From an uncultured Candidatus Saccharibacteria bacterium (GTDB lineage: Bacteria > Patescibacteriota > Minisyncoccia > Phycocordibacterales > Phycocordibacteraceae), in NCBI GenBank assembly GCA_964569655.1, contig CAZMTN010000002.1, positions 134,295 through 198,294 on the forward strand: 64,000 bases of DNA. The letters are read 5' to 3'. Shown here piece by piece: positions 1-64,000 of the stretch (positions are counted from its first letter, which is position 1; each line of letters begins with the position of its first letter). The position numbers and the translations under genes are program-made. The notes below the pieces were generated by a model that saw only the letters and a list, made by a program, of their open reading frames with translations, did no database searches and was not told the origin of the DNA.

Positions 1-294
1 TCGCGGCGCGGGATGTGCTTCGTGCGCTCATCCCATTCCGCTGGGTCGAACGGCTTTCGTCTGGTGCCGGTGCTATTCTGATCCCGCCCCGCCGCCCGCT
101 TGAGCCTCTGCTGCTCTCTTATATCTTCTATCGGATGGCTATAGCAGAAGCCAGTCTTATTAGAGACAGAAAGAAGCTTGCCGAACGTGTCGAGCTGGCA
201 TCGCTCCTTTCCCGAAGTGCTGTGAGTCTCGCCCATAGCGGGCTCCTTTGCTAGCGTTCCGGATGCACCCTATCACTGCTGGCGCTCGCGTCAA

Positions 295-1281
295 TTAATG
301 CGCCTTCAGATATGCCTTGCCTTTATCAGTGAGCATGCGTCCGCGCAGCGAGCGCTCGATGAACCCGAGGCGCAAGAGATACGGCTCATAGACCTGCTCG
401 AGGGTGTCCTCGTCCTCGTGCATGGCGCTCGCGAGCGCGCGTACGCCCGCCGGGCCACCTTTGAATCCTTTCTCGAGGGTGCTGAGGTAGCGGCGGTCGT
501 CCTTCGTGAGGCCGAGCGAATCGATGCCGAAGAGCTGGCAGGCTTCGTCGCAGACGGCGACGCTGAGCGGCTTCTCGTGGACCTCGGCGAAGTCCCGGAC
601 GCGCTTCAGGAGGGCGTTCGCAACGCGCGGGGTGGCGCGGCTCCTCACCGCGATCTGCTCGACGACGTCGCTTGGCGCCGAGAGCCCGAGCACCTTTGCG
701 GAGCGCTCGATGATGTTGCGCAGATCCTTCTCGGAATAGAAATCGAGCTGGTATACGCCGCCGCCGAAGCGGGAGCGCAAAGGACTGGAGAGGGAAGCGA
801 CCTTGGTAGTGGCACCGACGAGCGTGAACGGCGGGAGCGCGAGCTCCACCGTGCGCGCGGACGGCCCTTTGCCGAGCACGATGTCGAGCGTGCCGTGCTC
901 GAGCGCAGGGTACAGGAGCTCCTCGATCTTTCGGGAAAGCTGATGGATCTCGTCTATGAAAAGCACGGTGCCCGGCTCGAGATTCGTGAGTATGGCGGCC
1001 AAATCTCCTGCGCGCTCGATGGCGACGCCGGAGGTGGTCTTCACCGGAGCTTCGAGCGTGACGCCGATGAGGTGCGCGAGCGTGGTCTTGCCGACGCCCG
1101 GCGGCCCGTAGAAGAGGAAGTGCTCCGGCATGCCGCCGCGGCGCTTGGCCGCGTCGATTACCACGCGCACGTTGGCCTTCACGTGCTCCTGTCCCGCGTA
1201 TTCGTCCCAGAGCGAAGGGCGCAGCGCGGCATCGAGCTGCTGATCCTTCTGAAGCGGGGTATCAGGAGAGGGGGTTGACAT
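295..1281 (-). CDS. ruvB: Holliday junction branch-migration helicase RuvB
   Basis: 328 aa; AAA+ Walker A GPPGVGKTTLA and Walker B LFIDEIH; RuvB C-terminal winged-helix region; ATG at 1281 with an extended -10-like TGnTAGAAT upstream. Confidence 0.9.
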   Translation of the reverse strand: MSTPSPDTPLQKDQQLDAALRPSLWDEYAGQEHVKANVRVVIDAAKRRGGMPEHFLFYGPPGVGKTTLAHLIGVTLEAPVKTTSGVAIERAGDLAAILTNLEPGTVLFIDEIHQLSRKIEELLYPALEHGTLDIVLGKGPSARTVELALPPFTLVGATTKVASLSSPLRSRFGGGVYQLDFYSEKDLRNIIERSAKVLGLSAPSDVVEQIAVRSRATPRVANALLKRVRDFAEVHEKPLSVAVCDEACQLFGIDSLGLTKDDRRYLSTLEKGFKGGPAGVRALASAMHEDEDTLEQVYEPYLLRLGFIERSLRGRMLTDKGKAYLKAH

Positions 1282-1557
1282 AAAAATACCTTATGCTAGT
1301 ATTCTATCACACGAGCGAAGGGCTCGAAAGCACATTCCGGACGGCCACCTGGCTCGCCCGGATTAAAAATACCCGGATCCGGGCTACCGGATCCTTCATA
1401 GAATCTTCGAGGCAAGGCTTGACGGCTTCGGGCGCTTCCCCAAGGACTCTCTGGTACCGCACTTGTGCGGCCCGCTGGAGACATCCTCAGGCGATTTGTC
1501 CACGCATCTTTAAGTAGATGCGATCGCCTCGAAGATTGTGTGCAGGATCCTCCATGT

Positions 1558-1590
1558 AAAAGCCGCCTGAAAGGGCGGCTTTTGCGCTTG
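1558..1590. terminator. bidirectional rho-independent terminator (GC hairpin gccgcc-tgaaag-ggcggc followed by T tract)
   Basis: perfect inverted repeat with TTTT on the plus strand and TTTTA on the minus strand; sits downstream of the minus-strand pilB operon. Confidence 0.6.
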
Positions 1591-1602
1591 TGTGTAAATC
1601 GT

Positions 1603-1920
1603 CTACTCCTTCGAATACTTCTCCCGTATCGCTGCGACGATCTCTGCTTCGGGCATGCCTATCTTCTCAGCGAGCCACGCCGTGTTTATAAAAGACTTCC
1701 ATACGTTCGCCTTGAGGTTCTCCATATCCAAATCGTTCCCATGATCAACGTCCTCGACGGCCGCGGCGAGCTTTCCTGCGGTCTTCGAGAAGTGAAGCGC
1801 GGAGTGATGGAGCGCGAACACGAGCTTCTGTTCATCGGAAGCGTCTTTCAGCGCCGGGTAATTCGTCTCATCGAATGTGACGTTCGCTCCGGCGAGCTTG
1901 ATGAGTTCGTCGAGGGTCAT
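1603..1920 (-). CDS. small hypothetical protein (105 aa), possibly MazG-like all-alpha NTP pyrophosphohydrolase fold; last gene of the pilB transcription unit
   Basis: ORF starts 2 nt after the pilB stop and is followed by a terminator; acidic helical composition; no firm motif match. Confidence 0.45.
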   Translation of the reverse strand: MTLDELIKLAGANVTFDETNYPALKDASDEQKLVFALHHSALHFSKTAGKLAAAVEDVDHGNDLDMENLKANVWKSFINTAWLAEKIGMPEAEIVAAIREKYSKE

Positions 1921-1921
1921 A

Positions 1922-3586
1922 CTAATCCCGCGGCAGGTCCGCGACGGACAGCACCTCCTCCAGGGAGGTTATCCCGTTCAAGGCCTTCAGGACGCCGTCC
2001 TGCACCATGGTGAGGTAGCCCTGGCGTGCTGCCTCCTTCTTGATCTCGCTGGTGCTCGGGTTGCTGCGCAGGAAGGTGCCGAGCTGGTCGTCCATGAAGA
2101 TGGCTTCGTAGATGCCGATGCGTCCCTTGTATCCGGACTTGCCGTCCTTCGGATCCGCTACCCAGATGGAGCTCGTGTCTGCAGGGACGAGGGACTTGTC
2201 TACGATGGACGCGAGCACCTTCTCGACAATCTCCTTGTTCTCTCCTTCGAGCGGCACCTGCTTGCGCGCATCCGGATCGAGCTTGCGCACGAGGCGCTGC
2301 GCCATCGATACGGTGACGGCGGATGCGAACTCTTTCGGATCGACGCCGAGATCCACGAGGCGGGGGAAGGTGCCGGCAGCGTCATTGGTGTGGAGCGTCG
2401 AGTACACGAAGTGGCCGGTGAGCGCGGCCTGGATCGCGATGCCTGCCGCTTCCGCATCGCGGATCTCGCCGACCATGATCACGTCCGGGTCCTGGCGCAC
2501 GATAGAGCGGAGCCCCGAGGCGAAGGTGTACTCCTTGCCGACCTGCGTCTGCGTGATGCCGTCGAGGTGGTATTCGATCGGGTCCTCGATGGTGACGATC
2601 TTGATGTCCTTCGTATGGATCTTCTTGAGGAACGAGTAGAGGGTGGTCGTCTTACCGGAACCGGTAGGTCCCGTAGTCAGGAGCATGCCGTTCGGACGGG
2701 CGATCTCCTTCGTGAGGCGCTCGAGCAGTTTCGGCTCGATGCCGAGATTGTCGAACCCGACGCCGAGCGAGGAGGGGTCGAGGAGGCGCATCACGAACGA
2801 CTCGCCGTACTGGCCCGGGATGAGGGAGGCGCGGATCTCGATATCGGTCCCGGCGACGTTCACGCTGAAGCGGCCATCCTGGGCGCGGTCGCGCACGTTG
2901 AGCAAAAGCCCCGAGAGGATCTTGAGGCGGGAATTGAGGAAAGCGTACGCGCGCTCGTCGAAGGAAATCACGTCCGTGAGTACGCCGTCGAGGCGCAGGC
3001 GCAGGCGAACCGCATTCTCCTCAGGCTCGATGTGGATGTCCGAGGCCCGGAGCGCGAACGCCGTAGCCAGGATGCCTTCGAGGAAAGAAGAGACGCCGCG
3101 ATTCTTGTCCGCGAGGGTCTCGGTGAGGTACGCGCCGGCAGCTGAGACGTCGGTGAGCTTTGCGGAAAGCTCCGCGAGCTGCTCCGGTGTGATGGCGAAC
3201 TCGCCCGAGGTGCTCACGGTGGCCATAGAAAGCTCCTTATACCGAGAGAGGGTCTTCTCGAGGCTCGCTTTCGAGATGAGGAACTGGGAGACGGCGAAGC
3301 CGCGCTCGGCGAGGTTCTGGAGGACGTCGGCAAGCGCCGGGTTCTGCAGGTTCTTTACGCCGACCGACACCTTCTTCGATTCCTTGTTGAACGCGACCGC
3401 TTCCGCGGCGCGCGCCTCAGCCTCCGGGATGAGGCGGAGCGCTTCCATATCGATGCCGGCGGCGGTGAGGTCCGCGTACCCGATGCCGTACTTCTGGGAG
3501 AGGATTTGCGCGAGGTCTTCCTCTTCCTCGCGATGGATCTGCGCGAGCTTCTCGTCCTCGGCGTTGGTGTCGAAATGCGGTGCCAT
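1922..3586 (-). CDS. pilB: type IV pilus/type II secretion assembly ATPase (PilB/GspE family)
   Basis: 554 aa; N-terminal T2SSE_N-like region; Walker A GPTGSGKTTT; Asp and His boxes; VGEIRD motif typical of GspE ATPases. Confidence 0.88.
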   Translation of the reverse strand: MAPHFDTNAEDEKLAQIHREEEEDLAQILSQKYGIGYADLTAAGIDMEALRLIPEAEARAAEAVAFNKESKKVSVGVKNLQNPALADVLQNLAERGFAVSQFLISKASLEKTLSRYKELSMATVSTSGEFAITPEQLAELSAKLTDVSAAGAYLTETLADKNRGVSSFLEGILATAFALRASDIHIEPEENAVRLRLRLDGVLTDVISFDERAYAFLNSRLKILSGLLLNVRDRAQDGRFSVNVAGTDIEIRASLIPGQYGESFVMRLLDPSSLGVGFDNLGIEPKLLERLTKEIARPNGMLLTTGPTGSGKTTTLYSFLKKIHTKDIKIVTIEDPIEYHLDGITQTQVGKEYTFASGLRSIVRQDPDVIMVGEIRDAEAAGIAIQAALTGHFVYSTLHTNDAAGTFPRLVDLGVDPKEFASAVTVSMAQRLVRKLDPDARKQVPLEGENKEIVEKVLASIVDKSLVPADTSSIWVADPKDGKSGYKGRIGIYEAIFMDDQLGTFLRSNPSTSEIKKEAARQGYLTMVQDGVLKALNGITSLEEVLSVADLPRD

Positions 3587-3627
3587 GAAGCTATCATAGC
3601 ACCGCCTAAACGCTCGCTTTTAACTAC

Positions 3628-3656
3628 TTGACAAAGATAGATATGTAGTGTATCCT
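3628..3656 (+). promoter_or_regulatory. sigma70-like promoter TTGACA-N17-TATCCT
   Basis: TTGACA at 3628-3633, 17-nt spacer, TATCCT at 3651-3656, about 28 nt before the ATG at 3685, with an AAGGAA Shine-Dalgarno between. Confidence 0.5.
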
Positions 3657-3684
3657 ATATACAGCAACTAAAAGGAACAGCCAT

Positions 3685-3963
3685 ATGAAGAAGATGTGCC
3701 TCATCGGCCTCGCTCTTTTCGCCTCGCTTGCCAACACCGCCTGCGGCCCCGACCTGGTCGACCGCTTCTATGCCGGTTCCGGTTACTACGGCGACTACGG
3801 CCCGCCCGGCTACTATGGCGGTGACATCGGCTATCGTTACAGCGTCCCGCGCAACGTCACCGGCCGGTACTTCTATACCGGCTCCTACACCAGGAAAGAC
3901 CTGCGGGGCGCCGGCTACGAACGTCCCGGCAAGGGCTGCCTGGGCTGGCAAGGAAGCTGCTGA
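3685..3963 (+). CDS. small secreted Gly/Tyr-rich (lipo)protein, 92 aa
   Basis: signal peptide MKKMCLIGLALFASLANTAC with a Cys after the hydrophobic core; GYYGDYGPPGYYGG repeats; own promoter, SD and strong terminator. Confidence 0.55.
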   Translation: MKKMCLIGLALFASLANTACGPDLVDRFYAGSGYYGDYGPPGYYGGDIGYRYSVPRNVTGRYFYTGSYTRKDLRGAGYERPGKGCLGWQGSC

Positions 3964-3980
3964 CGGCAGCACTAAGCGAG

Positions 3981-4012
3981 GAAGCGCCCATCTCTCAGGA
4001 GATGGGCGCTTT
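3981..4012 (+). terminator. rho-independent terminator
   Basis: agcgcccatctc-tcagg-agatgggcgct followed by TTTTT. Confidence 0.7.
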
Positions 4013-4037
4013 TTCATATAGTTAGTACAATTGAGGG

Positions 4038-4472
4038 ATGGAGAAGCGCATCGGATCTATACAGGAACTCGAGGCCGAGGCGGCTGCGTTCGTCGCCGGT
4101 CTTTCGCCTCAGGAGGACAAGGCGACCCTCGTTACGCTCTCGGGGGAGCTGGGTGCCGGAAAGACCGCGTTCACGAAGGCGGTCGCGAAGGTACTCGGCG
4201 TGACCGTAGACCTCACGAGCCCGACCTTCGTGCTCCAGAAGGCGTACGATATCTCATACAACGGCTTCTCGCGCCTCATTCACATAGACGCGTACCGACT
4301 CGAGAGCGGGGAAGAGCTCGCACCCCTTCGTCTCGATGAGTCCCTCGAGGATCCGAAGAACCTCATCATGCTCGAGTGGCCGGAGAAGGTAGTGGGCGCG
4401 CTTCCGGCAGCAGCCATTTCCATAGCCATCGAGCCGAATGCGGACGGCTCCCGTACCATGCGCTATGCCTAA
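4038..4472 (+). CDS. tsaE: tRNA threonylcarbamoyladenosine biosynthesis protein TsaE (YjeE P-loop ATPase)
   Basis: 144 aa; GELGAGKT P-loop and overall YjeE-like layout. Confidence 0.75.
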   Translation: MEKRIGSIQELEAEAAAFVAGLSPQEDKATLVTLSGELGAGKTAFTKAVAKVLGVTVDLTSPTFVLQKAYDISYNGFSRLIHIDAYRLESGEELAPLRLDESLEDPKNLIMLEWPEKVVGALPAAAISIAIEPNADGSRTMRYA

Positions 4473-6846
4473 GGCTTCAAAGAAAAAGCGCCTCGTCCTC
4501 CTCGATTCGCACGCGATCATCCATCGCGCGTATCACGCGCTGCCGTCGTTCACGGGCCCTGAAGGCCAGCCGACCGGCGCGCTCTACGGCCTCTCCGCCA
4601 TGCTGCTCAAGATCATCGCGGATCTGAAACCGGACTACCTCGTCGCGTGCTACGACCTTCCGAAGCCGACCATCCGCCATGAGGCGTACGAGGGATACAA
4701 GGCGACGCGCCAGAAGACTGATGACGCTCTCATTGATCAATTGAAGACGTCGCGCGACGTGTTCGCGGCATTCTGCATCCCTGTCTATGAACGCGAAGGG
4801 TTCGAGGCGGACGATATCCTCGGCACCATCGCGAAGGAGCTGAAGGGCAACAAGGACGTAGAGATCGTCATCGCGTCCGGAGACATGGACACGCTTCAGC
4901 TCGTCGAGAAGGGGAGGGTCATGGTGTACACGCTCAAGAAGGGCATCAACGACACCATCATGTACGACGAGAAGGCGGTGGAGGAGCGCTACGGCTTCCC
5001 GCCGAAGCTGGTCCCAGACTGGAAAGGACTGCGCGGCGATCCCTCAGACAACATCATCGGGATACCGGGCATCGGCGAGAAGACCGGCACCGACCTCATC
5101 ACGACCTTCGGGAGCATCGAGAATATCTACAAGGCCCTGAAGAAGGACGAAGCGGCATTCGCCGCCAAAGGCGTGAAGCCGCGCATCATCGCGCTCCTCA
5201 AGGAGCACGAGGAGGACGCGCTCTTCTCGAAGATGCTGGCTACCATCCGCACCGACGCACCGATCGCGTTCAAGCTGCCTGAGGAGAGGTGGAGCGCAAG
5301 AGAGCGCCTCGACAAGATCCTCGCCCTCTTCGACAGCCTCGGCTTCCGCTCGCTGCGCGGGAGAGCGAGGAACGTGATCCTCGGAGAAGGGGAGACCGCT
5401 GAAGAAGCGGAAGAGCCGTCCGCTCCGCAGGAAGAGGTCGACCCAACGCGCCTCTCGGAAGCGCAAGTGATGCTGTGGCTCCTCGCGTCCGATTTCACGA
5501 ACCCGTCGCTCGATGACATCCTCGCGTACACGAAGACGAAATCGTTCGACGACGCATATCAGGTTCTCGAAGCGAAGATGGCGGAGACCGGCCGCCTTAA
5601 GGCGGTGTACGACGAGATCGAGCGCCCACTCATCAAGGTGGTCCGCCGCATGGAGTCTCGCGGCGTGCTCGTCGATAAGCAGGTGCTCGCGGACCTCGCG
5701 AAGAAGTACCGTGCCGAGCTCGAGAGCATCCAGAAGCGCATCTATGCTGCTGCCGGCGGAGAATTCAACGTAAGCTCTCCGAAGCAGCTCGGCGACATCC
5801 TCTTCGACAAGCTCGCCCTCACGGTGAAAGGGCAGAAGAAGACCGCGGGCGGCCAGCGCTCCACCAAGGAATCCGAGCTCGAGAAGATCAAGGATCTCCA
5901 CCCGATCGTGGGAGATATCCTCGAGTTCCGCGAGATCCAGAAGCTGCTCTCCACCTATATAGAGAGCATCCCGCCGCTCCTCGACGCGGAAGGCCGCCTC
6001 CACGCGGACTTCCTCCAAACCGGCACTACGACGGGCCGCATGTCGAGCCAGAACCCGAACCTGCAGAACATCCCTATCCGGACGGATCGCGGCCGCGTCA
6101 TCCGCTGCGCCTTCGTGGCGCCCGAGGATTTCACTCTGGTCGCGCTCGACTACTCCCAGATCGAGCTGCGCCTTGCCGCCATCCTCTCCAGAGACGAGAA
6201 GCTCTGCGGTATCTTCGCCGCCGGACGAGACGTCCACCGCGAAGTTGCGGCAGAAGTGTTCAAGGTCGCTCCGGAGAATGTGGATGCGGAGATGCGCCGC
6301 CGCGCGAAGATCATCAACTTCGGCATTTTGTACGGCATGGGCGTGAACGCGCTCAAGGCGCAGCTCGGCACCTCGACCGCGGACGCCCACAAGTTCTACG
6401 ACGACTACTTCGCGAGCTTCAGCACGCTCGCGGAGTATCTCGAATCCACCCGCGGCTTCGCGCGCAAGAACGGATACACTGAGACCCTCTTCGGCCGTCG
6501 CCGCCAGTTCCCGGAGATGAAGTCACCGCTCCCGTACGTGCGCGCCCAGGCGGAGCGCATGGCGATCAATGCGCCCATCCAGGGCACGCAGGCGGACATC
6601 ATCAAGCTCGCTATGGTGCGCATCAGCGATACGCTCGAGAAGGAGGGCGCGCTCGATGACGCGCATCTCCTTCTCCAGGTGCACGACGAGCTCGTCTTCG
6701 AGGTGCGCACCTCGCGCGTAGAGGAGCTCGTGCCGCGCATCAAGAAGATCATGGAAGAAGCGCTCGCGGAGGAGAAGGCCTGCGGCGTGCCGATCATCGC
6801 GGAAGGGAAGAGCGGCGCGAACTGGGGAGACATGAAGCCGCTATGA
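4465..6846 (+). CDS. polA: DNA polymerase I (5'-3' exonuclease plus family A polymerase domains)
   Basis: about 793 aa from the second Met (the ORF could also start at 4438); 5'-nuclease motifs in the N-terminus; polymerase motifs A (DYSQIELR), B (RRRAKIINFGILYG) and C (QVHDELVFE). Confidence 0.9.
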   Translation: MPKASKKKRLVLLDSHAIIHRAYHALPSFTGPEGQPTGALYGLSAMLLKIIADLKPDYLVACYDLPKPTIRHEAYEGYKATRQKTDDALIDQLKTSRDVFAAFCIPVYEREGFEADDILGTIAKELKGNKDVEIVIASGDMDTLQLVEKGRVMVYTLKKGINDTIMYDEKAVEERYGFPPKLVPDWKGLRGDPSDNIIGIPGIGEKTGTDLITTFGSIENIYKALKKDEAAFAAKGVKPRIIALLKEHEEDALFSKMLATIRTDAPIAFKLPEERWSARERLDKILALFDSLGFRSLRGRARNVILGEGETAEEAEEPSAPQEEVDPTRLSEAQVMLWLLASDFTNPSLDDILAYTKTKSFDDAYQVLEAKMAETGRLKAVYDEIERPLIKVVRRMESRGVLVDKQVLADLAKKYRAELESIQKRIYAAAGGEFNVSSPKQLGDILFDKLALTVKGQKKTAGGQRSTKESELEKIKDLHPIVGDILEFREIQKLLSTYIESIPPLLDAEGRLHADFLQTGTTTGRMSSQNPNLQNIPIRTDRGRVIRCAFVAPEDFTLVALDYSQIELRLAAILSRDEKLCGIFAAGRDVHREVAAEVFKVAPENVDAEMRRRAKIINFGILYGMGVNALKAQLGTSTADAHKFYDDYFASFSTLAEYLESTRGFARKNGYTETLFGRRRQFPEMKSPLPYVRAQAERMAINAPIQGTQADIIKLAMVRISDTLEKEGALDDAHLLLQVHDELVFEVRTSRVEELVPRIKKIMEEALAEEKACGVPIIAEGKSGANWGDMKPL

Positions 6847-7517
6847 TCTACCTTTTCACCGGTTCCGATATCGATAAGGCGCGCGCTAAGGCGTTCGCGT
6901 GGGTGGCGGCAGCGCGCGCTAAGGCGCCGGACGCTACGTACGTGCGCATCGCGGCGGATGCCGTTTCTCCCGCAGCGCTCGAGGAAGCGGCGAGCACCAG
7001 CGGGCTCTTCTTTACTAAATCACTCGTCCTTCTCGATGACCCGTTCTCCTTGAAGGATTCAGGCGAGACGGTGCTCGATATGCTCCCCGTGCTCGTCTCC
7101 TCCCCGAACCCGATCGCCATCCTCGCGCCGAAGCTGCTTGCCGGCCCTACGAAGAAGCTCGAGGCGAAGGCGGAGAAGATTTTCAAGACTGACTTAAAAG
7201 AGAAGAAGCCGAGCCGGGGATTCAACTCGGGCCTTGTGAACGCGCTCGGCGCGAAGGATGGGGAAGCGCTGTGGGAAGAGATCGCGAAGGCGCTGCGCCA
7301 AGGAGACGCTCCGGAGATGATCCATGGCCTCCTCCACTGGAAAGCGCGCGACATGATGCAGAAGGGGAGCCGCTCCTGGAGTCCTGCAGAAGCGCGGGAG
7401 CTCTCGGTAGAGCTCATCGAGCTGCTTTCGGACGCGCGCTCAGAGAGCATGGACCTCGGCCTCGTGCTCGAGCGGTGGGCGCTCTCGCTCAGCGCTAAAG
7501 CGCCGAGCTTTTCATAG
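6843..7517 (+). CDS. holA: DNA polymerase III delta subunit-like protein (short HolA homolog)
   Basis: 224 aa; N-terminal IYLFTGSD resembles the HolA start; ATGA overlap with the polA stop suggests coupling; assignment tentative. Confidence 0.45.
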   Translation: MIYLFTGSDIDKARAKAFAWVAAARAKAPDATYVRIAADAVSPAALEEAASTSGLFFTKSLVLLDDPFSLKDSGETVLDMLPVLVSSPNPIAILAPKLLAGPTKKLEAKAEKIFKTDLKEKKPSRGFNSGLVNALGAKDGEALWEEIAKALRQGDAPEMIHGLLHWKARDMMQKGSRSWSPAEARELSVELIELLSDARSESMDLGLVLERWALSLSAKAPSFS

Positions 7518-7519
7518 TG

Positions 7520-7592
7520 TGCGCCCGCCTGGGATCGAACCAGGGACCCACTCCTTAAAAGGGAGCTGCTCTACCAGCTGAGCTACGGGCGC
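7520..7592 (-). tRNA. tRNA-Lys (anticodon TTT)
   Basis: cloverleaf read by hand: acceptor GCGCCCG/CGGGCGC; anticodon loop CTTTTAA; T-arm GGTTCGATCC; no encoded CCA. Confidence 0.8.
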
Positions 7593-7619
7593 AATATCAA
7601 AACCCTATCATTCCCGCTC

Positions 7620-8543
7620 CTAGTACGAAAGGAGGTCCACCGTCTTTCCGTTGCCGTCCACGAGACGGACGGAGCCGTGATCGCGAGTGAAGAACTCGTC
7701 CTTCGATCCCAGGTAGATGCGCCAGGTGCGGCTCATGAAATCCTCTTCGTTCCCGTGCGTCGCGACGCAACCGTTGTAATTCAAATACGTATTCGCGAAG
7801 GCGCGGCATGCATTCCCGACGCGATTGCCTGGCCGCGCGACAGAACAGCGCGGGAGCTCATCCACGTACTCGGCACAGCTCTCGTCGAAGCCCGGGTAGA
7901 AGTCATCGTACTCGGCTCCAGGGGAAGGGCAGCTGAGCTCAAGCGACGGCGTGAAGCTCTGATACTCGTCGAAGTAGCCCGTGCAGAGGTTCTCCTTGAA
8001 TGAGACGCCCACCGGCGAGGTGCCGATCACGATGACCGCATCGTCTCCTGGCTGGAGTACGATCGGCGCGGTCTGGTTCACTGCGCCCGAACGCGGCACC
8101 AAGGTGCCGTTCGGGATGGTGAGCGAGGTCCCGCGGGCCGGGTCCTCGAGGCGCCATCCGCTCACGGTGATGGGATCGTCCGCGCGGCCCGATACCGAGA
8201 TGGTGATGTACTCCTCGTCCGGGTCGCGGCCGTCGATGCCGCTCACGCTGTGGTCGATGGTGACGAAATCCTTGTAGCCGGACGCGTTGCCGAAGCGCGC
8301 GGCGGCGATGCTCTCGCGCAGGTCGGAGACGTTCCCTACGTTCCCGACGTCATCCCGTATGCCGCCCCAGCTCGAATAGAACTGCTCCTCGTCGCCGTAG
8401 CCTTCGCCCACGTCTCCGGGGCCGACGAGCGGCGTGATATATGGGCCGGACCAGGAGATGGGACGGTCCGGACCTCCGGTAGCGAGCCAGAGGACGAATA
8501 TGGAAACGAGTATCCCGACGAAAAGCCAACCGTCTCCTTGCAT
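7620..8543 (-). CDS. secreted/membrane-anchored hypothetical protein with lamin-tail-domain-like (LTD) beta segments and a Cys-rich C-terminal region
   Basis: 307 aa; N-terminal hydrophobic anchor; ITISVSGRADDPITVSGWRLED...SLTIP motif resembles LTD. Confidence 0.5.
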   Translation of the reverse strand: MQGDGWLFVGILVSIFVLWLATGGPDRPISWSGPYITPLVGPGDVGEGYGDEEQFYSSWGGIRDDVGNVGNVSDLRESIAAARFGNASGYKDFVTIDHSVSGIDGRDPDEEYITISVSGRADDPITVSGWRLEDPARGTSLTIPNGTLVPRSGAVNQTAPIVLQPGDDAVIVIGTSPVGVSFKENLCTGYFDEYQSFTPSLELSCPSPGAEYDDFYPGFDESCAEYVDELPRCSVARPGNRVGNACRAFANTYLNYNGCVATHGNEEDFMSRTWRIYLGSKDEFFTRDHGSVRLVDGNGKTVDLLSY

Positions 8544-8561
8544 GCGGCTAATGATACCGCA

Positions 8562-9836
8562 CTACGCTGCTACGGAAGGGGCTGCGATGCGGATTCTCTC
8601 GAGTTCCTCGCGCACTACCGCGGCATCGCTCCAGGGGGTCTTCGTTCCTTTCGCGCCCATGATGAAGGGATCCGTGCCTTTGCCGGTGACGAGCACCGCG
8701 TCTCCGTGCTTGCCGAGGGAGAGCGCTGTGCGGATGGCTTCGCGGCGGTCGAGGATGATCCTCGGCTCGCGCTTCATGCCGCTCCTCATCTCTTCAAGGA
8801 TCTGCATCGGGTCCTCGTCATAGGGGTCCTCGTTCGTGAGGATGACTTCCGCGCAGGTCTCGTCCGCGATGGCGCCCATGAGCGGTCGCTTCCACGTGTC
8901 GCGGCCTCCGCCGGTGTTCCCGAGCACGCAGATCTTCCGCTGCGTCGGGTATGCGGCGTAGAGCGCGCGGAGCGAATCCGGCGTATGCGCGTAGTCGACG
9001 ACGGCGACGAAATCCTGTCCGGCCTCGATGCGCTCAGCGCGGCCCGGGATGCGGGTGAGGGCGGCGAGCGCCTTCGCGGAGACTTCCGGCGAGACGCCGA
9101 GGAACTCTGCGGTCTTAACGGCCGCGAGCGCATTCAGTACGCTCATCGAGCCCGGGTGCGGGATGTCGAAACGCGTGCCTTTGTATAGGAATGAGACGCT
9201 GCCGTCTTTCGGCACCACGGCTTGCGCGTCAGACAGGGAGAAGGGGATGGCTGCATCGACCGGGATGTTGAGGAAGCGCGTGCCGCGGTCGTCGTCGATA
9301 TTCGCGATGATTGCGCGCGGACGCTTCGCGGACGCGGTGAGCGCCTTCGCGAGGCGGAACTTCGCGTTGAAATATTTCTCGAAGCTCCCGTGTGATTCGA
9401 TGTGCTCGCGCTGGAGGTTGGTGAACACGAGCGCATTAAGGTCGAGGAAGAGGTGGCGGTACTGGAGCGCGCTTTCCGAGGTGAGCTCGAGCACTGCGTG
9501 CGTCGCGCCCTTCTTATGCGCCTTGGCGAGGAAGCGCTGGAGGAAGCCGCGTCCTGGGACCGTCATCTTATAGAGGTTCGGCTTCGATTCGCTCCCCACC
9601 GCAAAACGGATAGTGCCCGCGATCGCCGTATTGTGCCCGGCGACCGTGAGGATCGCGTAGAGCATCTCCGCGACCGATGACTTTCCCTTAGTGCCCGTGA
9701 TGCCGATGACCGTCAGCTTCTTGGCCGGGAAGCCGTACCAGACCGCGGAGAGGAATGCCCACAGGAAGTGGTAGGGAAGCAGAAGCACGCGATAGACGGA
9801 TCGCGGGAGGAGGGATTCGATGAATCGCTTGAGCAT
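8562..9836 (-). CDS. murE: Mur ligase family protein (MurE-like UDP-N-acetylmuramoyl-tripeptide synthetase)
   Basis: start chosen at MLKRF (the ORF extends to 9959); GITGTKGKSS P-loop, Mur ligase central and C-terminal domains; N-terminal hydrophobic segment. Confidence 0.7.
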   Translation of the reverse strand: MLKRFIESLLPRSVYRVLLLPYHFLWAFLSAVWYGFPAKKLTVIGITGTKGKSSVAEMLYAILTVAGHNTAIAGTIRFAVGSESKPNLYKMTVPGRGFLQRFLAKAHKKGATHAVLELTSESALQYRHLFLDLNALVFTNLQREHIESHGSFEKYFNAKFRLAKALTASAKRPRAIIANIDDDRGTRFLNIPVDAAIPFSLSDAQAVVPKDGSVSFLYKGTRFDIPHPGSMSVLNALAAVKTAEFLGVSPEVSAKALAALTRIPGRAERIEAGQDFVAVVDYAHTPDSLRALYAAYPTQRKICVLGNTGGGRDTWKRPLMGAIADETCAEVILTNEDPYDEDPMQILEEMRSGMKREPRIILDRREAIRTALSLGKHGDAVLVTGKGTDPFIMGAKGTKTPWSDAAVVREELERIRIAAPSVAA

Positions 9837-9840
9837 TGTG

Positions 9841-10389
9841 TTAGCGAGCGCCGAGCGCGGCCTTGAGGCGGGCATCCCTGCCGACGATGTCTCCCGGGAT
9901 GCCGCCCAAGGCCTTGCGGGCTTCACGCTCGGTATAGCCGAGCGCGACCAGGGTGTCAAAGAGCTCGGCGTCGTCGCTCATGACGTCGTTTCCGGATGCG
10001 CTGATGCGCTCGCCGATCTCCACCATCATCTTCTCCGCGCTCTTCTTCCCGAGGCCGACCACCTTGGTGAGGTAGGTGAGGTCCCGCTTCGCGATGGCGT
10101 CCTCGATCTTCTCGCGCGGCGCGCGGCGCAGCAACGAGAGCGCAGTCTTCGGTCCGACGCCGGAGACCGAGAGCGCGAGCTCGAAGAATGCGCGATCCTT
10201 GGCGTCCGTGAATCCATAGAGGTCCATGCCGTTCTGGGTGACCGAGAGGTACGTTCGGAGGCTGGCCTCGGCGCCTTCCTTTAATGGGGAGGTGTCCGCC
10301 ACGTAGACGAAGACCCCGAACCCGGCCACCTCGATGACCGCCCCCAACGGTTCCACCGACAGCACCGTACCCCGGATGTTCCTGATCAT
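9841..10389 (-). CDS. ruvA: Holliday junction DNA helicase subunit RuvA
   Basis: start chosen at MIRNIRG (the ORF extends to 10542); OB-fold N-terminus; HhH motifs GVGPKTA and GLGKKSAEK; C-terminal domain III. Confidence 0.8.
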   Translation of the reverse strand: MIRNIRGTVLSVEPLGAVIEVAGFGVFVYVADTSPLKEGAEASLRTYLSVTQNGMDLYGFTDAKDRAFFELALSVSGVGPKTALSLLRRAPREKIEDAIAKRDLTYLTKVVGLGKKSAEKMMVEIGERISASGNDVMSDDAELFDTLVALGYTEREARKALGGIPGDIVGRDARLKAALGAR

Positions 10390-10456
10390 TGCCCCAATGA
10401 TACCGCAGGAGCGGGTACCTTGCAGATACCGGGCAAATACATTAGTATGCGGCGAC

Positions 10457-10723
10457 ATGGCAATCACTCGAGGTGCAAAGAAGGCCCATCGCGCGTCCCA
10501 GAGGAAGCGCGTATTCAATGTGCGTCGCAAGAACGCGCTCACCGACGCTACGAAGGCGGTGAAGAAGGCTATCGCCGCAGGCGACGCGAAGGGAGCGGAG
10601 AAGCTCCTCGCTGGCGCCTACCAGGCGATCGACAAGGCGGAGAAGCGCGGCATCATCAAGGGGAACAATGCCGATCGCAAGAAGTCCCGCCTCGCGGCCG
10701 CCATCGCCCGCGCAGCGAAGTAA
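10457..10723 (+). CDS. rpsT: 30S ribosomal protein S20
   Basis: start at MAITRGAKKAHRASQRKR; basic helical S20 signature; 88 aa. Confidence 0.8.
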   Translation: MAITRGAKKAHRASQRKRVFNVRRKNALTDATKAVKKAIAAGDAKGAEKLLAGAYQAIDKAEKRGIIKGNNADRKKSRLAAAIARAAK

Positions 10724-10725
10724 GG

Positions 10726-10752
10726 AGAACCGCCCGGAAGGGCGGTTTTGCT
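10726..10752 (+). terminator. rho-independent terminator after rpsT
   Basis: ccgccc-ggaa-gggcgg followed by TTTT. Confidence 0.65.
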
Positions 10753-10769
10753 TTCGCTATACTTACCGC

Positions 10770-11426
10770 ATGAATCTCATCCTGTCTCCGCACTATGACG
10801 ATGCGGTTCTCTCCTTGGGCGGCCTCCTCGCGAAAGAGGGAGGCGAGAGCGTGGTGATCACGTGCTTTGCGGGGAAGCCCTCGAAGAATCTCTTCCGCCC
10901 CTGGGACCTGCTCTCCGGGTTCTGGGGAAGCGATGCGTCGCATGAGATGCGGAAGGAAGAGAACAGGAAGGCGCTCTCACTCCTCGGCGTTCCTGCAGAG
11001 AATATCCGTGGTTTGCCGCACCTTGATTCCCAGTATCGGTTAGGCGGGCCGCCGGAAGCTGCGCTCAGTACTAGTATCAAATCTATACTCGATTCTTTTT
11101 CCGATGCTCCGGTAAACGTGTACGCACCTGCCTTGGAAGAGCATCCTGATCACGCGCTCGTTAAAGAATGCGCGCTAGCGCTTAAGGATTCGTATCCGCA
11201 CTTCTCCTTCTATCTATACGAAGACCTGCCGTATGCGCTCACGGGAAAGGGCGTAGAAGGGCACGAAGCCTCTTCAATCGAGCTCACCGATGTACAGCTA
11301 GAGCAGAAATTAGAAGCCATCCGCTGCTACGCCTCCCAGATCCGTCCGCTATCGGTCGCGTTCGGTCCTCGATTCCTCGAACGCATCAGGGAGCATGGTG
11401 CAGAAGTCGTGTACCGGATTCAATGA
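10770..11426 (+). CDS. PIG-L/LmbE family N-acetylglucosaminyl deacetylase
   Basis: LSPHYDDAVLSLGG motif near the N-terminus; conserved HPDH; 218 aa. Confidence 0.7.
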   Translation: MNLILSPHYDDAVLSLGGLLAKEGGESVVITCFAGKPSKNLFRPWDLLSGFWGSDASHEMRKEENRKALSLLGVPAENIRGLPHLDSQYRLGGPPEAALSTSIKSILDSFSDAPVNVYAPALEEHPDHALVKECALALKDSYPHFSFYLYEDLPYALTGKGVEGHEASSIELTDVQLEQKLEAIRCYASQIRPLSVAFGPRFLERIREHGAEVVYRIQ

Positions 11427-11514
11427 GGGGTTTTGCTTTCCACCCCTACTTCTATATAGTGCGCGCAGAACGCATCGCATCCGCGGTGCGTGATCTTTAA
11501 CAAAAGGGGACTAC

Positions 11515-12414
11515 ATGACCTACAAGGTAGGCGGTATCACGCTCCCGCACGGGCCGTTCATGGTCGGCGCGGGGGCATGCAAGACGCCGCACAGCACGTT
11601 CGAATGGCTTTCCGTCGCTCCCGTCGTCTCGGGGTCGTATACGCCGAAGGCTCGCGAGGGGAACAAGGGAGAACGTCTGTTCTACCCTGACACCTTCGAG
11701 AAGTTCCTGAAGCTCGGGTGCGGACTCAACGCGTTCGGCATGCCGAACATGGGTTTCGCCGCCGCAGCCAGGCAGTTCGAGCTTTACAGCGGCGAACAGC
11801 CGCTTATCGTCTCGATCGCGGGCTTCAGCGTCGACGACTATGTCGAAGGCGTGCGCACATTCAACGCCGTCGAATCCGTCCAGGCGATCGAATGCAATTT
11901 CGGCTGCCCGAACACCGAGTGCCACGAGATCCTGTCGTTCGACCTCGGGTCGCTCGGCCTGCTCTTCAAGAAGCTCGAAGGCCGGACCGATAAACCGATC
12001 TGGGTGAAGTTCTCGCCCTTCTCGGATCCGGGAATGCTCAAGAAGGTCGTGCGCCTCGTGAACGGCTCGTCCGCGATACGGGCGGTCGTGACCTGCAACA
12101 CTTTCGCGAACGCGCATATGGGAAAGGGGAAGATCACGCCGAACAACGGCTTCGCCGGGCTCTCGGGCCCGATACTGAAGCCGATCACGTTCGGACAGGT
12201 CATCCAGTTCCGAGGAGAGCTCGAATCCCATGTCGACGTGATCAGCAGTGGCGGTGTCGCTATCGGTAACGACGTCGTGGACTTTCTCGAAGCAGGCGCG
12301 TCCGCGGTGCAGCTAACCTCGGTCCCGTTCTGGATGGGGAAACCTGACGGCTTCCTCGACTATATGATCCACCCGGACACGGGTAGCAGGCTTGAAGACT
12401 ACCTGAACCTCTGA
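11515..12414 (+). CDS. pyrD: dihydroorotate dehydrogenase (class 1 family)
   Basis: 299 aa TIM-barrel DHOD motifs (NMGF, CPNT, GG.A.G). Confidence 0.75.
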   Translation: MTYKVGGITLPHGPFMVGAGACKTPHSTFEWLSVAPVVSGSYTPKAREGNKGERLFYPDTFEKFLKLGCGLNAFGMPNMGFAAAARQFELYSGEQPLIVSIAGFSVDDYVEGVRTFNAVESVQAIECNFGCPNTECHEILSFDLGSLGLLFKKLEGRTDKPIWVKFSPFSDPGMLKKVVRLVNGSSAIRAVVTCNTFANAHMGKGKITPNNGFAGLSGPILKPITFGQVIQFRGELESHVDVISSGGVAIGNDVVDFLEAGASAVQLTSVPFWMGKPDGFLDYMIHPDTGSRLEDYLNL

Positions 12415-12426
12415 TGGAGAAAACGT

Positions 12427-13485
12427 ATGAGCACTGAGAGACACGAACTCGATCCTTTTGACGACATGCATCTGCACGTCCGCCAGAAGGATAGGATGAG
12501 GGCCGTCGTGCCGCATACGGCACAGCGGTTCCGCAGGGCGATAATCATGCCCAATACGGCGCCCTATATCCGTACGGTGGAAGAAGCTGCCGCGTACCGC
12601 GACGAGATCATCGCCGCGGTGCCGAGCTCCTTGGTTTTCGAACCGCTGATGACGCTGTACCTCCAGACGACGATGTCTCCGGAGACCATCCGGCAGGCAA
12701 AGAAGTCCGGATTCGTCCACGGCATCAAGATGTATCCTGCCGGCGCCACTACCAATTCGGACGGCGGCGTGAGCAACGTGCAGGATGTCGAGGAGCAGCT
12801 GACCGTCATGGAGGAAGTGGACATGCCGCTTCTCCTTCACGGTGAGACTGCTGACGCCTCGGTCGACGTGTTCGAACGTGAAGCCGCTTTCTATCAGGAA
12901 TCGTTCCTGTGGCTTACGAAGACGTTCCCGAAGCTCAGGATCGTGTGCGAGCACATCACGACCAAGGCGGCGGCGCAGATGATCGAATATGCTCCGGAGC
13001 ATCTCCGGATCGGGGCGACCATCACGCCGCAGCACCTCCTCGTGAATCGCAACTACATGCTGGGAGCGGGACTTCGCCCGCATGCGTTCTGCAAGCCGAT
13101 CCTCAAGAAGGAGGAGGATCGGAAAACGCTCCTGAAAGCAGTGTCGTCCGGCAACCCCCGGTTCTTCCTGGGGACCGATTCGGCGCCGCATCCGAAGCGC
13201 GGTGACTCAGGCAAGGCGAAGGAAGCCGATTGCGGCTGCGCGGGCTCGTATACCGCCCATGCCGCGCTTGAGCTGTATGCCGAGGCGTTCGAGAGCGTAA
13301 ATGCGCTCGATCGTCTCAACGACTTCGGTTCTTGCTTTGGGGCTCAGTTCTACGAACTCCCCCGGAATCAAGGCAAGGTCGTGTTGGTGAAGGACGAGTG
13401 GCAAGCGCCCGAGTCCTATCCTTTCGGCGACAGCACCGTCGTGCCGTTCCGTCAGGAAATTCCCCTGAAGTGGCGCATCATGTGA
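12427..13485 (+). CDS. pyrC: dihydroorotase
   Basis: 352 aa; DDMHLHVRQ metal-binding His motif; carboxylated-Lys region; homodimeric PyrC-type. Confidence 0.75.
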   Translation: MSTERHELDPFDDMHLHVRQKDRMRAVVPHTAQRFRRAIIMPNTAPYIRTVEEAAAYRDEIIAAVPSSLVFEPLMTLYLQTTMSPETIRQAKKSGFVHGIKMYPAGATTNSDGGVSNVQDVEEQLTVMEEVDMPLLLHGETADASVDVFEREAAFYQESFLWLTKTFPKLRIVCEHITTKAAAQMIEYAPEHLRIGATITPQHLLVNRNYMLGAGLRPHAFCKPILKKEEDRKTLLKAVSSGNPRFFLGTDSAPHPKRGDSGKAKEADCGCAGSYTAHAALELYAEAFESVNALDRLNDFGSCFGAQFYELPRNQGKVVLVKDEWQAPESYPFGDSTVVPFRQEIPLKWRIM

Positions 13486-13493
13486 TGCGTAAA

Positions 13494-13529
13494 GGCCCCG
13501 CTGGTTATCCAGCGGGGCCTCTTTCTTTA
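13494..13529. terminator. bidirectional rho-independent terminator between pyrC (+) and the nucleotidase gene (-)
   Basis: ggccccgctgg-ttatcc-agcggggcc followed by a T tract. Confidence 0.65.
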
Positions 13530-14120
13530 GACGTTCTTGTCGATCCAGGCTACAGCTTGCTCCCAAGAATCCACTCGGATGACGCCAGCAGGCGTATCCT
13601 TGCGATTCCAAGGCCGATCCGGCATGAGCACCGGGATGCCCAGGCTCGCGACGTCCTTTGCGTGAACCACTGCATCTTCGATCAAGACCGCGGGTGCGAT
13701 AGCCCGGCACACGTCGGACTTCAGCCGCTTCACGAAACCGGCCTCGGTCGCGAAGCCGTTCGCGAAGTGGAATTCGCGGAACGGATTCCCGAACAGGCGC
13801 TCGGCAACTTCGATCGTCGCGTCGCGGAGGGTCTCCATCCGGTTCGTGACGATGTCGAGATCATAGCGATGGCGCAGAAGTTGCAGCGCTTCCGCCGCAC
13901 CCTCCATCGGCTCAAGAGCACTGAAGCCTGGAGAGTTCCGGAACACCCGGCACCGTTCCGCGATGACCTCCTCCTCGCACCCGTACACTTCACGCATGAG
14001 GTGTGAAAAGATCCCTTCGTACGAGAGGCTGCTGCCGTGCATCTCGTTGTGATATCGGACGAATCCGCGGTTGAAATCCACGAGCGTATCGTCCCAGTCT
14101 ATGGCAACGAGAGCACGCAT
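13527..14120 (-). CDS. HAD-superfamily 5'(3')-deoxyribonucleotidase-like protein (NT5C family)
   Basis: 197 aa; N-terminal IDWDDTLVDF HAD motif I; NT5C-like layout. Confidence 0.6.
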   Translation of the reverse strand: MRALVAIDWDDTLVDFNRGFVRYHNEMHGSSLSYEGIFSHLMREVYGCEEEVIAERCRVFRNSPGFSALEPMEGAAEALQLLRHRYDLDIVTNRMETLRDATIEVAERLFGNPFREFHFANGFATEAGFVKRLKSDVCRAIAPAVLIEDAVVHAKDVASLGIPVLMPDRPWNRKDTPAGVIRVDSWEQAVAWIDKNV

Positions 14121-14184
14121 TGATGCCTCCTGTTAGCTTGTCCGGACCGACTGTAGCATCGGTCGTACCCGTATTCAAATTATG

Positions 14185-14256
14185 TGCTCCTGGCAGGAAT
14201 CGAACCTGCATCGCCTCCTTCGGAGGGAGGCATCCTATCCATTGAACGACAGGAGC
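14185..14256 (-). tRNA. tRNA-Arg (anticodon CCG)
   Basis: acceptor GCTCCTG/CAGGAGC; anticodon stem-loop CCTCC-CTCCGAA-GGAGG; T-arm GGTTCGATTCC. Confidence 0.75.
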
Positions 14257-14278
14257 GCCCTCACACTCTAAAACAATG

Positions 14279-14350
14279 TGCTCTCGGCAGGAATCGAACC
14301 TGCATTGCCAGCTCCGCAAGCTGGCGTCCTATCCATTGAACGACGAGAGC
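14279..14350 (-). tRNA. tRNA-Arg (anticodon read as GCG)
   Basis: acceptor GCTCTCG/CGAGAGC; anticodon stem-loop CCAGC-TTGCGGA-GCTGG; T-arm GGTTCGATTCC; GCG rather than ACG is unusual. Confidence 0.65.
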
Positions 14351-14366
14351 GTTAGGAATGACTCTA

Positions 14367-14840
14367 CTACAGCTGGAACATCTCGACCAGCCGGTCCACG
14401 ACAGAGACCTCGTGGTTGCCCTCATCGAGGTGGTTGGAGAGGTATTCGTACACGGCCTCGGCGTCCACGCCCGAGAGCGGGATGAGGAGGTGGGGGGACA
14501 GGAGGCTGCGCGTCTTTATGGAGAGGGCAGGGGGGAGCTTCTCGTCCAGGTACTCGAGTACCGAGAAGTGGAGCATGGTGTCGTACGGGTAGAGGCGGTC
14601 GTCTATCTGGAGACCGAGCTCCGTGATCATGAAATGGTGGGTGCGCGAGCGCTTCATCGCCTGGAGCGCGACCGCGACCGCCGCCGAGAGGATGACGAGC
14701 GCGAGGAGGAAGTTGCCGAAGAGGACTGACGCGACGATGCCGGCGAGCGCGATGATGCCGAGCGCCCAATACCAATCGGTGCTTTTCTCGGCGAACTCGT
14801 ATTCAGTTCCAGTCCATTCGAATAACGGGGGGCGCGGCAT
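14367..14840 (-). CDS. hypothetical membrane protein (157 aa, two N-terminal TM helices)
   Basis: ORF only; hydrophobic segments; sits in a tRNA-flanked segment. Confidence 0.5.
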   Translation of the reverse strand: MPRPPLFEWTGTEYEFAEKSTDWYWALGIIALAGIVASVLFGNFLLALVILSAAVAVALQAMKRSRTHHFMITELGLQIDDRLYPYDTMLHFSVLEYLDEKLPPALSIKTRSLLSPHLLIPLSGVDAEAVYEYLSNHLDEGNHEVSVVDRLVEMFQL

Positions 14841-14896
14841 GGCTATACAAAACTATACCACCGCCTGGCGCGCGTGGATTCTTTACCCACCCATAA

Positions 14897-14927
14897 TAAA
14901 AACGCCGGCCCTGGGACCGGCGTTTTC
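14897..14927. terminator. rho-independent terminator (cgccggccc-tggga-ccggcg plus T tract)
   Basis: directly downstream of the minus-strand ORF 14928..15482; also reads as a terminator on the plus strand. Confidence 0.6.
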
Positions 14928-15482
14928 TTAGGTGAGACAGCACGAGGCGATCTGTTCGTTCCTTTTAGAGAACAGATGATTCGGCTCGAAGACCGTGAAC
15001 CAGGCATCCTTTGCTTTCGCTATCGCGATGAGCAGCTCGTGCAGTTCGTCGCGGACGACCATCCGGAATTCGCCGTCCCTGTCTTCGATCGCCACCGCTC
15101 CCGTACTTTGCGCAGCTTTCCGGATATCTGCGATCGCGATCTCGAACATCTCCTTCCGAAGCGTCTCTTTCTGGCGCATCTTCACGCTTAGGCGCCAACT
15201 TAAGAACCGTCCCCTGAGTCCCTTCGGGAAGGGCGCTGTCATCTGGACGTCTACGGTATCGCGCAAGGCCTGATACTGGATGGCATATCGCGTGAGACTG
15301 CCGGTCTCATCGAAGTACCGGATGACCGTCTTGATGCCCGTCCGTGCTGCCACGCCACGAACCGACAGCTCCAGGTTCTCAGCGACCCTCTCATGGCATT
15401 CGCGCAGCCCGGAAGTGAGCGGATCGGGACCGCTCCCTTGGACGTGAAAAAACTCAACCTCTACTATAGGTCTTCTAAGCAT
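14928..15482 (-). CDS. hypothetical protein (184 aa)
   Basis: ORF with a terminator downstream; no recognisable motif. Confidence 0.45.
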   Translation of the reverse strand: MLRRPIVEVEFFHVQGSGPDPLTSGLRECHERVAENLELSVRGVAARTGIKTVIRYFDETGSLTRYAIQYQALRDTVDVQMTAPFPKGLRGRFLSWRLSVKMRQKETLRKEMFEIAIADIRKAAQSTGAVAIEDRDGEFRMVVRDELHELLIAIAKAKDAWFTVFEPNHLFSKRNEQIASCCLT

Positions 15483-15559
15483 CTGAGCCTCCTTTCAGGC
15501 TGGATTGTTCCAATCTGCGCGCACTATGTCATAGCGCTACGGAAAAGGAAATATAGGTG

Positions 15560-15645
15560 CGGAGGAGGTGAGATTCGAACTCACGGTCCCTTGCAGGACT
15601 CCTGTTTTCAAGACAGGCGCGATAGACCAACTCTGCCACTCCTCC
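15560..15645 (-). tRNA. tRNA-Ser (anticodon TGA)
   Basis: acceptor GGAGGAG/CTCCTCC; discriminator G; anticodon loop CTTGAAA; long variable arm; T-arm GAGTTCGAATCTC. Confidence 0.8.
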
Positions 15646-15694
15646 GTGCTCGAGAAGATACCACGTTTTCCGTTATATTTGCTAGGATGCGCCT

Positions 15695-16096
15695 ATGCGC
15701 TATCTCGGCATAGATTACGGCAGCAAGAAGGTCGGCATCGCGCTCTCGGACGAGAGCGGGAGCATGGGCTTCCCGCACGCCATCCTGCCGAACACACCGG
15801 CGCTCCTCGATACGGTGCTCGCGCTTCTCAAAGAGAAGAACGCGGGAGCCGTAGTGATCGGGGAATCGAGGGACCTCGCCGGAAACGACAACCCGATCGC
15901 GAAAGATGCCCGTGCGTTCGGCGACGAGCTGGCGAAGTCGGTCCCCGTCTTCTATGAATCCGAGGTCTTCACCTCGGCAGAGGCACGCCGCATGCACGTG
16001 CCGAGCGAGAAGACCCGCAAACCAGCGAACACCGACGCGGTGGATGCCTCTGCTGCTGCCCTCATCCTTACCAGCTACCTTTCCCGTACCAAGTAA
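15695..16096 (+). CDS. ruvX: putative pre-16S rRNA nuclease / Holliday junction resolvase-like YqgF (RuvX)
   Basis: 133 aa; N-terminal LGIDYGSKKVGIA RNase H-like motif. Confidence 0.75.
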   Translation: MRYLGIDYGSKKVGIALSDESGSMGFPHAILPNTPALLDTVLALLKEKNAGAVVIGESRDLAGNDNPIAKDARAFGDELAKSVPVFYESEVFTSAEARRMHVPSEKTRKPANTDAVDASAAALILTSYLSRTK

Positions 16097-16097
16097 C

Positions 16098-17078
16098 ATG
16101 CCGCCGATCCTCGCTTCGCTCGACGAGCTCAAAAACTTCCTCAAGAGGGCGGCTATCGAGCGCGTCTATGTCGTCACTTCCGAGGAGCTTTCGCGCACGC
16201 TCGCGTGGGCCGTCGCTGAGCTCGGCATAGATGCGGACCATCTGATCCTCATCCCGGACGGGGAACAGGCCAAGCAGTGGGAGGAAGTAGAGAAGCTGCT
16301 CCTGACCTTCAGGGAGAAGGACATCGACCGCGGGTGCGCGGTGCTCGCGCTCGGCGGCGGCACGGTCGGGGATCCGGTCGGCTTCGCCGCATCCATCTAC
16401 TTGCGCGGCGTCCCGTACATCCAGGTCCCCACCACGCTCCTATCCCAGGTAGACAGCGCGCACGGCGGGAAGACCGGCATCAATTTCGCCGGCTACAAGA
16501 ACCAGGTCGGCTCGAACACGCACCCCATCGCGATCGTGCTCGAACCGCGCTTCCTCGCCGCGCTGCCCGAAGCACGCATCGTCGACGGCCTCGGCGAGAT
16601 CGTGAAGGCGGGACTCATCAGCGACACGTCGATACTCAAGGCGCTTTCGCGCATGGAGCGCGGCGCACTCGATTTCCCGCTGCTTATCAGGAAGACTGTC
16701 GCGGTGAAGCGGTGGTACGTGAAGAAGGACCCGGAGGAGACGGGACTCCGCCAGATGCTCAACTTCGGTCATACCGTCGGTCACGCGATCGAGGCGAAGC
16801 ACCACATCACGCACGGTACTGCCGTCATCATCGGCATGCTCGCCGAGCTCAGGGCTACTATCGCCATGGGATACACGAAGCCGGAGGCTCTCGAGAGCCT
16901 CAAGGCGCTTCTGAGCCATCTCGGCATCGAGGCAGATACGACGCTTGTCCCTGACCTGGACGCGATGAAGAAGGACAAGAAGGCGCGCGGCGGCAGTATC
17001 AATCTGCCGGTGGTAGTGCGCCCGGGGAAATCGAAGATCATCCCGGTGCCGATCGCTGATTTTATTACTCACCTATAA
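16098..17078 (+). CDS. aroB: 3-dehydroquinate synthase family sugar-phosphate cyclase (AroB-like)
   Basis: start chosen at MPPILAS (the ORF begins at 15906); GGGTVGD NAD-binding and VPTTLLSQVDSAHGGKTGIN motifs; no other shikimate genes in the window. Confidence 0.6.
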   Translation: MPPILASLDELKNFLKRAAIERVYVVTSEELSRTLAWAVAELGIDADHLILIPDGEQAKQWEEVEKLLLTFREKDIDRGCAVLALGGGTVGDPVGFAASIYLRGVPYIQVPTTLLSQVDSAHGGKTGINFAGYKNQVGSNTHPIAIVLEPRFLAALPEARIVDGLGEIVKAGLISDTSILKALSRMERGALDFPLLIRKTVAVKRWYVKKDPEETGLRQMLNFGHTVGHAIEAKHHITHGTAVIIGMLAELRATIAMGYTKPEALESLKALLSHLGIEADTTLVPDLDAMKKDKKARGGSINLPVVVRPGKSKIIPVPIADFITHL

Positions 17079-17081
17079 CGT

Positions 17082-17420
17082 ATGGATTCTGCCCGCATAA
17101 CCATAGACGATCTCGCAAAGATCGAAGTGAAGATCGGAACGGTGAAGGCCGCGGAGCGCGTCCCGGAGACGGATAAGCTCCTGAAGTGCACCGTCGATTT
17201 CGGGGAAGAGGGCGGCCCGCGCACCATCGTGTCGGGCATCGCGGCCTACGTGGAGCCCGAGAGCCTCGTGGGGCGCCAGCTCGCGTACGTCACTAACCTG
17301 GAGCCGAGGACTATCAAGGGCATCGAGTCGAACGGCATGCTCTTCGCTGTCGGGAACGGCGACACGTTCGCGTTCCTCGCCCCGGACCGCCCGGTTCCTC
17401 CCGGAACCGCTGCGCATTAA
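17082..17420 (+). CDS. csaA: tRNA-binding domain protein (CsaA/Myf/EMAP-II-like OB fold)
   Basis: 112 aa; IEVKIGTVKAAERVPETDKLLKCTVDFGEE characteristic of the tRNA_bind domain. Confidence 0.7.
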   Translation: MDSARITIDDLAKIEVKIGTVKAAERVPETDKLLKCTVDFGEEGGPRTIVSGIAAYVEPESLVGRQLAYVTNLEPRTIKGIESNGMLFAVGNGDTFAFLAPDRPVPPGTAAH

Positions 17421-17457
17421 ATAAAACTTCACGAGAGGAGGCGGTATACTAAGCTGC

Positions 17458-18543
17458 ATGAGCAGCTCGTTCTCGCATTTCGCGAAAGTGCATTTCGCGC
17501 CGCCGGAATACATCTCGATGCCGACGGTGGGCGTTGACATGTCCGCGAGCGGCATCAAGATCGCGGTGCTGAAGGAGCGTCCGGGCGGCCTCGAGCTCGT
17601 CGATTGCGGCGAGGAGCGCCTTCCGAGCGGGTCGTTCGCTTCCGCGGACATCAATGACAGCGCCGCCATCGCCAAAGGCCTCGTCAATATCGCGAAGAAG
17701 CACAATGTGAAGCTCGCGAACATCGCCATGCCGGAATCCCGCACCTATCTCTTCGAGACCGACGTGCCGGGGCACACGCCGAGCGAATGGGCGACCGCGT
17801 TCGAGCAGCGCATCGACGAGTATGTGCCGCTGGCCCCCGCGGAGGTCGCCTTCGACCTCGTCCGCGCTGGCCAGAAGGGAGACCAGACCCATGTGGTGGG
17901 CGTCGGGTACGCGCGCCGCATGATCCAGCAATCGGTCGACGTCTTCAAGGAGGCGGGGATCCAGGTGCGTTCCATCGAGAGCGAGCTGTTCTCTATCCCG
18001 CGCGCGCTCCTGTCTCCTGGAGACCCGTCCACCGTGCTCATCATCGACCTCGGGAAGACCACGACCAAGCTCATGGTGGTCTCGGGCCGCCTCCCGCGCT
18101 ACGCGACGACGCTCGACATCGGCGGGCACGCGCTCACGCTTGCGGTGCAGAAGCACTTCGGCGTCACCGAAGAAGAGGCGAAGCGCGTGAAGGCCGATCG
18201 GGGGCTGGTCGCGTCCGACGACAACAAGGAATACCTCGCCGCCATGATGAGCACCATGTCCGCCATCCGCGAGGAGATCGTCCGGCGCCTCGACTATTGG
18301 CAGACGCGCGCGACGCCGGGCAGCGGGCGCGCTCCGGTGACGCGCGCCATCGTGGTGGGCGGCAACGCATCGCTCAAGGGTCTGCCAGAGTACCTCGCCG
18401 CGGGACTGAAGATCCCGGTGAGCCTCGGCGACGTGTTCACCAACCTTGCGTCCCGCGACGCATGGCTCCCGCCGGTCGATTTCATGGAATCCCTCGCGTA
18501 TCCGACGGCTATCGGCCTCGCGCTCAGACAATATGTCCCTTGA
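17458..18543 (+). CDS. pilM: type IV pilus assembly protein PilM (actin-like ATPase fold)
   Basis: 361 aa; PilM-like and followed by PilN/PilO-like genes with overlapping stop/start codons. Confidence 0.7.
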   Translation: MSSSFSHFAKVHFAPPEYISMPTVGVDMSASGIKIAVLKERPGGLELVDCGEERLPSGSFASADINDSAAIAKGLVNIAKKHNVKLANIAMPESRTYLFETDVPGHTPSEWATAFEQRIDEYVPLAPAEVAFDLVRAGQKGDQTHVVGVGYARRMIQQSVDVFKEAGIQVRSIESELFSIPRALLSPGDPSTVLIIDLGKTTTKLMVVSGRLPRYATTLDIGGHALTLAVQKHFGVTEEEAKRVKADRGLVASDDNKEYLAAMMSTMSAIREEIVRRLDYWQTRATPGSGRAPVTRAIVVGGNASLKGLPEYLAAGLKIPVSLGDVFTNLASRDAWLPPVDFMESLAYPTAIGLALRQYVP

Positions 18544-19093
18544 TGTAATCAACCTATTGCCGACCGAGCTCAAGCGTTCATTCCGCAGAGGCTATTTCCT
18601 GCGCCTCGCCACCGTAGCGGTATTCCTGTTTGCCGCGCTGGTCGTCGTCCACGCGGTGCTCCTGCTCCCGTCCTCCATCTACCTTTCCGTAATACGCGAA
18701 TCAACCGAACGCGAACTCGCTTCGATAAATGCGAGCGCCGCGACGCAATCTTCTGAGACCAGCACGCGGCTGGCGGCACTGAAACAGGAGGCCGTCTATC
18801 TCGCGCGCCTCGGCGATGCGCCCACCGCAAGCGCGGCAGTGCAGGCCATCCTCCTCATCCCGCGTCAGGGCGTCCGCATCACCTCGATCACGTTCGCGCC
18901 GGCGGCGGGAGGCGCCGCCAACGGCGTCATGACGATCACGGGCCGCGCGAATACGCGCGACGCGCTCAGGAACTACAACCTCGCGCTCTCGAACGCGCCG
19001 TTCGTGACCAAGGCGGAACTCCCGATCAGCTCGTACGCTGCGGAGTCGAATATCCCGTTCACCATCACGCTCACCGGAACCCTTAAGCCATGA
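18533..19093 (+). CDS. pilN: type IV pilus assembly protein PilN-like (single TM, periplasmic domain)
   Basis: start at MSLDVINLLPTELK overlapping the pilM stop; N-terminal TM helix; position after pilM. Confidence 0.6.
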   Translation: MSLDVINLLPTELKRSFRRGYFLRLATVAVFLFAALVVVHAVLLLPSSIYLSVIRESTERELASINASAATQSSETSTRLAALKQEAVYLARLGDAPTASAAVQAILLIPRQGVRITSITFAPAAGGAANGVMTITGRANTRDALRNYNLALSNAPFVTKAELPISSYAAESNIPFTITLTGTLKP

Positions 19094-19623
19094 ACCGACC
19101 CGCCATCCATCTCTTCATAGCGCTCGGCATCCTCGCGGCGGCATGCGTCGGCTACGGCGTCGCGTATCACGCGCTCGGAACCCTGAGCGCGTCCGTTGCC
19201 GCGCTCACCGACGAGGTGGCCGCGAAGAAGGAGAGCGCATCGGCTGAGGCGCTTGCTGCTCAGGAGCTCGATCGCCTCGCGCTCGAGGAGATGCGCATCC
19301 GGGACTATTTCGTCGCTCCCGACAATATCGTCTCCTTCCTGGAGACGCTCCAGGCGAAGGGCGTCGCGCTCGGGTCCGTCGTCACCGTCGTCTCCGTCTC
19401 CGCGGTCCCGACGCCGCGCCCTCATCTCGACCTCTCGCTGCGCGTCGACGGGTCCTTCGATGTCGTGATGCGCACCATAGGCTCCATCGAGCACAGCCCG
19501 CACGACATAACGGTGACGAGCCTGGTGCTCGACGTCATCGATACCGAGGCTGCGGATGCGCCGTCTGGCTGGACCGCGACCATGAAGATGGACGTAGGCA
19601 CCGCCACTTCCACCACGCCATGA
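19090..19623 (+). CDS. pilO: type IV pilus assembly protein PilO-like
   Basis: 177 aa; N-terminal TM then coiled-coil; ATGA overlap with pilN. Confidence 0.55.
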   Translation: MNRPAIHLFIALGILAAACVGYGVAYHALGTLSASVAALTDEVAAKKESASAEALAAQELDRLALEEMRIRDYFVAPDNIVSFLETLQAKGVALGSVVTVVSVSAVPTPRPHLDLSLRVDGSFDVVMRTIGSIEHSPHDITVTSLVLDVIDTEAADAPSGWTATMKMDVGTATSTTP

Positions 19624-19916
19624 AATTGACTTCTCTCAGCGGGCTCGACATGAATCGCTTGGAATACGGCGAGCATCTGCGGCCGTTCCGCGACTGGATG
19701 ATCATGCTCGCCGTGTTCGCTGCGCTCCTCCTCATGAGCGCCCTCTGGAGCGCTTGGGTCTTCTATCGCGCATGGACCGGCGAATCGGTCGGCGCGGAGA
19801 CCCCGGCTGCTCCCGTGAAGACAGACGAGATCGAGGCGGTGAAGCGCGTCTTCGAGATCCGCGCGATCGAGGAATCGCGATACGGCGGCGAGTATCACTT
19901 CGTTGACCCCGCATAG
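19620..19916 (+). CDS. small membrane protein, possible pilus biogenesis accessory (PilP-like position)
   Basis: 98 aa; one TM helix; ATGA overlap with pilO. Confidence 0.45.
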   Translation: MKLTSLSGLDMNRLEYGEHLRPFRDWMIMLAVFAALLLMSALWSAWVFYRAWTGESVGAETPAAPVKTDEIEAVKRVFEIRAIEESRYGGEYHFVDPA

Positions 19917-19936
19917 GAGTGCGGTAGGGTAGTAGG

Positions 19937-20008
19937 GCCCCCGTAGCACAATGGATCGTGCAGGAGACTTCTAAGCTCTTGATCTTGGTTCGATTCCAGG
20001 CGGGGGCA
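19937..20008 (+). tRNA. tRNA-Arg (anticodon read as TCT)
   Basis: acceptor GCCCCCG/CGGGGGC; D-arm GCAC...GTGC; anticodon loop CTTCTAA with one stem mismatch; T-arm GGTTCGATTCC. Confidence 0.6.
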
Positions 20009-20018
20009 CAAGCGAAAC

Positions 20019-20100
20019 GGGCACGTGGCGGAACTGGTATACGCGTACGGCTCAGAACCGTATCCCGCAAGGGTTGAGGGTTCGAGTCCCTCCGCGCCCA
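20019..20100 (+). tRNA. tRNA-Leu (anticodon CAG)
   Basis: GTGGCGGAACTGGTATACGCG D-arm typical of tRNA-Leu; anticodon loop CTCAGAA; long variable arm; T-arm GGTTCGAGTCC. Confidence 0.75.
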
Positions 20101-20142
20101 CTCATATAAAGGAAAGAGCGCCCGTTTGGGCGCTCTTTCTCT

Positions 20143-20218
20143 TGGTGCGCGGTGAGGGACTTGAACCCCCGACCTTCTCTGTGTAAAAGAGTTGCTCTAC
20201 CAACTGAGCTAACCGCGC
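20143..20218 (-). tRNA. tRNA-Val (anticodon TAC), CCA encoded
   Basis: acceptor GCGCGGT/ACCGCGC; D-arm GCTCAGTTGGTAGAGC; anticodon loop TTTACAC; T-arm GGTTCAAGTCC; 3' CCA present. Confidence 0.75.
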
Positions 20219-20298
20219 GTCTGAGCAGGGTAACGCATCTTCCGGGTTTTTTGAAGGGGTGCCGCAACCTAGCTCCGGCAGAGGCGGTTCTAACCAAC

Positions 20299-20979
20299 AT
20301 GAACGCTCCTGCATCCATCGGCATCCTCATGGACGGCAATCGCCGCTGGGCGAAGGAGCAGGGACTCTCGGCGTATGAAGGGCATCGCGTCGGCGTAACG
20401 AAGATAAAGGAGGTGATGCGCTGGTCGTGGAAGAGCGGCGTGAAGGAGGTAGTGATCTACGGCTTCTCCACCGAGAACTGGAACCGCGCCCCGGAAGAGG
20501 TGCAGGGCCTCATGCAGCTGTTCGAATACACCTTCGGGGGGCCGGATCTCGAAGAGCTCATCCAGGAGGGCGTGCGCGTGCGGTTCATCGGAGAGCGCAG
20601 CCGCATCCCGGACAGCCTGAAGCGGAAGATGGAGGACGCGGAAATGCGCACTAAGGAACTTCAGAATGGGACGCTCATCGTCGGTCTCTCGTACGGCGGG
20701 CGGGCGGAGATACTCGACGCAGTGAATACTTTGCTCAAAGAAGGGAAGGAGCAGGTGGATGAGGCGGAATTCAAGGACGCGATGTGGAGCCGCGGCACGC
20801 TCGACCCGGACATGGTCATTCGCACGGGCGGAGACAAGCGTCTCTCGAATTTCCTCCCGTGGCAGTCCGTGTACAGCGAGCTCTTCTTCACGGACACGTA
20901 CTGGCCAGCGCTCACCGAAGAGGAGTTCGGCTCCATGCTCCATGACTTCAAGAACCGCGAGCGCCGGCATGGACGCTAG
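20299..20979 (+). CDS. uppS: undecaprenyl/isoprenyl diphosphate synthase (cis-prenyltransferase, UppS family)
   Basis: start at MNAPASIGILMDGNRRWA (the ORF begins inside the tRNA-Val); DGNRRWA and RTGGDKRLSNFLPWQ motifs. Confidence 0.85.
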   Translation: MNAPASIGILMDGNRRWAKEQGLSAYEGHRVGVTKIKEVMRWSWKSGVKEVVIYGFSTENWNRAPEEVQGLMQLFEYTFGGPDLEELIQEGVRVRFIGERSRIPDSLKRKMEDAEMRTKELQNGTLIVGLSYGGRAEILDAVNTLLKEGKEQVDEAEFKDAMWSRGTLDPDMVIRTGGDKRLSNFLPWQSVYSELFFTDTYWPALTEEEFGSMLHDFKNRERRHGR

Positions 20980-21004
20980 TACCTGAAGGAGATAGGGTAG
21001 GGAG

Positions 21005-21727
21005 ATGGAGATTCTCTACGAGGACGACGATATCGTCGCCATCAACAAACCCGCCGGCCTCATGACGCACGGGGACGGTCGCAATGATGTCCGGACCGTC
21101 GCGGACTGGTTCGCGGAAGCGTATCCGGCGTCTAAGGACGTCGGCGAGACGCAGCGCCTTACGGACGGCAGCGAGATTAAGCGCCCAGGCGTGGTGCACC
21201 GCCTCGACACCGATACCTCGGGCGTGCTCGTGCTCGCGAAGACGCAAGAGGCGCACGCGTTCATGAAGGCTGCGTTCCAGGAACGCGAAGCCCGGAAGAC
21301 CTACCTCGCGTTCGTGTACGGTTCGCCGAAGGAGAAGAAGGGGACCATCGATTTCCCGATCGGACGCTCCAAGAAGGATTTCCGCCTCCGCTCCGCGCAG
21401 CCGAAGGCGGGCGGCACGCTCCGCGACGCGGTCACGAAGTTCGAGGTGCTGGGCGACATCGGGACGCACGCGCTCATGAAGGTGATGCCCGAGACCGGGC
21501 GCACCCACCAGATCCGCGTGCACCTCAAAGCCATCCACCACCCGATCGTCGGCGACGTCCTCTACGCTCCGAACCATCCCCGCGATCTCGGCTTCGACCG
21601 CCTCGGCCTCCATGCCTGGCGCCTCGACATCCCGCTCCCGGCAGGCGGCAGGAAGGAGCTCGTGGCCCCGATTCCTGAGGATCTGGCCCTCGCCGGGGCG
21701 CGATTCCCGGGGTTTGCCTCCCTATAG
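21005..21727 (+). CDS. rluD: RluA/RluD-family 23S rRNA pseudouridine synthase (no S4 domain)
   Basis: 240 aa; catalytic HRLDTDTSGVLVLAKT motif. Confidence 0.75.
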   Translation: MEILYEDDDIVAINKPAGLMTHGDGRNDVRTVADWFAEAYPASKDVGETQRLTDGSEIKRPGVVHRLDTDTSGVLVLAKTQEAHAFMKAAFQEREARKTYLAFVYGSPKEKKGTIDFPIGRSKKDFRLRSAQPKAGGTLRDAVTKFEVLGDIGTHALMKVMPETGRTHQIRVHLKAIHHPIVGDVLYAPNHPRDLGFDRLGLHAWRLDIPLPAGGRKELVAPIPEDLALAGARFPGFASL

Positions 21728-21750
21728 GAGGCGTGTTACAGTGGCGCGAC

Positions 21751-22266
21751 ATGCAGGCAGTATTGTCTCCAGTAAAGGTCACTGAACGCGCACAGCTCGG
21801 CATCCGCGCGGGTGATACCGTGCGTGTCGAGCAGAAGATCATCGAGGTGAAGAAGGGCAAGGGCGCGGACAAGAAGGAGAAGATCGTGAAGACCGCCCGC
21901 ACCCAGAACTTCGAAGGCCTCGTCATCGCGGTCAAGCACGGCACGGAAGCCGGGGCTACCTTCACCGTACGCGCGACCCTCTCGGGCATCGGCGTCGAGA
22001 AGATCTTCCCGCTCTATTCTCCGGCCATCGAGTCCATCAAGATCGTCCGTCGCTCCGCCGTCCGCCGCGCGAAGCTCTACTTCATCCGCGAGAAGGCCGC
22101 TAAGGAGGTCCGCCGCCAGCTCCGCAACATGCGCATGGTGAACATCAGCACCGATGAGTCCATCGTCGAGCCGGTAGCCGAGCCAGTCGCTCCGGTAGAG
22201 GAGACCCCGGCAGCAGAACCGGCACCTGAAGAGGTACCGGCTGAGGAGGAGAAGGCGGCGGCGTAA
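21751..22266 (+). CDS. rplS: 50S ribosomal protein L19 with Glu/Pro/Ala-rich C-terminal extension
   Basis: start at MQAVLSPVKV; L19 core (RAGDTVRV...FEGLVIAV...FPLYSPAIESIKIVRR); about 40-aa acidic tail. Confidence 0.8.
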   Translation: MQAVLSPVKVTERAQLGIRAGDTVRVEQKIIEVKKGKGADKKEKIVKTARTQNFEGLVIAVKHGTEAGATFTVRATLSGIGVEKIFPLYSPAIESIKIVRRSAVRRAKLYFIREKAAKEVRRQLRNMRMVNISTDESIVEPVAEPVAPVEETPAAEPAPEEVPAEEEKAAA

Positions 22267-22316
22267 GGCCGCCGCGTGCGTTTTTAGTGAGACGAATGTA
22301 TAGTAGCGGAACACCT

Positions 22317-22403
22317 GCCCAGGTGGCGAAATTGGTAGACGTACTACCTTGAGGTGGTAGCGCCCGCAAGGGCTTGGAGGTTCGAGTCCTCTCCTGGGCA
22401 CCA
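22317..22403 (+). tRNA. tRNA-Leu (anticodon GAG), CCA encoded
   Basis: acceptor GCCCAGG/CCTGGGC; anticodon loop TTGAGGT; long variable arm; T-arm GGTTCGAGTCC; CCA at 22401-22403. Confidence 0.8.
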
Positions 22404-22541
22404 ATGTAAAAGGTCGGGGCACGTAGCGGTGTATACTGTATACGTGCTCGTACGGGAATATTCCCGCTGACGAGGTCAAATAGACCGAAACGGGCAATAG
22501 CAAAGCGCGTCCTCACGGGCGCGCTTTGCTATTATGGATAC

Positions 22542-23099
22542 ATGGCACTCTTCACCGGGAAAGGAGACGGCGGCACGACGAAAGTCATCGATTCGACCGA
22601 GCGCATCTCGAAGGCGTCCGCGATGCCCGAATGCCTCGGCACGCTCGACGAATTGAACTCATTCGTCGGCTTCGCGAAGGTGCGCGCGAATGGAGCCGGA
22701 GACCCGATGATCGGGGAACAGAAGACGTCGGCGATCCTCCATGAGATACAGGAGCAGCTGTTCATCGTGCAGGCGGAAGTAGCGGGGGCGGATAAGCGGA
22801 TAGGGGAGGAGAAGGTAACGTGGGCGAGCACCACGGTGAACGAGATCGAGAAGGTGCTGCCGCCCATCACGAACTTCACTATCTCCGGCGGCACCGAGCT
22901 CTCTGCCATCTTGGACGTCGCCCGCACCATCTCGCGCCGCGCGGAGCGCCGGGTGGTCGGCGTCGAAGACTTAGGGCTCCGGACGCTCTCTCCTGGCACC
23001 AAAGCGTTCATGAATAGGCTGTCCTCGCTCCTGTTCGCTCTCGCGCGTCTCGCGAATACGAGCGCCGGCATCGAGCGCGAGACGCCGTCGTATCGCTAA
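22542..23099 (+). CDS. ATP:cob(I)alamin adenosyltransferase, PduO/MMAB-type
   Basis: 185 aa; N-terminal FTGKGDGGTT...LDELNSFVG signature of the Cob_adeno_trans family. Confidence 0.7.
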   Translation: MALFTGKGDGGTTKVIDSTERISKASAMPECLGTLDELNSFVGFAKVRANGAGDPMIGEQKTSAILHEIQEQLFIVQAEVAGADKRIGEEKVTWASTTVNEIEKVLPPITNFTISGGTELSAILDVARTISRRAERRVVGVEDLGLRTLSPGTKAFMNRLSSLLFALARLANTSAGIERETPSYR

Positions 23100-23141
23100 G
23101 CAAAATCAGCGCATCGTGGTATAACGCACAGGTGCGTGCAT

Positions 23142-23214
23142 GGCGGCCTTAGCTCAATGGTAGAGCCCTGGTTTGTGGTACCAGTGGTTATGGGTTCGAG
23201 TCCCATAGGTCGCC
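23142..23214 (+). tRNA. tRNA-His (anticodon GTG) with encoded G-1
   Basis: extra 5' G pairing with discriminator C; anticodon loop TTGTGGT; T-arm GGTTCGAGTCC. Confidence 0.8.
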
Positions 23215-23247
23215 CTCGTAAGAGGGGTATTTGCTATACTGCCCCTC

Positions 23248-23637
23248 ATGAAAAACTTTCTTAAGGAATTCGAGACGTTCGCGGTCCGCGGTAATGCGAT
23301 AGACCTCGCCATCGGCGTGGTAATCGGCGCCGCCTTCGGCCAGATCACGAACGCGCTCTCCACCAACATACTCACCCCGTTCGTCGGCCTCCTCCTCGGC
23401 GGCTACAATTTCAGCACGCTCTCGGTCACGCTCGGCGGCCAATCGGTGATCGGATACGGCATCTTTCTCCAGGCCCTACTGAACTTCGTCCTCATCGCGT
23501 TCGCGCTCTTCCTCCTCGTGAAGCTCATCAACCGCATCACGCGCCGGAAGAAGCAGGAGGAAGCGCAGGCGAAGCCGGTGGAGTCCGCCGAGCTCGCCGT
23601 CCTCAAGGAGATCCGGGACGAGCTCAGGACGCGCTAA
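23248..23637 (+). CDS. mscL: large-conductance mechanosensitive channel MscL
   Basis: 129 aa; MKNFLKEFETFAVRGNAIDLAIGVVIGAAFG signature. Confidence 0.85.
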   Translation: MKNFLKEFETFAVRGNAIDLAIGVVIGAAFGQITNALSTNILTPFVGLLLGGYNFSTLSVTLGGQSVIGYGIFLQALLNFVLIAFALFLLVKLINRITRRKKQEEAQAKPVESAELAVLKEIRDELRTR

Positions 23638-23648
23638 TATACATACAT

Positions 23649-24317
23649 ATGAAACAACTTCTCGCGGGCATCGTCATCATCGTCGTGCTCGGGCTCGCCG
23701 GGTTTTTCTATCGCAACACGCTCGAGCGCGCCCAGGGTCCTGAGCAGACCGCCTGCACCATGGACGCGCGCATCTGTCCGGACGGCACCACGGTAGGGCG
23801 CTCGGGTCCGTCGTGCGAATTCTCACCGTGCCTCTACCCGAACGTGGAGATCGCGTCCGCTAAGCTCGCGTACGCCGTGCCGGCCGGATACGAGGAGAAC
23901 GAGGCTGCGCTTGGGGACCCCACGCTGCTCGCCGCGTACGAGCAGACAGGCACCTCGACGCCGCCGAATGCGATCATCGTGTATCGCTTCCCGATTCCAA
24001 GCGGCCAGACCGCGAACGAGGTCATCCTCGCGAACACCATGCTCGAGCCGTCCGGCATGCAGCCCGAAGACATGAATGACTTCCGTCCGCGCATCATCGG
24101 CACCAAGACGTTCTCTTCGATCACCGTCGAGCGCTTCGAGGCGGTCGTGCATAGCGCGTACTATCTCCCGCGCGCGGATGACGTGCTCCGCTTCGATGTC
24201 ATCGAACGGGACGTCGAGGGGTGGACGGATGCGGATCTCATCGTCTCGAACCTGCCGGAGCACCAGGCCCTCATCCGCATGCTCGGCACTCTCAGGGACT
24301 ACAGCGCCGGCGAGTAA
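23649..24317 (+). CDS. hypothetical secreted protein (N-terminal TM/signal, Cys-containing)
   Basis: 222 aa; hydrophobic N-terminus; no motif match. Confidence 0.5.
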   Translation: MKQLLAGIVIIVVLGLAGFFYRNTLERAQGPEQTACTMDARICPDGTTVGRSGPSCEFSPCLYPNVEIASAKLAYAVPAGYEENEAALGDPTLLAAYEQTGTSTPPNAIIVYRFPIPSGQTANEVILANTMLEPSGMQPEDMNDFRPRIIGTKTFSSITVERFEAVVHSAYYLPRADDVLRFDVIERDVEGWTDADLIVSNLPEHQALIRMLGTLRDYSAGE

Positions 24318-24397
24318 GGAAATACGCCCCCGCGCGTCAGGACAGGTAGCAGTCAGCCTCCACGGTATACTGCCTTTATATCCCTTAAGAGAACCCT

Positions 24398-25207
24398 ATG
24401 AACGAAACGATGAACAGTCTTGCCGATAACCGCGCCTTCCGTATCGCGTCGGTGGCGGCTATTTCCATCCTCGCACTCTTCCTTCTCGTGAAGACGGTGG
24501 ACGTGCTCGGCCAGGTCGGCGACGACGGCATGCCTCCTTCCAACGTCATCACGGTGAGCGGAACCGGCACCGCAAGCATGGTCCCGGACATCGCGAAGAT
24601 CACCTTCTCGGTCACCCAGGAAGCAAGCACCGTCGCGGCCGCTCAGGACGGCGCCACCAAGCAGGCGAACGCCGCGCTCGCTGCGGTAGAAGAGGAAGGC
24701 ATCGACGAGAAGGACATCAAGACGGTCTCCTACAACATCTCGCCGCTCTACTCGAACCCGCGCCCGTGCCCGATCGACGCGTACTGTGTGAATGGCGGTA
24801 CCCCGCAGATCTATGCGTACCAGGTGTCCCAGACCGTGCAGGTGACCGTCCGCGACCTCGAGCAGGTCTCGCCGCTCCTCACGGCCCTCGGCCAGCTGAA
24901 CGTCCAGAACCTCTACGGCCCTGAGTTCGCGCTCGATGACTCGTCTGCGGCCCAGAACGCGGCGCGCGCGGAAGCTATCGAAGAGGCAAAGGCCCAGGCC
25001 GAAATCCTCGCTGATCAGCTCGGCGTCGACCTCGTCCGCATCGTGAGCTTCTCCGACTCCTCCGCGTACCCGATGTACTACGGGAAGGCGTACGGCGGGG
25101 TAGCCATGGATATGGCGCAGGAATCTCGCGCGGCCTCGAACCCGTCGGTCCCGACCGGCGAGAACGAATACACCGCGCAGGTCTCCATCACCTACGAGAT
25201 CCGCTAA
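24398..25207 (+). CDS. SIMPL/DUF541 domain periplasmic protein
   Basis: 269 aa; N-terminal TM anchor; conserved VTVRDLEQVSPLL block typical of SIMPL. Confidence 0.65.
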   Translation: MNETMNSLADNRAFRIASVAAISILALFLLVKTVDVLGQVGDDGMPPSNVITVSGTGTASMVPDIAKITFSVTQEASTVAAAQDGATKQANAALAAVEEEGIDEKDIKTVSYNISPLYSNPRPCPIDAYCVNGGTPQIYAYQVSQTVQVTVRDLEQVSPLLTALGQLNVQNLYGPEFALDDSSAAQNAARAEAIEEAKAQAEILADQLGVDLVRIVSFSDSSAYPMYYGKAYGGVAMDMAQESRAASNPSVPTGENEYTAQVSITYEIR

Positions 25208-25260
25208 GTAGCAGGGAAGACGAAGAAGAAAGCGGCCCAAGAGGGCCGCTTTCTTCGTGA

Positions 25261-25289
25261 TTGACATTACTCACAAATAGATGCATTAT
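25261..25289 (+). promoter_or_regulatory. sigma70-like promoter TTGACA-N17-CATTAT
   Basis: TTGACA at 25261-25266, 17-nt spacer, CATTAT; GGGAGA Shine-Dalgarno before the ATG at 25321; preceded by a terminator hairpin. Confidence 0.5.
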
Positions 25290-25320
25290 ATGCCGAGCAA
25301 TTCACACGTGGGAGAACGTA

Positions 25321-25683
25321 ATGAAACGTACATTCAGCTTCGAGAGGAAGCCGGGCAAGGCCGCAGGGGACAAACTCATCACCGATCACAAGGTCGGTTC
25401 CCTCACCATCGGGGAAGGTCTGCGGCTCGCCAAGGAGGCCACCCAGCCGCATGCCACCGCTTACTTCCAGAGGGAAGCGAGCCACGCGGCTACCGCGCTG
25501 GTCGATGCGGTTCGCACCGGCCAGAAGACCATGCTCCAGGCGTATGCGCAGGCGCCGTTCCTCGGCATCGAGGACCTCGATCGCCTCGGCGAGCGGCTCG
25601 ACGGCGTCCGTCCGCAGGGATCGCTCAGCTGGGCCGAATGCCGCCGTCGTGAAGAAGCCGCCCGGAGAGCGCTCGCTTCCTAA
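25321..25683 (+). CDS. hypothetical protein (120 aa)
   Basis: ORF with promoter, SD and downstream terminator. Confidence 0.5.
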   Translation: MKRTFSFERKPGKAAGDKLITDHKVGSLTIGEGLRLAKEATQPHATAYFQREASHAATALVDAVRTGQKTMLQAYAQAPFLGIEDLDRLGERLDGVRPQGSLSWAECRRREEAARRALAS

Positions 25684-25702
25684 TCCAGGCGTGCCATGAA
25701 GC

Positions 25703-25735
25703 CAAGGCCCGCAACATTCCGTTGCGGGCCTTTTC
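25703..25735 (+). terminator. rho-independent terminator
   Basis: ggcccgcaac-attcc-gttgcgggcc followed by TTTT. Confidence 0.65.
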
Positions 25736-25737
25736 AT

Positions 25738-25766
25738 TTGACACACCCTTCCGGATGTACTATCCT
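25738..25766 (+). promoter_or_regulatory. sigma70-like promoter TTGACA-N17-TATCCT for secE-nusG-rplK
   Basis: same architecture as the promoter at 3628; followed by a cccccgcgggg plus T-rich hairpin in the leader. Confidence 0.45.
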
Positions 25767-25811
25767 TGCAATATACGAACCCCCGCGGGGTTTTTTAATT
25801 TGGAAACTACT

Positions 25812-25997
25812 ATGAACCTGTTTTCCTACCTCAAACACGTGCGCGCAGAGCTGAAGCACGTCGTCTGGCCAGATGCGACGGTTGCTGTTGGGCACACGCT
25901 TATCCTTCTTGCGATTGGCGCATTTCTCGCGCTCTTTATTGGCGTCCTCGACTACGGCTTCACCCGTCTCGTTGGGGAAGTCATCGCGAGCTTCTAA
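25812..25997 (+). CDS. secE: preprotein translocase subunit SecE
   Basis: 61 aa; single TM; KHVVWP motif; position immediately upstream of nusG. Confidence 0.75.
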   Translation: MNLFSYLKHVRAELKHVVWPDATVAVGHTLILLAIGAFLALFIGVLDYGFTRLVGEVIASF

Positions 25998-26006
25998 TCC
26001 CTTCCT

Positions 26007-26576
26007 ATGAAAATGGAAACTGCACCTTCGTTCTCCCCGGACGCATTCAACAGCGAGCCTCGCTGGTATGCCATCCACACCTACGCTGGCTATGAGAATG
26101 CCGTAGAGCGTAACTTGAAGCAGCGTATCGAGTCTCTCGGTATGGAAGGAAAAATCTTCGACGTGGTCGTTCCGACCGAGAAGAAGATTCGCGTGAAGGG
26201 CGGCAAGCGCGTCGTTGAGGAAGAGAAGATTTACCCGGGATACATCCTCGTCCGCATGACGGTGGACGAAGACTCGTGGTTCGTGGTGCGTAACACGCCT
26301 CGCGTAACCGGCTTCGTTGGCTCTGGCGTCACCCCGGTCCCTATGGACGAGGCTGAGGTCGCGGTCCTCATGAAGCGCATGGGCGCGGAAGTAGCGAAGC
26401 ACACCATCGACCTCGTCAAAGACGACCCTATTGTCATCGCCGACGGTCCATTTAAGGACCTCGAGGGCAAGGTAGGGGAGATTGATGAAGAGCGCGGAAA
26501 GGTAAAGGTGCTCGTTGCCATGTTCGGCCGCGAGACCCCCGTCGAGCTCGACTTTTTGCAAGTAAGGAAGCTCTAA
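26007..26576 (+). CDS. nusG: transcription termination/antitermination factor NusG
   Basis: 189 aa; NGN domain WYAIHTYAGYENAV; C-terminal KOW. Confidence 0.88.
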   Translation: MKMETAPSFSPDAFNSEPRWYAIHTYAGYENAVERNLKQRIESLGMEGKIFDVVVPTEKKIRVKGGKRVVEEEKIYPGYILVRMTVDEDSWFVVRNTPRVTGFVGSGVTPVPMDEAEVAVLMKRMGAEVAKHTIDLVKDDPIVIADGPFKDLEGKVGEIDEERGKVKVLVAMFGRETPVELDFLQVRKL

Positions 26577-26600
26577 GGTAGAGTCTGTAAACACATATAT

Positions 26601-27020
26601 ATGGCTAAAGTAGTTAAAAAGATCAAGTTGCAGGTCCCTGCAGGCAAGGCCACCCCGGCTCCGCCTATCGGTACCGTGCTCGGCCCGGCCGGCGTTAACA
26701 TCGGCCAGTTCGTGACGCAGTTCAACGAGGCAACCCGCGACAAGATGGGGGACATCATCCCGGTGGAGCTTTCCGTGTACGAGGACCGCTCGTTCACCTT
26801 CATCATGAAGACTCCGCCGGCCCCAAGGCTCATCTTGAAGGCCCTCGGCCTCGAGAAGGGTTCCGGCAAGACCGGCACCCAGAAGGCGGGAACGCTCTCG
26901 AAGGATCAGGTCAGGAAGATCGCCGAGCAGAAGATGCCGGACCTCAATGCAGGTTCGATCGAAGCCGCAGACCGCCTCATCACGGGCACCGCGCGCTCGA
27001 TGGGCATCGACGTGAAGTAA
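26601..27020 (+). CDS. rplK: 50S ribosomal protein L11
   Basis: 139 aa; [34 protein letters not shown] signature. Confidence 0.9.
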
Positions 27021-27041
27021 AAAGTGTCAGGGCTTGGGAAA

Positions 27042-27070
27042 ATCCCCGCGGGAGCGGGGTTTTTCTTTTA
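27042..27070. terminator. bidirectional rho-independent terminator after rplK (also behind the minus-strand folA)
   Basis: ccccgcggg-agc-ggggttttt; no rplA follows. Confidence 0.65.
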
Positions 27071-27556
27071 TCTCTCCAAATCAGTCCAGGAGTATCGCAC
27101 GCCGTCCGCAGAGACGTGCTTCTCCTCGGAGATCACTTTGGTGAATACGGATTCATACTCAGGAAAGAAGGAATCCCCAGGCTTCTCCTCGCTGATGAGG
27201 GTGAGATAGAGGCGATCGGTGAAGGGGAGGGCGGCCGTGTATATCTCGCCGCCGCCGATGACGAAAATATCCTCGTCCGCTTCCTTCGCTTTCGCGAGGG
27301 CATCCTCGATCGTCGAGACGACGACGGCTCCGGGCGCCTCGTAATTGCTCGTGCGCGTGACGACGATGTTCATGCGATTCGGGAGCGGGCGGAACCGCTC
27401 GGGGAGCGATTCCCAGGTCTTGCGTCCCATGATGACCGGGTGCCCGTCCGTGAGCTCTTTGAAGCGCTTCAGGTCTTCCGGGATCCTCCAGAGGAGGTCC
27501 CCGTCCTTGCCGAGGGCGCGGTTCACGGCTCCGATAGCGGCGATGATGCTGATCAT
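27068..27556 (-). CDS. folA: dihydrofolate reductase
   Basis: start at MISIIAAIGAVNRALG; DHFR motifs (LPW-like LLWRIP, GRKTWESLP, VIGGGEIY); 162 aa. Confidence 0.85.
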   Translation of the reverse strand: MISIIAAIGAVNRALGKDGDLLWRIPEDLKRFKELTDGHPVIMGRKTWESLPERFRPLPNRMNIVVTRTSNYEAPGAVVVSTIEDALAKAKEADEDIFVIGGGEIYTAALPFTDRLYLTLISEEKPGDSFFPEYESVFTKVISEEKHVSADGVRYSWTDLER

Positions 27557-27569
27557 GAGCTTGAGTGTA

Positions 27570-28019
27570 TCAAATGTCGCGGGCGTCGGTCTGGATGAAC
27601 GCGTGCGTGTGCTTGTAGTAGTCGACGACGCACACGAAATCAACCGGCTCGTCCCAGTCCTTCCGCTCGAGGAGGTCGTCCTTCAGTTCATGCTCGAAGC
27701 AGAAGCCGATGCGGATCCACTCCTTGGGCACGGCGGAGAGGAAACGGTCGTACCAGCCGGCGCCGTGGCCGTGGCGGGTACCGGTGCGGTCAAACGCCCG
27801 GCCGGGGAGGAACACGCAAGCGCGCTCGCCGTTCGCGACGGCAATCGCTTTCTGCGCTTCTTCGAACGGGTCCAGGCTCCTTCGAGGGACGATACGGTAC
27901 ACCTTCTTCCCGGGCGGTATGGTGACTAATTCTTGGAAAGGCACTTCGATCTTAAGCGGCGTGTACGTGATCCACACCGTGCACGCGTCTATCTCCGTTA
28001 CTTTGCCTTCTTGTGCCAC
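27570..28019 (-). CDS. 5-formyltetrahydrofolate cyclo-ligase family protein (appears N-terminally short)
   Basis: 149 aa; C-terminal PGRAFDRTGTRHGHGAGWYDRFL motif of 5-FCL; overlaps the dcd 3' end by 22 nt. Confidence 0.6.
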   Translation of the reverse strand: MAQEGKVTEIDACTVWITYTPLKIEVPFQELVTIPPGKKVYRIVPRRSLDPFEEAQKAIAVANGERACVFLPGRAFDRTGTRHGHGAGWYDRFLSAVPKEWIRIGFCFEHELKDDLLERKDWDEPVDFVCVVDYYKHTHAFIQTDARDI

Positions 28020-28702
28020 GGCTGTTTCTTCTTCGTGTCCTTATCGCTCCAGAGGCGGGGGAGCATGCTCTCCGGCTTCCAGTCCTTCTCGAGCTGCTTC
28101 ACGTTCGTGGAGGAGGCGTACTTGCCGCTCGCGGCGTAGTCCTTGCCTTCGATGGGGCCGGTCTCGAAGAAGATGATCTGCGCGATGCGGCGCCCGACGA
28201 CCAGCGGGATGATGTAGTTCTTCGAGTTGTTGGTGATCTCCATGGTCCAGCGGTTGATGTACCCCACGTCGCCCCAGCCGGCGCATTTGCAGACCTCGAT
28301 GAACGAGCGCCCGAGGGAAGAGCGCGCCTTCATCATGGTGGTGATGTGGTCCTTGCCGCCGATGAACTCCTGCGTGTGCGCGAGGATAGTCTCTCCGGGG
28401 CGCAGCACGATGACCTTGTCGTCCGGGCGGATGCCGCCGGTCCAGTCGAAGTTGTATTTCTTGAACGCCTCCTTGGCCGTCACCGCGCGCTCTACCTTAT
28501 CCGCGCCCCACACGTGCTCGATGTGGTCCTTGTCCCAGATGTTGTAGAGAGAATGGTTGTATTTCGGCGGCTGTTCGCGGAAGAACCATTCGCCGAGCGT
28601 TACGTCATAGGAAGACGTCGCGAGGTTGCCGCGGTCGAACGGCGAGATGACGATATCGCCTTTCTGCATCTCTTCCTGGATCCTCTTGTCTGAAAGCGCC
28701 AT
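27998..28702 (-). CDS. dcd: dCTP deaminase (dUTPase superfamily) with C-terminal Lys-rich extension
   Basis: 234 aa; N-terminal MALSDKRIQEEM...ISPF and dUTPase-fold motifs. Confidence 0.7.
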   Translation of the reverse strand: MALSDKRIQEEMQKGDIVISPFDRGNLATSSYDVTLGEWFFREQPPKYNHSLYNIWDKDHIEHVWGADKVERAVTAKEAFKKYNFDWTGGIRPDDKVIVLRPGETILAHTQEFIGGKDHITTMMKARSSLGRSFIEVCKCAGWGDVGYINRWTMEITNNSKNYIIPLVVGRRIAQIIFFETGPIEGKDYAASGKYASSTNVKQLEKDWKPESMLPRLWSDKDTKKKQPWHKKAK

Positions 28703-28713
28703 AGGTCTGGGGA

Positions 28714-29544
28714 TTATACGGCCATCGGGGCTTTTATGGGAGGGTGGGACTCGTATCCCTCGAGGCGGATGTCGTCCATGGTGAACTTAGATATATCCTT
28801 CACCTCCGGGTTGAGCCAGAGTTTGGGGAGCGGGAGCGGCTCGCGGGAGAGCTGCTCCGTTACGGCATCGAAATGATTCTTATAGATGTGGGTATCCCCG
28901 AGCGTATGGATGAACTCGCCGGCCTTGAGGCCCGTCACCTGCGCCACCATATGGAGAAGGAGAGAATAGGAGGCGATGTTGAACGGGACGCCAAGGAAGA
29001 GGTCCGCGCTCCTTTGATACATCTGGAGCGAGAGCTTCCCGTCCGCGACGAAGAACTGGAAGAAGATGTGGCAGGGCGGCAAGGCCATCTGATCGAGCTC
29101 CCCGGGATTCCAGGCCATCACGATGAGGCGGCGGCTCGAGGGATCCTTCTTAATCATCTCCACTACGTCGGAGATCTGGTCGAGGGTGGTGCCGTCCGGG
29201 CGCATCCAGCTGCGCCACTGCACGCCGTAGATGCGGCCGAGGTCTCCCGGGTACTTCGCCTTCGGGTTCCAGTAGTCGGCGGTGCCGTTCGCGGTCCAGA
29301 TGGTCTTCTCGGACTCATTGAGCTCCTTCAGGCGGTTGTCGTCGCTCGAGCCTTCGAGGAACCAGAGGAGTTCGCTTTTGACCGCCTTGAAGGCGAGCTT
29401 CTTGGTGGTTACGGCCGGGAAGCCGTCCTCCATATTGAAGCGCATCTGGGCGCCGAAGAGCGCCCGGGTGCCTGTTCCTGTGCGATCAGAACGATCTGTG
29501 CCCTCATCCATCACTTTGCGCATGAGGTCGAGGTAGGTCTTCAT
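28714..29544 (-). CDS. thyA: thymidylate synthase (ThyA)
   Basis: start at [16 protein letters not shown]...DRTGTGT (the ORF extends to 30213 in frame); catalytic Cys region PPCH; 276 aa. Confidence 0.9.
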
Positions 29545-29562
29545 TACGGGTATACTACCATC
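29545..29562. promoter_or_regulatory. 18-bp divergent intergenic core between the thyA and tmk start codons, containing a palindromic GTATAC with overlapping -10-like hexamers (TATACT on plus, TAGTAT on minus)
   Basis: tacgggtatactaccatc; each -10-like hexamer ends 7-8 nt before the respective ATG, implying leaderless mRNAs. Confidence 0.45.
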
Positions 29563-30255
29563 ATGCAAAAAGGCGTCTTCGTAGTCCTCGACGGGCTTGA
29601 CGGGTCCGGCAAAGCGACGCAGACCAGGCTCCTCAAGGAGCGGTTCGAGAAGGACGGCACCCCGTACGAGACCATCGATTTCCCCTCGTATGACCGCACC
29701 GTCTTCGGGAAGCTGCTCGGCGAGGCGCTCGCCGGGAAGCGCGGTGACTTCCTCCATGTGGATCCGCGCATCGGCTCGACGCTCTATGCCCTCGACCGCA
29801 TGGAGATGTCTTCCACCATCTGCGGCTGGCTGAGTGAAGGGAAGGCGGTGATCGCGGACCGCTTTACGAGCTCTAACCAGATCCATCAGGGCGGGAAGAT
29901 CGAGGACATCAAGGACCGCGACGAGTTCCTCAACTGGCTCGACACCATGGAGCACGAAGTATTGAAGGTGCCGCGTCCGGATGCGGTCATCTATCTGAGG
30001 GTCCCGATCGAGACGAGCGCGCAGCTCCTGCGCGAGAAGCGCGCGGCGAAGAACCGCATCCTGAAAGACGGCGAGCAGGACACGGTGGAGCGCGACACGG
30101 AGTACGTGGCCCGGAGCTACGAGTCCGCCCAGTATCTCGCGGAGACCCGTCCGAACTGGCATGTCGTCGATTGCATGCAGGGCGCTGAGATCCGTACGCC
30201 CGCCTCTATACATGAGGATGTCTACAATATCGTGCGCGGTATACTCCTGTCATGA
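29563..30255 (+). CDS. tmk: thymidylate kinase
   Basis: start at [20 protein letters not shown] (P-loop); the ORF extends upstream to 28744 only as read-through frame; 230 aa. Confidence 0.88.
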
Positions 30256-31514
30256 GTTACGGCCATATCGAGAAGCAGGACGCCGAGGTCTTCGGCGCCA
30301 TCACGGGCGAAGAGCAGCGCGAGCGCGAAGGCCTCGAGCTCATCCCGTCCGAGAACTACGTATCGCTCGCGGTCCGCGAGGCGATGTCTTCGGTGCTCAC
30401 GAACAAGTACGCGGAAGGGTACCCTGGGAAGCGCTACTACGGCGGGCAGGAGTTCACGGACGAGGTGGAGACCCTCGCGATCGAGCGCGCGAAGCAGCTC
30501 TTCGGCGCGAAGTACGCGAACGTGCAGCCGCATGCGGGCGCGCCGGCGAACGTTGCGATGTACTTCGCGCTCCTTGAGCCCGGGGACACGGTGCTCGGGA
30601 TGGACCTTTCCCACGGCGGCCACCTCACGCACGGCCACCCGGTGACCTACCTCACCAAGATCTTCAACTTCGTCCGCTACAAGATGAAGGACCCGGAGAC
30701 CGGGGAGATCGATTACGACGAGATGCGCGAAGTGGCGCTCCGCGAGAAGCCCAAGATTCTGCTTGCCGGCTATTCCGCGTATCCGCGCGAGCTCGACTAC
30801 GCGAAGTTCGTGGCTATCGCGCGCGAAGTTGGCGCGTACGCGGTGATGGACATCGCGCACATCGCAGGCCTCATCGCGGGGAAGGCAGTGAAGAACCCGT
30901 TCGACTACGGCTTCGACGTCATGACCACCACCACGCACAAGACGTTGCGCGGCCCCCGCGGCGGCATGATCCTCACGCGCGAGAGCGAGGAGATCGCGAA
31001 GAAGGTAGATAAGTCCGTGTTCCCGGGATTCCAGGGCGGTCCGCTCATGCACATGATCGCGGCGAAGGCGGTCTGCTTCAAGGAGGCGCTTGACCCGTCG
31101 TTCCAAGACTATGCGAAGCAAGTCATTAAGAACGCTCAGGCGATGGCCGAGGTTTTCAAGCGGGGAGGCGTGCGCCTCATCACGGGCGGCACGGACAATC
31201 ATTTGATACTCGCCGACGTGTTCGGCTCGCTCGGCATCCCGGGAGGGGAAGCGGAGAAGCTCCTCGATCGCGCCGGCATCACGCTCAACAAGAACGCGAT
31301 CGCGGACGATACCCGGAAGCCCATGGACCCGTCCGGCATCCGCTTCGGTACGCCGGCCATCACCACTAGAGGCTTCAAGGAAGCGGAGTGCATCCGCGTC
31401 GCGGAGCTCATGCTCGAGATTCTGAAGCAGAAGGACGACGCCACCATCGAGAAGGCGAAAGCGGAGATCATGCAGCTCGCGAAAGCGCATCCGGTGCCGG
31501 AAGCGTTCATCTAG
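30252..31514 (+). CDS. glyA: serine hydroxymethyltransferase
   Basis: 420 aa; PLP-binding motif TTTTHKTLRGPRGG; ATGA overlap with the tmk stop. Confidence 0.92.
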   Translation: MSYGHIEKQDAEVFGAITGEEQREREGLELIPSENYVSLAVREAMSSVLTNKYAEGYPGKRYYGGQEFTDEVETLAIERAKQLFGAKYANVQPHAGAPANVAMYFALLEPGDTVLGMDLSHGGHLTHGHPVTYLTKIFNFVRYKMKDPETGEIDYDEMREVALREKPKILLAGYSAYPRELDYAKFVAIAREVGAYAVMDIAHIAGLIAGKAVKNPFDYGFDVMTTTTHKTLRGPRGGMILTRESEEIAKKVDKSVFPGFQGGPLMHMIAAKAVCFKEALDPSFQDYAKQVIKNAQAMAEVFKRGGVRLITGGTDNHLILADVFGSLGIPGGEAEKLLDRAGITLNKNAIADDTRKPMDPSGIRFGTPAITTRGFKEAECIRVAELMLEILKQKDDATIEKAKAEIMQLAKAHPVPEAFI

Positions 31515-31609
31515 CGTTCACTTACTGGGCGTATCGTGTGTAATCGGGATGACCCGAAGCCGTCTTCTCTTACGGATCGCTTAGCAGCTAAACCATATCT
31601 TCTACACTT

Positions 31610-32125
31610 ATGACATTCGCTAGAACTATCGTTGCTGGCGCAGCGGGCGTGGCGCTCTTCACTGCGCCGCTCTTCGCTCTCGCGCAGGACGACGACAACA
31701 AGAAGAGCAAGATGACGAAAGCCTTCGACGAGACCGCGGTATCCATCAGCATCTCGGACAACGGCTCCGTGCTCGTGCGCGGTGCGGAGGTGACCGACGT
31801 CTCGGGAGACCGCATCACGGCGGTGACCGAGGTGGGCTCGCTCGACCTCGTGTGGCGCATCGACACGAACGGCGACACCGACTTCGTCGACGAGGACGGC
31901 GCGGGCATCGAATCGGATGACGTGAGCGATGGCGACTACGTGAGCTTCAGCGGTTCGCTCGACACGGACGGCGAGGTGTTCACGGTGGACGCGGACACCG
32001 TCCGCGACTGGTCGGTCGACTCGGACGATGACGATGACCGCCCGATCTTCCGCTTCTGGACGGACTTCAAGACCAAGTTCCCGGGGTGGAGCTTCTGGGG
32101 GCACGCTAAGGGAGATAATCGCTAA
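31610..32125 (+). CDS. hypothetical secreted Asp-rich protein (171 aa)
   Basis: signal peptide MTFARTIVAGAAGVALFTAPLFALA; acidic repeats. Confidence 0.5.
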   Translation: MTFARTIVAGAAGVALFTAPLFALAQDDDNKKSKMTKAFDETAVSISISDNGSVLVRGAEVTDVSGDRITAVTEVGSLDLVWRIDTNGDTDFVDEDGAGIESDDVSDGDYVSFSGSLDTDGEVFTVDADTVRDWSVDSDDDDDRPIFRFWTDFKTKFPGWSFWGHAKGDNR

Positions 32126-32143
32126 GCAGCAAATCTCCATCCA

Positions 32144-32173
32144 GAAACCCGCGCTTCCGGCGCGGGTTTCTGC
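32144..32173 (+). terminator. rho-independent terminator immediately followed by a TACACT -10-like element before argS
   Basis: gaaacccgcgc-ttcc-ggcgcgggtttc followed by tgctacact, 8 nt before the argS ATG. Confidence 0.55.
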
Positions 32174-32185
32174 TACACTCGCCGT

Positions 32186-33853
32186 ATGGAAGAGAGGATA
32201 CGCGCCATCGTAGACGCCGCGCTCGGCACGAGCGTCCCGTTTTCCGTGGAGCGTCCCGGGGATCCGTCCCACGGCGACTACGCAGTGAACGCCGCCATGG
32301 TCGCGGCGAAGGAGCTCAAGAAGAATCCGCGCGAGCTCGCGGAGGTATTGGTAGAGGCGCTGAAGACAGGACTCGGCGATCTCGCTTCAAGCGTTGAAGC
32401 GGCAGGCCCGGGCTTCGTGAACATCACGCTCTCCAAGGGAGCGGTGGATGCAGTGTTGAGTACTGCCGCGGGAAGCGCGTGGGGAACGAACGCTTCGAGC
32501 GCCGGCAAGAAAGTGATGATCGAGTACGGCAATCCGAACCAGTTCAAGGAGATGCATATCGGGCACCTCATGAGCGCAATCATCGGCGAAGCGGCATCAA
32601 GGCTCATCGCGGCCTCAGGTGCCTCGGTACTGCGCGATACGTTCGGCGGAGATATCGGGCCGCATGTCGCGAAGGCGCTCTGGGCGCTCCGTAGGGACGG
32701 GGTCACCGATGTCGCTTCCGCCGCTGAGATCGGCAAGGCGTACGTCCACGGCGAGCGCGCGTACGCGGAATCGGAAGAAGCGAAGGCCGAGATCGACGCC
32801 TTCAATACACATCTCTACGATGTCGTCGCGAAGCAGGACGACCCGTCCTCGCTGTCTGAAGAGGACCGCACCTTGCTCGCGCTCTGGAGGAAGGGCAGGG
32901 AAGTATGCGTCGAAGAGTTCGCGCGCGTCTTCGAGATACTCGAAACCAAGCACGACTATGCCTTCTACGACAGCGATACCACGAAGGGAGGTCTCGAAGT
33001 AGTGCATGACGCGCTTTCGAAGGGCATCTTCACGAAGAGCGACGGCGCCATCATCTACGAAGGCGAGAAGAAGGGGCTCCATACGCTCGTGTTCGTCACG
33101 AGCCGCGGCACGCCGACCTACGAGACCAAGGACATCGGACTTGCGTTCCTCAAGGAGGAGCGCGTCCAGACCGACGAGATCGTCATTGTGACGTCAGTGG
33201 AGCAGATCGGGCACTTCAAGGTGTTCCTCGCTGCGCTCGAAGACATCGCTCCGCTCATCGCGAAGAAGACGAAGCACGTCGCGCACGGGCTCCTGCGCCT
33301 CACGACCGGCAAGATGTCCTCGCGCAAGGGGAACATCCTGAAGGCGATGGACATCATCCAGGAGCTCATCGAGAATGCGTCCGAAAAGAACCCGGACCCG
33401 CTCATCGCGCAGCAGGTCGCACTCGGCGCACTCAAATACATGATCCTCCGCCAGTCTCCTGGCGCGGACATCATCTTCGATCCGGAGAAGTCGCTCTCGC
33501 TCGAAGGAGATTCAGGACCGTACCTCCAGTACGCACTCGTCCGCGCGATGTCCGTGCTTTCGCAGGCGGAAGGGAAGGGAGATTTTAGTAATGGACCCGA
33601 GACGCCGTATCTCATCGAGCGCCTCCTCATCCACTTCCCGAAGGTGGTCGCACGTGCGGCAGACGATCTTGCGCCGCAGCTTCTCACCTCGTACCTCACC
33701 GAGCTCGCCGGTGAATGGAATTCCTTCTATGCCGCGGAGCGCGTCATCGGGGGAGAGCACGAAGCGTACAAGCTCGCGGTCGCTAAGGCCTTCGTGGAGA
33801 CCATGAGGAACGGCCTTTCTATACTTGCTATCCCGACGCCGGAGAGGATGTAA
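32186..33853 (+). CDS. argS: arginyl-tRNA synthetase
   Basis: 555 aa; class I HIGH-like region (NPNQFKEMHIGHL); KMSK-equivalent MSSRKG; C-terminal DALR anticodon-binding domain. Confidence 0.88.
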   Translation: MEERIRAIVDAALGTSVPFSVERPGDPSHGDYAVNAAMVAAKELKKNPRELAEVLVEALKTGLGDLASSVEAAGPGFVNITLSKGAVDAVLSTAAGSAWGTNASSAGKKVMIEYGNPNQFKEMHIGHLMSAIIGEAASRLIAASGASVLRDTFGGDIGPHVAKALWALRRDGVTDVASAAEIGKAYVHGERAYAESEEAKAEIDAFNTHLYDVVAKQDDPSSLSEEDRTLLALWRKGREVCVEEFARVFEILETKHDYAFYDSDTTKGGLEVVHDALSKGIFTKSDGAIIYEGEKKGLHTLVFVTSRGTPTYETKDIGLAFLKEERVQTDEIVIVTSVEQIGHFKVFLAALEDIAPLIAKKTKHVAHGLLRLTTGKMSSRKGNILKAMDIIQELIENASEKNPDPLIAQQVALGALKYMILRQSPGADIIFDPEKSLSLEGDSGPYLQYALVRAMSVLSQAEGKGDFSNGPETPYLIERLLIHFPKVVARAADDLAPQLLTSYLTELAGEWNSFYAAERVIGGEHEAYKLAVAKAFVETMRNGLSILAIPTPERM

Positions 33854-33980
33854 TTTCCGTAAAAGGTGGTATAACGGTCTCCAGCCAGCACCTTTCGGCG
33901 GGCGTAATCAGCAAACAGCAGGAGAGACTCGATTGGGGAAAAAGGGAAAAGAGAGTCAATGGGGCCGTCTGTGGCGCGTC

Positions 33981-34325
33981 ATGAATATGAAGCGCGACTT
34001 TTTCGCGGACTTCGAGTTCAAGCTCGCGTCTGAATTCGTCGCAGCGGCTGCCGCTTTCTACGGCGAAGAGGACGCTGCCGCGAAGCTGCAGGCGACGATG
34101 GACGCCGAGGCGGTCTATGACCGCAAGAAGGACGGTAAGAAAGCCATGTACCAGTACAAGATGCCCGAGTATGTGGCGATGTACGTTACCGAGGTGGAGC
34201 GCATGATCCACACGCTGCAGCGCGAAGCCGCTGAGCGCGCCCGGCGCCCTAGCCGCAGGGACCGCGGGCCCCGGTCGCACATCCGTGCGCCGATCCAGCA
34301 TCAGCGCCATCGCCGGCACGCCTGA
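33981..34325 (+). CDS. hypothetical protein (114 aa, basic C-terminus)
   Basis: ORF from MNMKRDFF; no motif. Confidence 0.4.
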   Translation: MNMKRDFFADFEFKLASEFVAAAAAFYGEEDAAAKLQATMDAEAVYDRKKDGKKAMYQYKMPEYVAMYVTEVERMIHTLQREAAERARRPSRRDRGPRSHIRAPIQHQRHRRHA

Positions 34326-34335
34326 AGCCGAAACG

Positions 34336-34396
34336 CACCATATCCTGGAGAAGAGCTCGCGCTCAGCTCCAGGATATGGAGGCGTTTTCTTTTTAC
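34336..34396 (+). terminator. long hairpin terminator upstream of ileS
   Basis: accatatcctggag...ctccaggatatgg 13-bp stem followed by TTTTCTTTTT. Confidence 0.6.
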
Positions 34397-34422
34397 CCCG
34401 TAAACGCTAGGATGAGTGCACT

Positions 34423-37400
34423 ATGGAGAAATCAGAGGCGGCGCTCCGGGAAGAGAAGATCCTCCAGTTCTGGGAGGATCGAGGCATCTTTAAGAAGTCC
34501 CTGGAGAAGCCTTCGCCGAAAGGGGAGTTCGTCTTCTACGAAGGTCCGCCTACCGCGAACGGGCGCCCCGGCATCCATCACCTCGAGTCTCGAGCGTTCA
34601 AGGACGCCATCCCGCGCTATAAGACCATGCGCGGCTACCGCGTCCCGCGCCGCGCCGGCTGGGACACGCACGGCCTCCCGGTAGAGCTCGAGGTGGAGAA
34701 GGAGCTCGGGTTCTCGGGGAAGAAGGAGATCGAGACCTACGGCATCGCGGCGTTCAACCGCAAATGCCGCGAGAGCGTGCTCCGCTACATCGGCGACTGG
34801 GAAGTCTTCACGAAGCGCATGGGCTACTGGGTGGACGCGTCCAAGGCGTACTTCACCTTCGATGCCTCCTATATGGAAGCGGTGTGGGGCGTGTTCAAGA
34901 CGGCAGCGGACTCCGGCCGCCTCTACAAGGATTACAAGGTGGTGCCGTGGTGCCCTAGATGCGAGACGGCGCTCTCCTCGCACGAACTCGCGCAAGGATA
35001 CGAGGACGTCTCGGACCTCTCGGTGACAGCGAAGTTCGAGCTCGTCGACGAGCCAGGTACCTACGTCGTCGCCTGGACCACGACGCCGTGGACGCTTCCG
35101 GGGAACGTCGGCCTCGCGGTGGGTCCGAACATCAAGTACGGCATTTACATAAAGGAAGGCGTGAAGGTCATCGTCGCGGACGCGCGCGCAAGCGTGCTCG
35201 GCGAAGGCTGGGAGCGGAGTTCGGACGCGCCGGACCTCGTCGGCAAGGCATACAAGCCGCTCTACGATTTCCTCTCGCCGCTCGCGGAAGGGAAGGAGAA
35301 GGAGAATCTGCAGAACGCGTGGAAGATCTACGCGGCTGATTTCGTAACTACCGAGGACGGTACCGGCGTGGTGCACACGGCAGTGATGTACGGCCAGGAC
35401 GACTTCGCGCTCGGCCAGAAGGTAGGTTTGCCGAAGGTGCATCTTGTCGCGCCGAACGGCCGCTACGTATCCGGCACCGGCTTCCTCGAGAACCGCTTCG
35501 TCCGGGACGAGGAGGTAGCGGTGGATATCATCAAGGATCTCGCGGGCCGCGGGCTCCTCTTCAGCAAGGCGAAGTACCAGCACACGTATCCGTTCTGCTG
35601 GCGCTGCAAGACCGCGCTCATCTATTACGCGCGCGATTCGTGGTACTTCCGCATGACGGATCTCGCGGGGGAGCTTTCGAAGGAGAACAAAGGCATCCAC
35701 TGGGAGCCGAGCCATTTCCGCGACGGCCGCATGGGCGAGTGGCTCGCGAACGTGAAGGACTGGGCGATTTCGCGTGAGCGCTACTGGGCGACGCCGCTTC
35801 CGGTATGGCGGAGCGAGGATGGGGATCAAGTTGTCATCGGATCGGTGGAGGAGTTGAAGGCGCGTACGAAGAAGAGCGGAAATACGTACTTCTTCATGCG
35901 CCACGGCCAGTCCGAGACGAATGTCCGAAAAATCGCTAGCGTCGACGCGGAATCGAAGTACCCGCTCACGGCGAAGGGGCGGGGGCAGGCAGTGGCCGCT
36001 GCGAAGAAGCTCAGCGGGGTGACGCGCATCTATACCTCGCCGGTGCTCCGCGCGCGTGAGACCGCAGAGATCGTCGCTGAGGAGGTCGGATTCCCGAAGG
36101 AAGAGATCATCGTCGACGATCGGCTCCGCGAGTATGGATTCGGCGATCTCGAAGGGAAGTCGATTACCGAGTTCCAGAGGATGCAGGAAGGGCTCGGCTA
36201 CGCGGATCCGGTCCCGGGCGGGGAGAGCTATCAGGATGTGAAGAATCGCGTCGGCGATTTCCTCTATGAGATCGAGACCGCGCTCGCGGGCGAGACCGTG
36301 CTCATCGTGACCCACGGCGCAGTGAACGAGGTGCGCGAGGCGCTGGCTTCGGGCGCCGATAAGAAGGTCTCGAAGGAGCTTGTCGATTCCGGGTACGTGG
36401 AAGCGGGCACCGTCTCCCCGCTTGCATTCGTCCCGCTCCCGCACAACGAGCGCTACGAGCTCGACCTCCATCGCCCGTACATAGATGATGTGGTACTCCT
36501 TTCAGATTCCGGGAAAGCCATGCGCCGCACGCCAGAGGTTATGGACGTCTGGTTCGACTCAGGCGCCATGCCGTTCGCGCAGAACGCGAAGGATCGGAAG
36601 CCTGGATCCTTGAAGGACTATTTCGATACCGTGCCGTACCCGGGTCAGTACATCAGCGAAGCGATAGACCAGACGCGCGGTTGGTTCTACACCCTGCTCG
36701 CAGTCGGCGTGCTCATGGGGCGCGGCGCATCCTATAAGAACGTGATCTGCCTCGGGCACCTCCTCGATGCCGAAGGGAAGAAGATGTCGAAGTCGAAGGG
36801 GAACGTGGTGGTGCCGGGCCCCGAGATGGACAAGTGGGGCGTCGATACCATCCGCTTCTGGATGTACAGCGTGAATCAGCCCGGAGACAGCAAGAATTAC
36901 GACGAGAAGACCATGAAGGAAGCGTCGCGTACGCTCTCGTGGCTCACCAACAGCGCGAAATTCTACGAGCTCTTCGCTGCGGATAAGAAAGGGGGAGCCA
37001 AGAAGCAGTTCATCGACCGCTGGATGGAGCAGCGCGTGGCTGACACGGTGCGCGCCGTCACCGAGGACCTCGAGGGCTACAAGCTCTATGAGGCGGCTAC
37101 CGAGGTCGCCTCGCTCTGCGAGGACCTCTCGCAGTGGTACGTGCGCCGCATCCGCGATCGCGCGAAGGAGGGGGACGCTGCCGCAATCGGCACGCTGCGC
37201 CATGCGCTCAAGTCGATCGCGCTGCTTGTCGCGCCGTTCGCGCCGTTCATCGCGGAGGACGTGTATCAGGTGGTAAAGCAGGAGACGGATCCGGAAAGCG
37301 TGCATCTCGCGCAGTGGCCGGTCGCGAAGGAATCATTCCTTTCGCGGTGGTTCAATAAGGACACGTCGGTCGCTGAGATGAAGAGGGTGCGCTCGCTCGC

Positions 37401-37755
37401 ATCCGAGGCGCTCATGCTCCGCCAGAAGGCGGGCAGCAAGGTGCGTCAGCCGCTCGCGAGCCTATCCATCCCAGGCACGCTCTCTGCGGGAGCGCAGGCG
37501 CTGCTCGCTGAAGAAGTGAACGTGAAGCAGATCATCTGCAACGCCCCCGAGCTTGCTCTCGACACCAACCTCACCACCGAGCTCATCCGCGAAGGGGACG
37601 AGCGCGAGATGCTCCGTGCGGTCGCGGAAGCACGAAAGACGCTCGGCCTCTCGCCGAAGGATAGGATGCGCGTCGACGTGAACGCGGAGGGCGCATACGC
37701 GGTCGAGCTCTCCACCGGCACGCAGAAGTTCGATCTCGTCCCTGATGCGGCATAA
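34423..37755 (+). CDS. ileS: isoleucyl-tRNA synthetase with an inserted histidine-phosphatase (PGAM-like) domain
   Basis: 1110 aa; HIGH region (PTANGRPGIHH), CP1 editing domain, WAISRERYWATPLPVW, DVWFDSG, KMSKS (KMSKSKGN); about 230 aa inserted between the WxISRxR and DVWFDSG motifs carrying RHGQSETN and THGAV motifs. Confidence 0.9.
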   Translation: MEKSEAALREEKILQFWEDRGIFKKSLEKPSPKGEFVFYEGPPTANGRPGIHHLESRAFKDAIPRYKTMRGYRVPRRAGWDTHGLPVELEVEKELGFSGKKEIETYGIAAFNRKCRESVLRYIGDWEVFTKRMGYWVDASKAYFTFDASYMEAVWGVFKTAADSGRLYKDYKVVPWCPRCETALSSHELAQGYEDVSDLSVTAKFELVDEPGTYVVAWTTTPWTLPGNVGLAVGPNIKYGIYIKEGVKVIVADARASVLGEGWERSSDAPDLVGKAYKPLYDFLSPLAEGKEKENLQNAWKIYAADFVTTEDGTGVVHTAVMYGQDDFALGQKVGLPKVHLVAPNGRYVSGTGFLENRFVRDEEVAVDIIKDLAGRGLLFSKAKYQHTYPFCWRCKTALIYYARDSWYFRMTDLAGELSKENKGIHWEPSHFRDGRMGEWLANVKDWAISRERYWATPLPVWRSEDGDQVVIGSVEELKARTKKSGNTYFFMRHGQSETNVRKIASVDAESKYPLTAKGRGQAVAAAKKLSGVTRIYTSPVLRARETAEIVAEEVGFPKEEIIVDDRLREYGFGDLEGKSITEFQRMQEGLGYADPVPGGESYQDVKNRVGDFLYEIETALAGETVLIVTHGAVNEVREALASGADKKVSKELVDSGYVEAGTVSPLAFVPLPHNERYELDLHRPYIDDVVLLSDSGKAMRRTPEVMDVWFDSGAMPFAQNAKDRKPGSLKDYFDTVPYPGQYISEAIDQTRGWFYTLLAVGVLMGRGASYKNVICLGHLLDAEGKKMSKSKGNVVVPGPEMDKWGVDTIRFWMYSVNQPGDSKNYDEKTMKEASRTLSWLTNSAKFYELFAADKKGGAKKQFIDRWMEQRVADTVRAVTEDLEGYKLYEAATEVASLCEDLSQWYVRRIRDRAKEGDAAAIGTLRHALKSIALLVAPFAPFIAEDVYQVVKQETDPESVHLAQWPVAKESFLSRWFNKDTSVAEMKRVRSLASEALMLRQKAGSKVRQPLASLSIPGTLSAGAQALLAEEVNVKQIICNAPELALDTNLTTELIREGDEREMLRAVAEARKTLGLSPKDRMRVDVNAEGAYAVELSTGTQKFDLVPDAA

Positions 37756-38314
37756 GTATCCGAGCGAAGCCATCGTGCTTGCGCGGACGCCGCTCGCGGA
37801 GGAGAGCGCGCTCCTCACACTCCTCACGAGAGAGCTCGGCCTGGTACGTGCCCGTGCGCAGGGAGTGCGCAAGCCCGGCGCGAAGCTGTCCGCCTCGCTC
37901 CAGACCTTCTCGGAAGCGGAAGTGGTGCTCATCGCGGGGAAGGAGGGATGGCGCGTCTCTGGCGCGCTCCTGCAGGAAGCGTGGTTCCCGAAGCTCTCGC
38001 GTGCGGCTCGGACGCGCGCCGGGCGCATCGCGTCCCTGCTCTTGCGTCTCGTGCATGGCGAATCGCCGGATCCGCACGCCTACGACATATTCCGGAACGC
38101 GCTCATCGCGTTCGCAGAGTTCCCGGAGGACCAGCATGATGCCATCGAGTGCTTGGCAGCGCTCCAGCTCCTTTCCATACTCGGCCTCGACGCCGGAGCG
38201 CTGCCCGGCGCCGCAGCAGAGCCTTTCACCGAGGAAGCGCTCGCATCCGTCACGAAGGAGCGCGCGTCGTATATCGCTCGCGTGAACCGGGGCATCGCTG
38301 CCTCGGGCCTTTGA
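37745..38314 (+). CDS. recO: DNA repair protein RecO
   Basis: 189 aa; N-terminal OB-fold pattern AIVLARTPLAEESALLTLLTRELG. Confidence 0.7.
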   Translation: MRHKYPSEAIVLARTPLAEESALLTLLTRELGLVRARAQGVRKPGAKLSASLQTFSEAEVVLIAGKEGWRVSGALLQEAWFPKLSRAARTRAGRIASLLLRLVHGESPDPHAYDIFRNALIAFAEFPEDQHDAIECLAALQLLSILGLDAGALPGAAAEPFTEEALASVTKERASYIARVNRGIAASGL

Positions 38315-38328
38315 GTTATACTGGGCGC

Positions 38329-40209
38329 ATGCCTCACGAAGAAGATAGCGCTCTCGAGCGCATGCGCTCCCGCCTCTACGCGCCGAATGCGGACAAGGAG
38401 GCGCTCGGGCAGGATGAGCTCAGCGAGCGCGCGAGCGAGGTGCCCCGCGGATGGAATCCGCCCCCGGAGATGCCCAAGAAACCTACCTACAAGACCCTGC
38501 CGCTCTCATTGAAGTTCCTTCTCGGGGCGCTCGGCTTCTGCATCGTCGCCGGCCTCGCCACCGCCTACTTCCTCTTCATGGGCGGCAGGACCGTATCCAC
38601 GGACAACATTGATATCGATATCGAGGCGCCGGTCACGGCTGCCGGCGGAGACACCATCTCCATCCAGATCGCGATCGAGAACCGCAACCCGGTCGCCATC
38701 AAGGATACGGACTTCTCGGTGGAGTTCCCGGAAGGGACCCGCTCCGCCGACGACGTCACGAAGCCGTTCACCCGCTATAACGACACGCTCGGGGAAGTGG
38801 AATCCGGCCGCGCGGTGGTGCGCACCATCCGCGCTACCGTCTTCGGCGCGGAGAACAGTACTGTCCGCATCCCGATCCGGCTCGAGTACCGTACGGTCAC
38901 CTCGAACGCGGTGTTCGTGAGAGAGGAGGTGTACGAGCTCACTATCACGTCCTCGCCGATGTCGGTCACGGCGACGTCGGTGTCCGAGATCTCGTCCGGC
39001 CAGCCGCTCACCGTCTCGCTCTCGGTCCGTTCGAACGCTACTGAGCCGCTGACCGATGTCGCGCTCAAGCCTGAGTTCCCGTTCGGCTTCACGCTCGGCG
39101 AGGCGTCGCTTCCGCTTGAGAGCGGCCTCTTCGATCTCGGCACGCTGCGTCCAGGCCAGGAGCGGAAGATCACGGTCTCGGGGACGCTCGCCGGCGAAAA
39201 TAATGACGAGCGCGTCTTCCGGTGGAGCGCCGGATCGGTCGCGACGAGCACCAACGGAGCGCTTGGCGTCGTGTTCGCGACCGCCGAGTCGTCGGTCACC
39301 ATCACGCGCCCGTTCTTCGACGTATCCCTCTCTTTGAATAACGAGACGACCGGCACGCCGGTCGTCGCTGCAGGGCAGACGGTGCAGGGCGTTGTGCGCT
39401 GGCGCAACACGCTCGATGATCCCATCACGGACGGCTCCGTCATCATCGCGCTCTCGGGGAACGCTTACGACCCGAAGAGCGTGGTGGCGGACAACGGCTT
39501 CTACCGCTCCTCCGATAACACCATCCGCTTCGACCGCGACACGGACTCGGGGCTGCGTTCCATCGCGCCTGGAGACACTGGGGTAGGGACCTTCTCGTTC
39601 CGGATCAAGTCCGGCAGCGAGCTCGACTCGCTCCGGAACCCGTCCGCGACCTTCACTGTCTCCTCCTCCGGCCGCCGCGTCGGCCAATCCGGAGTCCCGG
39701 AGTCGCTTACCGCGGTCATCACTCGCTCGGTGAAGATCGCGACCGGGATCTCGCTCGAGTCGCGCGCCGTGCGCTCGGTCGGGCCGTTCACGAACACGGG
39801 CCCTATCCCGCCCGAGCCCGACCGGGAGACGACGTACACCATCATGCTCACCGCGCAGAACGACGTGAACTCCATCGGCGGCGCGACGGTCACCATGACG
39901 CTTCCGTCGTACGTCCGCTTCACGGGGCTCACCAATCCGAACGGCTCGGTCACCTACACCGAATCCACTCGCACGGTGAAGTGGGTGCCGGGGGACATCG
40001 GCCCGAACACGACGAAGCAGGCATCTTTCCAGGTCGGATTCACGCCGAGCTCGTCGCAGTCCAATTCGAGCCCGATGATCGTGTCCGCGCAGAGCCTCAC
40101 CGGCACCGACCGCTTCACGCAGACCAGCATCACGAGCACTGCGCCGATGCTCACCATCGAGACCGATACCGACCCCGCCTACGATAAGGAGGATGGCTCG
40201 GTAGAGTAG
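38329..40209 (+). CDS. large membrane-anchored surface protein with repeated beta-sandwich (CARDB/DUF11-like) segments
   Basis: 626 aa from MPHEED; one TM helix near residue 70; Thr/Ser/Val-rich repeated about 100-aa units; a TATACT -10-like element 8 nt before the ATG. Confidence 0.6.
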   Translation: MPHEEDSALERMRSRLYAPNADKEALGQDELSERASEVPRGWNPPPEMPKKPTYKTLPLSLKFLLGALGFCIVAGLATAYFLFMGGRTVSTDNIDIDIEAPVTAAGGDTISIQIAIENRNPVAIKDTDFSVEFPEGTRSADDVTKPFTRYNDTLGEVESGRAVVRTIRATVFGAENSTVRIPIRLEYRTVTSNAVFVREEVYELTITSSPMSVTATSVSEISSGQPLTVSLSVRSNATEPLTDVALKPEFPFGFTLGEASLPLESGLFDLGTLRPGQERKITVSGTLAGENNDERVFRWSAGSVATSTNGALGVVFATAESSVTITRPFFDVSLSLNNETTGTPVVAAGQTVQGVVRWRNTLDDPITDGSVIIALSGNAYDPKSVVADNGFYRSSDNTIRFDRDTDSGLRSIAPGDTGVGTFSFRIKSGSELDSLRNPSATFTVSSSGRRVGQSGVPESLTAVITRSVKIATGISLESRAVRSVGPFTNTGPIPPEPDRETTYTIMLTAQNDVNSIGGATVTMTLPSYVRFTGLTNPNGSVTYTESTRTVKWVPGDIGPNTTKQASFQVGFTPSSSQSNSSPMIVSAQSLTGTDRFTQTSITSTAPMLTIETDTDPAYDKEDGSVE

Positions 40210-40228
40210 TTCGTGGTAATACAACCCT

Positions 40229-41554
40229 ATGGCTGAACCCACCCTCATGGAGAAGATCGTCTCGCTCGCGAAGCGCCGCGGCTTCGTGTTCCCGGGCTCC
40301 GAGATCTACGGCGGTCTCGCGGGCACCTATGACTACGGCCACTACGGCCTCATCCTGAAGAACAATATTAAGCAGCTCTGGTGGCGGATGATGGTGGAGG
40401 AGCGCGACGACATGTTCGGCGTAGACGCCGCGATCCTGATGAACCCGAAAATCTGGGAATCGTCCGGGCACGTCTCCGGCTTCTCTGATCCGCTTACTGA
40501 GTGCGAGAAGTGCAAACGCCGCTTCCGCGCGGACCAGCTCGACGACCCGACTACCTGCCCCGAGTGCGAAGGGAAGCTCGGCGAGGCGCGCCAGTTCAAT
40601 ATGATGTTCAAGACGCAGATCGGCGCTTCCGAGGATGCGTCCTCCATTTCGTACCTCCGCCCGGAGACGGCTGGCGGCATCTTCGCCAATTTCAAGAACA
40701 CCGTGGATACGCTTCATCCGAAGCTGCCGTTCGGCATCGCACAGATCGGCAAGGCGTTCAGAAATGAGATCGCGCCGCGCGACTTCATCTTCCGCCTCCG
40801 CGAGCTCGAGCAGATGGAGGTTGAATATTTTGTACGTCCGAGCCAGTGGCAGGAAGCGTTCGAGATGTGGCGCACCATGATGCACAGCTTCGCCGAAGCG
40901 GTCGGTCTCAGGACCGAGGCAGTGCACGAGCTCGAGGTAGCTGATGGGGATCGCGCCCATTATTCGAGGCGCACCATTGATTTTGAGTTCGACTACCCGT
41001 TCGGCAGGAAGGAGCTCTGGGGCCTTGCGTATCGCACCGACTTCGACCTCTCCGCGCATCAGGACGGCTCGGGAGTGAACCTTGAATACATGGATGAGGA
41101 AACGAAGGAGAAGTTCATTCCGCACGTGATTGAGCCGTCTCTTGGCGTCGACCGCACTCTGCTTGCCATCCTAGCGAGCGCTTACCGCGAAGATGACCTC
41201 GGCGGCGAGGTCCGCACGTATCTTGCCCTCGCGCCGAAGATCGCGCCGGTGAAGGCCATGGTCTCTCCGCTTTTGAAGAATAAGCCTGAGCTCGTCGAGA
41301 AGGCGAAGGAAGTACGCAAGCTGCTCCAGAAGGTGCATCCGGCCATCGCGTGGGACGACAACGGCAACATCGGCAAGCGCTACCGCCGCCAGGACGAGAT
41401 CGGCACGCCGTTCTGCATCACCGTCGATTTCGACACGCTCGGCGAGAATCCGGAGCTCCTCGATACGGTCACGCTGCGCCACCGCGATAGCGGGGAACAG
41501 GAGCGCCTCACTATCGCTGAAGCTGCGGAGCGCATCCGCGCTGCAGTTTCCTAA
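40229..41554 (+). CDS. glyS: glycyl-tRNA synthetase, class II alpha2 (archaeal/eukaryal-like) type
   Basis: 441 aa; N-terminal MEKIVSLAKRRGFVFPGSEIYGG; class II motifs; C-terminal anticodon-binding domain. Confidence 0.88.
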   Translation: MAEPTLMEKIVSLAKRRGFVFPGSEIYGGLAGTYDYGHYGLILKNNIKQLWWRMMVEERDDMFGVDAAILMNPKIWESSGHVSGFSDPLTECEKCKRRFRADQLDDPTTCPECEGKLGEARQFNMMFKTQIGASEDASSISYLRPETAGGIFANFKNTVDTLHPKLPFGIAQIGKAFRNEIAPRDFIFRLRELEQMEVEYFVRPSQWQEAFEMWRTMMHSFAEAVGLRTEAVHELEVADGDRAHYSRRTIDFEFDYPFGRKELWGLAYRTDFDLSAHQDGSGVNLEYMDEETKEKFIPHVIEPSLGVDRTLLAILASAYREDDLGGEVRTYLALAPKIAPVKAMVSPLLKNKPELVEKAKEVRKLLQKVHPAIAWDDNGNIGKRYRRQDEIGTPFCITVDFDTLGENPELLDTVTLRHRDSGEQERLTIAEAAERIRAAVS

Positions 41555-41566
41555 GACGCCCGTTCA

Positions 41567-41600
41567 ATCGCCCTGAAAAGGGCGGTTATGCTATATTTCC
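41567..41600 (+). terminator. weak rho-independent terminator after glyS
   Basis: cgccct-gaaa-agggcg followed by an AT-rich tail. Confidence 0.4.
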
Positions 41601-41603
41601 CCT

Positions 41604-42647
41604 ATGGATAGACAGCTCGGCATCTCCATCACCTCGGGCACCCTCATCAAGGCCATCGTCATCGGCGTAGCCGCATACCTGGTCTGGATCCTCCGGGACC
41701 TCCTCCTCCTCATCCTCACGGCCATCGTGATCGCGTCCGCCATCGAGCCGGGCGTGGTCTTCTTCACGCGCCACCGCATCCCGCGCCTTCTCGCGGTGCT
41801 CCTCATGTACCTCATCGTCTTCGGGTCTTTCTTCACCATCATCTATTTCTTCCTCCCACCGCTCCTCGCGGACGCCTCCTCCTTCTTCGCGTCCCTGCCG
41901 CAGTACTTGAATTCCTTCCAGCCGGAGAGCTCCTTGGTAGGCGTGACGGACGCCGCATCGCACCTCACGAGCGAGCAGAATTCCATCCTCACCGCGCTCG
42001 ACATCTTCCGCGGCGCGTTCACGACCGGCACGAGCGGCGCCATCCACCTCATCTCGACGTTCTTCGGCGGCATCTTCTCCTTGCTGCTCGTCATCGTGCT
42101 CTCGTTCTACTTCGCGATGCAGGAGACCGGCATCGACGACTTCCTCCGCCTCATCACGCCGAAGAAGCATGAAGCGTACGTGGTGGACCTGTGGCTGCGC
42201 GCCAAGGCGAAGATCGGCCTCTGGATGCAGGGCCAGCTCCTCCTTTCCGTAATCGTCGCCGTGCTCACCTCGCTCGGCCTCTTCATCATGGGCGTCCCGT
42301 ACGCGCTCCTGCTCGGCATCATCACCGGCATGGCGGAACTGGTGCCGATCTTCGGCTCCCTGGTCGCCGGCGTGATCGCCATCATCGTGGCATTCGGCGC
42401 CGGCGGTCTCCCGCTCGCGTTCATCGTGGCGGGCCTCTACGTGATCATCAACCAGTTCGAGGCGAACCTCATCTATCCGCTGGTGGTGAAGAAGGTGGTG
42501 GGCATACCACCGCTACTCGTGATCATAGCCCTCATAGCTGGGGGCGAGATCGCCGGTTTCCTCGGCCTCCTCCTTTCCGTGCCTATCGCTGCTGCCGCGC
42601 AGGAGTTCTTCTCGGACTACTCGAAGAGCAAGCAGCTCATCTCGTAA
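41604..42647 (+). CDS. AI-2E family transporter (PerM/UPF0118 permease)
   Basis: 347 aa; 7-8 TM helices; characteristic C-terminal PLVV...GGL.G.LL.PI block. Confidence 0.7.
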   Translation: MDRQLGISITSGTLIKAIVIGVAAYLVWILRDLLLLILTAIVIASAIEPGVVFFTRHRIPRLLAVLLMYLIVFGSFFTIIYFFLPPLLADASSFFASLPQYLNSFQPESSLVGVTDAASHLTSEQNSILTALDIFRGAFTTGTSGAIHLISTFFGGIFSLLLVIVLSFYFAMQETGIDDFLRLITPKKHEAYVVDLWLRAKAKIGLWMQGQLLLSVIVAVLTSLGLFIMGVPYALLLGIITGMAELVPIFGSLVAGVIAIIVAFGAGGLPLAFIVAGLYVIINQFEANLIYPLVVKKVVGIPPLLVIIALIAGGEIAGFLGLLLSVPIAAAAQEFFSDYSKSKQLIS

Positions 42648-44086
42648 TGCGCCGCTACCTCACGACAACCCTGCCGTACGTGAACGACAAGCCGCACATC
42701 GGGCATGCGCTCGAGTTCGTGCAGGCGGACGCGTACGCGCGTACGCTTCGCGCGGGCGGGGACGAGGTGTTCTTCAACACCGGCACCGACGAGCACGGTT
42801 CGAAGATCTACAAGATGGCGAACGAGGCGGGGCAGACCCCGCAGGACTATGCCGACCGCTTCGCGGAGCAGTTCAAGAAGCTCCATGCGCTCCTCGGCAT
42901 CTCGTACGATGCCTTCATCCGCACGACGGATCCGGGTCACGTGGCGGCAGCCGAGGAGTTCTGGAAGCGGTGCGCTGCTGCCGGCGACATCTACAAGAAG
43001 GCGTACCAGGTGAAGTACTGCATGGGCTGCGAGCTCGAGAAGACGGATTCCGAGCTCTCGAACGGGCGCTGCATGCTCCATCCGAACCTCGAGCTCGAGC
43101 TCCGCGATGAGGAGAACTATTTCTTCCGCTTCAGCAAATACGAGGATGCGCTCTCGAAGCTCTATCGCGAGCATTCGGAGCTCGTGGTGCCGTCTTTCCG
43201 CCTGAACGAGTTCACCTCGCTCATGGAGAAGGACGGCCTCCAAGACTTCAGCATCTCCCGATTAAAGTCGAAGATGCCGTGGGGCGTCTCGGTCCCGGGA
43301 GACGAGGAACAGGTCATGTATGTCTGGTTCGACGCGCTCGTGAGCTACATCTCGACGCTCGGCTGGCCTGACACGGAGAAGTTCGACGCGTTCTGGACCG
43401 GCAAGGCGATCCAATTCGCCGGGAAGGACCAGGTCCGCCAGCAGGCCGCGATGTGGCAGGCGATGCTCCTGTCCGCGGGACTCCCGCCGACGGGGCAGAT
43501 TTTCATACACGGGTTCGTGACGAGCAACGGGCAGAAGATGTCGAAGTCCCTCGGCAATACGGTTGATCCGGTCGAATACGCGGAGAAGTACGGCGTGGAC
43601 GCGTTCCGCTACTTCGTGCTGCGCCACGTGCACCCTTCGGAAGACAGCGATTTCACCCGCGAGCGCTTCGAGGAGGTCTATACCGCGAACCTCTCGAACG
43701 GCCTCGGGAACCTGGTCGCGCGCGTGATGAAGCTCGCCGAGGATAATTTCACGGCGCCGGTGACCCTCACCGAGGAGGACGTCGCCATCGAGCCGGCATT
43801 CACCGAGCACATCGAGAAGTTCCGCTTCAACGATGCGATGGACCTCATCTGGGAGCACATCGGCAAGGGAGACGCCTTCATGACGGAGCACGAGCCGTAT
43901 AAGAAGGTGAAGAGCGAGGATGAGCAGATAAAGGCGGAAGGGAGGTTCGAGATCGAGAAGCTGGTGCGGCACGTCGCGAAGGTGGCTGCGCATTTGGCCC
44001 CCGTGATGCCGAAGACGTCGGAGACTATGATGAAAGCGGTGAAGGAGAACAAGAAGCCGGAGAATCTCTTCCCGAGGCTCGGATAA
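42647..44086 (+). CDS. metG: methionyl-tRNA synthetase (short form without C-terminal tRNA-binding domain)
   Basis: start at MRRYLTTTLPYVNDKPHIGH (HIGH); zinc knuckle CxxC...CxxC; KMSKS; TAATG overlap with the upstream stop. Confidence 0.88.
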   Translation: MRRYLTTTLPYVNDKPHIGHALEFVQADAYARTLRAGGDEVFFNTGTDEHGSKIYKMANEAGQTPQDYADRFAEQFKKLHALLGISYDAFIRTTDPGHVAAAEEFWKRCAAAGDIYKKAYQVKYCMGCELEKTDSELSNGRCMLHPNLELELRDEENYFFRFSKYEDALSKLYREHSELVVPSFRLNEFTSLMEKDGLQDFSISRLKSKMPWGVSVPGDEEQVMYVWFDALVSYISTLGWPDTEKFDAFWTGKAIQFAGKDQVRQQAAMWQAMLLSAGLPPTGQIFIHGFVTSNGQKMSKSLGNTVDPVEYAEKYGVDAFRYFVLRHVHPSEDSDFTRERFEEVYTANLSNGLGNLVARVMKLAEDNFTAPVTLTEEDVAIEPAFTEHIEKFRFNDAMDLIWEHIGKGDAFMTEHEPYKKVKSEDEQIKAEGRFEIEKLVRHVAKVAAHLAPVMPKTSETMMKAVKENKKPENLFPRLG

Positions 44087-44128
44087 GAAGAAACCCCGCT
44101 CCTGACTAGCAGAAGCGGGGGATAGTGC

Positions 44129-44857
44129 CTACTCGATGATTCGTTGGATCTGTGCCGTTTGGACTTGTCCAGCGAATGCCTTGAAACGATTCTCTGTCAC
44201 GCGCAAGGCTTTTTGGTAAGGAGCCGGCAGGTCGCTATCGCGCTTTCCGATCGCGAAGAGTTCATCCTGAAACTTATCGAGCTCATGCAGGATCGAGCCG
44301 TAGTAGACGGGCCATATCCGATCGTCTGGTCGGGTTTCGGTTACCACTGTGCCCGGCCTCATGCCGCAGGTAAGGATGCCGACGAAAGGTTTGGGAACGA
44401 ACCATTCATCATGCGGCCTCGGCCCGTCTCCGGTTACGCCATTGCGCCAGTGCTTAAGCACCGACCTCAATCTTTCGGTGAAATCATAGTCCTCGTTCTC
44501 AAATTGCAGGTCCTGGACCGTCAGTTCGAGACCGCAGAAGTCTTTCCTCGGGTCATTTTGAAAGGTCAGGTGAGCGAAGGCGGATCCCAAGTCGGTTTTT
44601 ACCGACCGGACGATCAACACTAGGTCCGCCCGAAAATGAATCAATCCGACGCCCTTTCGGTCTGCAGAGAGAACCATCCGGATGAGGAGCTGATCCTGGC
44701 CTATCTTGAGCAGCTTGGGAAGCAGCTCCTCGTTCGTTTCGACTGCTAAAGAACTCATTCTTTCCTCCAATCGTCCTATCTCTTCGAGAATCGGACTATG
44801 GTTTAGCCTCTCAAGGAGGCAACGCCGGTACTCTACGCGCTGGGGAGGGGAAGTCAA
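44129..44857 (-). CDS. hypothetical protein (242 aa) in a lower-GC patch
   Basis: ORF only; composition differs from neighbours; no motif recognised. Confidence 0.45.
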   Translation of the reverse strand: MTSPPQRVEYRRCLLERLNHSPILEEIGRLEERMSSLAVETNEELLPKLLKIGQDQLLIRMVLSADRKGVGLIHFRADLVLIVRSVKTDLGSAFAHLTFQNDPRKDFCGLELTVQDLQFENEDYDFTERLRSVLKHWRNGVTGDGPRPHDEWFVPKPFVGILTCGMRPGTVVTETRPDDRIWPVYYGSILHELDKFQDELFAIGKRDSDLPAPYQKALRVTENRFKAFAGQVQTAQIQRIIE

Positions 44858-44882
44858 TGCGTGTGATACTGTTCTTGCACAT

Positions 44883-45689
44883 ATGCGCTACTTCGACGCC
44901 CACTGCCACATCCAGTTCGACCAGTTCAAGGATGACCGCGAAGCGCTGGTGAAATCCCTCCACGAGCGCGGCATCGGGGCACTGGTGGTCGGCACGGATG
45001 AGGCATCGTCACGTGCGGCCGCGGAATTCGTAGACGAAGAGCCGGAATTCTTCGCATCGGTCGGGCTCCATCCGAATCATGCGCCGGATTCCGTCTACGA
45101 CGAGCACGCGTTCCGGAATCTCCTCATGTACCCGAAGGTGGTCGCGATAGGGGAGTGCGGCCTCGACTACTACCGTCCCGAGGACGTGACGGAGGAGCTG
45201 AAGAAGAACCAGAAGGAGCTCTTCGAGAAGCATGTGCACCTCGCGGGGAAGACCAAGCGGCCGCTCATCGTGCATGCGCGCCCTTCAAAAAGGAGCATGG
45301 ACGCGTACCACGACGCGCTCGACATCATCCAGAGCGCGAAGCAGGAGTATGGCGACGCCCTCAAGGGAGACTTCCACTTCTTCGTAGGGGACAAGGACGT
45401 GGCGAAGCGCGCCTTCGAGGCGGACTTCACCATCTCCTATACGGCGGTCATCACCTTCGCCCGGGATTACGACGACGTTATCCGGTACGCCCCCCTGGAC
45501 CGCCTCCTCACCGAGACGGACGCCCCGTACGTGGCCCCGGCCCGCATCCGGGGACAAAGGAACGACCCGGGCTCGGTCATAGACGTGGTCCAGGCCCTTT
45601 CGGAGATCCGGACCGAGGACATGGAGAAGGTCCGGGAGGCCACCGTCCTGAACGCCGTACGGCTGTTTGCCCTGGGGGAAGGGGCGTGA
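44883..45689 (+). CDS. tatD: TatD-family metal-dependent DNase/hydrolase
   Basis: start at MRYFDAHCHIQF (HxH motif); TIM-barrel TatD motifs (GECGLDY, ETDAPY). Confidence 0.8.
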   Translation: MRYFDAHCHIQFDQFKDDREALVKSLHERGIGALVVGTDEASSRAAAEFVDEEPEFFASVGLHPNHAPDSVYDEHAFRNLLMYPKVVAIGECGLDYYRPEDVTEELKKNQKELFEKHVHLAGKTKRPLIVHARPSKRSMDAYHDALDIIQSAKQEYGDALKGDFHFFVGDKDVAKRAFEADFTISYTAVITFARDYDDVIRYAPLDRLLTETDAPYVAPARIRGQRNDPGSVIDVVQALSEIRTEDMEKVREATVLNAVRLFALGEGA

Positions 45690-45704
45690 TAGCATGCGTT
45701 CACT

Positions 45705-46172
45705 ATGGCTCGAAAGAAAGAAATCGAAGCAGACGTAGAGGCGGCTGACCCGTCCGAAGTCCGCGTATACGAGATCGCGTTCCACCTCGACCCGGAGCTC
45801 TCCGAGAGCGAGGCGAAGCGCGCGTACGAGGCTATCCGCGATGTCGCGGGAACGGTGGTCGCCGAGGGCGCCCCGGAGAAAGTCCAGCTCGCCTACACCA
45901 TCTCCCGCTCGGAGACCGCCGGCCGCCGCGACTTCGACTCAGCGCACTTCTGCTGGGTAGCGTACGAAGGTAACGCAGCCGTTCATGAGGCAGTGCAGGA
46001 GGCGGTCAAGGCCGAGAACCGCATCATCCGCTCGCTCGACATCCGCACGGAGAAGGAGGTAGCCCTCCACGCCGCCGAGATGCGTGAGCTCCGCGAGAAG
46101 GTCCCGGCCTCAGGAGAGGAGGAAGTGTCTGACGCAGAACTCAACGCCGCCCTCGAGGGAGCGAACGCCTAA
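45705..46172 (+). CDS. rpsF: 30S ribosomal protein S6 with acidic C-terminal tail
   Basis: 155 aa; YEIAFHLDP...QLAYTI S6 pattern; position upstream of ssb-rpsR. Confidence 0.7.
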   Translation: MARKKEIEADVEAADPSEVRVYEIAFHLDPELSESEAKRAYEAIRDVAGTVVAEGAPEKVQLAYTISRSETAGRRDFDSAHFCWVAYEGNAAVHEAVQEAVKAENRIIRSLDIRTEKEVALHAAEMRELREKVPASGEEEVSDAELNAALEGANA

Positions 46173-46175
46173 ATC

Positions 46176-46634
46176 ATGTACCTCAACAAAGTACTCCTCT
46201 ACGGCAACCTCACCCGCGATCCTGAAGCCCGCGCCCTCCCGGGCGGCGGCCAGGTCGTCACCTTCGGTCTCGCGACCAACCGCAGCTTCAAGGACAAGTC
46301 AGGCGCTCCGCGCGAGATGACCGAGTTCCATAACGTCGTAGCCTTCGGCCGCGTCGCCGAGGTCATGGCGCAGTACCTCAAGAAGGGGCGCCCGGTATAC
46401 GTCGAGGGACGCATCCAGACCCGTACCTGGGAGGCGGACGGGAAGAAGAACTACCGCACCGAGATCGTCGTCGATACCTTCCAGTTCGGCGCGGACGGCG
46501 GACGCGGGGGAGCTGCCGGCGGCCCAGCGCCGAAGGAGCAGGGAGCCAAGGCAGCTTCGGATTTCGAGGCGCCATCCTCAGAAGGCATCCAGTACCCGGA
46601 GGAGGATATCAACCCGGAAGACATTCCGTTTTAA
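46176..46634 (+). CDS. ssb: single-stranded DNA-binding protein
   Basis: 152 aa; OB-fold MYLNKVLLYGNLTRDPE; Gly-rich linker; acidic C-terminal tip (EDIPF). Confidence 0.88.
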   Translation: MYLNKVLLYGNLTRDPEARALPGGGQVVTFGLATNRSFKDKSGAPREMTEFHNVVAFGRVAEVMAQYLKKGRPVYVEGRIQTRTWEADGKKNYRTEIVVDTFQFGADGGRGGAAGGPAPKEQGAKAASDFEAPSSEGIQYPEEDINPEDIPF

Positions 46635-46651
46635 GCTTTAAATAATCAGGT

Positions 46652-46858
46652 ATGGCACATCAGGCAGAACGAGAGGAGATCGAGCACAAGAAGTACGTCG
46701 ACTACAAGGATGTCGGCTACTTGAAGCTCTTCACCGACCCGCACGCGCGTATGGTCGCTCGCAAGCGCACCGGCGTACAGGCAGAGCGTCAGCGCGAGAT
46801 CGCGCTCGCGATCAAGCGCGCCCGCTACATGGGCCTCCTCCCATACCTCCAGGCGTAA
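46652..46858 (+). CDS. rpsR: 30S ribosomal protein S18
   Basis: 68 aa; YLKLFTDPHARMVARKRTGV...RARYMGLLPY. Confidence 0.85.
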   Translation: MAHQAEREEIEHKKYVDYKDVGYLKLFTDPHARMVARKRTGVQAERQREIALAIKRARYMGLLPYLQA

Positions 46859-46876
46859 AGCCCGGGAAGGAAAGCA

Positions 46877-46906
46877 GAGAAACCGGCATGAGCCGGTTTC
46901 TTGCGT
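46877..46906 (+). terminator. rho-independent terminator after rpsR
   Basis: gaaaccggc-atga-gccggtttc followed by TTGCGTTT. Confidence 0.6.
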
Positions 46907-46962
46907 TTATAGAGACGCTCGGGCAGTATGCGTGCAGGTGCAACTTCAAACGGGGGAACCCA

Positions 46963-47427
46963 ATGGAAAAGACGTCATCGAACCTCACCCAAGTCCTTGC
47001 CGGAAACGTGATGCCGGACTTCGCGAAGCGGGGCGGTCTCATTGTGGCCATCGCCCAAGACTATCTGACCAAGGAAATCCTGATGCAGGCCTGGACCAAC
47101 GAAGCCTGTCATCGGGAGACTGTCGCCACCGGCGAAGTCGTCTATTTCTCGACCAGCAAGCAGGAGCGCTGGAAGAAAGGCGAGACCAGCGGACACATCC
47201 AGAAGGTCATGAGCATGCGGATCGATTGCGACCTCGACTGCATCATCTACTTCGTCGAACAGGTCGGCGGCGCTTGCCACACGCATGCGCGCAGCTGCTT
47301 CTTCCGCGACGTGATCGGCGGCCATCTCACCATGGACGTGCCGAAGCCTGAGGATGCAACGGATGCCGACGTGGTGCAGATTGAAACCCATATCGACATC
47401 GCCCGCCGTTCTGCTCGCCAAGCCTAA
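46963..47427 (+). CDS. hisI: phosphoribosyl-AMP cyclohydrolase (HisI) family protein, stand-alone
   Basis: start at MEKTSS with GGGGGA Shine-Dalgarno; motifs GETSGHIQKV, IDCDLDCIIYFVEQVGGACHT, SCFF. Confidence 0.7.
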   Translation: MEKTSSNLTQVLAGNVMPDFAKRGGLIVAIAQDYLTKEILMQAWTNEACHRETVATGEVVYFSTSKQERWKKGETSGHIQKVMSMRIDCDLDCIIYFVEQVGGACHTHARSCFFRDVIGGHLTMDVPKPEDATDADVVQIETHIDIARRSARQA

Positions 47428-47442
47428 GGGCGCGCAAAAGGC

Positions 47443-47479
47443 AAAAGCCCCCGGAGAAATCCGGGGGCTTTTTCTTTCC
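47443..47479. terminator. bidirectional rho-independent terminator between hisI (+) and efp (-)
   Basis: aaaagcccccgg-agaaat-ccgggggcttttt. Confidence 0.7.
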
Positions 47480-47481
47480 CG

Positions 47482-48057
47482 TTACGCCTTACTTACGCGC
47501 TCCACGTACTCGCCGGTCTCCGTGTTGATCTTGATCACGTCGCCCTCGTTGATGAAGAGCGGGGTGTTCACGGTAGCCCCGGACTCAAGGCCGACCTGCT
47601 TGCTGCCGCCGGAGACGGTGTCTCCCTTCACTGCCGGAGCGGCCTCCGTCACTTTCAAGTCAACCTTGATCGGGATCTTGATGGTTACCGGCTTGTCCTT
47701 GTAGACGAGCACTTCAACCTCGGCGTTGGTGATGAGCCACTGCACCTGATCGTGCACGGCCTCCTCCTTGAAGGAGAAGCGGTTCTTCGGGTTGCCGACC
47801 TCGGTGAACCAGGACTCGCCGCGGTTGGTGTAGAGGTAGACGGCGTCCATCTTCTCAATGTCCGCCTCGGAAATGGTCTCGGACTGGTGGAAGGAGATCT
47901 CGATCACGCGGCCGGAGATGATGTTCCGGAGCTTGGTCTGGTTGACGGGCTTGCGCATCTGCATGCGGAAGATGTGGGACGAGAGGACCTCGTACGGGGC
48001 GTTTTCGTACTCGATCACCGTCTTCGGGAGGATCTCGTTGTATGAGAGGACTGCCAT
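47482..48057 (-). CDS. efp: translation elongation factor P
   Basis: 191 aa; KOW-like N-domain and two OB domains; EF-P conserved blocks. Confidence 0.88.
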   Translation of the reverse strand: MAVLSYNEILPKTVIEYENAPYEVLSSHIFRMQMRKPVNQTKLRNIISGRVIEISFHQSETISEADIEKMDAVYLYTNRGESWFTEVGNPKNRFSFKEEAVHDQVQWLITNAEVEVLVYKDKPVTIKIPIKVDLKVTEAAPAVKGDTVSGGSKQVGLESGATVNTPLFINEGDVIKINTETGEYVERVSKA

Positions 48058-48092
48058 AGGAAACGTTGGTTAAGGTCTGATGGTTATAAAAA

Positions 48093-48701
48093 ATGCCCGG
48101 AAAGCGGGATAACTGTATGATACAGGACGTGACCGCATTTTCAACCGAGGTCCTGAACGCCCTCTCAGACGAGGACATCCTCCGCCTTTCCCGCTCCGAG
48201 CCGGGCGCGTTCCGCGTGCTCGTGAAGCGGTACGAGGATGCCTTCCTCCGGAAGGCCCGGAGCATCCTCGTGAGCCCGGAGGACGCGGAGGAAGTGGTCC
48301 AGGACGCCTTCACCCGCATCTACCTCTACGCGGACCGCTATGCGGTGCAGGAGGGAGCTTCGTTCTCGTCTTGGGCGTATACCATCCTCACGAGGCTCGC
48401 GTTCACCCGGTACCAGAAGCTTCGGAAGCTCAATCGGGTATCGGCCGCTCTCGACCCGGAAGTATTCGAGCGCCTTCCAGACAAGGGTGACTTCGTTGAG
48501 GATCTCTCGGTCCGCAACGAGGTGCTCATGGTCCTCGCGAAGCTGCCGGAAGCGATGAGCCGTGCGCTCAGGCTCCAGTTCCTCGAAGGGAAGACGCAGG
48601 AGGAGATCGCATCCGCAGAAGGGAGCACCGTATCCGCCATTAAGACGCGCGTGCACCGCGCGAAGAAACTATTCAAAGACACCTATGACGAACAACGCTG
48701 A
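48093..48701 (+). CDS. RNA polymerase sigma-70 factor, ECF subfamily
   Basis: 202 aa (alternative start at 48117); region 2 (FRVLVKRYEDAFLRKA...DAFTRIY) and region 4 HTH (QEEIASAEGSTVSAIKTRVHRA). Confidence 0.75.
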   Translation: MPGKRDNCMIQDVTAFSTEVLNALSDEDILRLSRSEPGAFRVLVKRYEDAFLRKARSILVSPEDAEEVVQDAFTRIYLYADRYAVQEGASFSSWAYTILTRLAFTRYQKLRKLNRVSAALDPEVFERLPDKGDFVEDLSVRNEVLMVLAKLPEAMSRALRLQFLEGKTQEEIASAEGSTVSAIKTRVHRAKKLFKDTYDEQR

Positions 48702-48993
48702 TATCGAATCCGTCGTGATGCGCCGCGTGCGCGTCATCCACTACTCGCGCCTCTTGCTGAGCGGCTCCGCGCTTGCGCTCGTGATCGCCGCGCTCGCGCT
48801 CTACGGCATCGGCAGGGAAGTATGGGTAGCGAAGGTCTTTGAGAACGTGCCGGGAGACTTCCTTGGCGCCATCCAGTTCTTCCTCTATGCGTTCGGGCAC
48901 ACGGAATTCCTGGTGCAGGCGCTCACGCTCGTCACGGGAGCCGCCGTGCTCTGGGTGCTGAAGGATATCGGGCGCGTGGTGCGCTTCGCGTAA
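48685..48993 (+). CDS. small membrane protein, candidate anti-sigma factor partner
   Basis: 102 aa; 2-3 TM helices; overlaps the sigma gene stop by 17 nt. Confidence 0.45.
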   Translation: MTNNADIESVVMRRVRVIHYSRLLLSGSALALVIAALALYGIGREVWVAKVFENVPGDFLGAIQFFLYAFGHTEFLVQALTLVTGAAVLWVLKDIGRVVRFA

Positions 48994-48996
48994 AGG

Positions 48997-49026
48997 AAAA
49001 GGCCCGGGGGTTCCGGGCCTTTCTTA
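48997..49026. terminator. bidirectional rho-independent terminator
   Basis: aaaaggcccgg-gggttc-cgggccttt. Confidence 0.65.
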
Positions 49027-49374
49027 CGCAACAAGCTCTTCGATCTCGAACTCAGGATGGATCGGGAGGGTGATGACCTGCCGGAAGCCGAACGGGCGCA
49101 GGTCGTACTGGCGCTTGAGCCGCAGGGCGTCGATGTCCCTGCCAGCCTCTCTAAGGCTCTCGTAGAGCGCGAGCAGCTCCACGATCCAGCATTGGTTCGC
49201 CATGAGGCCCGAGGGGCAGTACCCGAACGCTATGGTGACGCTCACGACTCCGCCCTTCGGTATGGGCGGCAGCTTGAACGGGCCGAACCGGATCGCCTCG
49301 ACAGTGAGCCCGAGGAGCAGCTTTTGCAAGTGTGAGCCGCTTTCCGCGACCCGCACCACGTGAATGCGGGCCAT
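49024..49374 (-). CDS. hypothetical protein (116 aa)
   Basis: ORF only. Confidence 0.4.
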   Translation of the reverse strand: MARIHVVRVAESGSHLQKLLLGLTVEAIRFGPFKLPPIPKGGVVSVTIAFGYCPSGLMANQCWIVELLALYESLREAGRDIDALRLKRQYDLRPFGFRQVITLPIHPEFEIEELVA

Positions 49375-49514
49375 ATGGGCCTCCTTTCTCTTCTGTGTCC
49401 ACCATAGCAGAAGGGACGCTCGGAATCACGCGGCGGTTGTATTTTCCCGGCGCCTGGTATGTAATGGCCCGAGCGCCGCGGATGAGCCGCGGCTTTGTAC
49501 AAACAGGGGGCGAC

Positions 49515-49982
49515 ATGGAGTATCTCAGCATTATCCTGGACGCAGCCGCGTCCAATACAGGCTATCTCGGCCTGTGGGTCGTACTTCTCGTGTGCATCGG
49601 CTTTCTCCTGCAGTTCCTGCCGTATCCGGAGACGGTATCGGAACCGGATCCGCACGGGATGCTCGGGAACGTCACGAGCACGCTGCAGCAGGAGCTCAAC
49701 CTGCAGGGATACGAAGCCTTCGATTTCATGCCGAGCAGGTGGATGACGGAAGTCGTCCGCATAATCGGCGGGAAGCCGCGCACGCTCATGCGCGTGCGCA
49801 TCTCGCTCCCGTCCGGAGAACCGGTACGCATGGCCGCATACTGGGACATGAGTCCGAGGCGAGGGCTCAGGTCCTTCTACGGCCTCCATGAGGAAGCCAG
49901 GCTCCTTGATGACGTCCTCGCGTACCTGCGGGAGCACGAGGCCATCCTCATCCTCGAACAAGAAGCGGAAGCCGCGCAGTGA
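49515..49982 (+). CDS. hypothetical membrane protein (155 aa)
   Basis: start at MEYLSI; TM helix; upstream of sppA. Confidence 0.45.
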   Translation: MEYLSIILDAAASNTGYLGLWVVLLVCIGFLLQFLPYPETVSEPDPHGMLGNVTSTLQQELNLQGYEAFDFMPSRWMTEVVRIIGGKPRTLMRVRISLPSGEPVRMAAYWDMSPRRGLRSFYGLHEEARLLDDVLAYLREHEAILILEQEAEAAQ

Positions 49983-50048
49983 TGCGCGGCTTTTACGTTG
50001 CTGGGCATAACTCTCCAGGGAAGCCCATCCTGCCCGTACTATGGGCGC

Positions 50049-50894
50049 ATGACTCCATATCACGGCATCCTCCGGGGAATCCTGTTCTTCACGGGCGTCC
50101 TTATCACGTTCTATATCGGCCTCGCGCTCTGGGGCTCCTGGTACGACGAATGGAGCGGATACAACGCGAGCGTTTCGGTGAGCGACGGCTACTGCACCAT
50201 CGCCGTCCTTTCGATCACGGGCGACGTGTACGGTTCCGGCGTCTCGTACGACGAATCCGGCAACGAGCTCCTCTCGATGGACCCGGACACCTTCGGCTCG
50301 GAGCTCCGCCGCGCAGAGGCGGACCCGAATATCCTCGGCGTCCTTGTGCAGGTGGACTCGGGCGGCGGCTCCCCGGTAGGCGGGGAGATGCTCGCTGAGC
50401 TCCTGAAGACGTCTCCGCTCCCGAGCGCCGCCGTAATCCGCGATATGGGAGCGTCTGCCGCGTATCTTGCAGCCACGGGCGCGGACACTATCATCGCATC
50501 CCCATTCTCGAACGTAGGCAGCATCGGCATCACCATGTCGTACCTTAATTACGCGGAGCAGAACGAACTGAGCGGCATCTCGTACGAGGCGCTCTCGTCC
50601 GTGCCGTTCAAGGATGCGGGAAGCCAGGATAAGGAGCTCACCGCTGAGGAGCGGGCCCGCTTCGAGGAGGACCTCGCGTTCTTCCATGACGAGTTCGTGC
50701 GGATGGTCGCGGCGAATCGGAACATCCCGGTAGAGGAGGTTGCTGCTATCGCGGATGGTGCGACGCTCCCAGCCGCGCTCGCGCTTAAGGCGAAGCTCAT
50801 CGACGCCATCGGCAACGAGGAGACCGCCCGCCTCTGGTTCGCTGAGCAGCTCGGCCTCGATGCTACGGACGTTGCCATCTGCTATCCGTGGTAG
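50049..50894 (+). CDS. sppA: signal peptide peptidase SppA (S49 family, 36K type)
   Basis: start at MTPYHG; N-terminal TM; ClpP/crotonase fold with Ser (GASAAYLAATGADTI) and Lys catalytic region. Confidence 0.75.
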   Translation: MTPYHGILRGILFFTGVLITFYIGLALWGSWYDEWSGYNASVSVSDGYCTIAVLSITGDVYGSGVSYDESGNELLSMDPDTFGSELRRAEADPNILGVLVQVDSGGGSPVGGEMLAELLKTSPLPSAAVIRDMGASAAYLAATGADTIIASPFSNVGSIGITMSYLNYAEQNELSGISYEALSSVPFKDAGSQDKELTAEERARFEEDLAFFHDEFVRMVAANRNIPVEEVAAIADGATLPAALALKAKLIDAIGNEETARLWFAEQLGLDATDVAICYPW

Positions 50895-50989
50895 TGGTGC
50901 GATTCGCGTAAATAGGATATAGAAAGGGCAGAGGCACGTGGTGCCGTTAGGATTTTCACCTCAGCCAATGGCTGAAGAAGGGAAGTGTC

Positions 50990-51481
50990 ATGTACTTTTG
51001 GTTGGCAATAGTAGTTGCCATTAGTGTCGCGGCGCATGCCGCGATAGCATGGCGGATCGAGAAGCGCGTCTTCGAAAACGGGTACGGCTTCTGGAAGAGG
51101 CACGCACGTAGGAAGATGCGTCGCAAATACGGGCAGAAGCGGCGAATCGCGCAGATCATGAACGAGTTGCGCAAGGTAGCGGACGAGGCCATCGTTGAGC
51201 GCAAGGCAGCGGGCAAAAGCGCTTACGAGACGGAGACCTTCGAGCCGAACCCTTTCAGCAAGGTCCTCATGGTCCATGAGCCGCAGCTGTTCGTCGAAGC
51301 CGGGCCTCTCATCCCTGCCAGCGATCCGGTTCTGTGTGTGCAGGTAAGTCGGGACATCCGTGCGCCCTGCATCCTGCTTTCCACTTACTATCCCAAGGAA
51401 GGGAAGTACCCCTTCGGTCCGGATCTGAGGGGTCTTGAAGACTTGAAGTGCGTCATCGCCGAATGCATCAGGGCGGCCTGA
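50990..51481 (+). CDS. hypothetical membrane-anchored protein (163 aa)
   Basis: ORF; N-terminal TM; followed by a terminator. Confidence 0.45.
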   Translation: MYFWLAIVVAISVAAHAAIAWRIEKRVFENGYGFWKRHARRKMRRKYGQKRRIAQIMNELRKVADEAIVERKAAGKSAYETETFEPNPFSKVLMVHEPQLFVEAGPLIPASDPVLCVQVSRDIRAPCILLSTYYPKEGKYPFGPDLRGLEDLKCVIAECIRAA

Positions 51482-51490
51482 CCCTGATGC

Positions 51491-51526
51491 GAAAGCCCGC
51501 GGATACGACCGCGGGCTTTTCTTTTC
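51491..51526 (+). terminator. rho-independent terminator
   Basis: gaaagcccgcgg-atacga-ccgcgggctttt. Confidence 0.65.
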
Positions 51527-51529
51527 CGT

Positions 51530-52054
51530 TTGACATCCTGTTCTGCGGGCTGGTACCTTGCTCCGAGGAGTGCAGTATCACAGCTGCGCGAGATTCTGGA
51601 GGGTGAGATGTTGCTGTTCATTGAATCGATTGCATTTAACGAGACCGCACAGCGGTTGATTATGTCCGTCGGGCTGATAGCCCTGATCTTCATCGCATGG
51701 CTCTTCATCAGGGTCACGCCGAAGAATGTGCTCGGCAGGATAGAGCATCGTGTGAAAATGGAGATCGATGCTCCCGCCTACGACCTCGCTGGCCTCTCAG
51801 TGATACGGGTGGGGAAGGCTGTGGTCATCTGCCGCGACCAGGACCGGGTCCGTGTCCTCCGGATCTGGCTGCCGCCATGCCCGAAGCATGAGGAGCCGGT
51901 CCTCAAGGCGACGTGGTATGAAGGCGATATCGAATCGCCGCAGGCGCTATTCGAGGTGTCAGGGAAGGGTATAACGCATCTCATGAATGAGGCGCGCGTG
52001 TGCCTGGGCAGGTATCGGGTCAGGGAGTCAGAGCTGGCGCATGAAGCGCTCTAA
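51530..52054 (+). CDS. hypothetical membrane-anchored protein (start possibly at internal Met 51609)
   Basis: ORF; TM helix IMSVGLIALIFIAWLFI; TTGACA at 51526 upstream. Confidence 0.4.
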   Translation: MTSCSAGWYLAPRSAVSQLREILEGEMLLFIESIAFNETAQRLIMSVGLIALIFIAWLFIRVTPKNVLGRIEHRVKMEIDAPAYDLAGLSVIRVGKAVVICRDQDRVRVLRIWLPPCPKHEEPVLKATWYEGDIESPQALFEVSGKGITHLMNEARVCLGRYRVRESELAHEAL

Positions 52055-52067
52055 GTTCTTAGGACGA

Positions 52068-52098
52068 AGAAGGCCCGCAGGGAACTGCGGGCCTTTTC
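52068..52098. terminator. bidirectional rho-independent terminator after recA
   Basis: aggcccgcag-ggaa-ctgcgggcctttt. Confidence 0.65.
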
Positions 52099-53151
52099 CT
52101 ATTCCGCTGCGAGCTTCGCGCGGATCTGCTTCAGTATCTCGTTCGCAATCGGCTTGTTCTCGCGGAGGAAGGTGCGGGTGTTGTCGTACCCGACCGCGAG
52201 CTTCTGGTCGCCGAACTTATAGGTATTGCCGGACTTCTCTACGATCTCGTACTTCTCGCCGAGCGCGATGAGCTCGCCCTCGCGGGAGATGCCCTCGTTA
52301 TAGAGGAGGTCGAACTCGGTGGTCTTGAACGGGGCCGCGACCTTGTTCTTCACCACCTTCACGCGCACGCGGCCGCCCACCACTTCCTCTCCCTTCTTGA
52401 TGGAGGCGATGCGGCGGATGTCGAGGCGGACCGAGGTGTAGAACTTGAGTGCCTTGCCGCCGGTGGTCGTCTCAGGGTTGCCGAACATGACGCCGAGCTG
52501 CATGCGGATCTGGTTGATGAAGATGATGATGGTCTTCGACTTCGCTGTGATGGCGGTGAGCTTTCTGAGCGCCTGGGACATGAGGCGGGCCTGCTTTCCC
52601 ATCTGCGCCTGGCCCATGTCTCCCTCGATCTCATCCTTAGGCGTGAGCGCGGCGACGGAGTCCACGACGATCATGTCGATATTCCCGGAGCGGACCAGCG
52701 ACTCGACGATCTCGAGCGCCTGCTCTCCCGTGTCCGGCTGCGAGATGAGGAGCTCTTCGAGCTTCACGCCGATGCGGCGCGCGTACTCGGGATCGAGCGC
52801 GTGCTCCGCGTCCACGAATGCGCAGATGCCGCCCTTCTTCTGCGCCTCAGCGATGGAATGGAGCGAGAGCGTCGTCTTGCCGGAAGACTCGGGGCCGTAG
52901 ATCTCGATGATGCGGCCGCGGGGAAGTCCGCCGATGCCGAGCGCGGCATCGAGCCCGATGGAGCCGGTCGAGACGGAAGCGATGGCCGCCGGCTTCGTCG
53001 AGCCGTAGGTCATGATGGCCTCGTCGCCGAACTTCGTCCGGATCTCCTTCATCGCGATGTCGATCGACTTCTGGCGGTCGGTGCCGCTTGTGGACGGCTC
53101 GGCCGTCTCTTCAGCGGCTGCTTGCTTCTTCGTGGCGGGTTTCTTGGGCAT
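52099..53151 (-). CDS. recA: recombinase RecA
   Basis: 350 aa; Walker [10 protein letters not shown]; L1/L2 loops; RecA signature [14 protein letters not shown]. Confidence 0.93.
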
Positions 53152-53165
53152 AGTTCAAAAATTAA

Positions 53166-53492
53166 TCACGGCACGTAGACCGATGTCTGCTTGGTAATGC
53201 TCCTCCCGAATCGGTCTGACGCGGTTAGGGTAAGTATAGCGCTCCCCCGGGGAAGCACGATGAGGCGCGAAAAGTTGCCTGCCTCGTCTATGAGGAGGGG
53301 TGACCCGTTAAGGGAGAGTGAATTCACCCGGGAGGCGACCCCGGCGACCTCAACCATGCCGCCGAGCGCGGCAGCCCCTTCCTGGGGGGTGGTGAGGACC
53401 AGGTCCGGGCCCGCAAGCAGCGGAGCGGCCTCCAGGGCCCCGTACCCGACCAGGATGACGAGCACGACGGCGATGAGGGAGCGGGTGAGCAT
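53166..53492 (-). CDS. small membrane-anchored hypothetical protein between ftsK and recA
   Basis: 108 aa; N-terminal TM helix. Confidence 0.4.
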   Translation of the reverse strand: MLTRSLIAVVLVILVGYGALEAAPLLAGPDLVLTTPQEGAAALGGMVEVAGVASRVNSLSLNGSPLLIDEAGNFSRLIVLPRGSAILTLTASDRFGRSITKQTSVYVP

Positions 53493-53495
53493 CGG

Positions 53496-55670
53496 CTAGA
53501 ACTCTTCCTGGACGTCGTCCGCGGGCGCGCTCCCGGCGCGGGAGAGGACCTCACGCGGACGGGAGCCGTCTGCAGCCCCGATGACCCCTTTCTCCTCGAG
53601 GAGGTCCATGAGGCGCGCCGCGCGGCTGTAGCCGATGCGGAGCTTACGCTGGAGGTACGAGGTGGATGCACGTCCTGCCTCCTCAACCGCTGCTTTCGCC
53701 TGCTCGTAGAGGTCGTCGTCGACATCGCTGTCCTCGAGGTTCGCTGAGAACATGACCGCGTCGTTCGGCTCGGCCGGCTGGCCGTTCGCACCGAGATCGA
53801 GGGAAGAGAGGTCTCCGGCGTTATTCGCCTTGATATGCGCCACCACCTTCTTCACTTCGGCCTCGCTGATGTACGCGGTCTGGATGCGGACCGGCTTCTG
53901 CATGTCGCTCGAGAGGTAGAGCATGTCTCCGGCGCCGAGGAGCATCTCTGCGCCGCCGCTATCAATGATGGTACGGGAATCGATCTGGCTCGCCACCTGG
54001 AGCGCCATGCGGGTAGGGACGTTCGCCTTGATGAGGCCCGTGATCACGTTCACCGACGGGCGCTGGGTCGAGAGGACGAGGTGGATGCCCACCGCGCGGC
54101 TCATCTGCGCGAGGCGGACGATGCTTGCCTCGAGTTCGCGCGGGTAGCTCTGCATGATGTCCGCGAGCTCATCGATGACGATGACGATGTACGGCATCGC
54201 CTCCGGCATGTTCTCGGACTTCTTCTTGCGTGCCGGCTCCACGATCGTGTTGTGATAGGACTCGATATCGCGGACGGCCTCCGTCTCGAGGATGTTGTAG
54301 CGGCGCTCCATCTCCTTCGCCGCCCATTTGAGCGAGAGGATGCACTTCTTTGGGTCCGTGATGACCGGGGTCAACAGGTGCGGGATGCCGTTGTATCCGG
54401 TGAGCTCGACGCGCTTCGGGTCCACCATGATGAAGCGCAGCTGGTTCGGGCCGTTGCGGTAGAGGAGCGAGGTGATGAGCGCATGGATAGCCACCGACTT
54501 TCCGGATCCGGTCGCGCCGGCGACAAGGCCGTGCGGCATCTTCGCTACGTTCACGTAGTGCGGCGTGCCGGTGATGTCGCGGCCGATGGCGGCGAGGAGC
54601 GGCTTCTTGCTCTCGGTCCACTCCGGGACGGAGATGATGCCCGCGAGGCCGACCGTCGCCTTGGTCGAGTTCGGCACTTCGATGCCGACCAATGACTTGC
54701 CCGGGATAGGCGCCTCGATGCGCACCGGGTGTGCGGCCAGCGCGAGCTCGAGGTTCGACTGGAGGCTGATGATCTTCGAGAGGCGGACGCCCTCTGCCGG
54801 CTTCACGGCATAGCGGGTGACGGTCGGACCGACCGATACTTCGTCCATCTCCACGTTGATGCCGAAGTTCTGGAAGGTGCGCTTGATGATATTGGCGTTC
54901 GCCTTGATGTCGCCCGTGCCCGGCTTCCCGGTATCCGAGCCTAGGAGGGAGAGGGGAGGGGGATTGTATTCCGCATCGAAATTGGCGATAGAACCGACTG
55001 GCCCGGCAGCTTCCGCGCCCTGCGGCCGATTGAAGACGCTGATGACCGGTTCCTTCTCAGGAGCCGCTGGCGCAGGTTCCTCCGGGACGTAGCTGTCCTG
55101 GCTCGCGTCTGCTGAAGCAGTGCCGAACGCAGGGAGGGATACGTTGCTGAGCGCATCTCCCGCGGCATCCTTGGTCTTGTTCGCAGTGGTCGAAATGAAT
55201 TCGAGGAAGGCGCCGATATCGATGACGAGCACTGCGCCGACTGCCGATACCGCCAATAGGATGATGAGCGCTCCGCCGATGCCGAACGCGGACACCGCGC
55301 TCTGTCCGACATAGTCTCCCGCGACGCCGCCGAGCGCATGGCTCACGAGTCCCATGAGGCCGAGAAGCGCGACGATGATAAGCGTGCCTCCTGCCACGGT
55401 CTTGCCGCTCGCGAAGGTGCGCTCGAGCATGAGACCGAGGCCAAGACCGATCACCACCACCGGCAATAGGTATGCGGCGACGCCGAGATAGCCGAAGGCG
55501 TAAGTGAAGAGCGCGTCCCCGATGGGTCCGCCGAGCGTGAGCGGCTTCAAGGAGATGAGGAGGATGAGGCCGAAGGCGACAAGCGCGATCGAGCCGACCC
55601 ATTTGATGAGCGTCCGATAGTGTCCGGGCTTCGGTGCCGGCTTTTGGGACTTCCTCCGCTGCTGTTTCAT
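53496..55670 (-). CDS. ftsK: DNA translocase FtsK/SpoIIIE
   Basis: 724 aa; four N-terminal TM helices; linker; RecA-like motor with Walker A GATGSGKS; C-terminal gamma winged helix. Confidence 0.9.
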   Translation of the reverse strand: MKQQRRKSQKPAPKPGHYRTLIKWVGSIALVAFGLILLISLKPLTLGGPIGDALFTYAFGYLGVAAYLLPVVVIGLGLGLMLERTFASGKTVAGGTLIIVALLGLMGLVSHALGGVAGDYVGQSAVSAFGIGGALIILLAVSAVGAVLVIDIGAFLEFISTTANKTKDAAGDALSNVSLPAFGTASADASQDSYVPEEPAPAAPEKEPVISVFNRPQGAEAAGPVGSIANFDAEYNPPPLSLLGSDTGKPGTGDIKANANIIKRTFQNFGINVEMDEVSVGPTVTRYAVKPAEGVRLSKIISLQSNLELALAAHPVRIEAPIPGKSLVGIEVPNSTKATVGLAGIISVPEWTESKKPLLAAIGRDITGTPHYVNVAKMPHGLVAGATGSGKSVAIHALITSLLYRNGPNQLRFIMVDPKRVELTGYNGIPHLLTPVITDPKKCILSLKWAAKEMERRYNILETEAVRDIESYHNTIVEPARKKKSENMPEAMPYIVIVIDELADIMQSYPRELEASIVRLAQMSRAVGIHLVLSTQRPSVNVITGLIKANVPTRMALQVASQIDSRTIIDSGGAEMLLGAGDMLYLSSDMQKPVRIQTAYISEAEVKKVVAHIKANNAGDLSSLDLGANGQPAEPNDAVMFSANLEDSDVDDDLYEQAKAAVEEAGRASTSYLQRKLRIGYSRAARLMDLLEEKGVIGAADGSRPREVLSRAGSAPADDVQEEF

Positions 55671-55838
55671 GCACAGATTTTACCATTGTATTCCTCAATC
55701 CGTCGCGCAGCCGCAAGGTTTATTGAAGAATAGCCACTCGCGCATTGGGACACGTTACCCGGGCAATAAAAGACTTGCGTCCGTGATGCGAAAGGACATA
55801 TACTTACGGACAAGTGAGGCAAATTCTTAGAGACAAAT

Positions 55839-56594
55839 ATGGAAAATAAAGGACAGAATAGTGTCTCAAATACAAACTCGAGAGTGAGTTCCGTAGACAG
55901 TTTCGTCCTAGAAAAAGGCATATTCTCCAACATATTCGGAAAGGACATAAAGAGGATTTACATATACAAGAAGGCGGAGCGATTGGCCCGTGCAGTCCAC
56001 CTGGTCGCTCCGGCATTCAGCTACTCGCCGTCCTTGAAGCAGCGTGCGGACGAGCTCGCCATGGCGCTCGTGGATGCGGCCGTCCTTGAGCCCCACGTAG
56101 CTCGCCCGGCGCTCTCTAAGGAACTCCTCTCGCTTTCGAGCCTCCTCTCGATCGCTCGCACCAGTAACCTCCTCTCCCCGATGAATGCGGATCTGATAGC
56201 CAGGGAAGCGCACCTGCTTCTTGAGGAGGTGGCTACCTATGAGGAGCCGCGCGTCTCGTTCGATGCGATGCCTTCGCTCGCGGAGCTCGCGAAATCATCG
56301 CCGAGGAGAGAGGCGGTCGCGTCCAGGACGGAGCCAAAGAAGCCAGCAAAACTCGTCTCGACCCCGTCCATTCCTAAAGGACATCTATCGGACAATCCTC
56401 AGAAGGAAGGGCGGCGAGAGGCGGTGCTCTCCATTCTCAGGTCCAAAGGGCCGTCTCATATAAAGGATATTTCCATGCTGATCCGGGACGTGAGCGAGAA
56501 GACCATCCAGCGCGAACTGCAGGCCCTGGTGGACGAGAGGAGGGTAACTAAGGAAGGGAAGCGTCGCTGGACCAAATATACCCTCGCGGACTAG
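55839..56594 (+). CDS. hypothetical regulator-like protein with C-terminal winged-helix DNA-binding domain (lower-GC island)
   Basis: 251 aa; C-terminal KDISMLIRDVSEKTIQRELQALVDERRV wHTH-like; AT-richer codon usage than neighbours. Confidence 0.45.
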   Translation: MENKGQNSVSNTNSRVSSVDSFVLEKGIFSNIFGKDIKRIYIYKKAERLARAVHLVAPAFSYSPSLKQRADELAMALVDAAVLEPHVARPALSKELLSLSSLLSIARTSNLLSPMNADLIAREAHLLLEEVATYEEPRVSFDAMPSLAELAKSSPRREAVASRTEPKKPAKLVSTPSIPKGHLSDNPQKEGRREAVLSILRSKGPSHIKDISMLIRDVSEKTIQRELQALVDERRVTKEGKRRWTKYTLAD

Positions 56595-57089
56595 CGGTTT
56601 TCCCGCCTAATCGGGGCTCATCTGGCCTTCATGCTGCTGATTGACTAAAGGGCCCAAAAGCTATAGATTTAGCTTGTGGGGAAACAATAGCCATAGGGGA
56701 GGTATGGGACCGGCAACGGTCTCTTCATGCTATATCCCCGGGGCCTGTGTTATCCACATTAAATACGTAAGGAATGGGCGGCTCGTCCGTATACTTACGT
56801 GTACTGACTCGGGGTAAGACCCGATCAGGGGACTTTGAAAACTGAATAGGGAAACTGGTTCAGTCGCGTAAGCAATTACGCGCGTAGCCGTCTACGTAAA
56901 TGGCGGCACATACAGACATGGAAGTCCTCCCAGACACGGATGCATGACCGGACGAACAATTTTGCCAGCTAGCCGATGGGGCGTGAGTCGATAAAGCGTC
57001 CTGTCGGATAGTGTGAAAGTGCGCTTCGTGCGAAACGCAAATTACCACAAAGGGCGTGTGACGGGGCGGCGATTTAGATCGCTCCTCGC
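56595..57089. other. about 495-nt ORF-free, hairpin-rich noncoding region (candidate structured RNA or long 5' leader)
   Basis: no ORF over 80 aa; several GNRA-capped hairpins (gaccg-gcaa-cggtc; gcgtaa-gcaa-ttacgc; cgtag-ccgt-ctacg; gcgat-ttag-atcgc); lower GC. Confidence 0.35.
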
Positions 57090-59009
57090 ATGTCTCTAAC
57101 ATTAATTAACAAAACGATTGTTATGACTAGCTCAAACACAAACGCTGTTGCGAAATTCGCAGCTGTCGTCGCTGGTCTCGGACTCGTAGCTATGTCGTTC
57201 GCTTCTTTTGCTCCGGCAAAGGCAGCAACGCAGGCTGAGCTCGAGGCACAGATCGCGGCCCTCATGGCCCAGATCGCAGCACTCTCAGGCGGATCATCCG
57301 CTTCTATGACCTTCACGATGGATCTCACGATCGGATCGTCAGGCGCAGAAGTAACCGCACTTCAGAACTGGCTTATCAGCAAGGGATACTCGATCCCGGC
57401 AGGCGCAACTGGATACTTCGGTGCCCAGACGCAGGCTGCACTTGCTGCATACCAGGCAGCTAACGGCATCTCACCGGCAGCAGGATACTTTGGCCCGATC
57501 ACTCGCGCTAAGGTAAACGCTTCAGGTGGATCAACCGGCGGCTCGACCGGAGGTTCTACCGGCGGTTCTACCGGCGGCCTCTCAGGCGGCGCAGGTTCTA
57601 TCGACAGCTTCGACGAAATCGGATCTCTCTCTAACGAGCACGTTGGTGAGGACGAAGAGGACGTAGAAGTTGCAGGCCTCGAGATCGAGGTTGACGATGG
57701 ATCTGACATTGAGATCACTGCAGTTCGCCTCGACTTCTCAACCCAGCCTGGAAACGATGATCTCGATGAATTCATCACCGAGGTATCTATCTGGTGCGAC
57801 GGCGAGGAGTTCGCTCGCGTAGATGCAGATGAGTTCAATGATGACAACGACTGGACGAAGACCGTTTCCCTCGACGATGGCTGTGTCATCGATGCAGGTG
57901 ACACGGGCGAGCTCACTGTCGCTGTTAGCGGTGTAAACAACGTTGACACTGGCGATGCAGGTGATGACTGGGGTCTTGATTTCGTAAGCGTCCGCTTTGT
58001 GGATGCTGACGGAGCAACGATCACTGAGACCACCGGCACCGATGAGTTCCTCTTCGATGTCGAGACCTTCGCTGACGCAGCTGACGCTGAGCTCTCTATC
58101 TCTCTCACCGATGGTGACGATGCAGATGACATCAACGATGCTCACGTGATCAACGTTGACGACAACGATGAGACTGAAGCAGATATTCTTGCCTTCACCG
58201 CTGAGGTTGAGGGAGACTCTGACCTCACTGTCGACGATATTGTTGTTGAATTCGTAGTTACGGGCGCAGCAGGTCTTGAGAACATGGCAGCTACTGCCTA
58301 CCTCATGCTTGACGGCGAAGTAGTCGGCGAGGAAAACATCCCTGCTGACGAAACCGTAACCTTCGACGACCTCGATCTTGAACTCGAGGCAGGCGAAGAG
58401 TATGAGTTCACTGTCACCGTAGACCTTCTTGAAGGCCTCACTGACGGCTGGACCATCATGGCAGAAGTCACTGACGATGAGACTGATCTCTGGGACGTTG
58501 AGGATGAGAGTGGTGAGGAGCTTGCAGACGCAGCCAAGACTGGAACTGCTGCAGGTGACGCACATGGCGTCTACGACAGCGGAATCATGGTTGAGTTCGT
58601 CTCAGCTGATGAGAGCGTAACTTCTCCGGAGACCGGAGCAGATCGCGGAACCTTCACCATCGTCTTCGACGTGACGGCATTCGATGCTGACGCATATGTC
58701 GACGCATCTGCGATTACTGATGAGGCTGGAGGCACAACCTACCAGAACATCGTAGTGGACAATGCAGTCGGTACTGGCGTTCTTACATCGAACGCTCCTA
58801 CGGCAGCCAACGACACGTATCGTGTTCGTGAAGACCGCACTGAGCGCTTCACGCTTACGATTAACGCACCGGCTGGTGCCGATGGATTCGTCCGTGCAGC
58901 ACTCGAGAGCGTCCTCTACGCAGCAACTGCTGTTGATGGCGACCTCCTCTACACGTTCGATATGTCTGACTACAAGACGGACAGCGTTTACCTCGACACC
59001 AACGCCTAA
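57090..59009 (+). CDS. secreted acidic surface protein: N-terminal signal/anchor, coiled-coil, PG_binding_1 domain, (GGST)n linker, large Asp/Glu-rich beta region
   Basis: 639 aa (possible start at 57121); PG-binding motif SGAEVTALQNWLISKGY...GYFGAQTQAALAAYQAANGI; very acidic body. Confidence 0.65.
   Translation: MSLTLINKTIVMTSSNTNAVAKFAAVVAGLGLVAMSFASFAPAKAATQAELEAQIAALMAQIAALSGGSSASMTFTMDLTIGSSGAEVTALQNWLISKGYSIPAGATGYFGAQTQAALAAYQAANGISPAAGYFGPITRAKVNASGGSTGGSTGGSTGGSTGGLSGGAGSIDSFDEIGSLSNEHVGEDEEDVEVAGLEIEVDDGSDIEITAVRLDFSTQPGNDDLDEFITEVSIWCDGEEFARVDADEFNDDNDWTKTVSLDDGCVIDAGDTGELTVAVSGVNNVDTGDAGDDWGLDFVSVRFVDADGATITETTGTDEFLFDVETFADAADAELSISLTDGDDADDINDAHVINVDDNDETEADILAFTAEVEGDSDLTVDDIVVEFVVTGAAGLENMAATAYLMLDGEVVGEENIPADETVTFDDLDLELEAGEEYEFTVTVDLLEGLTDGWTIMAEVTDDETDLWDVEDESGEELADAAKTGTAAGDAHGVYDSGIMVEFVSADESVTSPETGADRGTFTIVFDVTAFDADAYVDASAITDEAGGTTYQNIVVDNAVGTGVLTSNAPTAANDTYRVREDRTERFTLTINAPAGADGFVRAALESVLYAATAVDGDLLYTFDMSDYKTDSVYLDTNA
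57531..57590 (+). repeat. in-frame tandem repeat encoding a (GGST)n flexible linker
   Basis: tcaaccggcggctcgaccggaggttctaccggcggttctaccggcggc. Confidence 0.6.
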
Positions 59010-59056
59010 CTCACGTTAAGCGCTGACTGAAGGTAAAACCTGAAAGTTAAGTAAGC

Positions 59057-59086
59057 AAAAACCACCCTTCGGGGTGGTTTTTGCTT
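59057..59086 (+). terminator. rho-independent terminator
   Basis: aaaaaccaccc-ttcg-gggtggttttt. Confidence 0.7.
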
Positions 59087-59205
59087 TGTTGCGCTATCCC
59101 CAATTCCTTATTCAGACGACACGGCAATACCTTAATGGGCAAGTACACTGCAGGAAGGTATGGGATAACGTATTTAATAGTCACTTTACCAATAACTCTA
59201 TAAAC

Positions 59206-60774
59206 ATGAATCAGGTATTTTCATCCCCTGAGCACGCGCGTCGAACTGCGACAACACTGCTTGCAGCAGCGGCACTCTTTGCTCTCGTGCCTTTCACGGC
59301 GTTCGCGGCAGGAGTAATTGAAGACGAAGAAACTGTTGCGAATGTAGCGGCATCTACTATCCCCGCCATTACCTTCGAAGGAGGGGCCGCAGCTACGAAT
59401 GCAACTTCGACGCTTACTGCGGTCACCAAGGCGAATCTCGCCAATGGTGATTACTTTATTATTTCAGATAGCGCACTTGCGGCAGACGCGGTTTGTTTCT
59501 ATTTTGACGTCGATAATACTCTTGCAAATGACGGGGGAACAGCTGCTGCATGTCAGGCAGCAGATGGTGTAGTAGGAGGAGTCGAGGTGAGCGTTAGTGC
59601 GGACACGACGGCGATCGAAGTCGCTGGGCGCATTCATACGGCGATCACCGCGCAGGTCGCGACCCTTCTCGTCACGTCAACGAATAACGGGGACGGCACG
59701 CTTCTCCTGACTGCAGATACTGCAGGCACGGCAGGCAACATCGCGCTGAACGCTAACTACATGACCGAAGCGGTCACAAACGCGGGCTTTACCCTTACAG
59801 CTCTTACGGGCGGGGCAGCAGCGGTAGCAGCAACGGATACCATAGTCATTCCGGCAGGAATCGTTGCCGCTGCGGCAGATCAGTCAATAACGATCGACGG
59901 CGTCGTCATTGCTCTTGGGGCAACCGCTAAGACAGCGGCAGAAGTCGCTGAAGTCATCGCAGACACGGTTCTTACTGGCGGAACGGTATTCGATGTCACT
60001 CCGTACGATATCGTCGATACAGGTGCGTCTCTTACAATCACAAAAAACACTACCGGCACAGGGGGCAATGGCGCACTTACCATTGCGGATGCAAGTTACG
60101 GCGCCAAAGCGCAAGTAGTGACGTTTACCCCGACAGGAGTCAGCGGCAATGAAAGCTTCAAGGTCACTATCAATGGCAATCAATACAATGTAAGAGGCGC
60201 AACAACGGTCCAGGAAGCCGTTGAGGGGCTTGTGGCCGATATGGCAGAAGATGCTGACGTAACGTGTATTGAGGACAACGTTAAGGTCACCTGCACCGCA
60301 GACGTTCCTGGCACAGCGTTCACCTTTGGCGCAGCAACCACAGGATCAAGTAGTGGCGGCGGCGGTGGTGGCGGAAGCTCAGGCAACAACAATGATGATG
60401 ACGAAGATGAGGACGAGGATTCTTCGAACACTGACATGGACGCAGAAATTGAAAAGCTCCTCGCTCAGGTTAAGGCGCTCCAGGCACAGATGCAGGCCGG
60501 AACCACGAACGGTATCGGCGCAGGCGTCTCTGCCTTCGCTCGCGATCTCGACATGGGGGCAACGGGCTCTGACGTCATGGCGCTCCAGGCATACCTCAAC
60601 GCGAAGGGCTTCATGGTCGCAGAGACCGGTCCTGGCTCGAAGGGTATGGAGACCGAGATGTTCGGGGGCCTTACGCAGGCAGCTCTCGCCAAGTTCCAGG
60701 CATCTGTCGGCATTTCGCCGGCAGTCGGGTACTTCGGTCCGAAGACGCGTGCGTACGTCGCAGCCAACCCGTAA
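59206..60774 (+). CDS. secreted surface protein paralog: signal peptide, Ala/Thr/Gly-rich beta region, poly-Gly/acidic linker, coiled-coil, C-terminal PG_binding_1 domain
   Basis: 522 aa from MNQVFSS; C-terminal GSDVMALQAYLNAKGF...GGLTQAALAKFQASVGISPAVGYFGPKTRAYV; same coiled-coil plus PG-binding module as 57090..59009 but at the opposite terminus. Confidence 0.65.
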   Translation: MNQVFSSPEHARRTATTLLAAAALFALVPFTAFAAGVIEDEETVANVAASTIPAITFEGGAAATNATSTLTAVTKANLANGDYFIISDSALAADAVCFYFDVDNTLANDGGTAAACQAADGVVGGVEVSVSADTTAIEVAGRIHTAITAQVATLLVTSTNNGDGTLLLTADTAGTAGNIALNANYMTEAVTNAGFTLTALTGGAAAVAATDTIVIPAGIVAAAADQSITIDGVVIALGATAKTAAEVAEVIADTVLTGGTVFDVTPYDIVDTGASLTITKNTTGTGGNGALTIADASYGAKAQVVTFTPTGVSGNESFKVTINGNQYNVRGATTVQEAVEGLVADMAEDADVTCIEDNVKVTCTADVPGTAFTFGAATTGSSSGGGGGGGSSGNNNDDDEDEDEDSSNTDMDAEIEKLLAQVKALQAQMQAGTTNGIGAGVSAFARDLDMGATGSDVMALQAYLNAKGFMVAETGPGSKGMETEMFGGLTQAALAKFQASVGISPAVGYFGPKTRAYVAANP

Positions 60775-60795
60775 AGAGACTAGTTAGTGCAAGAC

Positions 60796-60824
60796 AAAAC
60801 AACCGCTACGAGCGGTTGTTTTGC
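60796..60824 (+). terminator. rho-independent terminator
   Basis: aaaacaaccgc-tacga-gcggttgtttt followed by TATAAT. Confidence 0.7.
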
Positions 60825-60837
60825 TATAATCGATGCA

Positions 60838-61310
60838 TGAAGAACCCATATATCATCGCGGGAGTCATCATCATCGCGCTTATCGGCATCTATGCGGTCT
60901 CGCACTGGAGTACGGACGAGCGTACGGCACGCGAGGTGGCCCTGACCTGCACCACGGACATGGCGACGGAATACCACATCCATCCGGTGCTCCGGATCGT
61001 CATTAACGGAGAACAGATTCTGATCCCGGAAAACGTCGGCATATCCCGTGGCTGCATGATGTCCCTTCATACCCATACGCCAGACGGCATCATCCATGTG
61101 GAATCACCGGTACAGCGGGACTTCACGCTCGGCGATTTCTTTGCGGTCTGGGGCCAGACCTTCAATGAAGGCCAGATCTTCGAGCACGAAGCTAATGAGC
61201 AGAATGTTATTACTATGACCGTGAACGGGGAAGCGGTAGACACGTTCGAGGACACTATCCTCAGGGACGACGACCAGATCCTGATCGTGTACGGACCGGT
61301 AGTACAATAG
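60838..61310 (+). CDS. hypothetical membrane-anchored His-rich protein (157 aa)
   Basis: start at MKNPYII; N-terminal TM; HIHPVLRI and LHTHTPDGIIHVE motifs suggest a metal site. Confidence 0.45.
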
Positions 61311-61465
61311 GAGGGTCCATGAAGTACTTCCTTCATTTCCTGAAGTTCACGAGCGGCTTCGCCCTCGTGCTCGCGTTCTCGCTGGTCATCATCCAGGTCG
61401 CTGGGATGGCGTAGTGAGGCTTCTCAATTCCTAACTCATACCACAGTCCCGGCTAATCAAAGCAA

Positions 61466-62017
61466 ATGATAAAACCAACTGATATCAAGGAGGAAATAAG
61501 GAAGAGGCCACCCCTGCAAAGGAAAGATGCATTAAAACATTACGAAGGCGTACGTATAAGCTGGGAAGTGAAGTTTAAGGGAGTTGCAGCACACTCTTCC
61601 CCTGAAAAACTAATAATAAGAACCGAACCGGCGGGAACTGCTATGTATCCCGACATATATTTTCAGGTTCCTGAAGAGGATCGCGCTCAAATAAATCTTC
61701 TTCACGAGGATGCCCCAATTTGGATCGATGGCGAAATTTTCAGTCTCAAAAACGATGGTCTCCAAGTACATATAAATCCCAATAGGATTTCTTTCAGTAG
61801 GAAGGATGAGAAGAATTCCCCTGACGATTCAAGGAGAAGCATCTACAACATTATGCAAGTTCACCACGGGAACGGTGACAATGTAGGGCTAAATAAAAAT
61901 GAAGAGAATCATATGTCGCATAAGCAGTGGTATGAAAAACCAATGGGAATGATAATTCTCGGGATTGTAGTTACGGTCGTAGGTACTGGGATAGTCTATT
62001 ATCTCGGCTGGCAATAG
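61466..62017 (+). CDS. hypothetical tail-anchored protein (183 aa) with AT-rich foreign-looking codon usage
   Basis: ORF; C-terminal TM helix GMIILGIVVTVVGTGIVYYLGW; GC visibly below the genome background. Confidence 0.45.
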   Translation: MIKPTDIKEEIRKRPPLQRKDALKHYEGVRISWEVKFKGVAAHSSPEKLIIRTEPAGTAMYPDIYFQVPEEDRAQINLLHEDAPIWIDGEIFSLKNDGLQVHINPNRISFSRKDEKNSPDDSRRSIYNIMQVHHGNGDNVGLNKNEENHMSHKQWYEKPMGMIILGIVVTVVGTGIVYYLGWQ

Positions 62018-62139
62018 TTAGGGTTACCATGTCCAGCGCTTACCCAAGTGCATTCGAGCTCGCTTTCCCAAATCTCAAGAATTCCTCAAGAAAACCTAAA
62101 GATGGGTAAAAGGCCCAGCTAGCGCTCCCATTCCGTCTC

Positions 62140-62303
62140 TGGTATAGTCCCTCCTGTACGGACCGAAGACAGCGGGTAGCCCGAAAGGGCGATAAATCCT
62201 GCCGAGGGACGAAAGGGTAGGGAAACCTCCCGGTCGACTGTCTCCTCGCATCGGTCCCCGTTTGGGGACCTTTGCCGTTTCGTACAGAAACAACAAACAC
62301 ACA
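62140..62303 (+). promoter_or_regulatory. ribosomal protein L10 (rplJ) leader-like structured 5' UTR
   Basis: about 160-nt GC-rich hairpin-rich leader (cccgaaaggg; gacgaaaggg; ggtccccgtttggggacc) with no Shine-Dalgarno before rplJ. Confidence 0.4.
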
Positions 62304-62792
62304 ATGGCTATTACCAAAGCAAAGAAGGAGGATATTGTCGCAAAGCTCACTGATGCTTTCGCGAAGGCGACTTCGGTCGTGTTCGTTAAGTTCAATAATC
62401 TTTCAGTGCTCGACACTGCAGCGATGCGTAAGGCTCTCAAGGCGGACGGTACTCAGTACTACGTCGCCAAGAAGACCCTTATCCGTCGCGCGCTCGCTAC
62501 TCGCGGCTTCACGGGAGATCTCCCGGAGCTTAACGGCGAAGTGGCAGTGGCATGGAGCGAGACCGACGCTACGGCGCCGGCACGCGGCATCCATGAGCAC
62601 GGAAAGAAGCACAAGGGCATGCTCACCATCATCGGTGGCGTGTTCGAGGACGTGTTCGCCGATGCGGCCAAGATGACCGCCATCGCGACGATCCCATCGG
62701 TATCGGTGCTCCGCGGCATGTTCGCGAACGTTATCAACTCGCCTCGCGCCCGCTTCGCGGTAGCGCTCGGTGAAGTAGCAAAGCTTAAATAA
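62304..62792 (+). CDS. rplJ: 50S ribosomal protein L10
   Basis: start at MAITKAKKEDIVAKL; L10 pattern; followed by rplL. Confidence 0.85.
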   Translation: MAITKAKKEDIVAKLTDAFAKATSVVFVKFNNLSVLDTAAMRKALKADGTQYYVAKKTLIRRALATRGFTGDLPELNGEVAVAWSETDATAPARGIHEHGKKHKGMLTIIGGVFEDVFADAAKMTAIATIPSVSVLRGMFANVINSPRARFAVALGEVAKLK

Positions 62793-62795
62793 TTT

Positions 62796-63161
62796 ATGAA
62801 CCAGGAACAGATCATCGAAGCAGTGGAGAAGATGACCGTCCTCGAGCTCAACACGCTCGTGAAGGCCATCGAGGAGAAGTGGGGCGTGTCCGCGACTGCG
62901 GCCGCCGCAGCTCCGGCAGCAGGCGCAGCCGCTGGCGGCGAGGAGGGCAAGTCCTCATTCGACGTCGAGCTTACCGATGCAGGCGCAGCCAAGATTGCTG
63001 TCATCAAGGCAGTGAAGGAGGCACTCGGCCTCGGCCTCAAGGAAGCGAAGGATCTCGTCGACGGCGCACCGTCCGTCGTGAAGGCCGGCGCGAAGAAGGA
63101 GGAGGCAGAAGACCTCAAGAAGAAGATCGAGGAGGCAGGCGGAAAGGTTACCCTCAAGTAA
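62796..63161 (+). CDS. rplL: 50S ribosomal protein L7/L12
   Basis: 121 aa; N-terminal dimerisation helix; Ala/Pro hinge; C-terminal [27 protein letters not shown]. Confidence 0.92.
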
Positions 63162-63180
63162 CGCTCTCGCAAGCAAGAAG

Positions 63181-63210
63181 AAACGGCGCCTTTTGGGGCG
63201 CCGTTTCGCT
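63181..63210. terminator. bidirectional rho-independent terminator after rplL
   Basis: aaacggcgcc-ttttgg-ggcgccgttt; no rpoB follows. Confidence 0.65.
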
Positions 63211-63837
63211 TTAGGTATAGGTAAGAGCAACGTACATGTGCGTGGTAGTCGCGAGCAGGATCAGCACATGCTGCACTTCTCGGAACCCGAAGAGCTCGGG
63301 GAAGGGATCAGGCCGCTGCAGCGCGAGCACCAGCTGTTGTGCCAAGTAGAGCGCTGCTCCAGCCCAGAATGCGAGCCATGGCCAGAAAGGAAGCCACCGT
63401 TGCAATTCATAGAAGGAAATCACGAGGCCGGCAGCAGACGACCCCGCATACAGAAGCCCGATGAAGAGCTGCCGCGTTCCAGCCAGTAGGAAGCCGATCC
63501 CGATCACCACGCCGATCGCGACGCCGGCCAGATGCACCACCGCTTCATCGGGCGGCAGGAACCCGCCCCAATACGGCACGAAGGTTGCGCCGATCAGCAT
63601 GAAGATGACGCTCTGATCGATCAGCCTCCTCCATGGAGAGAACCGAGCCCAGTGATAGTTGAAGCTGACGACAAACTGAAGCATGATCGTCAGCGGTAAG
63701 AATGCTGCGGCCGGCGATGGCCGGTAGGCGACAAGAAAAGCCAGCGCGATCGCGAATCCGATCGTATCGAGTATGCAGACGACAGGGTGGCGCGGACGCC
63801 ATCCCGGCGTGTCTTCAAGGTACGCGAGTGCGTTCAT
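63211..63837 (-). CDS. hemolysin III / PAQR family membrane protein
   Basis: 208 aa; 7 TM; conserved HW..R and metal-binding His positions of the HlyIII family. Confidence 0.65.
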   Translation of the reverse strand: MNALAYLEDTPGWRPRHPVVCILDTIGFAIALAFLVAYRPSPAAAFLPLTIMLQFVVSFNYHWARFSPWRRLIDQSVIFMLIGATFVPYWGGFLPPDEAVVHLAGVAIGVVIGIGFLLAGTRQLFIGLLYAGSSAAGLVISFYELQRWLPFWPWLAFWAGAALYLAQQLVLALQRPDPFPELFGFREVQHVLILLATTTHMYVALTYT

Positions 63838-64000
63838 GGGTGTCCCCCGTAAAACTCTCCCGAGACCCTAGCACGCCCTTCAGAAAAGCGCATTTTGGAC
63901 AGGGTTTTTGCGCTACCCGTCAAGAGTTGCGCGAATAGGGGAGGGACGAGACAATGCTCGGACATGGACCCGCTCTCAAAGCTCTTCGGCAGCCCCCAGA

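Follow-up and report, generated by a model that had tools for sequence, protein, structure and literature searches.

A non-coding region upstream of a surface-protein gene

The window analysed here is a stretch of 64,000 nucleotides, and all positions refer to it. It contains a non-coding span at 56595-57122 that separates a gene for a wHTH protein from the gene for a secreted surface protein (Table 1). The wHTH protein gave only weak matches to Pfam and other profiles (HVO_A0261_N, Csa3 HTH and GlpR), and searches of structure databases and NCBIfam with it returned weak HTH matches and nothing stronger. The downstream protein matches Pfam PG_binding_1 with an E-value of 6.8e-12. Gene orientation flips about 1 kb upstream of the gap, between FtsK (reverse strand) and the wHTH gene (forward strand). 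The GC content of the gap is about 0.51-0.55, and the gap is thus not AT-rich.

A reading of the sequence alone (hereafter, the sequence-only reading) had described an ORF-free gap of about 495 nt ending at a gene that starts at 57090. The lack of ORFs stands, but the extent does not: homologues of the surface protein align from the methionine encoded by the ATG at 57123, the context of which, ATTGTTATG, is conserved, so that the true start is there and the gap is slightly longer than first noted. Just two mechanical ORFs fall within it, at 56641-56817 on the forward strand (58 aa, TTG start) and at 56860-57102 on the reverse strand (80 aa), neither with a credible Pfam match. Around the most conserved block (180 nt, from -60 to +120 of the core), any given reading frame stays open in at most 14% of the 91 homologous sequences, and indels of 1-2 nt fall within conserved blocks in the family alignments. 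On these grounds a protein-coding gene or pseudogene is ruled out, and the earlier statement that the region has no credible ORF is upheld. A leader-peptide mini-ORF, AUGUGCUCCUAA, was rejected as well, its AUG being replaced by ACG, AAG or UUG in several members of the family.

Table 1 Features of the region and its flanking genes, in window coordinates.
Feature	Position	Strand	Description
Upstream partner gene	55839..56594	+	251-aa protein, C-terminal winged-helix HTH (wHTH)
Promoter P_A	56641..56669	+	Promoter scan; -35 TTGACT 56641-46, 17-nt spacer, -10 TAGATT 56664-69
5' domain	56676..56758	+	From predicted +1; helix P1, 56676-86 with 56748-57
P1 extension	56690-56706 with 56726-56744	+	Swap test -7.24 vs -5.44, sd 0.27
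P2 hairpin GACCG-GCAA-CGGUC	56707-56722	+	Covaries, as does its A/U extension
Invariant GTTATCCACA	56749..56758	+	3' strand of P1; 56750-58 is a perfect DnaA-box 9-mer, TTATCCACA
Spacer	56759..56789	+	Fixed length (30-34 nt in family), variable sequence, no covariation
Invariant TATACT	56790..56795	+	At least 90% conserved
Hairpin CUGA.UCGGG / CCCGA UCAG	56804..56828	+	MFE structure; in covarying TATACT-UUGAnA stretch
Central multi-helix domain	56829..56928	+	MFE structure; closing helix 56829-36 with 56921-28
Central-domain conserved motifs	56835-41; 56844-49	+	TTGAAAA; GAATAG
Central-domain hairpin	56841-47 with 56858-64	+	MFE structure
Hairpin Ma	56865-71 with 56876-82	+	Swap test -8.19 vs -3.41
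Hairpin Mb	56887-92 with 56902-07	+	GCCGUC with GGCGGC; swap test -10.18 vs -8.61
Core, most conserved block	56960..57019	+	Nearly invariant 60-nt hairpin (56964-57019)
Core 12-bp stem	56973-84 with 56996-57007	+	CCGAUGGGGCGU with GCGUCCUGUCGG; 98.2% paired
Core loop	56985-95	+	Holds invariant GUCGAUA
Core flanks	within 56960..57019	+	UUGCCAGCUA and UAGUGUGAAAG
Variable-length hairpin position	57020..57051	+	Then conserved ATTAC 57041-45 (alignment A1)
Long 3' hairpin, clade I	57052-61 with 57086-95; 57063-69 with 57079-85	+	MFE structure; tip gcgat-ttag-atcgc
AU-rich start region	57096..57125	+	Conserved AUUGUUAUG; start codon 57123-25
Downstream gene	57123..59009	+	Secreted PG_binding_1 surface protein; C-terminal part acidic, Ig-like

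Conservation and synteny of the element

The element occurs in 113 Patescibacteria/Paceibacterota loci. Its core, which is single-copy within the window, is present in 17 of 18 genome loci and in 95 metagenomic loci, the latter identified by a search pattern; among the more than 110 examples, 91 are unique with full flanking context. The RNA element is more conserved than its neighbours, with core nucleotide identities of 75-90% in 17 of the 18 loci compared with 49-59% protein identity for the neighbouring wHTH protein. Wherever there was room to check, the wHTH-regulator gene lies upstream of the core (83/83 loci) and a homologue of the PG_binding_1 surface protein downstream of it (84/84). 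Orientation and spacing relative to the downstream gene are constant across loci, and sequence conservation extends as far as the start codon of that gene.

Folding and covariation

The forward strand of the gap folds with a minimum free energy of -193.2 kcal/mol, corresponding to a z-score of -4.45 against shuffles (-2.33 for the reverse strand), and the predicted transcript (56676-57130, forward strand) reaches -5.95. RNAalifold returned few or no pairs from wide MAFFT alignments because the variable hairpins were misaligned; support for the structure came instead from a clade-level alignment and from anchor-based swap tests, in which each strand is matched with its own partner or with that of another sequence. 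A brute-force helix search on alignment A2 was swamped by chance G/U-rich helices. In the clade II alignment, 59 pairs are 94.1% paired compared with 40-50% for slid partners, the covariation score is 0.198 compared with 0.116 for shuffles (0/500), and double changes occupy 71 cells compared with 23.6. Swap tests gave z-scores of about -6 to -10 for the P1 extension, the core, Ma, Mb, the variable hairpin, the 3' hairpin and the TATACT-UUGA segment. At least nine helices are backed by covariation, and the RNA is assigned to the forward strand because invariant G.U pairs fix it. The proposal in the sequence-only reading that the gap encodes a structured RNA is thereby supported, as the region folds beyond shuffles, its helices covary and it is conserved in related genomes.

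The near-consensus, sigma-70-type promoter P_A has TTGAC and TAnnnT conserved across loci and, in clade II, an extended -10 (TGcTAGTAT). Its -10 ends 6 nt ahead of a conserved GTGG, placing the predicted +1 at about G56676. The 5' domain that begins there has a folding z-score of -4.16 on its own. Within it, P1 is 98.6% paired in the alignment, with the first GUGG bases pairing with the CCAC of the box, and the predicted 5' end is paired (unpaired probability of nucleotides 1-4, 0.14 over 76 leaders). Thermodynamic support for P1 is moderate (mean pair probability 0.47), and some lineages (L038/L096/L113 and L078) lack its 5' strand and keep the box at the transcription start, both of which are to be set against a leader reading of the region. 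In L019 and L026, P1 is a plain hairpin without P2. In 80% of simple cases, the 8 nt after P2 include at least five U.

Downstream, the stretch from TATACT to UUGAnA has swap-test values of -15.06 with its own partner and -12.91 with others (z -8.8), and the clade II counterpart of its hairpin (helices 4 and 5) shows compensatory changes and 94-96% pairing. At the position of the central domain, clade II has a single, strongly covarying hairpin (helix 7), with compensatory changes at five of its seven pairs, each seen in 4-14 sequences. The core stem contains invariant U.G and G.U pairs and gave -19.2 compared with -14.6 when swapped; the corresponding values in clade I are -13.33 and -6.76 for the variable hairpin and -23.21 and -17.17 for the 3' hairpin (57052..57095).

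All four perfect hairpins listed in the sequence-only reading are present, namely gaccg-GCAA-cggtc (56708-56721), gcgtaa-GCAA-ttacgc (56866-56881), cgtag-ccgt-ctacg (56883-56896) and gcgat-ttag-atcgc (57069-57082). The first, second and fourth coincide with covarying family helices, whereas the third lies outside the conserved fold and competes with the family-supported helix Mb. Capping by GNRA loops, emphasized in that reading, is a family feature of the first hairpin, in about half of the members (33 of 68 detected), but not of the second, for which the family loop is GUAAGAA.

The start region lacks a Shine-Dalgarno sequence throughout 57096..57125 and contains a weak hairpin or palindrome at the start codon (UAACAA 57107-12 with UUGUUA 57118-23); its context is unique within the window. 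For this region the predicted unpaired probability is 0.58, compared with 0.34 elsewhere in the leader, and 97% of 76 leaders are more open here than over their remaining length. Between the core and the ATG, a terminator-like site occurs in only 3/86 sequences, and the family consensus has no conserved promoter.

Known RNA families and replication origins

With Rfam 15, the whole window yielded only nine tRNAs at gathering thresholds, all of them elsewhere; the interval 56400-57300 yielded two chance lncRNA matches of 11-14 bits at E ≤ 10; and ten diverse members of the family yielded nothing relevant at E ≤ 1. No model reaches threshold, including those for 6S, the lysM and M23 motifs and OLE, GOLLD, ROOL, HEARO and raiA, in agreement with the earlier judgement by eye that RNase P, tmRNA, SRP and several riboswitch consensus sequences do not fit. 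That no family matched supports the suggestion of an undescribed class, and a literature search found no description of this RNA. ARAGORN detected neither tRNA nor tmRNA in 56000-57600.

RNase P RNA is recognized by its P4 helix, formed from CR-I (GGAAAGUCCGG) and CR-V (ACAGAAnCCGGCUUA), together with specificity-domain motifs. By eye, GCCGAUGG...GUGAAAG in the core resembles J11/12-J12/13 in the specificity domain of E. coli M1 RNA. RNase P was rejected: none of its models scores, and the GCCGAUGG block, which varies (CCCAUGG in clade II), is one strand of the 12-bp stem.

An oriC would show clustered DnaA boxes, an AT-rich unwinding element and a switch in GC skew. Cumulative GC skew shows no reversal within the window, and TTATCCACA at 56750-58 is the only perfect DnaA box in it, with no one-mismatch boxes nearby; given also the GC content of the gap, oriC was rejected.

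The DnaA-box 9-mer, the spacer and TATACT

The decamer GTTATCCACA is invariant in alignments A1-A3, and the 9-mer is intact in 89/91 unique sequences, with the flanking G varying. The spacer that follows gave swap-test values of -5.13 with its own partner and -5.54 when swapped. Two candidate structures here, a helix 'P3' pairing the sequence just after the box with that after UAUACU and a hairpin within the spacer, were rejected because swap tests give them no support. A pseudoknot between UAUACUA and UAGUGUG is possible on invariant bases, but natural variants (UAGCGUG, UAGUAAGG) are uncompensated, and it was rejected too. TATACT could serve as an unpaired RNA motif or as the -10 of a putative internal promoter, and the 9-mer and TATACT, with a spacer of fixed length and no covariation between them, may represent DNA-level control or a second promoter.

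The alternative that fares best, which we regard as possible but doubtful, takes up this last point. The region would be a composite of control elements that includes a second promoter, internal to it, using TATACT as a -10 element without a -35 and gated or activated by a protein (DnaA or the wHTH protein) at the 9-mer, about 48 bp upstream. The mRNA would then start roughly 7-9 nt after TATACT, giving a leader of about 320 nt, and the first 85 nt would be a separate P_A transcript; this overlaps our main explanation, and the two are not mutually exclusive. Several features fit. The spacer is constant in length, variable and non-covarying, unlike every flanking segment, and the candidate RNA partner UAGUGUG has the uncompensated variants noted above. 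TATACT is followed by a variable 7-8 nt and then a helix, the same layout as at P_A; the exact hexamer is also the -10 of the wHTH gene's own promoter (TTGC(A/G)N-17-TATACT, often then GTCC) in 69/76 loci; and TATAAT replaces it in L051. Furthermore, the invariant block equals the DnaA-box 9-mer consensus and stays at the transcription start in lineages without the 5' strand of P1. Set against these are the complete absence of -35-like conservation upstream of TATACT in the family sequences and a 5-nt range in spacer length, which is wide for a promoter that depends on an activator. Covariation of the P1 extension implies that P_A transcripts reach the box, and in L020 a T-to-C change in the box converts a G.U pair to G-C, as expected of an RNA pair. 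Finally, there is a single box, and the DnaA-box consensus may not be that of these organisms' DnaA.

Discussion

We consider it probable that the region forms a long, structured leader at the 5' end of an mRNA encoding a peptidoglycan-anchored surface protein, and that it represents a new RNA family confined to one Paceibacterota lineage (Patescibacteria/CPR). The leader would be about 447 nt long in the window and roughly 320-570 nt in the family. Where the sequence-only reading had allowed either a leader of the downstream gene or an independent ncRNA, the former is favoured by the strict synteny, by conservation up to the start codon and by the near absence of terminator-like sites between the core and the ATG, this last being the reason to read it as a leader and not a separate gene.

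In this model, P_A would drive transcription of the whole region as one RNA with the surface-protein gene, and the leader would act in cis. The helix at the predicted 5' end and the compact fold may protect the mRNA from decay starting at the 5' end, which would let a major envelope protein be made in very large amounts. The invariant unpaired blocks (the GUCGAUA loop, UUGCCAACUA / UAGUGUGAAAG, GAAUAG and UAUACU) could be contact sites for a trans factor that tunes stability or translation; this might be a ligand or a protein, with the product of the neighbouring wHTH gene as one candidate. The leader probably both stabilizes the mRNA and is bound by a factor. Some observations run counter to the leader reading. 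The unpaired blocks are far more invariant than a stabilizing leader requires; P2 and its U-tract could end transcripts early; and the module of box, spacer and TATACT, which lacks RNA covariation, resembles a promoter, so that some of the 'leader' may exert its control at the DNA level, and the start of the mRNA may lie further downstream.

A more ambitious proposal, which we offer tentatively as an unlikely one, joins these elements: a large, tertiary-structured, CPR-specific regulatory RNA of a hitherto undescribed class would bind a dedicated factor or metabolite and set production of the main peptidoglycan-anchored surface protein, while a functional DnaA box and an internal promoter in the underlying DNA would couple envelope synthesis to the replication cycle, with one sequence serving as both RNA helix and DNA operator.

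Somewhat less likely again is a riboswitch that senses a ligand, or an aptamer that binds a protein, made up of the core and its junctions; it might respond to a cell-wall or second-messenger molecule and would control translation or decay of the surface-protein mRNA through alternative pairings of repeated invariant blocks (ACUUUGAUAA and ACUUGAUUAU against AUCAA, GUAC against GUGC). The loops and junctions around the covarying helices are indeed rich in invariant nucleotides, duplicated complementary blocks could pair alternatively, and c-di-AMP riboswitches and lysM/M23 motifs precede this class of gene, encoding peptidoglycan-binding envelope proteins (PMC5737381). However, no classical riboswitch or attenuator expression platform was found: terminator-like sites before the ATG are confined to the 3/86 sequences, a Shine-Dalgarno sequence that a helix might mask is absent, and 97% of leaders have a start region predicted to be open. 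The alternative pairings GUUAUCC/GGGUAGU and GUAC/GUGC fit the few variants, but their bases are essentially invariant and they hence lack covariation support. The element is also several-fold larger than typical aptamers, and no known riboswitch model matches it.

We think it improbable that the element is one or two independent trans-acting or housekeeping ncRNAs that merely lie upstream of the surface-protein gene. Its size, modular helices and sequence invariance recall large bacterial ncRNAs, it has a strong promoter of its own, and the terminator-like P2 could release an RNA of about 55-60 nt. Yet the same gene follows in 84/84 loci at constant orientation and spacing, conservation reaches the start codon, terminators after the core are rare and no conserved promoter precedes the ATG in the consensus; moreover, the P2 'terminator' comes before the 3' strand of P1, and covariation is seen in the P1 extension. 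Least of all do we favour a purely DNA-level element (a replication origin, an operator cluster or a degraded gene), for which the perfect DnaA box, the orientation switch about 1 kb upstream and the palindrome at the start codon could be cited, since compensatory changes and strand-specific G.U pairs demand an RNA and the box is single, the window lacks a skew switch, the gap is not AT-rich and no frame is conserved.

To our knowledge, gene regulation is almost unknown in the Patescibacteria (CPR), a huge and almost uncultured share of bacterial diversity, and our literature search found no lineage-specific structured RNA for them except lysM-TM7. By the standards of bacterial mRNAs, a leader that exceeds 300 nt, is backed by covariation and has many invariant junctions is unusually elaborate. 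Here a defined RNA together with its promoter, the gene of a neighbouring regulator and a site resembling a DnaA box precede what is probably the main envelope protein of ultra-small cells, and the element offers a concrete handle on CPR envelope biogenesis and mRNA stability as well as a clean candidate for a new Rfam family. Should its role be confined to stabilizing the mRNA, the element would be a useful but modest find; should the invariant blocks prove to be binding sites for a ligand or protein, it would count as a new class of regulatory RNA.

Comparison with known systems

The ompA mRNA of E. coli has a long leader before the coding sequence of an abundant envelope protein, and a stem at or near its 5' end stabilizes it. 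The S-layer slpA mRNAs (for example, in Lactobacillus acidophilus), a precedent for such a leader, have long half-lives, about 14-15 min, that are attributed to structure in the 5' UTR (PMC3666127). Like these, the element would be a long leader before an envelope-protein gene and, given the predicted +1, begins with a helix at that nucleotide, leaving little or no 5' overhang. It differs in being 3-4 times longer, with many helices, lineage-wide sequence conservation and invariant loops and junctions; neither sequence nor model comparison revealed a similarity to either, and the stabilizing effect here is a prediction.

The lysM-TM7, lysM-Actino, lysM-Prevotella and M23 motifs and the c-di-AMP (ydaO) riboswitch lie in the 5' UTRs of genes for cell-wall or peptidoglycan-binding proteins, where their cis-regulatory role is either proven or proposed, and lysM-TM7 occurs in the CPR phylum TM7 (PMC5737381). 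None of their Rfam models scored against our element, which exceeds 300 nt whereas those motifs are small, and the downstream domain here is PG_binding_1 rather than LysM or M23.

DnaA boxes control promoters in dnaA autoregulation and in the DnaA regulons of E. coli and B. subtilis. The perfect TTATCCACA near promoters is reminiscent of these, and in some lineages it overlaps the transcription start; in contrast to them, the 9-mer is also a strand of an RNA helix in most lineages, and there is a single putative box.

OLE, GOLLD, ROOL, HEARO and raiA are large structured bacterial ncRNAs, all of them Rfam families. The element shares with them a length of several hundred nucleotides, many covarying helices, conserved junctions and a narrow phylogenetic range. 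Unlike them, it matches none of their covariance models and is strictly tied to one downstream gene, of whose mRNA it is apparently a part.

The gap and its flanking genes are conserved together

The gap opens after the stop codon of the wHTH gene and, as the sequence-only reading had stated, holds no credible ORF: its only two mechanical ORFs (58 aa, + strand, TTG start; 80 aa, - strand) gave no credible family match, and no frame is open across the core, the most conserved block, in more than 14% of sequences. That reading had begun the downstream PG_binding_1 surface-protein gene at 57090, the first ATG of the long ORF. The start is more probably ATG 57123, because the alignment with homologues begins at this Met, a signal peptide comes next and the context of the codon (ATTGTTATG) is conserved; the non-coding span would therefore be 56595-57122. 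In clade II, a sequence group within the family, a perfect 12-bp palindrome, TAACAATTGTTA, extends over part of the start codon region and overlaps the codon itself; its equivalent in the window (which belongs to clade I) is TAACAA-N5-TTGTTA. The surface-protein gene is followed by one for another secreted protein, in which PG_binding_1 lies at the C-terminus; the gap between the two genes is AT-rich (GC ~0.43-0.47), and the GTG listed as start of the second, 59074, probably lies too far upstream, since a signal peptide starts ~44 codons further on.

Coordinates of features in the window
Feature	Position	Remark
tRNA genes	7520-23214	nine; several clustered at 14.2-15.6 kb and 19.9-20.2 kb
wHTH promoter	~55770-55838	
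wHTH gene (+)	55839-56594	251 aa
Predicted transcript	56676-57130	folding z -5.95
P1	56676-86 / 56748-57	
P2	56707-56722	
Hairpin 1	56708-21	P2
DnaA-box 9-mer	56750-56758	within P1 3' strand
Central domain	56829-56928	hairpins Ma and Mb
Hairpin 2	56866-81	Ma
Hairpin 3	56883-96	competes with Mb
Core	56960-57019	12-bp stem, GUCGAUA loop
Hairpin 4	57069-82	tip of covarying 3' hairpin
Palindrome equivalent	within 57090-57125	
Surface-protein gene (+)	57123-59009	
Second PG_binding_1 protein, with the gap before it	59010-60774	

When one representative genome per species was queried with the 251-aa protein, 18 Patescibacteria/Paceibacterota loci were identified at 49-59% protein identity, and 17 of these had a 47-89-nt piece of the gap in common at 75-90% nucleotide identity; conservation is thus higher in the RNA core than in the protein encoded beside it. 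The order FtsK(-), wHTH(+), a ~500-750-nt gap and a surface protein of ~620-750 aa (+) recurs, and conservation in the gap alignment spans promoter to start codon. A degenerate 30-nt core pattern, blind to synteny, matched 95 metagenomic stretches, each with one copy, and one stretch in IMG/VR, and occurs once in the window. The conservation in related genomes that had been proposed as a check was therefore found in both searches. The wHTH gene lies upstream in 83/83 loci with room upstream, and a PG_binding_1 homologue downstream in 84/84 with room downstream.

The sole match in the viral collection (L114; IMGVR_UViG_3300042457_000030, 2645 nt), with the core at the extreme end of the contig, is probably a piece of Paceibacterota DNA catalogued among viruses. 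Genome contigs of loci L001, L005, L007, L014 and L015 stop inside or shortly past the locus. These endings suggest that the surface-protein gene is a frequent breakpoint in assemblies, perhaps owing to repeats or to differences between strains. Two large contigs, of 525 and 640 kb, carry the locus within 3-18 kb of their start. Public MAGs carrying Paceibacterota-type loci L002, L006, L010, L014 and L018 are titled 'Candidatus Saccharibacteria' or 'Bacillota', names that seem taxonomically loose or wrong.

The gap encodes a structured RNA outside catalogued families

On the + strand the gap folds at -193.2 kcal/mol, with a z-score of -4.45 against shuffled sequence, and much more weakly on the - strand (z -2.33). 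When 59 hand-curated pairs in eight helices were tested in the clade II alignment, 94.1% of cells held a standard pair, versus 40-50% with partners slid by 1-3 columns; the covariation score was 0.198 versus 0.116 in shuffles (reached by 0/500), and 71 cells were changed on both sides versus 23.6 in shuffles. The clade II hairpin between GAAUAG and AUCAA shows compensatory changes at 5/7 pairs, each in 4-14 sequences. The core stem has U.G and G.U pairs that never vary; read from the other strand they would be A.C, which places the RNA on the + strand. Because MAFFT misaligns the variable hairpins, an alignment-free swap test was added, in which strands placed by invariant anchors were paired with their own or another sequence's partner; its statistics ignore phylogeny, and the effects are large and in accord with the slid-partner control.

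Swap test of paired segments (RNAduplex, kcal/mol)
Segment	Own	Swapped	SD of swapped means
P1 extension	-7.24	-5.44	0.27
Core stem	-19.2	-14.6	0.70
Ma	-8.19	-3.41	0.55
Mb	-10.18	-8.61	0.26
Variable hairpin after core	-13.33	-6.76	0.63
3' hairpin	-23.21	-17.17	0.72
TATACT to UUGA	-15.06	-12.91	0.24

Rfam 15 at gathering thresholds identified nine tRNAs alone in the whole window, all outside the gap, and no rRNA, RNase P, tmRNA or SRP RNA gene is present in the 64 kb. At E<=10, region 56400-57300 gave just two chance lncRNA matches (11-14 bits); ARAGORN gave no match, a scan at E<=1 of ten diverse members of the family gave no relevant one, and literature searches found no description of the RNA. 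On inspection the core looks similar to the specificity domain of RNase P, a likeness that neither model search nor family alignment bore out. Folding, covariation and Rfam searches, all suggested by the sequence-only reading, thus uphold its view of the gap, which is a real, conserved, structured RNA outside all catalogued families.

Architecture of the RNA

The order of landmarks is fixed across the family. Since the -10 ends six bases ahead of GUGG, +1 is predicted at about G56676; the first 85 nt of the predicted transcript fold with z -4.16 alone and form P1, its extension and the P2 GNRA hairpin.

Landmarks of the family, 5' to 3'
Landmark	Spacing or form
-35 TTGACT, -10 TAnnnT	17 nt apart; clade II extended TGcTAGTAT
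GUGG	six nt past -10
GUUAUCCACA	~70-100 nt past GUGG
UAUACU	after 30-34-nt spacer
UUGAnAA..GAAUAG	~45-55 nt past UAUACU
Core	42 nt further in clade II (26 sequences); 130-150 nt in clade I (48 sequences, the window among them)
AUG	110-200 nt past core

The four hairpins first noticed by eye all lie where they had been placed, and three match family elements; hairpin 3 instead stands in competition with Mb, a conserved helix that has the conserved CCGUCU as its 5' strand. The supposed GNRA caps hold for hairpin 1 (GNRA, chiefly GAAA, in 33/68 detected P2 loops) but not for hairpin 2, as the family loop of Ma is GUAAGAA and GCAA caps only the lengthened stem of the window. Invariance extends to many unpaired blocks (loop GUCGAUA, UUGCCAACUA, UAGUGUGAAAG, GAAUAG and GCUAUAUACU), which points to a specific partner or tertiary contacts.

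P2 lies between an A-tract and a U-tract; of the 8 nt that follow it, at least five are U in 80% of simple cases, and four in the window. The hairpin could attenuate transcription. This possibility is weakened because the two tracts pair together with some covariation (helix 2) and some lineages have a longer hairpin without a U-tract in its place.

A candidate DNA-level module within the RNA

The P1 3' strand contains a perfect DnaA-box 9-mer, TTATCCACA, at once a DNA box and an RNA helix strand and the sole perfect copy in the window. It is intact in 89/91 unique sequences, the two exceptions being changed at position 1 or 9, and the limits of invariance coincide with the 9-mer, whereas the flanking G varies. 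The P1 5' strand varies (G.U changes, shifted bulges) and the box strand is constant. In loci L038/L096/L113 and L078 the promoter -10 is fused directly to GTTATCCACA, with the P1 5' strand and P2 missing; P1 is unable to form there, and the box is retained at the predicted transcription start.

The box-TATACT spacer is constant in length and free in sequence, with no covariation; L051 has TATAAT in place of TATACT. The wHTH promoter, TTGC(A/G)N-17-TATACT, has exact TATACT in 69/76 loci, often followed by (T)GTCC, with inverted repeats such as TGTCCTTGA..TCAAGGACA and several AGGACA repeats around it, and by its sequence looks like an autoregulatory operator; both TATACT and the GTCC/GGAC words are found again in the leader of the surface-protein gene. 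Given the spacer, the wHTH promoter and L051, the leader TATACT may belong, as its -10, to an internal promoter that depends on an activator, or may be a site for a protein. With the DnaA box it would form an embedded DNA-level module.

A probable leader of the surface-protein mRNA

A long leader of the downstream gene and an independent ncRNA had both been proposed. The invariable downstream linkage and conservation up to the start codon favour the leader; a terminator-like hairpin between core and ATG occurs in just 3/86 sequences, against a separate RNA, and no conserved promoter was seen there in the family consensus. We therefore lean towards an RNA that is the 5' leader of this gene's mRNA and acts in cis. 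In thermodynamic ensembles of 76 leaders, nucleotides 1-4 are paired, with an unpaired probability of 0.14, and the start region (-20..+6) is more open than the rest (0.58 versus 0.34) in 97%; a Shine-Dalgarno sequence is absent at the surface-protein start. Such a leader would stabilise the mRNA, and a trans factor may act on it. A simple leader does not account for the invariant unpaired blocks, the conserved DnaA box, the constant spacer ahead of TATACT or the tracts beside P2.

Stabilising leaders on mRNAs for abundant envelope proteins, slpA among them (PMC3666127), have this layout; a terminator-type or SD-sequestering riboswitch does not. The nearest functional analogues are S-layer/ompA-type stabilising leaders, and the nearest by gene class are lysM/M23 motifs and c-di-AMP riboswitches.
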